Positions 1 to 64,000 of a DNA stretch of 64,000 nucleotides are shown piece by piece; the first letter of the stretch is position 1; each line of letters begins with the position of its first letter. Made by a program: the position numbers and the translations under genes. The DNA lies in contig CAJINV010000001.1 in NCBI GenBank assembly GCA_905178155.1, positions 15,314,142 to 15,378,141 of the forward strand. The letters run 5' to 3'. Under the pieces are notes generated by a model, which did no database searches, was not told the DNA's origin, and saw only the letters and a list, made by a program, of their open reading frames with translations. The DNA is from Amoebophrya sp. A120. Its lineage: Eukaryota; Protista; Dinoflagellata.

Positions 1-953
1 CTGGCAGCAGAGACAGGATTCGGAAATTTGTTTTCGTCGCAAAAAGACGCATTTCTTTGAGAAATGCTTGTTTTCATAAGCGTTTCTCTGGAGAAAGCAC
101 TGGCTCCACCTGCATAATCGTACGTGGCTTCTGTTGCTGTAGTGATGGCTTAGTCGTGGCGCAGCAATCATGCAGGCATTGTCCTTGCAGCGGGCTCACG
201 GGCTCAGGAGTCAGTAGTTGCAGAAGTTGCGCCATCAAGTCGATCTTTTATCAGTTTTTTGACTCGTAGTTGCCAGATCGTTTCATTTGCCTTACCGGAT
301 CCCCGCTGCTTCCTACTGAGTGGACGTGGAGCTCCCGTGCTGGTGAACAAGATGCTTCTCTAATACAACCGATCCGGAATCATGATTATGATGTTGCAAT
401 TGACTTCATTTTTTTTCTGATCCTGCGCCTGCCGAATTCGATCGCGTTCGCGTAGCCAGAGCCACACTCACTTTAGTGGCACATATCGAAGTTAGGCAGA
501 TGGACTTTTTAAAGCTGATCGCGTTTGCGGCGGAGCAAAACAAACATCTTCAGACGTTTTATGGTTACCACTTTTTTCCGTCTTTGCAGCAGGCTCTTGC
601 ATCTTTCCTTTCCTCAGCTGCAGATGGCCATAGATCTTTCTTTCTGCATTTGCATAGACTTATTCTGCTTGCATTCATCCTTTTTTTTTCGAGAATCAAT
701 TGTAATAGATATTCCTTTCAAGTTAGAACTTTCACTTTCTATGCAACTACAACATGATAATTCGCACTAGTAGCAAGAAACCATTTGTTTCTTGATATGA
801 ACTTTTAAGTCAAGATCGCAAGGCAAAAATGAGTTCCGTTATAGCTTTAGTAGTCAAGTATAAGTAGTAGATAGTTTTGTTTACTTCAAAATGCAATACT
901 GATGTTTTTCGATGAACTTTTAAGTTGGCGAAATTAAAGAAGCCTCGCCCACC

Positions 954-3728
954 ATGAAAGCATCTTGTGGAATAGCGGCTCAACATGGTGCGCGCTTCCG
1001 CTTGCCTATTTTTTGGTACTACTGTCTCTCCTTCGCGGCATTTGGATTTCTGGCCAGCGACATGGCGGAGGCGGTCAAGGTACGCTCCTTTCTGTCAGAC
1101 CCCGATACACTCCCACTGCAGGAAGTACGGACGGCGCAAATCAGAACACCGCCTCTAGTTTCAGTGCCAAAGGAATTTGAACTGCTTCCCGATGAGTCGT
1201 GGAATTGGAAGACGGGACTATCGAAGCAAAAGGAGCTGGCGACTCAGCACTGGGTCGCGGGACTTTCGATGCCCGACCACATCGGGATACGCTTTTTACA
1301 GGATGTTGCGCGCGGCCCGGACGGTATCGCCGACTTTCGCACCGCAGCCTGGCACGGCTTTGCAGGTTGTGTCCCCGTTGGGGTGCTTGCAGCGCGGGAG
1401 CGCGCAGAATTCTATGTGGAACTGTGGCAAGCAGTAGCATTCGCAGAGCAGCTTTGGACAGAAGAGCAGTCCCGTCGTCAGACGTTCGTCACACGACAGG
1501 AACAGATGATGCGTATTACCCGTAGCAGACGACCAGGGAGCGGGACCGGTAGGAGAGGTGGATCTCCACCCGGCCTCTACACGACCAGGGGACGCATTTT
1601 CTGCCACCAGTGTGGCAGAGATCGAGATTGTGAGAAGATGAAGCAAATCAAGCAAGTAGGAGCATTGTCTGCGAGCTGCGCCCGGTCACTTCCAAGAACG
1701 ACAAAAAAGGCGAAAAGTTCAATATCTATTCCAGGGATTACATCAAAACGGAACCATGCGACTTCGAAGAAGCCGCTTTCCGCGGAGCGGCTGCACCGGC
1801 TGACCCACCACCGATGGGTGCAATACACTGCCGCGAGCGACCCGGATTCGGTCGACGGTGGATCAGCGCTTCATCTGCTTGAGCCAGGGCAAGCGTTTGT
1901 GGCAGAATTCGACAACGTCACTGCGGAGACTGTTGATCTTGCGAAAAAGTTGCTGGCCTGCCTCTGGGAAAACTACTTTCTCGAACAGGATCCCGGGGCG
2001 CGCGAGTACTGGTGGATTTGGCTTTCCGCGCGCAACTGGGCAGTGCTCGCTCAAATCGACCCCGACCTCCTAAAATTCCGGCTGCCGCTTCTGCTGCAAA
2101 AGGAAGGCGATAAGGAGAAGAGAAAAGCGATTATAACGAGGTTGCAGAATATCGTCCTGGACTCACGGGCAGACGCGGTACTGGACTTTAGTACCGATGA
2201 AGAAGTAGAGGATGATGAAGCCGACGACCTGGGCCATCTGTTTGCTAGAGGCTTGCAAGATGCACTCCTCCATTCCAACACTGACCGCGGTGGAGCGAGT
2301 CCGACTTTCACTGCCAGCACGCGGAGCACTTTAATCACAGAACAAGGACTCGACAGAAGCTACTTCGCCACTCTTAGTGACGTAGGAAGTAGCTCCGACC
2401 CTATTAGCGAGAGCGAGCAATCACCCGCAGCGATGACGGAAGGATTTCCTCATGCACCGACCAATGCGGTGGAAGGCGATGGCGAAGCAGAAAACCTGGG
2501 CGGCGCCCCTCTGACTAGGAGTACATCTGCGCCCCCGCCGCCCTCTATGATTCGGCGGGATGCGATGCGTGCGCTGTGCGTCGCGTTTGACCAACCGATA
2601 GGTTTTGAGCGCCTCGTCGGGAAACAATTGAAAACAAGCGGAAACAACGCCGAAGTCTTCGGCACGGAACCAATTTACAACACGGTACGGTCGCACCTGT
2701 TCGCCGGCGATGTGTTGGAGCAGCGACGGCTGCTCGATTTTGTGCAGAACCAGCTGCAACAGGACTGCGACGCTGACCACGGTGTTTTTGTTCTGGCGTT
2801 GCAACAACTTTCCCACCTAACGGACATTTTTCACGACCTCCCACAGGAAGTAGATAAAAAATGCGCTGGTTGTTGTACAAGAGGAAATAGCGGTCAAGAG
2901 CACGATGCAGCGATTCACTTTCTCGAGAGCTTGCTTCTGCAGTTGCTGAGTCTAGGACAGACGAAAATCGACCCGCACGAACACGCTGACACTGAGGACG
3001 GCACGACTTGCGGAAACCGTTTGAAATCACTCTTCCAACTCGGTGCTCGTCGGGCGATCTATTCCCGAAGTTTTCATCACAACCCCGAGTTTGCGACGCT
3101 TGTTGCCCTTTTGGCGCTGACTTCGCACGAAAGCATCGCACGTACTCTGGGCGGCGGCGCCGAGATTCAGCTCGTGCGGTTGCTGTTTAGCGGGGCCTTG
3201 CGGGGGGTAGCAGTAGCACGGGAAATAACGATGAACAAATCTGGGTCCTTGTCGCGTGACTTGCAGAACATGGAGGTTGATTTGACGCCAACAATGCCCT
3301 TCCGTGCTGAAACTGTTTTGCGAGACTTTTTGTACTACGCATTCGTGGGAGAAAGTCGGACAAGTCTGCGAACAGACAAAAGAATCTTCCTCGAGGCGTT
3401 CGATACGGTGGTGAAGGAAATCCACGTACTGCCCGGCATTTCCGACAAATGGCCAATGCCGCAAATGTCGGAGACAGAGGTCGTTGTGGCGCTGCGAAAC
3501 ATCGCACTGGAAACGTATCCAGAGGTACTCGGCAAACTGAGGCTCTTCGACGAGACGTTTATTGCCGAACCACGGATGTTGAGACCAGTAGAAGAAATAC
3601 CGCAAGAACGCTTGAGACAAATCAGTAGAAATACCTCCCCGACGAGCAGTCAAGTAGAATCTTCCAGCCTTTCCTACTGCTCAACGGGCCGGGGTCAACG
3701 CCCCTTGAGGACATATCATGCGATCTGA
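954..3728 (+). CDS. Hypothetical protein, 924 aa, single exon, hydrophobic N-terminal segment
   Basis: Long uninterrupted ORF from ATG; no family recognised. Confidence 0.7.
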   Translation: MKASCGIAAQHGARFRLPIFWYYCLSFAAFGFLASDMAEAVKVRSFLSDPDTLPLQEVRTAQIRTPPLVSVPKEFELLPDESWNWKTGLSKQKELATQHWVAGLSMPDHIGIRFLQDVARGPDGIADFRTAAWHGFAGCVPVGVLAARERAEFYVELWQAVAFAEQLWTEEQSRRQTFVTRQEQMMRITRSRRPGSGTGRRGGSPPGLYTTRGRIFCHQCGRDRDCEKMKQIKQVGALSASCARSLPRTTKKAKSSISIPGITSKRNHATSKKPLSAERLHRLTHHRWVQYTAASDPDSVDGGSALHLLEPGQAFVAEFDNVTAETVDLAKKLLACLWENYFLEQDPGAREYWWIWLSARNWAVLAQIDPDLLKFRLPLLLQKEGDKEKRKAIITRLQNIVLDSRADAVLDFSTDEEVEDDEADDLGHLFARGLQDALLHSNTDRGGASPTFTASTRSTLITEQGLDRSYFATLSDVGSSSDPISESEQSPAAMTEGFPHAPTNAVEGDGEAENLGGAPLTRSTSAPPPPSMIRRDAMRALCVAFDQPIGFERLVGKQLKTSGNNAEVFGTEPIYNTVRSHLFAGDVLEQRRLLDFVQNQLQQDCDADHGVFVLALQQLSHLTDIFHDLPQEVDKKCAGCCTRGNSGQEHDAAIHFLESLLLQLLSLGQTKIDPHEHADTEDGTTCGNRLKSLFQLGARRAIYSRSFHHNPEFATLVALLALTSHESIARTLGGGAEIQLVRLLFSGALRGVAVAREITMNKSGSLSRDLQNMEVDLTPTMPFRAETVLRDFLYYAFVGESRTSLRTDKRIFLEAFDTVVKEIHVLPGISDKWPMPQMSETEVVVALRNIALETYPEVLGKLRLFDETFIAEPRMLRPVEEIPQERLRQISRNTSPTSSQVESSSLSYCSTGRGQRPLRTYHAI

Positions 3729-4448
3729 ACGAGGTAGAAGCTGTTGTTTCCGACTGGATAGAAGAGAGTCCACTTTCATCTACGATGCATTTTTGGTTAC
3801 GTTGATCATGATCTTGATCATTTGAAGAGATTCGCACGCGTAGAACTCGTCGCGCACCATTTTAGTTCTCATATATTTCATCATATGTATAAAATCTTTT
3901 GGTATTCCTCTTCTTCAGCATGGAGCCCCCATGATACCTCTTGTAGATGACCAACAGAAGAATAGTACTTAGAGGTGTATTCCTCCACGAGGTGTGTGGC
4001 ATTTTTTCCACGACCTGCGCAGCCCAGCACGTGGAAGCTCTCATTTGACGCCACTCGAGCTCGACCGAAGACCAAAATTTGCCCGTAGCTTTTGAAGAAA
4101 TGCGCATTGACGCTACAAGATGAACGATGACCGCTGAAGATTCACCACGCGGATGAATTTCCTTTATTTTTCATGGAATCTGATTGTGTCTTTATCTTCT
4201 CGTAAACAAAAGTACCAGCTGGAGGACAGAAGGAATATTAGGACATCACTTTCTTGGTTCGGTTTCTTTGAGAACCCCGAGTATTTGTGGATCGGTATAA
4301 TCCGTTGCTACCGCTCAATTAAAGAAAAGAAACGTTTTCCTATCCTGTGACCCTGCATGAAGTCATTTTGAATAAAGGCTCGCTCCCCCGGTAAGTGACC
4401 CTACAGCGACAGGCAGCGTTGATCCGCGTTCGCTTTGCTGACCACGCC

Positions 4449-7412
4449 ATGGTGTCGCCGGGCTCGAGCCTCATGCGTCTCCTCAGAAGATGGAGCCGGT
4501 CGTGCACTTTTCTGCTTCACAGCGTACTGTTACCGCTTCGTCAGGTTTCGTTCTCCGAGGGCGCAGTGCGGATGGAGAGAATATTTCCCTACGAAAACAA
4601 TCCACCGGCGGCTTTGGACGTCGGCGCCATACTGAATGCTTTACCACTAGAAACCACATCTGCCCTCGACACCGCAGCCCAGGAGCTCGCACGGGGGATC
4701 GCAGCTGTGTTTTTCAACGGGACCGGTTTAGAAGTGGTTTGGGAGGACGCAGACGATGTTTCCTCGACAACCGGTCAAAGCGGCCTAAAAGTTCCGCGAT
4801 TCCGCTACGCGGAAATAGAAGAAGGAGGGGACCAAGTGGGAGTGGCGACACAAGCAGATGGAGGACCTGGCGCAGTAGAAGAGCCAAGAGAGCGAAGTAG
4901 TGCACAAAATAGCACTGTTGTAACAACTTCTCAAGCTGCTGCAGGTGCAGGAGCTCCAGCTGTAAAAATACCAGAAGCCGCATCAGGATCATCCAAAGCT
5001 GACGCTGAGACGAGGAGACCAGAAGAATCCTCGGGAACCTTCGCTAGTCTATCGAAGAGCGTTTTCGGGTGGTTTACGGATTCCACGAAAGACGAAAGCA
5101 CTGCTACGCCCAGCGAAGGGGCCGTCACAACTTCTGCAGGTCGTGGGACTTCTGCTCCTGAAGACACAAAGCCTGCACCAGACCTTGGTGCTGGCGATCA
5201 TGTAGATGCACCCAGGTTAGCAGCAGGCGCGTCTTCAGCTGAAGTGGCGCCAGTACAACCTTCCACGCAAGTAGAGCAGAAAACCTCTTCAGATCCTGGC
5301 GTGCCGCAGACGAAAAAGAAGGAGAAGCTTCGGTACCCGAAGGAGTATTTGAACTTCTGCATCCTCGGCATCGGGAAGGGCAGCATCCCGCTGCTCACCC
5401 GGTACTTCGAATTCTTCCCGCAGATTTCGTTCTGGGTTTTCGTGCAGGAACTTGACTGGGACCTGTGGGACTCGCTCGTTGCGCACTTCCCGAAACGAAA
5501 AATAAACGTGGAATACGACGACCGGATACCGCGGCTGAAGCCCCGGTGCCACATTCTCGCCTTTGGCATGGACTCGGTCGAGTTCACGATCAGCAAGGTG
5601 TCGCGGTTTCTGTTCACCAAGACCGACCAAATGCTCCTGGTGTGGCAGACGCACGGCTGCGGCAAGCCGGGGGCTCTGGAGTGGAACCCGGAGTGCGCCT
5701 ACTTGCACTCCCAGTGGACCAGCACGCTCTGCGGACGGCAAGCCGACCTCGACCTGACCCCAGAGCAGGCACAAATGCTGCGAGAAACACGGTATGGCGC
5801 CTTGGAAGGCCGGGGCTTCGCCGACTGCACCGTGGGACAGCGGCTCGGCGACCGCCCGAATTCCTGGGCGGTGCGGAAACGGCGGGAGGCCGGGGAAGTG
5901 ATTTCAGAGGACGAGTTTGAAAACGCGAACCCGCTAACCGCCGGAAAACCGCTTTGTCTCTGTCTGGTCGACCGTCTGTGGATGAGCGACTTGTACTACG
6001 AAAAGCCGATCTGCGAGGAGTTTGAGCAGCGGAAGCTGCCCCCGGGCCGGCGGATCTACGCACGGCACACTGAGAATTGGTACGACCCCCTGAAGGATTT
6101 TTTTTTCGGCTACGGACAGTGGAGCCAGGACTGGTTTCTGTACAACAACTTTTTCCGGCACAAGAAGAAGGGCTTTTTCGTCGATATCGGCGCGATGGCG
6201 CCCTTCGAGTTGTCTAACACCGCCGTGTTCGAGCAGTGCTTCGACTGGGAGGGGCTCTGCGTCGAGCCGAATCCGAGCCAGCATCTGGTCATGCTAGGGT
6301 ACCTACGCACTGCAAATTATACGTGGGCTGAGTCTGGAAGCAGTGTGCGAGTGAGTGGTGCTCGTTCCGGTAGACAACGCTATAAAAGGCTATCTTGTAT
6401 GAGAAGAAAAATTTATTTTGTGTTGCCCAGTTCTCGGGATGCATAGTGTGGATTGCTCATTGTCCAGGATAAGCAGCGCAGTTGCGAAGCAGAGGCCTCG
6501 CCAAAATGTACGATGCTGCTGGACCATACATAGTCGTGGCAAGAGACGATGTGGGCCAAAGTAAAACTGTTCCAGAGCCAGAAAAATTTCCAATTGACAG
6601 CCTCGGCCGAAGTGCCGGCTTGTCCCCTTCTGCCTCGGCGACAGCACGGGGAAGCGGAAAACATTTGCGTTGCAGGAGGGCTCGTATGGTACTGGACAAC
6701 TCGTTTCGCTTCCCCTCTGTTGGCATGCAAAGTGCAGCTGAATCCTTTTACTTTTTTTGTAGTTGCTGCATGACATCTTCAAGGAAAGAACCCAGGTTTA
6801 GCAACCCTAAGTGGTCGAGAACAAGCAGGATTTTTAAAAGTCTGTTTGTTCCGTGAGATGACAGTTTCAGTTGTCCACTTGCATAGCTCGACCGGACACG
6901 CACGGGTCGCAGAAGACGCCCCCGTAGCAGAAACGAAGGAGGAAACGCAGAAAGCAATCCAGGACTGGCTGCGCGGCACCGATCACCTGGACACGTTTCA
7001 GTCCGAATGCATCTCGTTGGAGGACATGCTGCGCTACAGCGGGGTCACGTGGAAAACCCCGATCGATTTCGTCTCCATCGACATTGAGGGGGGCGAGTTC
7101 GAGATTTTGAAGAATTTTCCCTTCGACAAGTTCACCATCCACGCCTTTTTGATCGAGGCCGGGCACGACTCGGCGCAGCGCATCGACATTCTGTTGCTCG
7201 GAGCGAAGTACGTGAAAATGGCAGTTGTGGGGAAGGATCAAGTGTACGTGCACCAGGAGTATCTACACACCCTCACCGGAAACTACCTGCTTGGGGAAAC
7301 TGACATGAACCCGTACGAGCTGGTGTACCCCCCGTACATCAACATCGACCCGTACAACGACACATTTGACGTTTTCCAGCGACGCTTCCTAGACTCGGAA
7401 TTCGGGAAATAG
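4449..7412 (+). CDS. FkbM-family (Methyltransf_21) SAM methyltransferase; probable exons 4449-~6302, 6601-~6684, ~6887-7412
   Basis: Motifs GFFVDIGA..SNT..FE...WEGLCVEPN and IDFVSIDIEGGEFEIL..FPF; hidden middle exon 6601-6684 reads PRPKCRLVPFCLGDSTGKRKTFALQEGS and joins ORF 6846-7412 in frame; start codon and first donor uncertain. Confidence 0.8.
6685..6885. mobile_element. Introner (singleton family), 201 bp
   Basis: TSD GCTCG (6680-84/6886-90); ends TATGgtacTGGACAACT / AGTTGTCCActtgCATA; removal restores frame; GT-AG if one TSD base is included each side. Confidence 0.85.
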
Positions 7413-7900
7413 AAGACTGAAAGAACGCAGTTGTAATTGTAAAGCTGCTGCATTTCATATATCTTCTCACAACGAAAAGCGCTGACTATTTGTAGGGTCA
7501 GGCAACGCGACTCTCACTCTCAGCCTACGCGATTCACACTGCGACTGCGTTCGTGGTGCCCTCTCCCGTTCTCCGGTCTTTGTGAAAACAAGATCGGTCG
7601 AAGTAAAATGTCGGTTGATGAGTGGGCTGTCGCGCGTGTTGTACTCGGATCTTTTAAGGAGCTGTCGTGAAATTCTTCGCGAGATTTGATGATCAGCATT
7701 TTTAAGATCAAAGTGGATGCACGATTATAAATATATCGTGTGCGGTGCTGGTTCCACTAGTGTTCGAATCAATGTGCTGATCTGATGTCTTGTAGAGCAT
7801 TTCAGATTTCATTTTCAACCACCTTTTTACTTTGCTAGCTTCTTTTCGTCAAAAGAAACGAAGAGTACCATCATCAGTTCCCCTATGGCCTTTCTCGAAG

Positions 7901-10810
7901 ATGATGCAGGGTCCCATCGAGCGGCGTTGCCATATCACTTGTCGTCGACCGATTTGGTTCCGTTACCGCGCGCCTGATTTCGCCATTCCCACCCAAGGCA
8001 CGACTTTTCTCAACTGCACTTCTGGCGGGAGCAGCAGCAGTGGTTGCAGCAGAGTCAAGAACATCGTCGCAAAACCCCGAGACGTGGCGGGTGCTTATCG
8101 ACAGTTCGCTTCCAAGCCGGTCACGGTCGCCAGTAACAGCAAGGCAGCTTCCTACGAGAAAAATTCCCTTTTTCTGCGGAAGCTAGCGGAGAAGACACTG
8201 CTCGGAGAAGAGCAAAGTCGTGCGGTCGCTCGGCAGCGCACGAATTTGTTCACGAATGAAAACACCGAGACAAAAGCCGGTCGGCGCAGCAAGCAATGGA
8301 AGCAAGCGATGGAGAAATTTGGCGAGGACTGGGGGAAACTGAGCCAATCGGAAAAGCGTGCGGTCGAGAAGGGAAAGGTATTGGAGCACAGTTTTACCGA
8401 GAAATACACACCGCCGCCGAGAAAAGCGTCCGACCCCCTGTTTCCAGACTACGACGCAGTCGTTGCCCGGCAGAAGCGGTTGGATCTCAAAGCACAGCAG
8501 GCCATGCTAAAAAGGACGAGTAATCTTCCGTCGGTGTCTGGTGCGACATCAAACCGGCACGGTGGTATTCTGGGTTCTACAGCGCGGGAACAAAATTTTT
8601 CAGAAAATTTTGGGCGGCAGCCGGATCGGTACCTGCAAACAGACACAACAAACACGACGGAAGAGGCATCAAAGGAGCTGGACAAGTTTCTGATTTCCGT
8701 TCCCCATGGTCTGGAGCCGCTGTTGGAGGAGGAACTATGAACTGCAAAAGTGTCGTACTAGTATAAATCGCAATACAAACTGGCTCAGCATTACAAATTG
8801 AATTTGTAATGCGGATTTAAGTACCTAATCCTAAGCCGATGCCTAACCATTTAGATTTGTAATGCATAACTCGGATTACTACGAGTATGATGCTTTTGCA
8901 CAGGATAGGAACTGTATGAGAGCATTTTTCCGCACACGCCCGGCACCATCACGCACATGGGTAAGGGGTTGGTTTTCGTGCAAGGGCGCTGCGAATTGCT
9001 CTGGAATCTCGCGATCACCGCCAGATTCGTGGATCACGTCCGCGTGCTCTTCGCGCCCATACTTGCTTTCGGTGAGGCGGAGTTGATGCGCGGCGTAAAG
9101 GGCATGGAAGCGGACTGGGGGCGGTTCCTGCCGCCGCATTTTCGAGAGGAAGGGCAGAACGAACAAGAAAACCAGGAATTATTATCCGGGCAGATGAAAA
9201 TGAAGCCAAATAGAGAAGAGGACAAATCTACTCGTCTCGGTGCTGAAACGAATGTTGACCACTTGCAGATACAGGTCGTGGCAAAGTGCGACGAAAAGTC
9301 GCGACTCAAGGACGTGCGCCTGGTATCTGACCTAGTGGCGCGCTCGCTGCCTGTCCGTCGGGTAGACGTGGCGACGATCCGCAGAAGGGTTCTGGAAGGA
9401 GAGGAGAAAACTTCGGAGACATCAGCAGAAGATGAGGCAAATCAGGAAGAAAACAAGCCGGAGGCGAAGCGAAGAAAGGCCGCGGAACGCGACCTGCAAT
9501 TGTACGACCGATTTCAGCGCCACACGAGCCCCGACAAAGACGTGACGCAGATAAAAGTAGAGATGCGCCACAACAAGGCGCATCTGAGCGTGTACGCGGC
9601 CGCACGCCCGCGATTAGGTTGCGCGAAGCCCTGCGAGCGGCTGCCACCCCCGGTGGCTTCCGCTTGCATTGTCAAATGCGTGCGCGCGATGGACTACTAC
9701 AGAGGTCCCACGGAACTACCTTTGGAAAGCAGTGGTTTTGCACGGGAGACTCTCGGCGACCAAGAGCCTGCGTTCGCCTCTGGATGCCGCAGCGTGACTG
9801 GAAAGGCAGCTAAAGACATGTGCCCTCCGACACGGATCCTTTGGGATCCTTTTTGCTCCGACGGGGGGTTACTACTAGAGGCACTGAGCGTTTTGCAAGA
9901 GACACCGCCAGGAAGTCCAAATTTGAACTATCCAATGCTCCGCTTTCCTTCGCACGACGAGCAGAAGTTCCAAGAGTTTCAACGGGATTTGTGCGACCGC
10001 ATCGGTTTTGATCCGGAGCTCTCGAGGCCGCTGCGAAGTCTGGCGTTAGTTGGCAGCCACGAGCGCGGAGTAGCCACCGCAATCGACAATTTCCACGGCT
10101 ACCTGAAGCGCATGCCCCGCACCGATGTGGTGGCAGAAAAGCCGAATCCGTTTCTCGGCGCTACTTTCTTGGGCGAAGTAACGACGAGCAGTTTCAGTCC
10201 TGATCTGCGAGACGGCGATCCAGGGGAAAATGCGGAGCTTCCTGTGAGTGCTTACAGTAGTAAAGATTTCCCCGACGGCGCCGGGGGAAAGGAGCGGGAC
10301 GGCACATTATCTGGTGGTCGAAAGCTCTCGCGACGAAGAGCAGCCCCTTCACTCGTCGGAGGGATGAAGGCAAGATCTCGAGCGACGCAGCTGCGACAAG
10401 CGGTGCAGCCACTGCACAGTGTGAGCTTCTACAAAGGAAAATGCTCCGTTGAGTTCGCGGAGGAGCTGTTCTCACAAAAATTTCAAGTTCCTGCCCTCTC
10501 ATCGTCAGATGCCGCGGAAAGGCATGTCGAAATTCCCGCGCGCAGCAGAACACTTGTTCCACCACAGGTAACGCTGTTGACGCATCTACCTTCTGGACCG
10601 GGCGTTTCTTCCCGCTATGCGCTGTGGGCGGCAAGTGCAGTGACGAAAATTCTGAAGAAGTGCTCGTTTGTCACGGATGCTTTTTGCCTCACTGCGCGCG
10701 GAGATTTGCAACGCGCGTCTTCGGCCAATCTCGATTGGCGTGTGCAGTTGCGGGCACAAAATAACGAAAATGGATCGGATTTGCAATTGTTGCGGTGGCA
10801 GCGCGCATGA
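7901..10810 (+). CDS. RlmL/THUMP-like RNA methyltransferase-like protein, possibly mitochondrial; one introner intron
   Basis: FLISVPHGLEPLLEEEL resembles the RlmL N-terminus and LWDPFCSDGGLLLEAL resembles DPMCGSGT motif I; ORFs 7832-8740 and 8957-10810 join in frame on removing 8736-8907. Confidence 0.65.
8736..8907. mobile_element. Introner family A, 172 bp
   Basis: TSD GGAAC; TAT..TGCAAAAGTGTCGTACT / AGTATGATGCTTTTGCACAGGATA. Confidence 0.9.
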
Positions 10811-11281
10811 CGATATCATGGGAATATGAATTGATGATAATTTAAATTTTCTCGACGAAGTCAAAGCTGAATATTCAGAAAAAGAGGGGCAGAAAGATTG
10901 ATTAAGATTATTCATTGCAGTGTTCTCTCTGGTTCTTTAGAGTCTTCTTTGAAATTGAAGACTTCTGCAGATGAGAGGAATGAAGTAGAGTAGAGCTTCA
11001 CTGACAAACGTCTGCGATGATACAAAAAGAGTTGGCGACAAAATGTTTGAGAGGGTAGCAGAAATCAATAGAATAAAAGATGTCTACTATCTACTGAGCT
11101 CGGTCATTGTTTGAAGACACGGTGCTCGTTTTGGTTGACGTTTTTCACAAAGTAGCACAAATGATGGTGCCTTCCTGCTCCTGTAGTACTTTTTTTTTGG
11201 AGTCTGCATTCGTTTTAGTCTGCCGCTGCCCACCACGCACTTTCTGAGCGCAAGAATTGTCTCTGTGAGGAATCAGAAGCT

Positions 11282-12423
11282 ATGTCCTCTGGTGGATCGT
11301 CGTGTGCCCCGCCCTCGAGTTCTGCTACAGCAGCCTCAGGGGTCGCCAATAATGCACTGGCACAGCGACCGGGCGGTATCTGTGCTGCCGAGTGCAAATT
11401 CGTTTACGGTACGGGGAGTTACAGATTTGTACTGCAGAAGGACTCGATCGCGAGGAGTTCCAGCAGCACCCTGTCTTCTTTGTCCGCGCCCGCAGATCAT
11501 GCAGTAACGGACACAGAGGAAGCGACACCACCGGGCGCCGTAAGAATCACCGGCACAGTGGTTGTGGGTTCGAATGGGACAACGTGCGTCATTACCAACG
11601 GAGTTCTCTCCGCGTTGGAGCTTCGGTACCGGTTGGACTGTTTGAGCACCGGCTGCCCCCTTTGGCAAGTCGAAGCTTCCCGCTGCAGTTTAGTGGAGTA
11701 CTCTGGAGAATATTTTTCCCTAAGAACGAGGAGCCAGCAGGACGGCAAGGGGGCGCCGTGCTCAGTGCTCTTCACTGGAGTAGATGGCGCCCGGTCTTTA
11801 ATTGGCCGGGACGGGCCAGACGCAGTTGCGGAGCGGAGCGGCGTGAACAAGAGGCCGGCGGGTATCACTGCTAAGAGGGCCGACGCCTACTTTGGTTATT
11901 TATTTTCATGTGAGGGTCTAGGATACCTACATAGTTCTCGCCGTCCAACCCATCTAATCTTGCAAGAGGAAGCGAGAAGACCTCACTCCGAACTGCATCA
12001 ATGGAGGAAAAGGAACCTGTTTGAAAGGTTGTACTCAAGGTAAGAAACTGAAAAAAAGCACGAAGTGAACATATCTTATCTACAGGCGATATCAGCTGCG
12101 GTGCCGGTGCGCGGTTGGCTGAACTGTTTCTGACGTCTGCACGCAAGGAATCAATGCGTCAATTCTTGACGATGCGGGAGTATGACGAGGAGCGCAAGGG
12201 CTATCTGAGCCTGAAGAGGGGCGGGGTTCCGAAAGTAGTGGAGATCCTCGAGGACAAGCTGCCCGCGATAGTGGAAAAAGAGAAGGAGCACACTCGTCCC
12301 AACGCCGGCAAGGAGTTATGGGTGTACCGCCTGACCCGATGGGGCGAAATATTGAAGAAGGAGGTAGAGAGGGAACAGGCGGAGGCCGAAAACTCTGCCA
12401 AGCGGGCCAGGTCCGGGCGCTAG
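11282..12423 (+). CDS. Hypothetical protein, paralog of 13271-14297; GT-AG intron 11895-12085
   Basis: Splice gives ..DAYF|GDISCG.. in frame with ORF 12115-12423; N- and C-terminal similarity to the next gene. Confidence 0.7.
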
Positions 12424-13270
12424 CGATGCTGGAAGGGCAGAGCGAAGTAGAGCCTTTAGCTCAACACGCGCGCACACGTCTCCAGAAAACGAAAACCTAC
12501 CGCAGTCATCTTTTCACTTTTGTAAGGTACTTATAGGATACTGCCTTGTCCTCACTAAATGCATTTTTCTTACAATAGAAGGGGCATTGATACAAGGCTA
12601 GCACTCTTCTAAATTTTTCTGCTAAAAGCGCTGACATTTATTCCGCTAAATCAAGCACCGTTTTTCGTTGTTAACCGACACCAAAGCTGCAAGAAAACTG
12701 TGAAGAGGATAAAGAGCTTTTCTCTGTGGGGGAGACAAACACAATATTTTGCCATAACATAAATCATTTCATTTCATGAAGGATGGACATGAAACATGTT
12801 CCGCTTCATCAAAGCATGAGCAAAGCGGAAAGGGCATCGATTTGGCCGCGATTCAAAGACACCAGTCTCGTGTTCGAGGAAGTAGTGCGTGTGCGCTCAT
12901 TTTTTTCTTCCCGAGGAAAATTTGCCGAATGGCTAAACCAGCGTGTTGCTCACAATAAACTAGAACTTGATTTCTTAGGGAAATAAACACACGATTATAC
13001 GAGCGACTGCGAAAAGGAAAAGCTTTCGATTATTCAACATAGACCTTTCTACTTCTCCTGTACGGCACTGCCATCATGTCATCTCTACTCTAACTATCTC
13101 TCTTTTTGGATTGCAAGTTGAAGTGCAAAACGCAAACCACACGTTTTCCCGAGAACTCACTGTCACTTTCTGCCATCCCTCGTCCTCTTCTTTGTTTTAT
13201 ATCGACCTGCACCTGAAGCTGAATCGTCCTCGCCCTCGCGTCCTTGTTCGGCTTCACGGTGGAAAAGGAA

Positions 13271-14297
13271 ATGCCGGGATCTTCCTCTTCGTCCTCTTCC
13301 GGTTCAAGCGTCGCTGTGGTGCCAACGACCAGTGTCGCAGAAGTGAACTTTGTACATGGTGCGGGAAATTACTCTTATTGTTTGCAAAGGGGCGCCGTCG
13401 CCCCCAAGGATGAGAACAAGACCAGCATCTTCGCAACGGTGGCAATTTCCAACGTGATGCATCTTCTCAATGGGTTTCTGTCCTCGCAGGAGATTCAGTA
13501 CGTGCTTAGCGACATGACTGGCAAGGCCGTCTTCGCGGTAAAGGGGACGAGGAGCGCACTAGCCGAATACACTTGCACTTGGGCCGCTTGCACATTCGAA
13601 GCATCAAATGCATTCGAAAACGTCGAGAATGGGCAGCAGGCAGCTTTGATCTTCACCCAGGGCCGACAGTCACTGCATACCCTCTTGCCCGCCGCCCCAG
13701 CGAACGAGACGACGAGTCAGACATCAGAGGAGGGCAGCAGGAAGAGACAGAGCAAGGATGCACCACGGGATGAAGGTACTACTGCGCATACAAAAATCCA
13801 TTTCATAATATAAGTTAATAGTAGCTAAATTTTATACTAGTATATGTTGATGTTGTTGTACTATGTCTTCTATGTCACGTGTCAGCTTCTCGATCCATGC
13901 TGAGCAGTACTAGACAGAGCAGGAGTACTTGACCACAGAGCAGACAGAAATTGTCGCAACAAAATCCCCAGATGACACGCTGAGTAAGATCTTGTCAAGC
14001 GACGCAACGAAGGAGGGGATGCGGCGCTTTTTGGCTTCGAGGACGTACGACGTGAATCTGGGCGCTTACATCTCCACCACGAACGGCCCGACACCCGTCG
14101 AGGTTCAGGCACTCGAGAACGCTCCGAAAGTTCCCGCTTTCGTCACGAAAGCAACTTTCGTTAGCAACAGGAAGCCCAAGTTTCTCTACAAGCTGACCGC
14201 CTTGGGGGAGCTTGCGAAAAACAAGGTAATAGAGGAACAGAAAGAGGCGGAGGAGGAGAGTCGAAAGAAAAAAAAGAAGAAGCGCGTAGGTTCCTGA
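13271..14297 (+). CDS. Hypothetical protein, paralog of 11282-12423; GT-AG intron 13776-13917
   Basis: Splice gives ..RDE|EQEYLTTE.. in frame with ORF 13929-14297; basic C-terminal KKKKKKR (NLS-like). Confidence 0.7.
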
Positions 14298-14749
14298 CCC
14301 GTCGGCGGTGGCATCCTCGCCGCGGAAGATCGTTGGCTGTATTTCATCTGTCTAGGTTTCGGCTTCGTGTCTGATTTACGATCTAAGCACTCTGATTATT
14401 GTAGATCATCGCATGCGCATGCCATGTATTTCTACAGTCGGTCCGTAAAGAAAAAAAAAGAGGCAAGAAAAGTGGCTACTGTTTCAGATATTTATATACT
14501 TCTGGTGAAGAATGAAGAGAAGTCGAAGTCGCGATAGAATCTATATTTTGCAACGATAAAAATCCACATGCTTATGCACGACATAGAATCAGAAGTAGCA
14601 GGGTTGACACACATACATGCTTTGCTTCTGCAAGTAGCGTGTGTATTTCGTGGTAAATTTCTACACTCCCTTCTGCGAAACCGAGACAATACACATAATT
14701 TATTCTGCTTTTCGTATATCAATTTTTGTCGCTTGATAATGACTCGACG

Positions 14750-14809
14750 AAAGATTTTTTTGTGGTATTGCATGAAAATAAAGATTTTTTTGTGGTATTG
14801 CATGAAAAT
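14750..14809. repeat. Exact 30-bp tandem duplication
   Basis: AAAGATTTTTTTGTGGTATTGCATGAAAAT x2. Confidence 0.9.
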
Positions 14810-15501
14810 CTTCGAAAAAATGATTGTTGAGGCGATACAGGAGCACGGAATAGATACAAGATTTTGGATCAAAGCATGATTGGTCTGCTCTGCAGTCACA
14901 GGGTTCCGCACTGAAGTTGCGCATTCTGTAGCTGTACCCCTGGTCCCGACCCCGAGGGTGATCTTCTTCTCTTCTTGCTCATGCAGAATATGCGCTTCAC
15001 CTTCAGGGTGGCCAAAATTATGTCACAGGAAAAGATAAAGGAGAGGAATCCATTCCGAGTGCAGAGATCGTCCATGAAATGCAAATGTGGACCCAAGGAA
15101 CTACAGCACAGGAAGCTTTTGATGTGTGGCCACATTATAAAATCGGAGAGACATGGTCATGGACGGGCACGGGGTATTGTTGAAACTGAGAGAGAGTGAC
15201 AGGGTGAAAAAAGTCTGGTACAGCACTCCTCGCTTTTGTGCCTGGGTGTCTTGATGTACAGTTGTTAAGGACGCGGGATTTAGAATGAAGCCAGATTGTC
15301 GTCCACATGTTTACGCGGCCACCGACTGTTTGGCAAGGGGTTTGCGTATAGATACCGGAATTAGTTTCAGGTCTCGGCTTGAAGGCCGTCAATACGAGTT
15401 GTCAGAGCAACATGACGCACGCAATTACATGGCTTTCCTACACCCCTTCAGGCATCGGGTTGGAACGAGCGCGGCGTGTGAGCGCAGTGGCGAGGATTGG
15501 A

Positions 15502-18500
15502 ATGACAGGAGGGCGAATTATGGCTGCCCTGGCGACACTTCTTGTCGTGCTTCATGGTGTCGCAGGGTTTGAGGTTCCCGTCCGTAAGCAGAATCAGACC
15601 ACTGCCATTGGAAGTTCCGAGACCGACGTTCACACGTCCGAGCATAACCCCGTGTCCTCCAGGGAAGCAGAGGCCGTTCTCAAGAAGAACAGCACAACGA
15701 GGTATGATGAATCGACGAGCCAGCGTCTTCATAAAGATAGCTCCCTCTCCAGCTCGGACTCACCAGTTGACGAACAAGCATTGGTAAACATAGTTGCGGA
15801 GCACCAGGATGAGCCGACCAATAAGTTGCTGCGAAGCACACGACGGGACCAGCACGATTCTGCTGCGCCGGTGGAGGTTCTGGCCATCGATGATGGTGGC
15901 GGAGTGCGTGCAGACCAAAAGATGTTGAAGCCACGTAGTAATCAAGCGCAGCGCAGCGAGGACGTCGCAAACAAAACGGAAGAGGAAGTAGGAACTTTTC
16001 AGAAAGAACCGCAGTCATTCTCCTCCTCTGCTGATCTTCGTACGAAAAATAAAGTGCGGGACGGAGCAGGGTCGTCTGGAAGAAGTCGGGCACAAACCGC
16101 AACCTCGGAGTTGTTCTTGGCCCAGGATGAGGAACAGCCGGTGCCGGTCATCATCTCCTATGCATTGCAAAAGTATCATAGTCGTATAAATGCATTAATA
16201 CAAATTTCCTCAGCATGAGAAATAAAATTTGCAATGCTGATCTGCTTCAACAAGATGATTTGTAATGCACGGCTGCAATACGAGTGCGATACTTTTGCAC
16301 AGAATATCTCCAACCTCGACTACATCAAAAACATCAAGACATCCAGCGACAGCAAGGACCAACTCTTCTCCCAGCTGGAGGACGATTTCGACAATCCTGT
16401 GACGATATCCTGTGCAAAAGTATCGCACTCGTATAAATGCAAGTCTTGCATTACAAATCTTGCTCTTAAGGTAAATCCGCATTTACAAATTTTATTTTTC
16501 ATGCTGAGTGATAGAACACAGATACTCAGAATACTATAGCCGTGATAGACTAAGAGCATATGCACCCGCTTCACTCACCTGAGTGGATTTGAAAGAGTCA
16601 CTCCCTTCATGGAAGGTTCTACTCCTCGGAGGTCATTCATGTCATTTCGTGATCATCTTTCTTGTCATTTGGATCTCTCGCTTTGCTCTTAGATCTACAA
16701 TGTAGGTCGTATTCTGATCCTTCCCTACATTCCCCCTCTGATTGAACCAAGTCCAGAAGCAAGACGGCCTGCTAGGTGTCAAGTGACTCCAAGCATTGCC
16801 TGATTGCTACTTGCGACTTCAATCCTAGAGCAAATGAGAAAGGACCCGAGCAGCGGCTGGATCGTGTCAGGGTCTGAAGAGTACATCCACCAACTCAACA
16901 GATTCGAACTCTCGTAACCAAATGGCTACGGAATACCGGTCTGATGCGCCAAAAACCCCCGCAGATACCCTGCTACCCGCCAAGTGACTCCAGATGAAGC
17001 ATCACGAGCGTGGGAGGAAAAGACCATCACAACCTACTACACAAGTTCCCGCAGTCCCTTGCGACCCTATCTACCCCATTCCCCCTCGATTGCAACTAGA
17101 TAGCGCAATACAAGGCTAGAAGACCTTTCTTCTTGTCGAGAAGTGAATCCTGGGGCGGTGTGCGAAACACCAGCAGGGGTTTCGTCGTTGGTTTTGTCAG
17201 AGGATCTGCACGATTCAAACCAGTTGGACAGTAGCAGAGATCATCAGCGTGATCCTTGACCGAATGCCAGCGCACTTGGAAGTGCTTGGTCTTCTTAGTT
17301 GGAAGGGTAGATTCCGCCACGGTCAGACTGCTCTGATTGTCGCAAAAGATCTGAGGCAGCTGCGTATTGGTCTGAAACCAATCAGCATAACCCTGAGACT
17401 GAACGAGCTGCAAAGTGTCATAGAGAGCAATGTACTCGCTTTCACAAGTACTATGCGCCCTAATCGACTGGCGACGACTCGACCAGGCTACCGGGCATCC
17501 CCGATAAAAGAGAATGGAGCCGCTACTACTCCTAAGCGTAACAGTACACCCAGCATAGTCAGCATCCGAGAACGCAACCCACTCACGGAGTTCGCCTCTC
17601 TCCTTGTTGTGCTGATCCAACTTCTGGACATGTTGAGGCGTCGGCGGGCCTGTCCCCGCCCCCCACGTTGACTCCCGCGCAGAGGACTACGACGCCGCGG
17701 TTCCCACCTCGACGGTGGCCAGCTCGGAGTTTTGCGCTGCTGCTGGTTCCCACCACGATTCGTAACCAGTTTGAGATGATTCAGACCTTCCTCGGCCTCG
17801 CTTCACCACCAGGTCCCGCCTCCGGATATTTAGCTCCGACGCCCGGCACTATGGCGATTCCGATAGCTCGCGACACCTCCTCCCGTCCAGTATCGCGGCA
17901 CGCTCGCGGAAAAGACAGCTTTCCTACACCAATCATCGCGTCCCCGCTGGTGTCGCGCCCCACACCTCGACCTCGGCGACATTGGTTCTGCCTTCACACC
18001 GTGGTGGCCGATCAGACGAGTGGTTACGACGCCGAGGCTGCGCTCACGGCCCGCCTACGACCCCTCCCGCCATGGAGCCAAATTTGTGCCGATTTCCATC
18101 ATCCCAGACACACGAGCCGCTTACCGGCCTCTCTCTCGTCTTGCATTTACTGCTTGACGCCCGGTTCCACTAAGGGTACCCTCCCTTTTTAAGTATTCTA
18201 TTTCTGTGTGAGCTGTATGTTGATGGAAATGCATCACAAATGCGGTCTACCAATGCCGTGCACGACGCGGCACCGCCCGATCTCGATTTTATTTTGCCGG
18301 TGATGATGACTGACCTTGATGAGTGAAAAATTACCGGAAATAAAAAGTCTGTTAATAGTTCAACTAGTCGATCCTGCGCCACATTGTATGTAGTCTGTTG
18401 AGCCGCTCCTTCAGTGGACCACTTGTATGTCTTGTTCCTCCTCGGCCGGTACCGAATCGCTCCTTCGGGAAACCCGAGCTTCTGCCACCGTGAGACCGCT

Positions 18501-21500
18501 TCTCTCACTATAGCATTTTTTTTTCAATTTGTATAAACCCTCCCTCGGCCGTTTTAGATTGTATGACCGGCAGTCTATCATATCGGCGTCCGTTACCATT
18601 TTCATTTTTTGATATTTTGTAGCTTTCACGCAATTGTTACGACTTACCATACCGCACGCACAGCGAGTTCGAGTCTTTTGGTTATTGTTTTAGTGCTGAG
18701 AGAGGTACCTGGGAACCGCTTCTTCCCACGCGAGGTGAGACGCAAATTTAGGCCTCGGCCCCCCGGTTTACCGGACCTGACCAACACTTGTCGGGAAGTT
18801 TCTTTGGACTTAGACTCAATTGCCGGAGAATACTCAGCCCCCTCTGTCAGAGTATGCAACAGATACCGCCCAACCCGCTTAGCCGCAGTGATCAAAGCCC
18901 CAGTGGGATTGGTCATCAGCCTAGCCACCCGATTGACTGCGAAGAGACAATCCGGACGCGATTGCGTAGCAATGTATTGCAAACCCCCAACCAGACTCCT
19001 AATAGGGAAATCTGGCTGCGTGGCCCCCTCTGAAAGATCAGAGTAGACGCACGCAGTGGAAATTGGTTTTCCCGCATTGATTTGAAACTTTTCAGCCAAC
19101 TTGCGAGCTGCTTGCTCCATGTCCAACTTCATATGCTGCTTCTCAGCATTATACAAAAGCCGAACGCCTAGGATGTCCCTGATTTCAGTAACACCATCGG
19201 CAGCAAGTTCCGCTTTGATGGTTTTACCATCAAACTCACCAAGGATCTCCTTGATAGTGTCATCTACTTCTTTCTGTGTAGGTGCACTGATCAAGCTGTC
19301 ATCAACATAGATGGCCAGCGTCACAGAACCGCGACGGAAAAGACCAGGCTCACTAGGATGGCGATCCCAACCATGCTTACGCAAGGATGCATCATAGCAG
19401 TCAAACCACTTACGCGGCGCAATCTTCAAGCCATAGAGAGACTTAAGAAGGCGCATGACATCACCACGACTATCCTTGTGCCAATGCTTAGGCAGACGGA
19501 TGAACACTCGCTCGTCCTGACCAAGGTCACTACGAAGGAATGCATTACTGATGTCAAACTGCCCAGTGCGTTTCTTGTTCGCAGCAGCATCGACCAAAAG
19601 AACCCGACTTGCAGCGTGTGAGATAGTCGGACTGAAGATCTCAGCCTTGCTGGCCTTCGTCTGACGATTCCCCAACGCCACGCATCTGGCCTTGTATCGA
19701 CCGCAGCGCTTCTTGGTGTAAATCGCCACGCGTGGCATGATCTCATCGTCATCGGGTAGCTTATCCTCGTCCGATACTGGCCTCCAGGACTGCAAAGCTT
19801 CCAACTGCAACTTTTCAAGGTTGACAGCCTCCTCCATGTACTTAGCAGAGTCCGGCGCAGTAAGGGCATGCTTCCGTGTAACTTGAACCGTCCACGCAAG
19901 AGCTTGCTCACCTTCCTCCAAGTCATCAGAAAGTACTGAGCTTGAAAACGCGGCAGCTACTTCCGCATCTAGTTCAATCTTTTGCGCACCTGCCTGATTC
20001 GCTGCAGCATTGTTCTGACGCCTAGTCTTCCTGCCCTTGCGGGTAGACCAGTGCGGACAAAGCTCACGCGTGAGACCCGTCGGCCGACCACGACGTAGAC
20101 GAACTTTGACCATTGAACCACCACGCTTGACCCATTTAAACGGATTCAAGTCGTCGTCGATCAAGTCTGAACAATCATGCCGATCACCAGAAGGATTGCT
20201 TTCGTTGATCTCTTTGGACCAATCATGAAACTTACCAGCCCCCTCTGAAAGGTTGGGAAGTTCCCTCCGCTCGCCTATTTCCAGCTGGAGACTACCATCT
20301 GAAGGCTTGTCGGAGTTTTGGTCGCCAGTCTCCTTGTCAGGTTGCTCAAGTGGCACCGACTCAGGTAGACCCGACTCAGGAGAAACCTCAACAGGACCAC
20401 TGGCCTTGTCTTGGTCAACCCTGTCACCCTGATTCGAAATCTCCAAAGTAGGAAACTCCTCATCGAGTTTCTGTCGCTTAGCCGAAGGACTTACTTCAAC
20501 CCCCGCAGGACGGCGCAAACTATCTCCCGCCCCACCTCCAAGAATCAAGCAGAGGCCATGACGCCTCCTCTCAATCAAGGCAGCAGATGTGAGACTAGTC
20601 TGTCCCCCCTCCGGCAGCTGTTTCGGATCCTGCTTAAGCTCCTGAATGTCACTAATGACTGCGTCTTCGAAGAATTTCATCGAGCTACTCTCCTCAACCA
20701 CAAAGCGCCATGCGTTCGTCTTGTCGCTGAAGCGCCAAAGACCAACCAGGAAGCTTGAGGAAGTACGAGAGTAACCGAGAAAGACTCCACGCTCATAGCG
20801 ATCATCCAGCTTTTGCTGTTGGGTATGCACTTTGGCATAGCACTCACATCCAAAACGACGCAGATGCTTTATGGATGCTGGACGATTCCAACGCCGCTGG
20901 AAAGGACTAGACTGCGACTTCTTGCGCTGCAGTCTGTTATAGACATAGGCGACGAAGCGAGCACAGTACTCCCATAGGCATGGATCAACGCCCTGCATGT
21001 TGGACCTGATGCCATCGGCAAGTGTCCTATTCCATCTCTCCACCACTCCATTCTGTTGCGGCTCATAAGGAGAAGAATGGATCGGAAGAATTCCGAAATC
21101 TTTGCAAGCCTTTTTCCAAGATGACTCAGCTCCTTTGAAAGTAGGCTCGTTGTCTGTCCTAACCCGTTCGGGTTTGCCGACGTCTTGAACGAACTTCCGC
21201 AGGATGTCCCCACAGTCAGACTTCTTTTCAATAGCATAGACCTCGACCCACTTGGTACAAGAGTCCACAATACTGAGAAGATACTGAGCACCTTTGAGCG
21301 CCGCAGGAAGCGGAGGGACCCAAAAAGTCAGAATCGACTTGCTCCAGGAACTTCTTGGCAATATGCTCCGGCGGCCTAGTAGGCTTGTGCGATGGATGCC
21401 TGTCCGTAGGACTTACTTTTCGCACAATCTCGGCAAGAGCAGTCAAAGCCTTCGACTTTGAAATGCGCAAGACGCCTGTGGATAGTCAATTTGGAACCGT

Positions 21501-24500
21501 AGGCGGCCCCAGCTGCTGCGCCAATGGTAGCGAGCTGAGCCTGTGCCTCATCCTCGAACGAAACATCAAACACAGATACACCGCCCTTGACTTCAAACTT
21601 GTGAGACTGACCACTGGGGTCGATGAACTCGCGCCAACCATTGGGATCCCCTTGAGGTCCACAGTAGTGAAGCTGAGCCCCCTCACTCGCAGCGACTTCC
21701 ATTGAGAACAATTCCCGAGACAACATCGGATGGAAAAGATCAAACCGCATGCCCTTGCTGTTCGGTTTGAGTTTACCAATAGCACCTTTCACGTTGGATG
21801 CTCCATCCGCAGTGCTAAGAGATTGATCAACAGCTGGGCCAATCCACTCGAAACGACTACGGACGCCCGACATATGGTGGCGAGCACCTGTGTCAAGAAT
21901 CATCTCACACACGCTACTCGACTTCCCATTCTGGCTCCTAGTATTTTCACCTGAAAACACCTGCGCACTAGAAAGGGTCGTAGATGCTGTGTACGACTTT
22001 GCCGGATTGCTTTGCGCTTGAACGTTAGACGAGAAACAGGCGCGGGCGAACGATCCATAACGAAAACCATACACGTGACGGCTCTCATCCTCTACCTCAG
22101 AACAAACCAACTCGCTCTTCTCATCTGGCTCGGCCTCCAAAATGGGAGAAAGGGAGAACACATGATCGACCACCTGACCAGTTCGCTTACTGCGAGCATG
22201 AAAAGATCCTACCAACGCACCAGAGTTGTCACGTTCCATAGAGGTGGAAAGTTCATCATCTTCATCATCAACAGCCCTCGGAGCATCAGAGGCAGGCGCG
22301 GAAACTACCACAGCCATAGCACCCTGAGCACCTTCATCATCATCATCCTGCTGCTTGCCTCCCTTCTTGGCTTTGTGCTCTTTGTTCAACTTCTCGAAGC
22401 GAGCACGCAGATTCTTCGGAGCCTTGTTGGGATGCAGCACCCAGCAACTGCCAGGCGGATGAATCTTGCTGCAGATTTTGCACTTCTTTTTGTTCTTGTC
22501 TCCTCCCGGAGGCTTCAGAACAGCATTAGCGTTGGCATGCTTTTGCTTGTCCTTAACCGACTGCAACTCCTGACGAAGAGACTTGACCTGTGCAATCAGA
22601 GCACGAGGATCCTCTTCCTTGTTCCCTTTCAGATTCTGCAACCCTTCAAACTCCTTCAGAGTGCGTTTGATCGTAGGGATGTCAGTCTGGTTCTGAGCCA
22701 ACAGAGTACCGGCGACAGTGTTAAACTTGGAATCGAGTCCAATCAACACACTAGCCGCGAGGAGCTCATCAAGCGAGATCTTTCCCTGCAGGTCCTCCCG
22801 CGCAATCCGCTGACGAGACTCCACGAACTCCTCAACAGGCGTGGAACCCTGGGGCATCAAGAGTTTCTTTTAGGCTGCCAAACGGCTAGAAGCTTCCTGA
22901 GAGTTGAACTTCTTAAAGATGCTAAGCATGATGCCGAACAAGTGTTGATCATCAGCTTGCTTCGCAGATTGCAGGGGTATGGTGGGGGCGAGAGGCATGT
23001 ATGAGTTTTGCGATGTATTGGCGGAAATACATCGCAAAACTCATACATCATACATGGAAGATTTGAGGAGAGCGCGACGGTTCCCATGTACAATGTATGA
23101 GGTGCAATACATCAATGCGTCATACATTGTACATCGTACATTGTACATGGTCCAGTGTATGACGTACGATGTATGACACATTGCACATTGGTGCATTGTG
23201 CATTATGTACATTGATGTATTGGACATTGGACATTGGACATTGTACATTGTACATCGTACATTGTAGGTCGTCGAGCTGTTCGAGCAGCTCGACATCCGG
23301 GCCCATGTCGAGCCGTTGTCGAGCTGTTCCAACAGCTCGATATCCGGGTGGGTCCATGTCGAGCTGGTGGGGCAGCCGTGTCGAGCTGTTGCAACAGCTC
23401 GACATCCGGGCCTCTGCCGAGCTGTTGCCGAGCTGTTGAAACAGCTCGACATCCGGGCCCATGTTGAGCTGTTGTCGAGCTGTTCAAACAGCTCTACATC
23501 CGAGCCCGTGTCGAGCTGTTGTCGAGCTGCTCGAACAGCTCGACATCCGGGTCCATGTCGAGCTGTCGACATCCGGGTCCATCATGTCGAGCCGTTGTCG
23601 AGCTGTTCCAACAGCTCGACATCCGGGTCCATGTCGAGCTGTTGTCGAGCTGTTCAAACAGCTCGACAAGCGAGGCCATGTCAAGCTGTTGGAGCAGCCG
23701 CGTCGAGCTGTTGCAACAGCTCGACGTCCGGGCCTCTGCCGAGCTGTGGTCGATGCACGATGTACAATGTACAATGTACCAAGCAGGATGCACCATGTAC
23801 AATGTATGATGTATGATGTACAATGTATGAGGTACCCAGAGCGGAGAACTTGCGATGTATGATGTATGAGGTACCTACAGCGGAGAATTTGCGATGTATG
23901 ATGTATGATGTATGAGGTACCTACAGCGGAGAATTTGCGATGTATGGTGTACAATGTATGATGTATAATGTACGAAAGTGAGGCCGTTCTCCTCAAATCT
24001 TCCATGTATGATGTATGAGTTTTGCGATGTATTTCCGCCAATACATCGCAAAACTCATACATGCCTCTCGACCCCACCATATTGGATTGCAGCGCCGACG
24101 AACCCGCAGAGAGACTATTGGCGACCTTCGTCTTCAAAGTCTTGACGGCTTTCGCAGCGTCTACAACACTCTGCAAGGCTTTCGCCTCATTCACGGTCTT
24201 CGTACCCTTGCAGATTGATACCATCCAGAACACCATCTAGATCATGTTCCGCAAAAGCACTGGCGACCTTATGCCACCAGTCAGAATAGCTCTGACCGCC
24301 ATCACCGGAGAACTTCTCCAGATCCAGCTCCTTGGACTTGTCTTGGGTGGGCATGTTTTTGGTATTCTTCGGAAACTAGTAGACAAACTCTAGAAACCTA
24401 CTCGATAAAAGAAAATTGCAAGCAATAGTAAAAGTATACTACTACTGAGTCCACTAAGCTCTAAAAGCTCAAGGTGAGAATGATAGAACACAGATACTCA

Positions 24501-26402
24501 GAATACTATAGCCGTGATAGACTAAGAGCATATGCACCCGCTTCACTCACCTGAGTGGATTTGAAAGAATCATGGTTCGAGGTTCTACTCCTCGGAGGTC
24601 ATTCATGTCATTTCGTGCTCATCTTTCTTGTCATTTGGATCTCTAGCTAGCTTTGCTCTGAGATCTACAATGTAGGTCGTATTCTGATCCTTCCCTACAC
24701 TGAGGAAATTTGTAAATGTAATGCATCTATACGAGTGCGATACTTTTGCAATGCATAGACGAGCGGCGACGGGTCCGACTTGTGGGATGCCTCGTCTCAG
24801 GGGACCGGAGACAGCTGCCGGATATGGCTGAGACAGGCGCAGCAGAATAGCAAAGACGATTGCAAAGTTGACGGGCAGCTCCACGCTCGCACGTTCTGGC
24901 AAGCGCAGCCGCCGTGCTATCAAAGTGAAAAATCCCCCGCTCCCCATATTGAAACGGAAATTTCTGTTGCTGGATTTGTGTACACAAATCAGCTTCGTCT
25001 TGCAGTGAGGCACTGCAGGCAAAGCCTCAGCCTGGGTAGGGGTGTTCTTTTGTAGGTGCTTAGCATAGCAAAGGCCTTCGCTGTAGGCGCAACAGCATTA
25101 CAAATCGCTGGCATAAAAAAGCGGCGGCCTCTTTGGATGTGCCCCCTTGCAAGAGAGACAGGATTGGATTTGTGATCGCAAATCAGCATCACAGCATGCC
25201 TTTTCAGTATGGGGAGGGGGGATTTTTCCTCACAATACGTGCCGGTGCGAGGCGCTGGAGCAAGTCGAGGAGAAGGTGGCCGTGCGCCGTTATTGAAAGG
25301 AAAAATCCCCCCTCCCCATATTGAAAAGGTATGACTTCGAAAATTTGTGTTGCTGATTTGAGGTCACAAATCATATTTGTCTAGCAAGAAGACAAGGGCA
25401 GGAGCTTTCGCCCCATTATGGGAGCGATTTGCCATGCTGTTGGGCCTAAAGGGGAGCCGTTGGCTATGCTGAACAACTAGACACATACGCCCCGATCTAG
25501 CCTGGAGATCTGCCCGTAGTGCCTCTCTGCAATACAGCGCTGATTTGTGTACGCAAATCCAGCATCAGAAACGTCCTTTTGATATGGGGAGGGGGATTTT
25601 TCCTTTTGATAGCCGTGGCAGCCAGACCTTTAACGAGAAGGCATCCAAAGACTCCGACTGGTTAACAGGCGCCGGCTTCGAGTGGAACAACTGTCCGCGG
25701 CTTGGCGACCCACTGTACGTGAGCAAGACTGGCGTGATATCCTGTGCAAGAACTACGTCCCCACGATCCTACATTCAAGACGACAGATCATCGATTCATT
25801 TGCTACGCAGGCCAGGAGCAGGAAGTTTTGGCTGTTTTGCAATACAACAGTGGGTCTGTAAGTACTGCTCTAGTCGCGCGTCGCTCGTGCAGTGCCATCT
25901 TAAATCGATCTTCTTAGCGATGAGTCTGATTACAGCGTGACAAATTTCCAGATAGCAGTAGCAAATGCTCCTCATGTTGGGGCTGTGCGTGCGAAACATT
26001 TTACTAGGCACGCAGATTTGCTGCATGTCAACCAACTTAGTAAGGGGTGAGGTGGACGTTGCTAAAATGGATAGGGGAAGTATCCCTTTCGGTGCTGCGG
26101 AGAAGAGGGCGTGGTCACAGATACCTTCGGCGACTACGTGGAAGTGAACGGCAAAAAAGTGGACTGCATGACGCCGAAACTGGGCGGCGACACTGTGCGA
26201 CAATAGTCTAAGGAGGACCTGGGAGACCGGGGTTGAGGTTTGCAAAAACAACGGGAACCGCCGCCTCTGCACGGTAGAAGAGCTCGCAGCAACCCGCAGT
26301 GATGGCAAGAAAGGAGTCTGCGAAAACAGGGGCGGGGAATGTGACGGAGGATGCATTATCCGGTTGATGGTGATGAACTTGGCTCCCACTACACGTACAT
26401 AG
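15502..26402 (+). CDS. Secreted Cys-containing protein split by 4 introners (one carrying the copia) and 2 further introns; 3' end uncertain or frameshifted, possibly a pseudogene
   Basis: Signal-like MAALATLLVVLHGVAG; exons 15502-16158, 16307-16405, 24758-24917, 25238-25290, 25612-~25736, 25936-25951, 26121- (TSD overlaps aside) join in one frame up to ~26190. Confidence 0.6.
16159..16306. mobile_element. Introner family A, 148 bp
   Basis: TSD TCTCC; TATGCATTGCAAAAG...CTTTTGCACAGAATA. Confidence 0.9.
16509..16729 (-). repeat. Copia 3' LTR (221 bp)
   Basis: Direct repeat of 24481-24699; PPT AGAGGGGGAA on the minus strand at 16730-16739. Confidence 0.95.
17096..17621 (-). pseudogene. Copia RNase H domain
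   Basis: AFSDADYAG...RSSSG...WSSRRQ...STCESEY...CDNQS...KHF...ADPLTK. Confidence 0.95.
17622..18780. mobile_element. Unclassified 1159-bp insertion splitting copia RT from RNase H
   Basis: 5-bp TSD CCAAC (17617-21/18781-85); removal fuses RQVL to DQHNKERGELREWVAFSDAD in frame. Confidence 0.8.
18781..21361 (-). pseudogene. Copia integrase + reverse transcriptase
   Basis: IN: IVD..RVRTDN..PQQNGVVERWNRTL; RT: YKARCVALG, DISNAFL, LLKSLYGLK, YVDD; frameshifts at the pre-integrase junction. Confidence 0.95.
21376..24354 (-). pseudogene. Copia gag-protease, interrupted by the foldback element, stops and frameshifts
   Basis: MPTQDKSKELDLEKFSGDGGQSYSDWW from ATG at 24354; CKICSKIH..C knuckle; protease ILDTGARHHM; HRRLAH..C..C pre-integrase. 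Confidence 0.9.
22975..24084. mobile_element. Non-autonomous foldback-like TIR element (1110 bp) in copia gag
   Basis: 8-bp TSD GATTGCAG (22967-74/24085-92); 94-bp TIRs (22978-23071/23988-24081, 1 mismatch); internal 7-mer and TCGAGCTGTT-type arrays; removal restores SSALQS-AKQADD. Confidence 0.9.
24481..24699 (-). repeat. Copia 5' LTR (219 bp)
   Basis: Direct repeat of 16509-16729. Confidence 0.95.
24918..25237. mobile_element. Introner family B, 320 bp
   Basis: TSD CGTGC; TAT..GAAAAATCCCCC..CCCCATA TIR. Confidence 0.9.
25291..25611. mobile_element. Introner family B, 321 bp, opposite orientation to 24918-25237
   Basis: TSD GCCGT; its reverse complement aligns with 24918-25237 including the interior. 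Confidence 0.9.
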
Positions 26403-26866
26403 GCGGCTAGACCAACACAGTACTTTACGTAGTACTTTTTCCGCAGCTGATGCGTCTGTCAGCATAGTCAGCAAGCCCAGCCTGGAATGTCGCAATGTCG
26501 ACCAAACACATCCAAGCGAATCCGCATTTTCTATAAATAGAGTGTGCGTCTCTAAATTTGATGATATCATCAGCATGCATGGATATGGAATCTGTAACGA
26601 AGTTTTGGAACTACGACGAGAAACTAAATTGATATTCGTATCATGATTGTGAAACCAAACACGCACACGTGCAGAGTAAGAAATGGGACGAAGATCATTT
26701 CTCCATACGATACCCATCTAGACGAGCACCCTTGCTCCGGATTCCGAGCCGAAACTCGCGGCCGTCGACTCGTACGGTGCTAACAACGGGTACAACACGA
26801 AATGCAGCAGCAATAACAAGGACGACTGGGATCCCCACCCTGTATGCACTGCAAACAAGTAGTATC

Positions 26867-29296
26867 ATGTCTGTGTCGCTGGAGTTCGTTGTTGAACATC
26901 AACTCGTATTGCGTACCGCTTTCGTTGCATTCCTGCACCAGAATCGGAGTTGCATGACCAACAAATGCGGCACCTTCTTTTTCATGCACAATCACGCAGC
27001 TCCGTTCCCATTCGCGACCGCGATAAAAATGAGAAATCGTTGGAAAAGCTTGTCATGTTTGGGTGCTGCATTCGTTCCTTTGGAAGAGTCTGACTCTTCT
27101 TCACCCCCCCGTGTAGTCCCCTCGGCATCGATCACGACACCCTTTTGCAAACCCAGACAAGTCTTCATTTGCAGTGAATACCCTGCCGTCCAGATAAATT
27201 TTCAAGAAAACGTGCACGTGAAGCGCGTTCAGATCCACTTGGTCCGGCTGGGAAAGGAGACCAATCCCACCGACTCCGCGAACGCGGCGGCCCAAGAGTT
27301 CTCGGACGTGCTCTACTTCGGCGTGAACGGCGTCGCGACCAAGGATGACACCGCTTTGGCCAACTCCGGGCCGAACAAGCGCCTGCAGTTGAATGTCAGG
27401 ATGGCCGCGCAAGAAGACTTGCGGGAAGCCGACAGCGAGTCACCGGACACCGTCTGCACCTCCGGGCAGCACTTAGAGGAAGACGCGGGATCCCCCATGC
27501 CTCCTCTGGGGGACAAGGCAACTCTTGGCAATTTGATCAGCGAAGCGGGTGGCGCGGTTGCCCGCGCGCAGTGTGCGGCGGTGAAACACTGGTGCTACCA
27601 CGAGCGCGACGGCTTTGGCGCTCCCAGCCTGAACCCCTTCCAAGACGACAACTCAGTGAAGATTGCGGAGCACGTATCACATAGAAAAAAGCTAGCATAG
27701 CACGTTTGTTCGGAAATTATGCACAAATACATCATCGGAAAAAAAAATTCTCTACTGACTTGCATAGCCTAAGCAGGAAGATGCTATTGGATGGTTCATG
27801 ACAGATTTTTATCCCAGTTTCAGCTTGTTTTCGCGTTACGAATGAAACAGCATGCTAGCTTTTTCTTGTGTGATAGCCTGAGGGCAAGCGGTACTGGCTG
27901 CGGGCTGTAAACCGGAACCACAAAATCACGCTCCACTGTGATCCCGAGCTCATGCACGGTCGTGCGCTGGTGATCGAGCACCCGTTCTGGAGATTCGTTA
28001 TGGACCGGTAAAGTGTTACAATCGCAACTGGTAGTACAATGAAAACCTGGAAGATATATTTGTGATGCACGAAGCGCACGATCTTGCCTATCTCTATTCT
28101 CGCAGCAATGCGCATAAGAGGTTCTGGTTTCAAAGCCAAATAGAACCTGGTGAAACTTGATGTATTGCGAAAAGCGCGAGGCTCTGACTGTATTTTCCTC
28201 CTGCTGTTCATCAGGCAAGACCATGAAATCTAGACTCTACCTGTAACTACGTACCAGTTGAGATTGTAGGTTATACTCGTACCGAAGTCATTCGTATCAA
28301 ATGTAAAAATGTCTGGGTCTGGAAGATTCTGACACTTGTCATGCACGTTTTGCATTAGCCCTGATGTCTGTGATGCATGCCCTAGCATCACATATTTTTT
28401 GAGAGCTTCTTGATGCCTATTCCGCATGACAAATGCCCTCTCCGCGTAGCAAAAATTGCATTCCCTTTGGTACTCATGCAATACAGATTTTTTCGGAATC
28501 CAAATGAAGCATCACAAGTTGCATTCTTCCAGACCCAGACACTTTTACATTTGATAATTCGCCTTCTTTGACATCGAAGTCGAGGGGTGGTATCGTATTT
28601 AAAAACGTCCCCACCCCAGAGTTGTAATGCAAATCTGCATGCTGAGAATGTTTCTCATGCGGAGCCCCATGAGAAGCATCTTCTAGTCGTGTTTTGGGAT
28701 TTGTCATGCTCCAATCGGCATGATATACTAGATCTGTGATGCTGCTGAAGTACCTCAAACAGCACTACACTACGAGTCCAAATTTGTCATGCAAGACACC
28801 CAAAACTTGTGGATTTGTCTAGCCGATTCCGCATCTTGACTATGGGATGGGGACGTTTTTACATAGGATAGGTGGGCCGGCGTCCCGACGCCGAGCGTAG
28901 AGGCTCTGGAGCATATGCCGGAGAAAAAAATTAGCAGAGCATATCTGTCATGCCTAAAAACACGGCAAAAAATCCTTCATGGGCAGACCCGTACCCTGGT
29001 GTTTAGCTTATAGGTCGAGCAGAGCTTTGCATTTCAAATGAATCTGGCTTGCTAGCGTGCTAGCTTTTTTCTCTGGGATAGAAGACCGCGATACTGCAGA
29101 CGGAGAAGATGCAGGAGAAGTGGGAAGCAAGGAGACGGGTGGGAAACTGGAGATCAGGAAGACGGCGAGGCAGGATCGTTGCCCGGCGAGGGTGCAGCTT
29201 TGTTGCTCGGAGCGGCGACCTTGCTGCAAGGGGTGCTTGCCTTTTGGTAGTGGTAGACGCGTCCTCAACCTGACCGGTTCAGTCACTTCGAAGTAG
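26867..29296 (+). CDS. Hypothetical protein with 4 introners plus GT-AG intron 27997-28269
   Basis: Exons join in frame: ..KIAEH/PEGKRYWLRAVNRNHK..WRF|VILVPKSF/AFFDIEVEGW/AGVPTPSVEALE/..; start and last exon uncertain. Confidence 0.6.
27675..27875. mobile_element. Introner family C, 201 bp, diverged TSD
   Basis: TATCACATAGAAAAAAGCTAGCAT / ATGCTAGCTTTTTCTTGTGTGATA; flanks GCACG / GCCTG. Confidence 0.85.
28295..28556. mobile_element. Introner family D, 262 bp
   Basis: TSD ATTCG; ~32-bp TIR TATCAAATGTAAAAATGTCTGGGTCTGGAAGA; close copy at 36672-36933. Confidence 0.92.
28591..28870. mobile_element. Introner family E, 280 bp
   Basis: TSD GGTGG; TATCGTATTTAAAAACGTCCCCACCCCA / TGGGATGGGGACGTTTTTACATAGGATA. 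Confidence 0.9.
28914..29080. mobile_element. Introner family C, 167 bp, diverged
   Basis: TATGCCGGAGAAAAAAATTAGCA / TGCTAGCTTTTTTCTCTGGGATA; flanks GAGCA / GAAGA. Confidence 0.8.
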
Positions 29297-29795
29297 TACG
29301 TAGAAGGTCTTTGTTTACAGTTGATGGAGCAACTCTGTAGTATGAAGTACACGCATCATGTGAAGTGGTGAAAACAGTAGGCAATCAGCAGGCAAGCGAC
29401 GAGAAAGGCGATTGCCAGATTACCTGTCTCAGGTATACGAAAAACCACAATGTGGAAGAGACGTACTATCTACACTTAGTTATGTAGATGTCCGCGGTCA
29501 AGTCAGAGGCTTTATTTGTTCATGGTGTTCGTGATGGTCATTCTCATTTCGGAGCTCGGTAACTTTCTTTCCGCTTGCAGTAAGTTGAAATCTGGCCTTT
29601 GGGTCCGGATCTTGGCGTGCTGCAGTTTACATGTTAATATCTAGCACATGCCCCTGCGCCTGCGCTGAAAACCCGCAGGACTGGAGAGAGAAGGCTGCAG
29701 CGCTGAATAGTAGAACAACTTACAACCACTGACTTTGCACTAAGATTAAAACAACTTACGACCACTTTGCACGAAGATTGAAACACCAAAAAACG

Positions 29796-30143
29796 ATGTC
29801 CTGGTTTTCCTGCGGTGTCTTCATCAGAAATGGACCCCGCTCGTCTCCGTTCCGGAGCCTGGTCGCCACATCCACCATCGCTCCTGCCGCTTATCAGGCC
29901 GTCCCGGCCCCGCTAACGCGGAAACTTCTGTGGCCGGGTGCTGCCACGCTGGTGCCGGTCGCTGCGACGAGGGCTTCCTCTGCAGTTGTTTTTCCATCAG
30001 TTTCCTCCTGCCGGTGGATCAATAGCATGAAAGACTTTCGACGGAAGTGGAAAAAGAAGATGGCGAGCGGGAAAATCAACAACAAATGGGGCAGAAGAAA
30101 TGGGGGAAATGGGAACGTAAGATCGGAATACGGTGCCCACTGA
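29796..30143 (+). CDS. Small basic protein with mitochondrial transit-peptide-like N-terminus (mitoribosomal-type?)
   Basis: S/A/R-rich N-terminus without acidic residues, then NSMKDFRRKWKKKM. Confidence 0.5.
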   Translation: MSWFSCGVFIRNGPRSSPFRSLVATSTIAPAAYQAVPAPLTRKLLWPGAATLVPVAATRASSAVVFPSVSSCRWINSMKDFRRKWKKKMASGKINNKWGRRNGGNGNVRSEYGAH

Positions 30144-30945
30144 CCAACAAATTGAAATCGTTAGAACTGCTATTGTGCCAACATCCTGTAAGAGCAAGTC
30201 CTCGACGTCTGCTCTAGTAGCACTTACGATAAGTGCAAGTAGAAGTGCTGCGCAAGTAGTACAAGCACAGTTGAACAAGAGAGGACACGAATACTCACAA
30301 CCTTGAGCCACAGAAAATTGTTATACGAAGTTGTTGCACGATGCTGCTCAAGGAGACGACGTCTTCGACTGGTGTCCACGCACGCCGTGGTATGTTCGCA
30401 GCCTACGCTCAGCTAGGCACATCAATGGGCAAGGCTGTGTTTAGATCTCCTGCCCGGAAGGTTGTCTCCCTGGATCTGGCTTGAACAGGAACAGAAGAGA
30501 TGGCTACGTTGGCACGAGCCTGCATCTCGCTGTTAGTAGAAGATCATCGAGCAGCGCGTTTTTTTTGATCCTGACTTTGGTTCGAAAACTGAATTCGAAA
30601 CGAAACCTCTGCTGCTGGGCGCGCCTACATCACGGATACCGTACTGCCTTGATCACCTCAGCGGTCTGCAAATGGTTTGGAGACCACAAATAAGCACTCG
30701 CCATCCCTCCAAATAAGATCAGCGGTGAGGTCATGTGTGCATTCTCCAGCTTTCCACTCAGCATCGTCTGTACTAGTAGAAAACGATTTTCAATCTTTTG
30801 ATGTTTGATGAAGCCAAGGGCAACGTGTGACGCGTGACAGTGAATCCAAGAACTCGCGGTCACGAAGGTTCTGTCGTCTGTCTATAATATACTTGACCAT
30901 TGAAATTAATTTCGCTACGATAACGAAGAGGAACAAGTCAATAAA

Positions 30946-32790
30946 ATGGCCAAGCATAATAATTCTGCGAGTTCCTGGGAGGAATTTGCTATAAGCTCCT
31001 TCATGGCGCGCTCGGGTACTTCTGCCACCGCAGCATCCGCAAACCAGCAACCAGACGCGCCGTGGAAGTACCAAAAGTGGACCGGAATGTGGTTCCACCC
31101 GTACTTGGAACTCTTTTTCGACGACGGAGAATTTTTCGCGGACGACTTTGGCGGCGATGCTCTCGACGACAGCCAGGTGAAGGAAATTTTTGATATCAAA
31201 CACATCGCTATCGAACCCCCTCACATCCCGCCACGGGCCTGGGCGGAAGCAAGAAGGTTTCAAACTTTGGTGGAGAAAAGCGGAGCAGGAGAGGGAGGTG
31301 CTCCGGATGAGGTAAAAAACGGAAGTGGTGCGAAGGAGATCAAGGAGGTAGTAGATGCGGTTGGAACGAAGAAAGCCGGCGCTGCGCAAGTAGAAGACCA
31401 ACATACCGCAAACGAAGAAGCAGTCGAGATGCTCTGCAAGGCTTTCGATGTAGAGCCGAAACTCGATGCCAAGAGTTGGAAAACCGTGCTGATAACAACT
31501 TCAACTTGTAGAAAAGAGCGAGATACGAAGCCGTCCGTGTCGGTTCCGCAGGTACCCACCGGCACTAGCAGCTCGTCGTCTCTGTCCGCTCCCTCACGGT
31601 TGCGGCGTCGCGAAATTTCCGCGAACGACGGGTGGGTCGCCTATGAGTACGATCGAAGCCTGTCTGCCACCGACCCGGTTGTCTACGCGATGTTGGATGC
31701 GGACTCGCAGAGAACATTCCTCTGGAACGAAGTCAGTCTGGTGCTCTACAGCAGGGACCGGCGTCTGGCTGCGAAGCCAATTCTCGCCGAGAAACCGACC
31801 TTGATTTTGGAGACACGAGGTCGTGACGGTGACACTGCTGAGGCAGCAAGTAGCATAACGACCGGGGCTGAGCCCCATCTAGAATTTGAGGATGCAACGT
31901 CTAGCAGGGTGGTTCTGCAATTCGTTGGAACAATTGGCAAGGCGGAAGCAGATTCAGCACCACTGCATCAGAGCAACATTGCAATGTTCTACGAGGACAC
32001 AGGCGACGATGTTTCGATAGATGTGGTCTGTTCCCTGCTGGGCGAGACAAAAAGTTTGGATAAGCCGAGGCAGAACAAAGTCGAAGAGCCACGAAAAACA
32101 ACTCTTCCTCAACGCAAAAACTGTCCGGTCCACTACGAGCAAGGCTGCTGGAGAATCTTCGACACAAAATTGACACGCGGCTGCGTGCGTTGGTTTCGAC
32201 AGGGAAAGGTCGCTTGTTCGGCCGTTCCCCATCGACAAGCGAAACAAGAAATCGGCGCTGTAGACAGCGAGACAGTTACAACTCAAGCCACTGTCGTCCC
32301 TTCTACCTCCGTGCAAGCTAGCTTTGTGGCCACGGCACGCGATGCTGATGAAGCACAAGCGTTCAGCGAAGAATGGGGCCAAGTGCAGAATGTTCTTTTG
32401 GACCGTTTAAACCAAGCCAAATCCAAGCAGCGGCTGAAGCGCCGAATCCTTGGCAACACGGGCAGTAGTGGACCGAGCAAGCGCAGCGCCCTGGAGGCCC
32501 TTCCCCCGGAGGACGACTTGGCTGCCAAGCGCAGAAAGCGGTACGGGGTTTCGTATCTCGACCTGCATGCGGAGGAAAGAGCAGATCGCGACCGGGAGGA
32601 AAGATTAGCCATGCTAGAGCAAGCGCACGCGGAGGTGCGTGACCTGACCGAGGAGGCCTGGGAAAAGAAAACTGTGGTGGAGAAGCAGCGGGCGTTACAA
32701 GAATTAGACACCTACGACGTCATGAACGATGACGGCACTTTCCGTGGCTCCCAAAACCGCAATCGCGGATTGGGATACACTGGTGACTAG
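30946..32790 (+). CDS. Hypothetical protein, 614 aa
   Basis: Long single-exon ORF with charged, coiled-coil-like C-terminus. Confidence 0.7.
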   Translation: MAKHNNSASSWEEFAISSFMARSGTSATAASANQQPDAPWKYQKWTGMWFHPYLELFFDDGEFFADDFGGDALDDSQVKEIFDIKHIAIEPPHIPPRAWAEARRFQTLVEKSGAGEGGAPDEVKNGSGAKEIKEVVDAVGTKKAGAAQVEDQHTANEEAVEMLCKAFDVEPKLDAKSWKTVLITTSTCRKERDTKPSVSVPQVPTGTSSSSSLSAPSRLRRREISANDGWVAYEYDRSLSATDPVVYAMLDADSQRTFLWNEVSLVLYSRDRRLAAKPILAEKPTLILETRGRDGDTAEAASSITTGAEPHLEFEDATSSRVVLQFVGTIGKAEADSAPLHQSNIAMFYEDTGDDVSIDVVCSLLGETKSLDKPRQNKVEEPRKTTLPQRKNCPVHYEQGCWRIFDTKLTRGCVRWFRQGKVACSAVPHRQAKQEIGAVDSETVTTQATVVPSTSVQASFVATARDADEAQAFSEEWGQVQNVLLDRLNQAKSKQRLKRRILGNTGSSGPSKRSALEALPPEDDLAAKRRKRYGVSYLDLHAEERADRDREERLAMLEQAHAEVRDLTEEAWEKKTVVEKQRALQELDTYDVMNDDGTFRGSQNRNRGLGYTGD

Positions 32791-33239
32791 ATTGTTGTTT
32801 ACAGGACACGACGACGACAAATTGTTGAAAAGCAAAAGAAACAGCGAAGAAAAAGCAGATTGACGCTCAAAAATCTTGAACAAGTATTTTCGCCTGTAGT
32901 GCGGCTGAGTAAAACTACATCTACTGCATTTGTAGTTGACCTGGTAGTTTCGACATGTTCTATGCGCATGTCGTTCGCAGTGACCCGTTCTTTTCAGGAA
33001 TTTTTTTTGTCTCTACTTTGTGAAGATCTGCCGTTGCATTTCATATTTTGGTCCCCAAGTTCCGATCACCCTGTACGTCGAAACCCAACCAGTCTTTCTA
33101 GTTGAATGAAGCGAAACATGCACGCAGAATCAATGCAAACCAAATTACTATACTAACTAACTCAAGCCGTCCGTAGGAAGACACAGCTACATTCATAGCT
33201 GGATCACAACATAATTACACAGTTTTGACAAACACTATC

Positions 33240-33803
33240 ATGTTTCACCTGGGTAGTTGGGCGTTCGGTCTTGACAGACAACGTGGATCATCATGGATTC
33301 GTGCCGGCACATCACAACTCACCCGGAGTACCGTGCGATGCGACGACCAGCTTTTGCGAAGTTCATCCTCTTCCTCGAGTGCGAAAAGTGAGAGAACAAA
33401 CCATCCGCGTTCCGATCAAGGAAGTCCCACACCAGATCTCATACACAGAACAACATCAACAACCGCTGGCACGTCCGCCAACGGAACAGCAGCGGCTTCA
33501 GTAGCGGTAACCCCCGTAGTCCCCGTTGCAGAACAACATTCCTATCTCGAGGACGTGGTGCTTTGTCACTCCCAGAAGCAGGCCTACGAAAAGTGCTTTC
33601 ACTCCTGGTACAAACATTCGTTTCTGGAAGGCAACGCCAAAGACGCCTGCGACAAGTACTGGGCGGTGTACGAGAAATGTATTCACGAGCACTTGGAGAA
33701 GCACAATCTCGGGCATCTGTCGGATTTGTCAAAGCCAGTCAACCTCGTGCAAGACCATGCGGTAGCCGGGGGGGAAACTTCGCTGGGCGGCTGCCCGAAG
33801 TGA
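33240..33803 (+). CDS. Mdm35/TRIAP1 (UPF0203) family twin-CX9C protein with N-terminal extension
   Basis: CHSQKQAYEKCFHSWYKHSFLEGNAKDACDKYWAVYEKC. Confidence 0.8.
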   Translation: MFHLGSWAFGLDRQRGSSWIRAGTSQLTRSTVRCDDQLLRSSSSSSSAKSERTNHPRSDQGSPTPDLIHRTTSTTAGTSANGTAAASVAVTPVVPVAEQHSYLEDVVLCHSQKQAYEKCFHSWYKHSFLEGNAKDACDKYWAVYEKCIHEHLEKHNLGHLSDLSKPVNLVQDHAVAGGETSLGGCPK

Positions 33804-34273
33804 GCTGCCGGGATTGATATGTGCGAGGACTTTAAAAATAGGGTGAACGTCGCTTGTACTTGTTCACAAGTCACAAGTTTGTTGTTGTAAATCGTGACAA
33901 GATCTTCACAGGCGACCGATAAGTATACATAGACATGATCAACATGCGACCCACAACATTAAGTTTTCTGCAACTTCCACAAAGTGGTTGTCCATGATTT
34001 TGTGCTCACGAACGAGAGCCAAGATTCTCAACCTTCTGTGTCCATGCACGGTGCCGCTGGTCTTCATGCTCGGCCGGGAAAGAGATCAACTTGCCACTTT
34101 CCTATCAACGTTGTTCAAATAGCCCGCGAGCATGTTTTTCTCTTTGTACAACGTATCTCTGTGCGTATACCGTTTCCCGCACTGATGATCTGCCTCGTCT
34201 GGAGTTGGAATTCTTGTTTTTCGTCAGTCTACAACTCTTTGCCTTCCTTGAATCCACCCCCGTAAAATTAATC

Positions 34274-37200
34274 ATGAGGCGTCGCGGTCGTTTTCTCGTA
34301 CCCGTTTTGTCGACGTTGTGTCAACATCTTGCCGTCTTGGATGCCGCACATGGGATGCGCATGCGAGGTGTCCAGCAGGCGGACCTGCCGGCTGAGATGC
34401 AGTCGCCTTTTGACACCAGAAAGGGCGATGACTGCGACTGTATTTTGGATAGTAAGTCCGGAAAGATGGTAAGCCAGAAGGGAGATGACTGCGATTGCAT
34501 CTTGGATGGCAAGCAAGTCTCAGCGGTAGCGGACAGTGCGGCCTCCGGTCGCGGTGATGACTGTGACTGCATCTTGGATAGTAAATCCGGAAAGATGGTA
34601 AGCAAAAAGGGAGATGATTGCGACTGCATCCTCGACAGCAAGCAAGTCTCCGCCGTAGCAGATAGCGCTTCGTCTGGCGGTGATGACTGTGACTGTATTC
34701 TTGACAGTAAATCTGGCAAGATGGTGAGCAAGAAAGGAGACGATTGCGACTGCATTCTCGACAACAAGCAAGTCTCGGCCGTAGCAGATAGCTCGGCGTC
34801 CGGCGGTGATGACTGCGATTGCATCTTGGATAGTAAATCTGGGAAGATGGTGAGTAAGAAGGGAGATGATTGCGATTGCATCTTGGATAGCAAGCAAGTC
34901 TCGGCTGTAGCAGATAGCGCTGCTCAGTCCGCATCTGGGGATGACTGTGACTGCATTTTGGATAGTAAATCCGGAAAGATGGTAAGCCAGAAGGGAGATG
35001 ACTGCGATTGCATCTTGGATAGCAAGCAAGTCTCGGCTGTTGCTGATAGCGCTGCTCAGTCCGCTTCTGGGGATGACTGCGACTGCATTTTGGACAGTCA
35101 GTCGGGCAAGCTCGTGCCGAGCAAAAAGGGCGATGACTGCGACTTATGAAATGCAAAAGCATCGTACTAGTACAAATCGCATGACAAATTTCCTCAGCGT
35201 GAGAAATAGAACTTGTAATGCGGATCTAACTTGAGAAAGAAATTTGTAATGCATGACTGCGATTACTACGAGTACGATACTTCTGCACAGGATACGACTG
35301 CATTTTGGACGGCGACCAGGACACCCAAGAAGATGAAAACGCAGGAGCTCCAGCAGCAGGAGTGTCCGCTGTAGCCGAGTCGGCAACCGAGTCCGGGGAC
35401 GATTGCGATTGCATTCTGGACAGCAAATCGGGGAAAATGGTCAACAGCAAAAAGGGCGACGACTGCGATTGCATTTTGGATGGAAGGAAGGGCACAAAGG
35501 AGCCGTCAACATCCTCAAAAACAGTAACCACAGCAGCGCAGAAGAAGATGAAAGTGGTCGAGAACAAGGCTTCTAGTGCAGCCGCGAAAAAAGCTGCCAC
35601 GACCAAGAAGGGCGATGACTGCGACTGTATTTTGGATGGAAAGAAAGCCACCAAGAAAGGCGACGACTGCGACTGTATCCTGGATGGAAACAAGGAGAAA
35701 AATATTAAAGACAGTGCAGGGCAGAAGGAAAAAAAGAAAACCGGTGACAGCATTAAAAAATCCTCCTCCTTATTGTCCACATCAAGCAGGAAAAAGGGTA
35801 CGAAACTGAGCCGCGTCTTCAGGAGCAATTCGCTGAGTCCAGCGAAGGCGACCGTAACTGCCAAGAAGCACTACAAGCTGAAAGGCAAGAACCGCAAAAC
35901 CGGGAACCCCTGCGCCTGTTTTCTGGAAGGCAAGCTACCGGGCGAAGATGATGACTGCGATTGCGTGCTGGACAAGCCAGAACAGCAGTTAAAGCCGGAT
36001 CAGAAAGGAGCTGCAACTACTTCACACGGGCTGCTCCCTGCAACCGCGGAAGAAAAGTCCACGGACGAGGAGGGGGACGCTGACGAGGCCGCCGAGACTG
36101 AGGACGAGGAGGAGGAACCCGAGCCTGCTGAAGCAGCTCCGGCCGACGAAAGTACAACTTCCAAGGCAGAAGTGCCAGGCCAGTTAAAGAAGGTTGTCAA
36201 CCTCTCCGCGCAGCCGCTACTGAACAAGAGCCAGGCGGCCCCGCTTGGGAGCGCCGCTGCGAACCCCGTAGCTACGGCCCCACCGCCGGCCGCGGCGCCG
36301 GTTGCCACGCAAGGCGAGTGTGCGGAAATCGAGGGGCGGATTCAGCGGCTGCGGGCCGAAATCGCGCTTTGGTCTGACCACACCACCTGGAACCAAAAAA
36401 TTGCCGCCGATAAAGCCGTCGTCGCGACTCAAACCACTGCTGGACTCGGTATGCATCCTTAAAACAACACAGAGATATTAGTCTACACGCGCAGTGCTTT
36501 TTGTTTCGTGAGTAATGTCTTTATCTTCTATCATTGATTAGGAAAAGGAACGAGTCCGTGTGCTAGGTGTATTCGTGTGTCGAAGCAAAAATGCTAATGA
36601 CAATGAACTGGTATTTATTTCCTTGTACTCCAGCCGACATGCTTGCGGACATTCGGTATGAGTTGCACCAGTATCAAGTGCAAAAATGTCTGGGTCTGGA
36701 AGATTCTGACACTTGTCATGCACGTTTTGCATGAGCCATGATGTCTGTGATGCATCCCCTAGCAATACAGATTTTTTGAGGGCTTCTTGATGCGTATTCC
36801 GCATTACAAATGCCTTCTCAGCGTAGCAAAAACTGCCTTTCTTTTGGTACTCATGCAATACAGATTTTTTTAGAATCCAAAATCAGCATGACAAGTTGGA
36901 TTCTTCCAGACCCAGACACTTTTACATTTGATAACCAGATCACGGTGCCGATTCTCGTGGAGGTTCTGGCGGACAAGATCGAGTATCCCACAGAAAAAAG
37001 CTGGCAGGGCATGTTTGTAATGCAGAAATAAATACACAGAAAAATCTGTCATGGGCGGCCTCATAGCATGCTGTTTAGGATACGCAATACAGATTTTTTT
37101 GTGTATTTATTTTTGCATTACAAATGTGACCTGCCAGCTTTTTTCTGTGGGATATCGAAATGCTCGAGAAGCAGCACGCGGAGTGTGCCAGCGGCAAGGG

Positions 37201-37339
37201 AAAGGAGTGGGAAAAGGTCACGAACGGCAGCGGCAAGGGCGGGCCGGGCGGCGAGCGGTTAAACTTGCAAACCATTCTGCTAGTCCTCGGGGGCGGCGCG
37301 GCCTTCGTCTTTTTGGTGTATTACTGCAGTCGGCGGTAG
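34274..37339 (+). CDS. Predicted type-I surface protein with 17 DDCDC[IV]LD repeats; 3 introners plus GT-AG intron 36449-36633
   Basis: Signal-like N-terminus; exons join in frame to C-terminal TM LQTILLVLGGGAAFVFLVYYCSRR*. Confidence 0.8.
35145..35294. mobile_element. Introner family A, 150 bp
   Basis: TSD CGACT; TATGAAATGCAAAAG...CTTCTGCACAGGATA; interrupts a DDCD|CILD repeat. Confidence 0.92.
36672..36933. mobile_element. Introner family D, 262 bp
   Basis: TSD ACCAG; same length as and highly similar to 28295-28556. Confidence 0.92.
36984..37154. mobile_element. Introner family C, 171 bp, ~65-bp TIR hairpin
   Basis: Flanks TCGAG / TCGAA; TATCCCACAGAAAAAAGCTGGCAGG / CCTGCCAGCTTTTTTCTGTGGGATA. 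Confidence 0.92.
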
Positions 37340-38207
37340 GTAGGAGGCTGATGCTGCTGGGACCATTTGCCCTTTCTAGGGGCTGAACCTGTAGTACGGA
37401 ACAATGAGTATGTAAGTAAGTAGTAGAGCGAATCAACATGATTTCTTTTCCGCTTAGTGAGTAGAATTCAATTTGTTTCCGATCCGTTGTGCCATGTAAG
37501 CGTAAGGCCTTGAGCCGAGCGAACCAAAGAAAAACTGGAGGGCAACCAAGACCAACGGGAAGCGGTTTCCACAGTTCAAGATGGAAGTGCAACAGCGAGG
37601 TTGAATCTCGATGGCTCTCTCCCCTCCCTCTCGGTGATTGATTTCCTGCTCTCTCGGTCTGAAATAGATACGGAAGATGATCATATCTGTCCTGTTTGTG
37701 ATGTTTTTGAAGATCAACCTGCAGTCGGTCGTTGAAAAGATCTGATCAGTTGTTTTGCATACAAAAATAAAGCTTCTAGAACCAACGACGTGCAGTAAAA
37801 AAGGATCCCATGAGGATGTCGTTTGGTATGTGGTGACGTTTTTCAATTTCACCTGAACGAACGCAAACACGTGAGGTCCGAAATTTAGGATCAATTTGAG
37901 CTGACTTCGTCGATCGAACGAGTCTGCTCTGTCGTGTAGACCATGTGATGCTGATTCTTGTTGATCGCACGCGCACGCGCACTCGCAGGTTTATTCACTC
38001 CCGACCGCTCTTCACCTAATTTGCCATCGTCGATTTTGATGTTGATAAAGTAAGTATGTAAAGTACAATACTTTAGAAGGGCGAGTTGTACTAGTGCCAC
38101 TACCTCCTCAATGTACACTCGTCTCAGTGAAGATTTTTTGGCCGCAAAGTTGAAGCCCCGGAGAGTTGTCTGAAATCCATTCTGAAGCCACACCAGAATT
38201 ATAAACC

Positions 38208-39083
38208 ATGGGCAACAGTCCTTGCTGCTTGACTGGCGGGCGGAACCGCTACAGCCAGGTCGACGAATCCGAGTTCATTCCCGAGAACTCCCTGGCGTGG
38301 TGGGACCGCGTCGGCAGGATAGGCTCGGAACGGTGGCAGGACCTGACGCGGTTCATTCCGCAGTCACTGCGAACCATCTGGCTGCACCCTGGGATCGACG
38401 AGTTTGGCTACTACACTAGCGACGTAACAACGATAACGAGGAATAAGGCGAAGAGGCCAAAGCAGGGCGAGAAGCGGAAGGTGCTGCAAATCATCAACGT
38501 CGAGAAACTGCTCGTGAGAGTGGTGCGGCCGAACTCCCATGGCGAAATCGCGCTTATCACCGTCCCGGCGGCCAACGTGTTTTTCGTGAACCACTTCGGG
38601 CACCAGCAGATACGATTGGGGAAGTTAAAGAACAAACCAGAATACAATAACGCGAAAGTCCTCGCTTTGGAGAAGCCAGTGACGTTATTGTGCGATGAGT
38701 ACGTTGCGGACAAGTGCTCCCCCCCGACCGCGCTGATATTAACAGCGGACAAGGCGTATCAGCTTTTTCAGAGTCCGTTCAACAATCCAAACATTCCCGA
38801 GGAACTGTTGCTGAAAAGCGGGCTGTCCGAAGGCTCCGTCGAAAATTTTTTCGGCGACGTAGAAGAGACGCTGCGAAGGAATTCCTACGACCAGGAGGAG
38901 ATGGCCACCTTACAGATTAGAATGGATAACCTGACCAACCTAAACGAGGGACAGCGGTCAAAGAGAAAACGGCTTCTAAGGCGCCTGTCAGAGGAGTTTG
39001 CGAATCGGAGTGAGAATGTTGCACCGGCAGAAGATAGTGCAGAACACACGGAAATAGGACTACAGAATCAACAAAGAATATAA
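38208..39083 (+). CDS. Hypothetical protein with predicted dual N-acylation (MGNSPCC)
   Basis: Single-exon 291-aa ORF; Gly2 with nearby Cys pair. Confidence 0.7.
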   Translation: MGNSPCCLTGGRNRYSQVDESEFIPENSLAWWDRVGRIGSERWQDLTRFIPQSLRTIWLHPGIDEFGYYTSDVTTITRNKAKRPKQGEKRKVLQIINVEKLLVRVVRPNSHGEIALITVPAANVFFVNHFGHQQIRLGKLKNKPEYNNAKVLALEKPVTLLCDEYVADKCSPPTALILTADKAYQLFQSPFNNPNIPEELLLKSGLSEGSVENFFGDVEETLRRNSYDQEEMATLQIRMDNLTNLNEGQRSKRKRLLRRLSEEFANRSENVAPAEDSAEHTEIGLQNQQRI

Positions 39084-39778
39084 AGAAAAAAAGTGTAGTC
39101 TGGTGAAAGTAGCGGCTAATATCAACATTGCCATGAGCAGTGTCCTGTCTTACGCAACCCCAAGCGACCTCGAGAATCGATACATGAGAAGCGATCAACA
39201 TGTGCGCGCGCAAGCGCGCCTCTCCTGAAGAATGTCAGGGGGATGGATTGTGATGCGTTTGTGTCAATGAAAGTGTTCTGAGCAGTAGAAGTCTCAAACG
39301 ATGTTGTGGGGAAACTGAAACATGGTCAAAATCCGATATCAACGCAGGCCAGATAAATACGAAGATCCCTGGTTCTCGTCCACGTCCTAGAACAGTTCAA
39401 ATTCCATTGAAAATCGCTGCTAAAGTTGCAGATCTACTCCTGCGACATGTATTGAAGATGAATGAAGAAAATGCTGGAGAAATCGTTATGGCGGATCAGA
39501 AATGCTCCCCTCTGAAAGTGTTTCATGCTTTTTAGTTCGTTCTGCACATCAATAATGAAGGAGCTAGGCGTACCTTTTCCACAAAAAAAAGCAGGCGTCT
39601 CTATGTATGATCCTAGAGCACTGGCGACGTTGGTTGGATAGAGTACGATAGCCATTGCCATTGGTGACTTTCACTATGTACATTGTAAATCTTGGGTGAC
39701 TTCTAAAAATCTTTTGGACACGAACACTTTGTCCTTATCATTCTGCTAGCGCACCACTGGTGTGCAATACAACAAAAC

Positions 39779-41392
39779 ATGTCGGGCGACACGAAAGACG
39801 ACCTGGATGAACGGATCTTCGTTGCCGGAATGGATCCCGCACGGCTTAACCAAGCCAGCGCTTACGATGACGACGACGATCTTGCGGCCGACGTGGTCGC
39901 CCCGCCGCCTGCCAAAAAACCGAAGCTTCAGGCGGGCGGCTCAGAGCCCAGCAATCGGCGCAGCAAGGACGAGGATGGAGATGAGAACATGACAAGTTCG
40001 GATGAAGAAGAATCCTCGGAAGACCTACTGGATCTCCTCGCCGCGGGCGGAGCAGCTGCCAATGGCCGCAGCAAGTCCACGAAAAGCAACAAGCCGGGCA
40101 TCCGCGGAAAGCGGGGACCGGAGGCGCGAAAGCGGCGGATGTTGCAACGAATGGAGCAGCGCAGGCAAGAAGTCGGGGAGGACGGAGAGGAAGTCGGGAA
40201 AAAATTCACCTACGATCCGTACTGAATATACGATTTTCGTTCGATATTCTTAAAATGCTTTTGACTAGCTCGTTTTCTTTCGCGTTTTAGTATAGTGCGA
40301 ATGCGTCGTCCGAACAAATATTGAAAGTTCTTGACGCCCGGGAGCTTCTAGAAATCGAAGTTGAAGTAGCCGCTGAAAAATTGAAATAGGAAACCAACTT
40401 CTCCTATCAAAACAGTGTGATCGCCAAGCACCGGAATAGCAAGCGGTTGTTTGTGACGAATGTGAGCTTTTCCACTTCGGAGGAGGAGATCAAGGAGCTG
40501 TTTGAGGAGTGTGGGGAGGTACTCGAGGTCCGCATGTCGCAGGACAAGGCCACGGAAAAGTTTTCCGGGTACTGCCACGTCGGGTTCGCGGAGCTGAAAA
40601 GCGCACGCGCGGCCATCGAGAAGTTCCACCACCACAAACTCGATGGCCGGTATCTCTTCGTCTCCCAATGCGAAGCGAAGGAAAAGAAGGACAAAATCGA
40701 ACTTCCTTTCTACGCCCTGCCGTCAACACTAGCGAACCGGGTCAGTCTGGTGGAGAAACACCCGCACTTCACCTTTCCCGACAATGTGCAGCGACAAATG
40801 GCGGAGCTCCACAAGCAACACAAGTACTGACTTTGATACTTCATCTTTTCGACTAATCGAGTAAGTATGGCACACATATCAATCAAGATCTCACTCCTCG
40901 AGCAGCGAAGCAAGATAAGGAAGCCGCAGCGTTTCTTTTTCGCAGGCTCTAATACTTTGTTGAAAGATTTGTTTCTGATGAGCATGGACGATCGGTATCA
41001 AAACTCTGCTTTATCCATTGACTCACCTTTTCAGGTACGCGGGAAAAAACATCTCCTGCATCAAGACTGCGTGGGAGCTGACCCATAACGACGGCGAGAA
41101 GCTGGACGTCGGTGAGTGGGGCTTCAAAAACTTTTCCGCCGCGTTTCGCACCTTTCCGTACTTCCGGATGGAGCGCGAAGCCCCCTTCCTGAAACCGCAG
41201 CCGAAGATCAGCGATCCGACGGCATCCGCTGGTTCGTCCTCCGCAACCGGTAAAGCAGAAGCGGACGGAGAGGCTCCTCATGCTGCTGGCTCCCCAAGCC
41301 AGAAACCGATTGTGGAAAGTAGTCGGCTAGTCGAGAAGGAGCAGATCAAACAGCACAAGGGCAGTCTTACCTATGTCTCCTATCTCAGATAG
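39779..41392 (+). CDS. RRM RNA-binding protein with C-terminal LOTUS/OST-HTH-like domain; GT-AG introns 40219-40415 and 40824-41034
   Basis: RNP2 LFVTNV, RNP1 SGYCHVGF; LDVGEWGFKNFSAAFRTFP; both splices in frame. Confidence 0.8.
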
Positions 41393-42518
41393 CATTGGCT
41401 TTCTGTGGCTTTGGCGTTGGCCGCTGCGCTTGTTGACCGCATAAAACATTTATCCACTAGAGTTTTACCCACATTGACAGCGACATATTCTCTCATATTC
41501 TCAAACTGCGACGAAATCCAAATCACATGATTATCCGAAACTGACTCCGATTCATCGTTCGCGATGTTTTCGACGCACAGTAGGAAGGTACTTAGTGTTC
41601 CTTACAGGAATCCAGACGCAGAATGATATATTGCGCTTGTCCTGGCGGTAGTAGTGCCGTTGTAGAAGGAGTTTTTTCATGCGCTCTAAGTCTGTGTCGG
41701 TGCGCGTGCGTCTTCCATTCGGGCCCTTTGTTCCATGTCCTATCAGATACGTTGAAGTCCCTTTTTGCAGTCGCGGTCGCTAGCTTCTGGGTCAGGAACA
41801 CACGCGGCGAGATGCTACTTCTTGCAATGTTCTTGTCTCACTATAGCTATGTATCCGTTGCGACGGTTCTTGTAGATTGATCTTCCTGCTGTTTGTGTAT
41901 TACCTGGGCTGGGAGTGGACTGGGTATTGCTATTGGCTCTCCTTCTCCGCATTGGCATATTGATTCACTCATTCGCAGGACAGACCAGGAGGAGTAATTC
42001 CATAGCTAATTCGAATGAAACTGAAAGTCGTTGCTGCAACATCTTCTTTCATCGCCATAGAACTAATTGCTGAAAAACCAAAAACGCAAAAACTTGAACT
42101 CGATGTTGCACAGAGGATGATGATGATCGCGATCTTCGGCCCACACACAAACGTGATAGCGCACTTAGGTTGTTGGCACAGCATTTAATAGTCTCGGAGT
42201 GTTTTCATCTTCTTCCAAATCTTCATGCAGGGTTAGGGTTCATAAGGTGATACTCGGCACCCCGATCAGCAATGACACAAAGAAACCAAGACCTTAATTT
42301 CTCACGCCACAGACTACATCATACTTAGGTTACTTCGCGATTTGATATCTGTTCCCGTTATTATCCCCGTTCCGTCTTGATGTAGTTGGTTCTGATCGAC
42401 CCTTTATTCTAGTTCCAAAGAGATCGAGCCCGAGGATGTATTACGATTTACTACCAACAAAAATGCGTTTTCACAATTTTACTGACGAAAAACCGCTATA
42501 ATACAAAGGAGCACCACC

Positions 42519-45500
42519 ATGGGGGACGACTTCGCGTTGGAGGTGTGCAGCACCACCAGCTTCTTGAAAAAGACGCTCGATTCCTACCCGGAAGGCGGCC
42601 AAATTGTCGTCGAGGCGTTCCAAAATGCAGTCGACGCAAAGGCCTCGGAGTTTGGCTGTTTCCTCGACTGCTGGCGCGTGGATCATGACCAGGGAGGGAC
42701 AAGTGCAAGCACTAGCAGTTCCTCGTCCAGCTCCGCCGCCAGCGAAGATTCTCACGCAACCAGAAAAAAAGCGAAAAAAAGTAGCAGCTTGAAGAAAAAT
42801 AAAAGCACAGGAGCTGCTCGCAGCTCCACTGGTGAGCAGAATGTTGTTAACACCTGCTCCGCCGTTGCTGATGTGGACGACGCGGCGCTCCGGGTGCGCG
42901 AGTTTTGCCACGTGTGTGTGGTTTTCACGAACGATAGTGTTTTTCTCCCGGAAGACTGGGAAAGCTGGAAGAAGATGTACGAGAGCGTCAAGGCTAGCAA
43001 GCCGGGGAAAATTGGGCAGTACGGCCTGGGCAGCCGCAGTTTCTTCCACGTCGCGGACGTTATCGCCGTGGTGTCCGATAAATTTCTCGCCTTCGTAGAT
43101 CCGAACAAGATCGTTTTCACGGAAACCGGGGGGAAAAAGTGGGATCTCACGGAAGACGGACACCGAGACCCGACCCTGCGCACGCCGGAGTGGCAAAGGT
43201 AAGTAACAAACAGGTTGGTTTTTGCTGAGGAGAGCGCAGAGGACTCATTTCATCCTTGACAGATTCCGTTTCAAGTATGCTTTAGTAGTGAAGTGTCTTT
43301 TGCAACTTTAGTGACAGCGTTACCCGATTTGTTCATCAATGAATTTCGTTACGCATCAAGGCAACGAACCTTACCACTACAGGTTTCTGAAGGGTTTCGA
43401 GCGCTACGGACTGACACGCGACCAGGAGACCGGTCAGTTTGAGCCCTTCCAGGGGACCATCATTCGTCTGCCCTTGCGCACGGAAGCCCAGGCGCAAACT
43501 TCCGAGATCAGTCAGAATGCCTACACACCGGCAAAAATGGTCGACATTTTGAGGCAGCGGTTTTACGACGAGCTTGACCCGATGGCCTTATTGCGCTTCA
43601 TTCCGGGCGTGAAGAAAATCCGCGTTGGCCAGTACACTCACGACGGTAACCGCTTGGAGGGATTGCGCATCGACGCAGAAGTGCTACCGGTCCAATCTTC
43701 GTCTTCCGAAAATATAAGACAAGAGCAGACCTTGGAAACAACATCCTTCACTTCGAGCGTACCGAGCGCAAAGCGGCGCAAAACCGAGCAATCCTCTCGT
43801 GGTCTCGCAACTACTTCATCATCATCAAGTACTTGTCCTCGGGAAGTTGTGCCTGAATTCCTTCGCAAGTTCAAGGACTATGCACAGCTCGCGAGCGCCC
43901 TCCGAGACCGTCCTGGCGCTGCTGCGACGACGAGCGACAAAAAGGAGGACGCGGTCGTGTTGCCTTCTTCGCAGTACCTGTTGCAAGTCTCGTTTTCCGT
44001 GAATGAAAACGCGTTTGTCGACCTTGCTAACAGTCAAACGAGCCCCAGCGACGAAGGTGGTTTTCTTCCGCAACGCGACGGCGAGAGTAACTACCCCTCC
44101 ACCGTGAGGACGCGATCTGAATTCGTCTCGATCGCGGTCGCTGACGTACCGAGCTTGTCCAATGCGGTGCAAAAACTCAAAACCGCTCCTGTCGTGGGGA
44201 TCGCAATTCCCCTGGTCGCAGAGCAGCAAGCATCTTCTTCTGCGGAGCAGGCAGGGGCTGGAAATCATGATCAAGTTGTTCTGCAACTACAGCAGCAATT
44301 CCACCGGGCGTACACGTACATGCCTTTGCCGTTCGCGACCGGGTTGCCGGTCCCCATTCACGGCGACTTCCAGCTGCACGACAATCGTCGGTCGCTGTGG
44401 ACGACGGCCTCAAACGACGTGCGCGGCACAGCGCTAGAAAAGGGGAAATGGAACAAGACTCTCGCGGAAGAGCCGCTGCCGGAAATGTACGCGACCATGC
44501 TGGCGACGGCCCTGCGATGCAAACTGTTCTCGATGTTGACAAGGAAAGGGAATGAACGTCAGGACCTTGTTCCAAGCAAGAAAGCCATACTAGAATCAGC
44601 GTCAGCAGACCACGGCCAACTCGACACCACGCTCCGATCCCGCCGCGAGTACTTTTCCAAGTGGCCAAATCTGTCGCTGCTCGGCTCTGCCGCGACCAAT
44701 AACCGAGAGTACTGGTCCGCTTTGGCTGAACGAGTGGGCTTCTACGCCAAGTCGCGTCTGACGATTCCGCGGGAGGCAGTCGTCTTTCCACCCGGAGAAC
44801 TGGAAACTGCGGCGGTAGAGGACGAGGAGACCACTGTCGAAAATGCCCTCTACAAGCCCGAGGACGTTGTTCTCCTCGGCGCGGAGTTCCGGAGCCGTCC
44901 GAAGCATCGCAGCGCCGCGATGCGGCTGCTTGCGCAGTGCTACGGACAGACGACGCAGTTGCTGCCGACGGATTGTCCCGCACATGTGGAGGAATTGCTG
45001 GAGAAGAGCGCACAGAAAGTGTTGAGTATCAGCAGTTTTTTCGAACAGTTCTTTTTTCCCGCGATCCCGCAGCTGATTGATCAAGAGAGCGGGAAGTGGA
45101 AACTTCCTTCATCACTAACCTCCGTCGACGCTAAAAATCAAGAAAAGCAGAAATCCTCGCAAGAGGAGGTCGTACAAGAACCCAACCGGGGGTGCTTCTC
45201 CTCAAAGCTTGGTTTGTTCAATACGGAGCGCCACCTCCAGCCCGACGAATTCGATTTGCTTTTGGAACTGTACCTGACAGAAGTAGTGAACAGAAAAAAC
45301 AAGCAGTCGGAAGGCAAGAATGTTGGAACCAGTTTGCTTCTGGTTTCGAGCGCGGAACAAGCGGACATTTTCAGCAGTACAAAACTTCTACGACGAGCAG
45401 ATGGGATTGAAAGCGAGGCTATTGAACGCCCATCAACAGGTTCACAAGCTGCTTGCTACGAAGCCATCGGTTCGCTTTTTGACCCCGGAGAGAAGAGACT

Positions 45501-48500
45501 CGCGGGTCTGCTATCGGAAGAAGCGTTTCCGGCGCCGAGGTTCCGCAACGTGCCGACGCTGCTACATGCGCTGCGGCAGTGCGGGGGCTTGCGGAAGGAT
45601 CTGGGCTGGGAGCTGATCGAAAAGGTCGCACTGGAGATCGATCAAGGCCACCGAAAAGCAAACGCGCGGAAAGAGTTTCCCGCTACGGTAGACCTTGCGG
45701 AAAAAGACTTCGTGGAAGAAGACACGGCAACGTCAGCATTGTCTTCCACGAAACTACCGTCAGTGGGGGTGAAGCAGGAAATAAAATCCGAGGCAGATCT
45801 TGTCGCCGGCGAAGATTCTGCAGCAGCAGCTGCAGATACCAGCAGCGCTGGTACCGGAGTTGCAGCGAAGGCCACGAGCTTGCGACGCGTCCGTGTGGAC
45901 GTCTTCGGTCACCTGCCTCCTCCGGACACGAGTCTCCCATCTTCTGCCACCTCTACTAGTAGTTCAGCCCTGGGTCTGGTGCCCTCGCAAAACCATGACA
46001 CGAAAACTGCGCCGGCAAAGGCGAGCGCAAGCGCAAACGAGGTGATTGAGCTCAGTGACAGCGACGATGACATGTCGGTACCGCCGCCCGTTCTGAATAC
46101 TACAACTGCTGAAAAAGAACAAACAGCGCGGACTCAGGAAACTTTGGAAATTACCGTTATCCAGGACAGTTTTTTTGCCGTCAATTCCGCACAAGATTTT
46201 GAGACGTTTCGCGCCCGCGCTGTGAAACTTCAGAAGTACATCAGTTGGAAACTGAAGAACGACAGCAGCCTGCAAAGCGATGACCTGGTCGGGGAATCCT
46301 CCGAAGATGCGGAGTCTTTACGCGCCCGCAAAAACCGCGTGTTTGGCGAGATCTCGTGGGTGCCGCAAGCCGAACCGCCCCGCGCTGAGGTTTCGAATAT
46401 CACCTTCCGTCTGTGGGCGGAATTCCGCAGTCTGCGGCCGCCGGCGAAAATGACAGCAAGCAAGCATCTGAAGGGCTTGTTTGCGGCGGTTCCGGTCTCG
46501 GCCTGGGACCTGTCCGAAGATGATCCGTTTGCGAAAACCGCCGGTTGGGAAAAGCCGGTGTCGCCGATCCTGTGCATGCAGCAACTTGATCATTTGCAGA
46601 AGGGTTTGCAGTTGCGACTTTTGGACGGTGGGATGTACCGGACGCACTTGTGGGAGACGCTGCACATCATGAATGTGCACTGCGGCGGCCAGGCCACTCC
46701 GGATTTCTTCAAAGTCAAGAAAAAGATGAAAAGAGCGGGAAAGAGGAAGAGACGCGAGGAAGAGAACTCAGGCAGTTACAACGACCTGGAGCCGCAAGGC
46801 AGCGATTTGGTAGAAAACTCGTGTCACGCCTCGAAAGAGGCGACGGCCGACGGAGCTTCTTGCGAAGATGACGCGAACTATGCAGAGCTGCTTCGGAACC
46901 GTCTGAGCCACCTTCCACTTTTCCCCGCTGAAGACGGGCAACTTCGTGCGCCTGAGCAGTGCGTCTGCATCTCCTCGGGCGCGCAAAGAGATTTCAGTCC
47001 TTACCTCTACACAGTTCCTGTGGAATACTTGCCTTTTCGCGAGCAGCTCGAGTTTTTCGGTGTCGCAAAGAAGCTGACGCTTTCCAAAATCGACACCATT
47101 CTCCTCACGGCGCGGGGTGCAACCACGACAGGAAGTAGTAGCCGCGGCCCGAAAATTTTCACTACAGAGGAAAAGGCCGGTCTGGAAAACTTGCTCAAAA
47201 AATGGGCGGACATGAACCGAGAGAGCAAAAATAGAAAGCAATCGGTTGCTGCTGGAACTGCAGCGTATCCGAGCGTTGTTTTGACAGAGGCGGACACCCT
47301 TGAAGAGCGTGAAGCCGTCCACTTCAACGATGGTCGCGGGAAAAAGCACAAAGCGAAGACGACCACGGGAGCAGGCCTCAACTCAGAGTCACAAGTAAAT
47401 AGAACGGTCCTCAGCGCCGTGTTCTCGAAAGTTGACGCGGGGGCGCTTGGTGTAAAGTGCCTCTCGGAGCTGCTTGCGCTGCAGCAAGACAGCGAAAGCG
47501 AGCAGGACGAGGACAGCGTCGAAGGGGCAAAGGATGGGAAGAACGTGAAGATAAATGTGTCCTACCAAGACCGGATCCGCAACGTCCTGGAAGATTACAC
47601 AGAGTCCGGCACTGGTCTTGTCACAGTCTGCAACGAAGCAATTCAAAATTTTGACGACGCCGGAGCACAAGAAATTTTCTTCCTTCTAGACGAGCGCCGG
47701 CACCCAGCCGAGCGTTTGCTCAACGATCAAATGCAAGCGCTGCAGGGACCCGCACTGCTGATTGCGGGGGACTCGGTGTTCTCCAAACAAAATTTAGACT
47801 CCTTGCAGTTCGTGGGCCGGTCACAGAAACGCGAACGATTCGACGCAGACGGGCAGTTTGGGGTCGGCCTAAACGTCAACTACCACGTGACGGACTCCGT
47901 CGCGCTCCGAACCGCGAACCAGGTATGGTTTCGTATTCTTCAACGAAATTCCTGTGTGTAGTCCTCTCGGCATTAGATCCTGATTGTTTTTTGAAAGCAA
48001 GTTGTTGTCCTACTCCTAGTCATTCTCATTGCACCGTGTATCTTGAATCCTGGAGATCTTCATTTCTGGAAATACAATACAGATACGCTTCTTCGATCCT
48101 TTGCACATGTATGCGTCTGCCGACTCCGCTGAGCGGAAGTCTCGACCGGTGAAGTTGTTTGAGGAAAGCGCACTGGAGAAGCACTTTCCTGATCAGATCG
48201 AGCCCTTCCTGAACCTGCCGGTATTCTTCCCCACCGGGACGCAGTTTCGACTTCCATTGCGGGCGGAGGCGAGTGGGTTGAAGCGGAAGGTGTATCAGCC
48301 CGGCGAGTACGTCCAAGAGCTGGCTCAGTGGAGTTCTCGCGACATGTGGAAGTGCCAGATTTTTGCCCGGTCTCTGCGTCGCATTCGTGCGGGCCGGATT
48401 GGGGCGGACGGTGTGGTTTATCTCATGGGCAACTATAACGTGCAGCTGCGCGAACTCGACTCCGTACCATGGGCCCCGGTGCTAACGCCCGGGGGTGCGG

Positions 48501-51500
48501 ACGTGCCGCTTGCTCAAGGGGCTGAAGTTTGTGAAATCGGCGTGGCAGAGGCTTCTAACTCGTCAGGGCGGCATGACGAGCAACGCGACAGCAAAGACAA
48601 ACAAGGCGAAACCCTGTTGCCGCCATTGGATGAGGATGGAAATAATCTTGCCACAACAAGCACCAGCTCAAGACCCGTTCCGTTATCTCATCCGTCTTCA
48701 AGTGCTGCCTTAGCCTCGAGTTCCTCGTCACGCGCTGTGCAGTCATCGCAGGTACCACTCTCCCTGGAGTCGGAAGGTGTCGAAATTCCAGCCCCGATCG
48801 CGGAACTCGTGGCGCAGGAGCCCAAACTTCGCGAGATGATGCCGGAAATCGCCCTGGGCGTGCGGGACGGAAGCGCCCGGGACTTCTATGCGAATCTGCC
48901 AAAAACGGGGGCAGACCTCCGAGCTCACATCAAAAAGGCCGACGTCCGGAAGTCGCGATATTGCTACTTTCACGTCGTGGTGCAGACGGGGGACGGGTTG
49001 GATCTGAGTGAGAGCTCTGAATCAGCAGCCGAAGAAGGAACGTTGCGGAACGCTGAAACAGGGGACGCGGACGAGTATACCGGACCACCTTTGAAACGTG
49101 CGAAGCAAGAATTAGATGCCGAAGACCCTGCTCCTGCCAGTTCCGAGAAACCTGTGGCTCAGGCAACGGCACAAGAAAGCGCGAAGAGAAGACAAGCCGA
49201 CAGCGACGATTCTATCAAAGAAAACGACAACGAATCTTTACTGAAGGTCCAGGGTAGCGGCCGCGGCAGCATCAGGAGGACCTTCTTGGTAAGGAAGCAC
49301 ATCAGCGCGCCTGCTCGGCCGGCTTCAAAAAAGAAAACCCGCAACGCGGCTGACCAGACCGACTCGGTCTTGCCACGAGAAATTGAGTTTGTAGTCGCCC
49401 TCTTCTTCAACGCGGACTGTTTGAAGGATTCGCTACGCGTGCTTGAAGAAGAGAGCATGGCGTTGCTGCCCGTCGGTGGAATCGCAATGCCGCTTCGTAT
49501 TTTGGAACACGATCATCACCAAGGCAGTTCGAGCGAGAATACAAACGACGCCAGCAGCAGTGCGGCACAGGCAGACATGGGACAGAATTTTTACCCAGGC
49601 ACGAAGGAATTCCAAAGACGTGTCGCGAAGATCAACCGGGAGAACGAGTATCTCTTTCGATTCCGTCCCCTGCGGTCGGGGGTACAGGATCAAAGCCGGT
49701 CCGTCACCGAGTTTTACATGCACGGCTTTTGGAAGTTGCACTCGTCGCGGTTGCTGATTTTGTTCGACCAGAAGGAGCCAGAAAAGTGCTGGAATCAGAT
49801 GCTGATGCAACAGGTACTGCAGCCTGCCTACGTCCTCGCCTTCTGCGGAGCGCTGGGATCCTTGAAACGCATTCAGGAGGAGGAGCTGCAGGCCGCGCGC
49901 CGCAGGGAAAAGGCGCGCGCCCAGCGTGCCGGCGTTAATGCCGCTGCCAGCGACAACGACGGTGCGGCCGCAGCGGCCAGAAACCAGGATATTGAAGACC
50001 GCGATCTGGCCCGGCTGTGCCTGCTGTCCCTCCCCGCCGTCACGGCCTACCCGCATCTGCTTCCGACGTGCAGCGGTGCGGCAGAGGACGCTGCCGGAAT
50101 TCTCGAGTTTCCGGCTCTCGAGAAGCAGAATGGTACTACGGCCGCCCTTGCAACAGAGGACGACCCCTGGCAGACGTTTGCGGACGGTTGCCTCTCCTCC
50201 CTGTACAGACGGGGAGTGCCGTGCGTGCCGGTGTGTCCGAACAACCCGAAGGCCGGTAAGGCGAGTAAGAAAGCCTCCTGGTTTTTGGACGTGAGTCTGG
50301 TGCTGGAACGGATCAAGGACGACAGCTGCCTCGAATGCTCGATCAACATGGACTTCACCCCGGATCCCTACTTTTCGATCGACGACCCGAAGCAGACGTA
50401 CGACAGAGGGTCCGTGCTCCAATGGGTCGACCAGGACGGTCGGCACCCGCTCACGCGGCGGCCCACGAGCCGCGACAAGTGGAAGTCGAATCAAGCTGTG
50501 AAGAAAATCGCCGAGAGCCTGCACGCCATGTTCGGCGTGCAGAGCTCGAGCGCCCACGAGGGTGCTGCGGTCGTGGAGGATGGTTCGGCCGACGACGGCG
50601 GTCGAGGACAAGCCAACAAAAGCGATCCCACCGACGTTTTGGAGAAGGAGCTTGTGAGGCTGGGAGCGTTGTATCCTTTGACCAGCGAAAACGAGAAACC
50701 GTACTTGACCTCGAAGGGCCGGACGGTCCGCAAAGACACACCGGCTGCGGAGCTGCAATCGGGGGAAGAACTTGTCTGTGAAAATCACGTCTTGATCAAC
50801 ATCCTGCAGCTGTTCGCAACGTACGACCGGTTCCGGAACGCGGGCGTCGAGCTGGTCGCCCTGGAGAACAGCCGGCAGGAGGCGCACGGAAACGAAGTGA
50901 CGTGGGTGCCGCTGGCCAGGGCGGTGTTTGACGGACGGACCGCGGTCGATTTCTGTGGCGAGGGTGCTTCGCACCGCATGGCCTACTTCCAACAGCAACG
51001 TCCGATGATCCGCCACGTCATGTCTGTTTCGCTGCTCTCGTTGCGTTCGCAGGCCCGGCTTCTGCGCGCGTTGTCGAAGAGCAAAGGCACGCCGTTGCAA
51101 GAGCTCACGCCGGCCAAAGTTTGCGCTGCCCTTCGCGAGTACACCGAGACCTGGCAAATTTTTGCCAAAAAGCCCGGAGATTTTTGGGACAGATGGGAAA
51201 ATAAGTGGATGACCGCAGAGGAGTACACTGGTCTGACGAGCGGAGCCGACAGATTCGTGCCGAAGAGTGTAAATTTTGTGCGGCAGGCAGATGTGCCCGC
51301 AGAATCGATGCTGCGCAGCCGCGAGTTCGTGCTGAAGTTTCTGGACTTCCTGGTTTCGGACCGCTTTCAGAAGTTCAGCACAAGTGAGGACGGTTCCCTG
51401 CTGCAGCAACTCTGTGGAACGCCACTGCTTCTGCTTGGGGGTGTGAGCGGTAACAGGTCTGGGTTTGCCACAAACCTCTTTTTGCTGGGACGGGTGCCAG

Positions 51501-54500
51501 ATCCTCAAGAAGCCGTAGAGCTTTACACGGAAGGCAAGAACACTAGCGGCCTTGGCGCTTGGTGGAGGTGGAGCTGCACACCGCAGTTGTTTCTGGCAGC
51601 GGGATGGCAGAAAGATGGCACGGGGAAAAATGGCGGGAACATGGACAAGCACGCAGAAACGTGGCTGTCCAAGGTCGTACGCGAAACCTCGTCCGAAAGA
51701 TTTCTGCAACATCGAGAGCGGCAGGTTCCATCGCGATTGATAAAAACCGATCAGGACCTAGCAGACGCAGGAAATACGGAATGCTGCCGATTCGTAATCG
51801 AGAGGCCCGAGCTCGACGGAAGCCTCACAACTAAAGCTTGGCTCGCAGCAATGGATGTGCTGCACCCGCTGAAAACAGTAGACGTCCCGGGGATGCGGCG
51901 GGACGGTCGGCCCGGTTCGATCAAGCAGACAAAGCGGGCGCCCGCAAGTGGCACCGAGCTATCCAAGGCCCTGCATCTGTTGCAAGACTGGCCCCTATTG
52001 CGCACTGTGCAGAATCGCGTCCTATTCGGAACTGCAACAAGCAAGACAATTCTGTGGCCGTCTTCGACGTGGGGCCCCGTTCCGCCTCCGCTCCAAGATG
52101 TGTTGCGTGCGCTCGGATACTTCGTTGTACCGGGGAAATTCGGAAACCCTGTAGACGATCCTTTCCAAGAGCTGCGCGGGATTTCAGATTTCCTCAATGT
52201 CATCCCAGAACAGTTCCTAAAATCGCAGATCCAACTGCGCTGCGTCGTTGGTATTCCGAAGCTCGTGAAAGTTTTGGCGAACAACAAAGATGCGTTTGCT
52301 GCAGGGTTGACCGACGAAGACAAGAAAGCGCTGGCGCGCTTCTTTTCGAAGTGCATCACCGAAAACACGATGCTCGGGCCCAGCTCGTCTGGCGGTAACC
52401 GCGGCGCCGTTCAATTTCAGGAAGCCGGTGACTGCAAGCGCAATCTTCTGGCTCTGCCGCTCTACCAGACCCTTTCCGGAACGTACCGGTCGCTTGGTCT
52501 GGAAACTAGCCGCCGGCAGTACCTAAGCGGCGTGGATTTTCTGTGTCAAGGGACACTGAGAGCGCACCGGGACGCATTTGTGGACATGCCCTACCTCCTC
52601 TGGGAGCCGGAGGAGTCGGGAGAGCATGCGACTTCTTCGCGGCCCCTCTGGGAATACGTGGGCGTCGAGGAAATGAAGCTCCCCGCCTTTGCGGCCACGC
52701 TGTTGCCCAAGGTTGCAAAAACCGTCGCCGAGCAGGGCCGATGGCAAGATGTGGACCGTTGGATGAACCTGATTCGCGACTGGACGAAAAGCATTAAGAG
52801 CAACGACGGAGCCCTGCTCACGACGCTCCGCGAGCAGGTCCGTGAGATCCCGTTTCTACATCGCGCGGCGGCCGCCCCTTGCTCACCTGGGGGCACAAAC
52901 AAGAAGGCGAGGGAGCAAGTCGTGGCGGCTGCATCCAGTAGCAGTTCGAGTTCTGCGGTCGGGTCTGCGATTTCGTCTGCGACGTCGGCACTGCGCCCGC
53001 GCGGGGTGGTTTCCGAGTTTTTCGATCCCGACGAGAAGGTTTTGAAGGAATTTTTGCCCGCGGACGCCTTTCCCCAAGCGCCGCACGATGCGCCCGAGTG
53101 GATCCTCTTTTTGCAGAGAATCGGTCTGCGGAAACGGTTCACTACGGAGGACTTCTTGCGACACGCACGGCAGGTGGCGCAGGACGCACTGCAAGTACTG
53201 CACAAGGCGGCTCAGGAGGTCTTGAACGTTGCGAATAACCAGAAAAAGCAGTCAACAGACCAAGCAGCATCCTCCTCGTCTGCAGGCACTACACGAGTTG
53301 TGGATCCACCTTCCAACCCGGAGCAGGTGCTGCTGGATCCAACGGCAGACCACGTGCGCGCGTTGGCGGACAAGGGAGCCTTGTTGCTGTCATTTCTGCG
53401 GCAGCAGGTTCAACAATCCAGCGAAACAGCACTGCTTGGCAGCAGTGCGCGGGAGTTTGCTGAGAAGCATTTTCTGGACGAGGTTCGCAGCATTGAGTTT
53501 GTGCCAGCTCTGACACGTTGCGTGAATACAACTACGGTGGGTGATCGTGGTCTCGCACCAGGAACTGTGCCATCCGTAGCTTCGGTCACAAACGCAGACA
53601 GTGGCAGGCTCCCATTAGCGAAAAGTGTGTATCTCCCACGAGAAATCTTCGCAGCAAAAGATTTACGTGCACAAATCGCAGGGGAGAACAACACGCACTT
53701 CAAGCCCATTCTTGAAGAGTACCCGGGCACGGCCATTACATTTCACGAGGCAGCACACGCAGACGAACCACCAGAGACTCGGTTGCGCGTTACCGTTTCC
53801 TCGACAGATCCAGACGAGAAGAAATTCGAAGAAGCGTTCTCCAAGGTCGCTGATTTGGTTGCAACGATGACAGCGGTCATTTTACATGAGATGGGCATCC
53901 AAGAGGAAGAGAGCAAACAAATTACGAGGAAAATTCGGAAAGAAGTGTTTTCCATCTATGATGACGACACGGTAGGACCGGATAGCAGTCTCAAGACAGG
54001 ATTGGTCTGGAGACACTGTGGGGCGCGGCTGTGTTTTTCTGACGAGGTCTGGAATACCACGTTCACGCAGCAGGACCGCGTTTGGAAGCCCGACGAGGGT
54101 GTTGTGGAACTGGGTGAGACTGAGAAAACTGTTTTGCTGTTACAGGATGCGGCGGACGCCGATACGGTCTTCCAGCACATTGTGGCACTCTCAGAGTTCT
54201 TTCCGAAGACGCCAGAAGCGGCGCCGGAGACGAAGACGATCAGCAACAGCGACCAAGAAGAACACCGGGAGGAAACACGGCAAGATCAAGCTCACGTGGC
54301 CCTTGCTAGCTCTTCAAGTGGTTCGAGTTCATCTTCTAGCTCGGCCGCACCGATCAACAAGGTAAACCTGGTCCAGTCGGCCCAAGAAGCAAAAGCGTCT
54401 GGAAGCATGATCGAAGGACCAGAAGTTGCTGACGAAGGATCTTCGCTTTCAAATCTGCATCCAATTCTTTCGCAACCGAGCAACAAACGAGACGAGTGTG

Positions 54501-57259
54501 TTGAAGTGAGCAAGGCGCTGCGAAAGGAGTTGGCGAAGCACTACTGGCACGCGGTGGAGCAATTATCTTTGCTTGTGGGAGAGAATCAGATACAGAATTT
54601 AAATCGGGATTCTTTGCGGCGCCAAGCTTGGCTCCCAGTCGTCGATCGTGCCTCTGCCTCCGAGGACAGAAATGCTGTCAGGAGGGACGATGCACGGATA
54701 ACGGTGCTGGCGCAGCCAGATGGTGTGTACGCTAACTTGACAAACAAGGCCGGAGATTTGGCTGACCTTGACCGTGCGGGTAAAAGGTTTAGCTTAGCTC
54801 TCCATCCGCGTTTTACCGCAAATCCCAAACTAGCTTCGTTGTCCGGTATGCTGCGGGAAACGCTGTTAGCGAAACTGACATGCGAACACCTTCTAGGGTT
54901 GATGGAGCAGAGATTTGTCCCTGACCTGAATGACCCTGACGCGCCCGTGGTGAAGTTTCATCTGGGCCCGCCGGACGAGAAAACAAGATCGGAAAAAGAA
55001 GACGAAGAAGTAGAAGTCGACACATTAACAAACGCAGCAGCAGCGGCTGAAAATAAAGACAATTCTGCTGCAGCAGTTGCTGGCGATCTGAACAACGTCC
55101 AGCGTAGTGGAGAGCGCGAAGCAAAGCTCCTGCAGAGTGGCCACCTCTACCTACAGTGTGTGCGCGAAATCCTTATGCTACAGCTTGCGGCTGAGAAGGC
55201 AAACTCCTCCGGATCTTCTAGTGCTGCTGTCGAGCAGCCTGCGGGGCACGACGCTGCGAGGTCAGCTGTGGATGTCGTCCGTCGCCGTTTTCCGCTTGTG
55301 GATTCGTCTGGCTGCATCTGCCGTGCTGAGGACGGCATCGTGTTGCCTCCAAAAGAACTCAGCAGAGGTTGGTCTGATGCGCAGAAGGAACAGCGGTCAC
55401 GGGCGTTCGCGAATTTGCGGCACATACATCCTGAAGTCGTGAAGAAAATGGAGACAGTATGGTCAGGTTTCGCGAGGAGGCGGCTGAAACTCCACCCGGC
55501 TGAGGAATTTTGCAAATACCAGATCACTAGGATTCTCCCGGTGGCCTCGAACTCCCCGACGCACGCTTTCGCGGAGTTTCTGTCGTCGTATGAGCGGTTC
55601 GCTACACCTTTGGCAACACTGTGCCGCGGGTTGGAGCTTTCCGCATGCGCCATAGGCCTTGACACCACGAGGGTCGACTTCACTGCCTGCGATGAGCTAC
55701 GGAAAGGCTACAAGCTCACGCCTCCAACGACGAAAGCAGGTATCGCTGTTCCTCCGGGCAGCGGTGGGTCTAGTTCAAGTTCATCTAGCTCACGACCTTT
55801 GATGGTGCAGCCGCCAGCACAGGTAGTGGAGGAAGACCTGAACGACCAGGCCTTCGAGATCGCCTACGACGCTCCTGCACCTGAGACGGGCCGACAAGTT
55901 GAGAACTTTCGGCAAGTTTCCGTGATCCGGTCGCTACTCGAGCGCGTCCTCCAAGGCGAACCAGGACCCATGAAAAGTCTCTGTGATGTGATTGGGGAAG
56001 CTTACGGGTTTAGTTTTAGTGGCGACACGATTGGGAACAAATCGGATTTAGCGAGAATACTCATCAGACAGATCATCGAGGACAAATTCATGCACGTAGA
56101 ACGGAAAGACCCAAATGGTAATCCGCTTTCTGTACATGCAAGCCGCAGCGACAGGAGCGCACCAGGACCTTCTTCGTCCTCCTCTTCCGGCCGGCCGCAA
56201 CTCGGTGCGAACAGCAGCGCGTCAAGCCGTGATGTTGGTACTGGCGCTGCTACAGGGACTGACGTCGTGCTGGGTGCTCGGGACCATGATTCAAATTTTA
56301 ACGCGGCCGCCGCAGCAGAAACAGATGCACAACAAAACGCGCCGCTCTCCCCCTCCGGAATCGACGTTGCCATGGCCCCAGACGACGAACTCGGAGGTGA
56401 GAATGCGGATCATGGTTCGGAGGCGGATCGGGAATTTGAAGGCGCGCAACCGGAGTCGATGGAGGCCGACGATCGGCTCGGGAGGGATCAGGTGGCTCCG
56501 CAACACCAGTTTCCACGGGGTAGCAATAGAGGACCAGTACGGAGAATCAACAATGCACCTACCCGGCGGCCCCGCGTGCTGCACCTGTCTCCGACGGTGC
56601 TCCGGAGCGCTGGGCAGAGTAGGCAGCAAGCGGCAGAACTACGGGACCAAACCGGCGACGATTCCAGCGGTGATCACAAGACAGTCGAAGCTTTACTAAC
56701 GGTAGTGGAAGGGTTGCTCGGAACTACAAGGGCAGGAAATGGCGGAGAAAAGAACGATGCCACGGCTCGTCAGTGCGCTTCAAGTAGCATGTTGACAAGC
56801 AGGAACCTGCCACAGCGCCCCGACGGTGGAAAAGAGTCGGTGTCGGGAAAAATAGCAGCGGATACAACATCTCATGGCCCCGCCTCTGCCACGTCGTCCT
56901 CTTCTAGCAGCACCGGTGGGATGAACGTGCGCGGAAGCACCGCGCCTGCAGACCGGCAAGCTTTGACGCCGTCGCGGTGGCGAGATCTCATGAAGCGCGC
57001 CGACGCCGCATTGCAGTCGCTGTTGTTTTCAAATCCGACGACAGTACCTTCCAGTACCGGAAGGAGGTCAGGCGAATCATCAGCAGTCGTACAGGACGAG
57101 AGGGCGAACGGGTCAGAGGACCACGACGTGAATCATCGTGGTGCATCCTCAGCCCCGATAGTTCGTCGAGAACAAGATCAAAATGACGACCGCGCCAGCG
57201 GTAACCCGAAATCAAACTCGAACGATCAACATGACGGCAATATGAAAGACAGTGCTTGA
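42519..57259 (+). CDS. Sacsin-like giant protein (~4798 aa), two Hsp90-like ATPase (SIRPT) repeats, internal U-box and KH-like domains; GT-AG introns 43199-43382 and 47923-48082
   Basis: EAFQNAVDAKA..KIGQYGLG..FFHVAD..GTIIRLPLR and EAIQNFDDAGA..LQGPALL..GQFGVGLN..YHVTD..GTQFRLPLR; both splices in frame. Confidence 0.9.
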
Positions 57260-57927
57260 TGAACTCTCAATTATGTTTGAAATTGAAAAGAGTTCTTGAA
57301 GGAGAAGGTGTTTCATCACATAGATGAAAGGTACTACGCTCAGTGAGCGTAGTCAACGAGATGACATGAAGATAGCAATTCGCTGACGCTGAAGTAAAGG
57401 AATACCAACATGCACTAGCACCAGGGTGAAAATACACCGATCACGGCCACGGTGCTTGTGCATGGTGCGAAGCTTGGTGTTGTTCTCGACTTTCGTTTTT
57501 TTGCGTTAAAGTTGGCAAATTAATATGTTCGTTCTACTTGGTTTTTTCTTCGTAGGAAACGTACGAAAATCGATGCTTAGTCCTCAGCCTCGTCTGATTC
57601 TGACACCAATTTTGTTTACGATAGTCAAACATGATCTTTTATATTCGTGTTCAATCATATATTGCGCATTCGCTACTTGAATATATCGCCCTCGTCATTG
57701 GAGTCGTGCTCCTGGCTCCGATTCGCTCCCGCGTGATTTCCTAAGCCATTCCGTTCTGATACGCGACGCGCAAAAATGGTGTGGAATTTCGTGTATGGTT
57801 TCGTTGATTCGTTCCTCATAATTCAGTCACTTCGTTGATGCTTATTCACCAGTATTACATCGTGATCGTGCAGTGCAGTTCGTACGCAAAAGTAGTTTTC
57901 TGCGTGTCAAAAAACGCAGGTATGATA

Positions 57928-58001
57928 GGTAGCTTTATTCGCCTTTGCTGTTTTTGCACATGCTGGTCGGTAGCTTTAGTCGCCTTTGCTGTTTTTGCAC
58001 A
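57928..58001. repeat. 33-bp near-exact direct repeat
   Basis: GGTAGCTTTA(T/G)TCGCCTTTGCTGTTTTTGCACA x2. Confidence 0.85.
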
Positions 58002-58395
58002 AGTAATCAAACTGGCCTCCTCTCTTCAGTGGTAAAAGTACCCCATTCCCACATGCATATACACCCATTCCCGATTAGATTTAGTATGTTAGTAGAATAT
58101 AGTTGTCTGCTATGAAGGAATAGTACGACTAGGGAGCCTGGAGCTCCACCTTGGCTTTCTCTTCACGACGCGCGTTGCCATGTAATTAACTGAACCTCTT
58201 GTCATTTGACATTCGCATGACGCACACTAGAAGTTTTCTTCTTTCCACTTCTCACGACACTGGGATATGTAAGTGTTAGGGTGAGTTGCGCAGCAAACAA
58301 TGCAATTGCCACATGCTGCTGCTGCATAAGGAATAAGTGATTCTCCCGCGGTCTACACAATACCTACATAGGGTTAGTGCGTGACCTGCTTGAGT

Positions 58396-61300
58396 ATGAT
58401 TATGATCCGTGGTCCGGTTCGTTCTATTCAGTCCGCTCAGTCGTGTTGGGATCTGCTTGGTGCCACTTCGTTGCTAAATTTTGACGAGCTGGCCAAACGC
58501 AATGCTAGACCGCGTCCCGCGTCACTCAGCTTTGGATCGTGGCGTGCAGTGATATTTTTGGTATTTCTTTCGCAGACCCGCCTGCGATGGACCGCGAAGA
58601 TTCCGGATGGAGGACCAGCTATTTACGCAGTCCGTGCACTGCAACGACAAAGTGGGCAGACGCGTATCACAGGAACAGGGAGTAGCAGGCCGGCACCAGG
58701 TGCGGTGTTTTGGAAGAGGACTGGCACAGACGAGGAGCAAGGGGGCGACCAAGAAGAGTCAGCTAGGAACGATGCGAACCGAATACGCCTCGTCAAGGAA
58801 GGCGAGGGCGACAGTAGTATCAGCGATAGCGACACGAGCACGGCGAGCAGCGCCCTTTCGGAAATAGACAACGTTGACGGGCGGAGCGGTCGTAAGCGAG
58901 CAGCAGGACGAGGAAGTAGAGGCGGTGCACCGAGACAGGAAAAGAACGATCGAGGAGCCAAGGACGACAACATCAACAGTGTTGTCGAACTGGCACGCAG
59001 CACACATAGACAAAGAAAAACAGAACTAAGATCGGGGGGGAATGTAGCAGTGAAGACGGAACTTCAGGCAACGAATGATAAAAATCAGCCATACGGTGGT
59101 ATTCCTGAAGGATGCAGGAAAGTAGATAGCAGCACGGGGCGCTGCCGCAGTGAAACTTCCATTTCGCTCGGGGGCGTAGGGCAACAAGTTAGTGACAACC
59201 AGCGTTTCCTGTTCGTAAAGCGGATGATTGGCTCAATGGATAATGGTCGCAAGTTTCGTTACAAGTGCGGTGGCAGCGATGAAGAGATCGACCTTAGCAC
59301 TGGAGAAATGTGGGATCACTTCTTGGTCGAGAAAAAACCGGGAAAGAAATCTTGGGGTGTCTGGACAGGGGGCGGAGAGGTGTACTTTCATGGTTTGCAG
59401 TGCACGAATATTAAGTTCGGTCTCTCTGGGTATTCGAGTCTGGGTTGCTACAAAGCCGATTCCAATGCTCTCGTTGGGAACGTGGAAAAGGAGCCGGTAA
59501 GGCATCGCAGTGTGCGCGAGTGTGCCTTCGAATGCAGGGCCTTCGAGTATTTCGCCCTCAAGGCCGGTAAAGAGTGCTGGTGCACAGACGACAAGGGCTT
59601 CCAAGCGGCGGAGAAGCAGGAGGACACACATTGCGCCTCCGCCTGCCTAGAACCCATGCAGCCAGACGACGGGTGGGATAAGCTGAACAACAATCCGTGT
59701 GGAGGTGACGAGGTATTCAGCTTTTACCAACCTGGTTTTGGAAGCAGCTCCGAACAACTGGATAAGGGCGAGACGTGCACACTGCTGGAGCGCGAGGGTG
59801 AGAAATGTAGGGGTGCCACTTACATCAAGCTGGCAAATGATGCAGAAGGACTCAAGAACGACGCAAATCGGGTCATTGTCCGCAAGGGACAGCAGGGAGT
59901 CGTTGATCCGATGCTGCGGATGATCAACAAAAGAGATCTCGGTAGCCTGGTAAGCGCCGAGCTCCAAAAGGAGCGCGCGGGGAAGAAGATGTTTTGGCAG
60001 TGCGGCGAGTATGCGGACAGCGGATGGACGCATGAGCTGAACCCCCAGTCATGGTTCGATCACATCCAAGTTCGATATTTTTCGGACGGGACGGTGGACC
60101 TGCGCGCGATGCGCTGCGACGATCCAAGGCAGGTTAGCTTCGGTGGGAAGGTCGAAGACAAAAACGAGAAGAGAGTTGTGGCGGGCGGGTACCAATACCT
60201 AGGGTGCTATAATGACCAGGAAAGTCCTCGCGCCATGGAGCGCCTGGTGAGTAAGAAGCGCAGTATCCGCGAGTGCGCCTGGGAGTGCCAAAATTACAAG
60301 TACTTCGGGCTCCAGGCGAGGACCGAGTGCTGGTGCGGCAACGACGAGGAGAGTTTCAAGCAGCACGGTAAGGCGGAGGAAGATCAGTGTCACAGCGGCT
60401 TTGATGAAAACCCACCAGAAAAGTACGCATTTCCTTTCAAGGAAACCCAAGCGAGCGAAAACTGCCTCAACGCCATCGGTTCGTGGTATGATTTCGCGGA
60501 CCGCGGTTTGAATCACTCCTGTGGCGGCGATTTTCGCATGTCCGTGTACAAGCGTGGGATGCATCCTGCCGACCTCGGCGAAGACTGCAAAGAGCTCGAA
60601 GACACCGTCGAGAAGTGCCGGAACGTGCCTTCGATCAAGTTTGGCGGGGTGGAAATTCGCAAGAACACTCAGCGGGTCTTGCGGAAGAATGCGTTGAGGG
60701 ACGTGAACCTGAACAACGATCCAACGCCGGGCATGGACCTCGAAGGCATCGTGCACTGCGTCGGGAACGGCGAAGACGCCAAGCACCGCATCCGCATGCG
60801 GCCTCACGGTTGGTGGGATCACGTTGGCATCACTTTTCTGGACGAGGACGGGGAGATCCGGCTGCGGGCCCTGCAGTGCGAGCGAAAGAACACACCGGGC
60901 TACACGCCGCTGGGCTGCTACAACGCGAAGGACTCCTCCTCGGGTGCGGGGCTGCCAGACACACTCGTTCTTCCCGGAAACCCGCTGCCGTACGCGCCGA
61001 AGCTGTCAATCCGGGAATGCGCGTACGAGTGCAGGGGCAACCCGTTTTTCGCCATGTTGAACGGCGGCGAGTGCCGGTGTGTGGCCGAAAAGGCGTCGTA
61101 CGAAAAGTTAGGACGGGTGGAAGATCCGGCTAAGTGTGCGGTTGAGTGCGAAACAAAAGCCAGGAACAGTAACTGGCACCTGGCGGACCGGAGTTTGGGC
61201 GCCTTTTGCGGCGGGGAAAACGCAAACGCCGTTTTCCACCACGGGTGGCCGGAAGTGGAGGTCGCTGGGTGTGAGCACTACGGCGATGCGGACACCTCGG

Positions 61301-64000
61301 AGATGTGCAGGCAAGAAAATGAGGTCAAGTTTCGGGTCAGTCCCTGCAACGAGCAACCAGGAGACTTGTGCGACACGTGGATTCACAAGGGCTCCACGCG
61401 GTTCTTGTGGCTGGAGACCGATTTGCACGGTATGAAAGCGGACGAGAAGCAGGAACTGTGGTGCGGCGATGGAGTTGAGCGCCCCAGGTTGAATCCGACC
61501 AGCAATGGTATTGGTCTCGGCGCCTCGAAACTTCCGTGGGACAGGCTGCACATCGAGTACACGGCGAATTCCGAGGTGAAATTCAAGGCCTACCAGTGTT
61601 ACAAGCCCGAGGTGCACAGATACCGTCTCGTGGGGTGCTACAAGCGGGACGACAAGACACCTATCGAGGAAACGCTCGTTCGCGGCCGGCGGTCCATTCG
61701 CGAGTGCTCTTTCGAATGCTTTGACCCGAACAAGGGCAATAGCAACGAGTTTGCCCTGCAGAACGGCGGCGACTGCTACTGCGGCCCCCCTGGCAAGAGC
61801 TCGCCGTATACAACGAGCTCGTACGAAAAGGTGGACGACGTGAATTTGTGCAAGAGTGAGACGCGCCCCTGCATCGGGTCCGACAACTACGATCGGGAGG
61901 TAAACAATACCTGTGGATCGTTGCAATATATCTCGGTGTACCAGAAAGGCTGGCCTGCGGGAGATATCCACATGGACGTTCTCGAAGGAACGACTTCCGC
62001 AAAAGAGGACAAGGTGGAAGAAAACAGTCAAGGGAGTAGCCTTCACAAAGCAGTTCTTGGGAGGTGCACCCCGCTGACCGACGCTACGACCAAAGAAGCG
62101 TGTCGCAGTGAGCGGGAGGTGTCGATCGGGGCCAGCAGGGATAATCCGGACAACACGAACTTCTACCTGCGCAAGGGCATGACCCGGTGGGTGACGAAGC
62201 GGCACTTGAAGTCGGGATACGACCCAGAGAAGGACCCGTGGGAGGCCAAGCTGTGGTGCGGAGACGACGAGTTGGGGCCCGTCTTGGATCCCTCACTCTA
62301 CAAAGATATGCGGCACTCGAAGCAGTGGTTCGATCATATCAAGATCGGGTACAGCACTGACTCAGGTAAGGTGGAACTCACTCCGGTTCAGTGCGACCCC
62401 GGCGGCTATAGGCTTTTGGGCTGCTACAAGGACAATGAGGATGACCGAATCTTGTTGGGACTGCAGCCGGCTCTCTCCGTGGGCCCGTACTCTCTGCGCG
62501 AGTGCGCCTTCATTTGCAAAACCGGGAACGTGCAGCAGCGAGCGTTCGACCTCTTCGGGCTGCAGGACGGCAACCGGTGTTTCTGCGGTGTGCGCGAGGA
62601 GCACGACTACACCCGGTTTGGGCCAGTAAGTGGGGAAAACGCGTGCAGCACCGAGTGCATGTACATCGACCCCTACGACCAGTCGGTCGGGAACACCTGT
62701 GGTGGCCACCTTCAAATGTCGGTCTATGAGTTTGGGTGGCCGCTGCAGGAGCTGGGGTCGGAGAGCAACGAGTGCCGCGAGCTGACCGACGGCGCGACAA
62801 TGGAGCGGTGCGCCTCGCGGCTCTGGGTGGCCTTCGGAAACGCTAACGGAAAGCAGGAAGGGAGCAAACGCGGCACAATCAAGTACGCGCGCAAGGAGAT
62901 GAGGCGCACTTTCGTGAAGCGCGAGCTGGGGATGCTCGAGAACGAAGCGGGAGCGGTTCTGTACATGGGCTGCGGCACTGGAACGGGACAAGAAGGAGAA
63001 TTCCACAAAGACGGCCAGCACAACAAAAACGATATCATGAGGGTCCGTATGAACCCGGGAGATAAAGCGGGGGGGTTGAATCCGGCGAATTGGGTGCACT
63101 CGAATGTGTGGTACGACCACGTCATTGTGGACTACAAAACCGGGGGCGGCAAAGTGAACTTCACGCCCCTGCAGTGCGATCCTGGTGGCTACGAATACCT
63201 CGGCTGCTTCCAGGACCAGCGGGAGGATCCAGCAATGGGTGCCGACCATCCCGCCGTCACCAAGCCCCGCAGCGTGCGCGAGTGCGCCCACGACTGCCGG
63301 AAATATCTGCACTTTGCGCTTCGAAACCAGGATGAGTGCATCTGCGGGGGTGGCCTGAAGTCCTCCGCCGCTCCTGCCGCGTCTTCGTCTTTCCTTGACG
63401 AGGCAAGATCAAGAAAGAAGGCCACCATCACACATATGGTGGCAGAGCACGACAACCCAGCATTGGGCCGCGTCAGTCCGGGGCTGAAAAGCGATGACGT
63501 GGAGGATAAGTACGAGGAACCCGACGTTAACCCGCCAAGCTACGCCCGCCACGGGCCGGCCAAGCGGTCGGACTGCAGCAGCCCCTGCCTGGCTTCTGTG
63601 GGCGACGACTATGACCAAAGCGTGGGCAACATGTGCGGAGCCACGGACGGCGACAAAACCGTGACGCGAATCTCGGTGTACAAGTACGGGTGGCCGATGG
63701 CCGGACAGGACGGGTGCCTCAACCTACTGAACGAGACGCAGAAGGAGGGCGGCAGCACGATTTCCGCGGACGAAACCATGGAGCGGTGCCGAGGAGAGTA
63801 TGCCGTGCAGTTCGGCCGCGTGGATTCAGGCGCGGACGAGGAGACGAAAAAGAAAGAAAGGGCCGCGCTCCCCTGGATCCGCAAGGGCATGAAGCGGACG
63901 TTCGTAAAGCGCGAGCTCGGCGGGTTTACCGACGAAGGCTACCTGTTTTGCGGCAACGACGAGCTTCGCATGAAAATGCACCCAGAGATCAAGGGCGCCA
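58396..64000 (+). CDS. Large multi-WSC-domain extracellular repeat protein, 3'-truncated by the window edge
   Basis: Frame-1 ORF apparently open to the end (absent from the ORF track); six [GR]Y.xxGC[YF]...S[VIL]REC...C...F.L..G.[ED]C.C units near 59428, 60187, 60898, 61618, 62404 and 63187. Confidence 0.85.
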   Translation, partial: MIMIRGPVRSIQSAQSCWDLLGATSLLNFDELAKRNARPRPASLSFGSWRAVIFLVFLSQTRLRWTAKIPDGGPAIYAVRALQRQSGQTRITGTGSSRPAPGAVFWKRTGTDEEQGGDQEESARNDANRIRLVKEGEGDSSISDSDTSTASSALSEIDNVDGRSGRKRAAGRGSRGGAPRQEKNDRGAKDDNINSVVELARSTHRQRKTELRSGGNVAVKTELQATNDKNQPYGGIPEGCRKVDSSTGRCRSETSISLGGVGQQVSDNQRFLFVKRMIGSMDNGRKFRYKCGGSDEEIDLSTGEMWDHFLVEKKPGKKSWGVWTGGGEVYFHGLQCTNIKFGLSGYSSLGCYKADSNALVGNVEKEPVRHRSVRECAFECRAFEYFALKAGKECWCTDDKGFQAAEKQEDTHCASACLEPMQPDDGWDKLNNNPCGGDEVFSFYQPGFGSSSEQLDKGETCTLLEREGEKCRGATYIKLANDAEGLKNDANRVIVRKGQQGVVDPMLRMINKRDLGSLVSAELQKERAGKKMFWQCGEYADSGWTHELNPQSWFDHIQVRYFSDGTVDLRAMRCDDPRQVSFGGKVEDKNEKRVVAGGYQYLGCYNDQESPRAMERLVSKKRSIRECAWECQNYKYFGLQARTECWCGNDEESFKQHGKAEEDQCHSGFDENPPEKYAFPFKETQASENCLNAIGSWYDFADRGLNHSCGGDFRMSVYKRGMHPADLGEDCKELEDTVEKCRNVPSIKFGGVEIRKNTQRVLRKNALRDVNLNNDPTPGMDLEGIVHCVGNGEDAKHRIRMRPHGWWDHVGITFLDEDGEIRLRALQCERKNTPGYTPLGCYNAKDSSSGAGLPDTLVLPGNPLPYAPKLSIRECAYECRGNPFFAMLNGGECRCVAEKASYEKLGRVEDPAKCAVECETKARNSNWHLADRSLGAFCGGENANAVFHHGWPEVEVAGCEHYGDADTSEMCRQENEVKFRVSPCNEQPGDLCDTWIHKGSTRFLWLETDLHGMKADEKQELWCGDGVERPRLNPTSNGIGLGASKLPWDRLHIEYTANSEVKFKAYQCYKPEVHRYRLVGCYKRDDKTPIEETLVRGRRSIRECSFECFDPNKGNSNEFALQNGGDCYCGPPGKSSPYTTSSYEKVDDVNLCKSETRPCIGSDNYDREVNNTCGSLQYISVYQKGWPAGDIHMDVLEGTTSAKEDKVEENSQGSSLHKAVLGRCTPLTDATTKEACRSEREVSIGASRDNPDNTNFYLRKGMTRWVTKRHLKSGYDPEKDPWEAKLWCGDDELGPVLDPSLYKDMRHSKQWFDHIKIGYSTDSGKVELTPVQCDPGGYRLLGCYKDNEDDRILLGLQPALSVGPYSLRECAFICKTGNVQQRAFDLFGLQDGNRCFCGVREEHDYTRFGPVSGENACSTECMYIDPYDQSVGNTCGGHLQMSVYEFGWPLQELGSESNECRELTDGATMERCASRLWVAFGNANGKQEGSKRGTIKYARKEMRRTFVKRELGMLENEAGAVLYMGCGTGTGQEGEFHKDGQHNKNDIMRVRMNPGDKAGGLNPANWVHSNVWYDHVIVDYKTGGGKVNFTPLQCDPGGYEYLGCFQDQREDPAMGADHPAVTKPRSVRECAHDCRKYLHFALRNQDECICGGGLKSSAAPAASSSFLDEARSRKKATITHMVAEHDNPALGRVSPGLKSDDVEDKYEEPDVNPPSYARHGPAKRSDCSSPCLASVGDDYDQSVGNMCGATDGDKTVTRISVYKYGWPMAGQDGCLNLLNETQKEGGSTISADETMERCRGEYAVQFGRVDSGADEETKKKERAALPWIRKGMKRTFVKRELGGFTDEGYLFCGNDELRMKMHPEIKGA

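What the first reader, a model, noticed from the sequence alone, without database searches (positions are those of the whole stretch)
16401..24762. Nested elements: host exon > introner > copia > two further insertions
A 156-bp family-A introner was hit near its AT-rich centre by an 8.2-kb copia (TSD CTGAG), which itself received two insertions. All four TSDs are intact, giving the order of events. The introner arms remain near-perfect 8.3 kb apart and the host frame continues across (DNPVT-SGDGSDLWDASSQG). An introner loop may therefore act as a safe harbour for large retroelements, and this locus tests whether hairpin-defined splicing tolerates an 8-kb loop.
Basis: partly seen in the sequence, partly recalled or inferred. 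Interest (0 to 1): 0.8.

Follow-up and report, generated by a model that had tools for sequence, protein, structure and literature searches.

The report
Hairpin intron spliced around 8-kb retrotransposon
In a marine parasite, a tiny transposon-made intron swelled from 156 bases to over 8,000 after a retrotransposon and two more elements landed inside it, and a contig from a likely RNA sample shows it still cut out exactly, but the host gene is broken further along, so this likely shows tolerance of a huge loop rather than a proven safe harbour.

Summary
The anatomy is confirmed. The window is Amoebophrya sp. A120 (a neighbouring gene is 100% identical). A 156-bp TAT...ATA introner holds an antisense 8,191-bp decayed copia. 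The copia holds a 1,110-bp TIR element (8-bp duplication) and an unclassified 1,159-bp element. All four duplications are exact, and related copies show the empty sites.

One contig of a likely RNA run joins exon 16306-16400 to 24758-24912 with no letter between, so an 8,357-nt non-GT-AG intron is removed exactly (one sample).

Two results cut against the safe-harbour reading. The host gene has a frameshift and a premature stop downstream, about as many lesions as the dead copia's rate predicts. About half the gene is introner, so one nesting shows no preference.

A new point: the upstream intron is an inverted copy of the same family and is predicted to out-pair the correct arms. A plain equilibrium hairpin therefore likely does not define the intron. 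The scan has already noted LINEs nested in introners elsewhere in this genome.

The parts
15520..16158 (+). Host exon 1 (first plausible ATG at 15520, hydrophobic N-terminus, low-complexity linker)
   Evidence: covered by contig record 9 of run X3 from 15350
16159..16306 (+). Upstream family-A introner, 148 bp, duplication TCTCC; inverted relative to the nested copy (129 of 148 aligned positions identical to its reverse complement)
   Evidence: absent from the X3 contig
16306..16400 (+). Host exon 2 (95 nt as laid; the junctions can slide within the duplications)
   Evidence: X3 record 9 and X6 record 14
16401..16405 (+). Introner target duplication GACGA, left copy
16406..16508 (.). Nested family-A introner, left part (arm TAT-N7-AAA; ends in the copia duplication CTGAG at 16504-16508)
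16509..16729 (-). Copia 3' LTR (221 bp), polypurine tract at 16730-16739
17099..17616 (-). Copia RNase H region
   Evidence: tblastn of relatives P0001-P0003, 53-58% identity
17622..18780 (.). Unclassified 1,159-bp insertion between RT and RNase H; duplication CCAAC (17617-17621, 18781-18785); no TIR; no Rfam match; its one long ORF tested has no Pfam match
18786..22966 (-). Copia gag (3' part), protease, integrase and RT; stop at about 22870, frameshifts near 21391 and 21312
   Evidence: Pfam RVT_2, rve, SH3_retrovirus
22975..24084 (.). 1,110-bp non-autonomous TIR element (97-nt arms 22978-23074 and 23985-24081, internal 47-nt repeats); 8-bp duplication GATTGCAG (22967-22974, 24085-24092)
24093..24354 (-). 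Copia gag 5' part (ATG at 24354; frameshift near 24213)
24481..24699 (-). Copia 5' LTR (219 bp); 5 substitutions in 212 aligned sites and 3 indels against the other LTR
24700..24704 (+). Copia target duplication CTGAG, right copy
24705..24757 (.). Nested family-A introner, right part (arm TTT-N7-ATA)
24758..24912 (+). Right GACGA copy and host exon 3, joined directly to exon 2 in the X3 contig
24918..25611 (+). Two further introners (24918-25237, duplication CGTGC; 25291-25611, duplication GCCGT) around a 48-nt exon
   Evidence: the exon is inferred from 48 unlisted record positions
25738..26073 (+). Older introner with a decayed duplication; fixes the cut at 2 before/3 after or 1 before/4 after the element
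26077..26356 (+). Host exon with a frame change between 26172 and 26203 (the open frame stops at 26204-26206); DUF7495-like domain
   Evidence: same letters in DNA run X1 and in X3, X6
26719..26721 (+). TAG where an intact paralogue has Trp
   Evidence: (loose end)

Best explanation
An Amoebophrya A120 introner received an antisense copia and two later insertions, and the resulting 8,357-nt non-GT-AG intron is missing exactly from a contig of a likely RNA run, likely because the cell reads the two element ends at a fixed offset and ignores what lies between them. Shown: the nesting, the four duplications, the exact exon-exon join, and a frameshift plus a stop downstream in the host gene. Inferred: the cut lies 1 base before and 4 after the element (or 2 and 3); the ends are committed in order during transcription, so the upstream intron folds or is removed before the left arm of the nested intron appears, leaving that arm free to wait for its partner 8.3 kb away. 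Also inferred: the copia survives here because an intron is the only survivable spot inside a gene, half of this gene is introner, the copia is antisense, and selection on the gene is likely relaxed. It does not require that copia seeks introners.
For:: X3 record 9 (2,711 nt, depth 21.8) has five listed pieces totalling 1,457 nt with 0 other letters and 0 gaps; 16306-16400 is record 1814-1908 and 24758-24912 is record 1659-1813, so no letter lies between them. X3 has zero depth in 21 of 21 bins over 16708-24624 and X6 in 20 of 21, while DNA run X1 covers all. None of the 6 slide positions gives GT-AG or GC-AG. Two decayed-duplication introns in the same transcript restrict the register. Internal look-alike motifs (2 further left-type, 1 further right-type) are unused in the contig. 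Folding: before the left arm is made, the upstream intron pairs with itself; afterwards the predicted best fold pairs it with the nested intron (-136.5 kcal/mol) and loops out exon 2; with the upstream intron removed the correct arms pair. Host lesions: an intact A120 paralogue (P0064) aligns in two frames across the break (sum E 2e-18) and has Trp at the TAG. The copia has 4 lesions in 4,974 coding nt, which predicts 1.6 in the 1,975-nt host frame; 2 were seen. Introners are 2,010 of 3,982 nt of the gene without the copia.
Against: The RNA status of X3 and X6 is the tool's guess, both are one sample, and they are assembled contigs, so efficiency, strand and minor isoforms are unseen. Only X3 shows the join in one record; in X6 exons 2 and 3 lie on separate records whose lengths fit a 30-nt overlap (my inference). 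No listed DNA contig bridges an introner-LTR junction (tables cut: 4,875 and 112 pieces hidden). The RNA and DNA runs are different samples. The arms of the nested copy are better matched (32 of 36) than those of the three other window copies (24, 25 and 27 of 36), which would fit selection for pairing. The lesion counts are tiny, and the first 394 codons are open. Folding energies ignore proteins and kinetics, and the 8-kb interior was left out of the folds.
Confidence: 0.72

Rival explanations
1. Real safe harbour by targeting: this copia prefers introner interiors, so it can sit in working genes.
For: The site is at the tip of an AT-rich inner stem of the empty introner, and splicing is exact. 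Unchecked scan notes report LINE families repeatedly inside introners in this genome.
Against: One event. About two copies of this family by depth (60-87 against 44 for single copy in X1), and the other flank was not listed. Half of the gene is introner; introner elements are 17% of the A120 assembly (PMC7789003 section 11). The host gene is broken downstream.
Confidence: 0.12
2. The gene is alive as a shortened 394-residue secreted protein, and selection keeps the arms paired so that the long intron is removed.
For: 394 open codons across four introns before the break; the transcript is present and fully spliced; the arms are the best matched of four copies.
Against: The break cuts a conserved domain in the middle. 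Zero lesions in the first 1,188 nt has probability 0.38 at the copia's rate. Five other contigs in X1 match both arms over 24 or more letters, which suggests that good arms are a subfamily trait.
Confidence: 0.2
3. The join arises by trans-splicing or stepwise removal: two partial transcripts pair through the complementary arms, or inner elements are removed first, so no 8-kb loop is ever spanned.
For: The arms can pair in trans as well as in cis (-45.6 kcal/mol); the 1.1-kb TIR element can fold on itself.
Against: No depth over the copia in X3, and only short pieces in X6, X4 and X5, most of them with loose ends that point to other loci. The inner elements lack the TAT-N7-AAA end motif. Contigs drop rare intermediates, so this is weak.
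Confidence: 0.07
4. Artefact: the RNA comes from an allele without the copia, or the copia is misplaced in the assembly, so only a 156-nt intron is spliced.
For: RNA and DNA runs are different samples; no listed contig bridges an introner-LTR junction.
Against: Exact 5-bp duplication on both sides. The LTRs differ by 2.4% plus 3 indels, so the insertion is old, while RNA exons match the window at 1,457 of 1,457 letters, both lesions included. All 5 joints are listed and none is an exact empty site; the one skip across the copia has 5 other letters, which points to a related introner.
Confidence: 0.05

Closest known systems
Introner elements (non-canonical introns) of Amoebophrya sp. A120 (Farhat et al. 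2021, PMC7789003; sections 5, 10, 11, 12, 16, 32 read)
   Same: Same organism; ends TAT + 7 + AAA; 5-nt direct repeat; no GT-AG; repeated family; removed from RNA.
   Different: That study analysed only introns of 40-1000 bp (section 32; non-canonical mean 240 nt in A120). This one is 8,357 nt and holds three nested elements. The sections read describe no nesting and no competing inverted neighbour.
Ty1/copia LTR retrotransposons, including antisense copies tolerated in introns (general tolerance recalled, not from a call)
   Same: TG...CA LTRs, 5-bp duplication, integrase before RT, RVT_2, polypurine tract, antisense to the host gene.
   Different: It sits in an intron without canonical splice sites; it is decayed; no primer-binding site was recognised.
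TIR-flanked introners with Copia/Gypsy homology in A120, e.g. family 38 (Gozashti et al. 2025, PMC12130899; passages read)
   Same: TIR ends around copia-like sequence in the same genome.
   Different: Those are described as multi-copy units of unknown mechanism; here LTRs and an inner duplication show a later copia insertion into a single introner copy. Whether some of those families began this way is untested.
Euglenid nonconventional introns (PMC11282704 passages; PMC12501133 passages and section 11)
   Same: Non-GT-AG, paired ends, MITE-like origin, fixed spacers, lengths up to several thousand nt.
   Different: Different lineage and end code (CAG/CTG type there; TAT-N7-AAA here). Circular excision is reported there and untested here.
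Nested introner elements of Micromonas (PMC3879977; one passage read)
   Same: Elements inserted inside introners.
   Different: There, short introners lie inside introners or canonical introns; here it is an 8-kb LTR element in a non-canonical one.

Membership tests
Amoebophrya A120 introner element | Genome is A120 | tested here: met
   window 4449-6443 is 100% identical to a protein named Amoebophrya sp. A120 and 49% to one of A25
Amoebophrya A120 introner element | Terminal inverted repeat starting TAT, 7 variable bases, 3 or more A | tested here: met
   both arms; definition in PMC7789003 section 11
Amoebophrya A120 introner element | 3-5 nt direct repeat at the boundaries | tested here: met
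   GACGA on both sides
Amoebophrya A120 introner element | Non-canonical splice sites, removed from RNA | tested here: met
   0 of 6 slide positions are GT-AG; exact join in one contig of a run guessed to be RNA
Amoebophrya A120 introner element | Repeated family | tested here: met
   4 copies in the window at 79-87% pairwise identity; very high summed depth in X1
Ty1/copia retrotransposon | LTR pair TG...CA with 5-bp target duplication | tested here: met
Ty1/copia retrotransposon | Order gag-PR-IN-RT-RH and copia-type RT | tested here: met
   Pfam rve before RVT_2 (E 1.4e-31); tblastn of relatives
Ty1/copia retrotransposon | Polypurine tract before the 3' LTR | tested here: met
   purine run adjoining the LTR
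Ty1/copia retrotransposon | tRNA primer-binding site after the 5' LTR | tested here: inconclusive
   no TGG start by inspection; not compared with A120 tRNAs
Autonomous (active) copia | Intact reading frame | tested here: not met
   3 frameshifts, 1 stop and 2 insertions
MULE- or hAT-type MITE (1,110-bp insert) | TIR and 8-11 bp target duplication | tested here: met
   97-nt arms, 8-bp repeat, empty site in the sister copia; size ranges of the superfamilies are recalled
MULE- or hAT-type MITE (1,110-bp insert) | Superfamily-typical termini and a matching transposase | tested here: inconclusive
   the outer 3 bases do not pair; no autonomous partner could be sought
Target-specific retroelement (Tx1-like safe harbour) | Many copies at one position of the same target repeat | not testable with these tools
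   no genome held; about two copies, second flank not listed
Euglenid nonconventional intron | 5'-N3CDG ... CHG N5-6|R code | tested here: not met
   by inspection of the ends, at both registers allowed, against PMC12501133 section 11
Euglenid nonconventional intron | Excision as a full-length circle | not testable with these tools
   only contigs covered the locus

The most novel reading that the evidence does not exclude
Amoebophrya defines its non-canonical introns by directional end motifs committed in order during transcription, not by the best RNA hairpin and not by length. Any introner then becomes a length-blind landing pad for multi-kilobase retroelements inside genes, which could also be the origin of the unexplained TIR-flanked, copia-like introner families in this genome.
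Probability: 0.25. Interest if true: 0.75.

Novelty: new variant of a known kind. Interest (0 to 1): 0.52.

Why it matters
How Amoebophrya removes its mostly non-GT-AG introns, with no U1 snRNA detected, is an open question, and the original study looked only at introns up to 1 kb. This locus is a natural experiment with two constraints: the cut stays exact with the ends 8.3 kb apart, and it stays exact although a nearer and predicted stronger wrong partner flanks exon 2. That narrows the models towards ordered, end-reading recognition and gives a ready RT-PCR or long-read target. It does not show that nesting protects a working gene.

Tried and rejected
No whole genome is held, so enrichment could not be counted. 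No listed holder was on record as RNA; that blank is not used as evidence. X4 and X5 were laid only on 16478-24732, so they do not test the join.

I first read the 1.1-kb element as having a TA duplication; removing it that way left the gag frame shifted, and the sister copy's empty site showed an 8-bp duplication instead. Other direct repeats for the second insertion (for example a 7-mer at spacing 1,100) were rejected in favour of CCAAC. I considered the 698-bp block 24916-25613 as one intron; it is two introners around a 48-nt exon.

Stop-codon reassignment as an explanation of the TAG was rejected: standard-code frames of 1,548, 1,874 and 3,070 codons lie in the window, and it would not remove the frameshift. 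An assembly error at the frameshift was rejected because X1, X3 and X6 show no difference there.

Rfam gave only weak hairpin matches in the TIR element, all far below the family thresholds (14 matches). The last host exon found no relative. Pfam gave 1 weak hit among 8 host exon pieces (DUF7495, E 0.0048, below its cut-off). The protein atlas did not answer. No scan note matched the 1,159-bp insert. The full 8.4-kb intron was not folded.
Full report
Organism and setting. A neighbouring gene (4449-6443) is 100% identical to a protein named Amoebophrya sp. A120 and 49% to one of A25. The introns of the host gene begin TAT and end ATA and carry 5-bp repeats; the two family-A copies fit the TAT + 7 + AAA motif described for A120 introner elements (PMC7789003 section 11).

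Anatomy. The nested introner is 16406-16508 plus 24705-24757, 156 bp, between two GACGA copies. Three other family members lie at 8736, 16159 and 35145, at 79-87% pairwise identity. The copia spans 16509-24699 on the minus strand, with CTGAG on both sides, integrase before RT and relatives at about 41% identity over the integrase-RT region. Its LTRs differ by 5 substitutions in 212 sites and 3 indels (K2P 0.024). Related introners show the empty site with a single CTGAG. The copia holds a 1,159-bp element (17622-18780, CCAAC) and a 1,110-bp TIR element (22975-24084, GATTGCAG). A sister copia lacks both, and leaving each out puts the flanking copia sequence back in frame. The order is therefore introner, copia, then the two inserts in unknown order.

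Splicing test. One search listed 10 runs. laid four of them on 15200-26500. In X3, which the tool guesses is RNA, record 9 consists of pieces 15350-16152, 16306-16400, 24758-24912, 25612-25735 and 26077-26356, with 0 other letters and 0 gaps over 1,457 nt. Exon 2 is record 1814-1908 and exon 3 is record 1659-1813, so 8,357 nt are missing exactly. Forty-eight unlisted record positions match the small exon at 25238-25285 (inferred). X3 has no depth in 21 of 21 bins over the copia, X6 in 20 of 21, and DNA run X1 covers all 30 bins of the stretch. The loss of every intron in the stretch and of the copia is why I accept X3 as RNA. X6 is the same sample and is only consistent: exons 2 and 3 lie on separate records. 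X8 laid 0 reads and is no test. The join comes from the pieces table; the joints table hid 55 rows. None of the six slide positions is GT-AG. An older intron with a decayed duplication (25738-26073) allows only cuts at 2 before/3 after or 1 before/4 after the element, and the next intron agrees. Unchecked scan notes propose 1 and 4.

Is the copia in the transcribed allele? No listed contig bridges an introner-LTR junction, because the tables were cut. Three points argue that it is there: the duplication is exact; the insertion is old while the RNA exons are identical to the window, lesions included; and among all 5 joints none is an exact empty site. I put the artefact at 5%.

Host gene. From the ATG at 15520 the spliced frame is open for 394 codons and stops at 26204-26206. 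A second frame, open from 26172, has a weak DUF7495 match (E 0.0048, below cut-off). A search with that piece gave 3 proteins. The best, P0064, is an A120 paralogue and aligns to the transcript in two frames on either side of the break (sum E 2e-18), with Trp where the host has TAG at 26719-26721. DNA and likely-RNA contigs agree on the frameshift region, and the X3 loose end carries the TAG. The last intron (26843-27180) lay outside the laid stretch and is inferred. The copia has 4 lesions in 4,974 coding nt; that rate predicts 1.6 in the 1,975-nt host frame and 2 are seen. The counts are small, but they fit relaxed selection since about the time of insertion. A functional short product is not excluded.

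Hairpin or end-reading. The nested arms match at 32 of 36 positions (-45.6 kcal/mol), against 24, 25 and 27 of 36 in the other window copies. The upstream intron is an inverted copy 95 nt away. Its right arm pairs with the nested left arm at -50.8 and its left arm with the nested right arm at -49.1, against -29.8 for its own pair. The predicted fold of 16140-16520 (-136.5) pairs the two introns and loops out exon 2; before the nested arm is transcribed the upstream intron pairs with itself, and with that intron removed the correct arms pair (the interior was replaced by a spacer). The contig includes exon 2 with both introns gone. The simplest reading is ordered commitment during transcription or protein recognition of the directional ends. 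This is inference from folding predictions. Inverted repeats around an exon are linked to skipping and back-splicing elsewhere (PMC8330042 and PMC13019944; search listing and abstract start only), and contigs would hide rare forms of that kind.

Safe harbour. One event cannot show preference. Introners make up 2,010 of 3,982 nt of this gene without the copia and 17% of the A120 assembly. Depth suggests about two copies of this copia, and the other site was not listed.

Literature. PMC7789003 (abstract, sections 5, 10, 11, 12, 16, 32, and one term search of its supplement) restricted its intron analysis to 40-1000 bp and lists a longest A120 intron of 35,152 bp without comment in the sections read. 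PMC12130899 (passages) reports TIR-flanked A120 introners with copia homology; its datasets were not seen and may list such loci. Euglenid nonconventional introns reach several thousand nt (PMC11282704 passages), and their end code was dissected in PMC12501133 (passages and section 11). Nested introners are noted in Micromonas (PMC3879977, one passage). PMC11453091 and PMC12621601 were seen as passages. Seven searches showed no report of an LTR element nested in an Amoebophrya introner in the listings and passages I saw; Roy et al. 2023 was not among the listed results and was not read.

Verdict. It is a new variant of a known intron class and a useful constraint on an unsolved mechanism. The safe-harbour claim is unproven and is weakened by the broken host gene.

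Noticed in passing
window 16159-16508: Two same-family introners in inverted orientation flank a 95-nt exon and are predicted to pair with each other better than with their own ends, yet the exon is kept in the contig.
   Followed up: partly
window 18702-18764 and 18078-18246: Short stretches of the unclassified 1,159-bp insert recur near the ends of other contigs in the likely RNA runs (depth up to 132 and 216); it may derive from an expressed repeat family. A variant copy about 0.5% different is seen in both DNA runs.
   Followed up: no
window 16509-24699 against the sister copy: Most indels between the two copia copies and one between the LTRs are exactly 4 nt long, which may be a mutational signature of this genome.
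   Followed up: no
window 34270-36460: Gene of tandem DDCDCILD-type repeats with a family-A introner (35145-35294, duplication CGACT) inserted in one repeat.
   Followed up: no
window 42486-57256: Very long sacsin-domain gene (open frames of 1,548 and 3,070 codons) with few introns; Pfam SACS.
   Followed up: no
window 58378-64000: Open frame of at least 1,874 codons with five WSC domain matches.
   Followed up: no
window 28295-28556 and 36672-36933: Two 262-bp TAT...ATA elements, 91% identical, each with its own 5-bp duplication: a younger introner family.
   Followed up: no
window 25738-26073 and 26357-26712: Old introners whose duplications have decayed only in the first bases of the right copy, which marks those bases as intronic and helps to fix the cut position.
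   Followed up: yes
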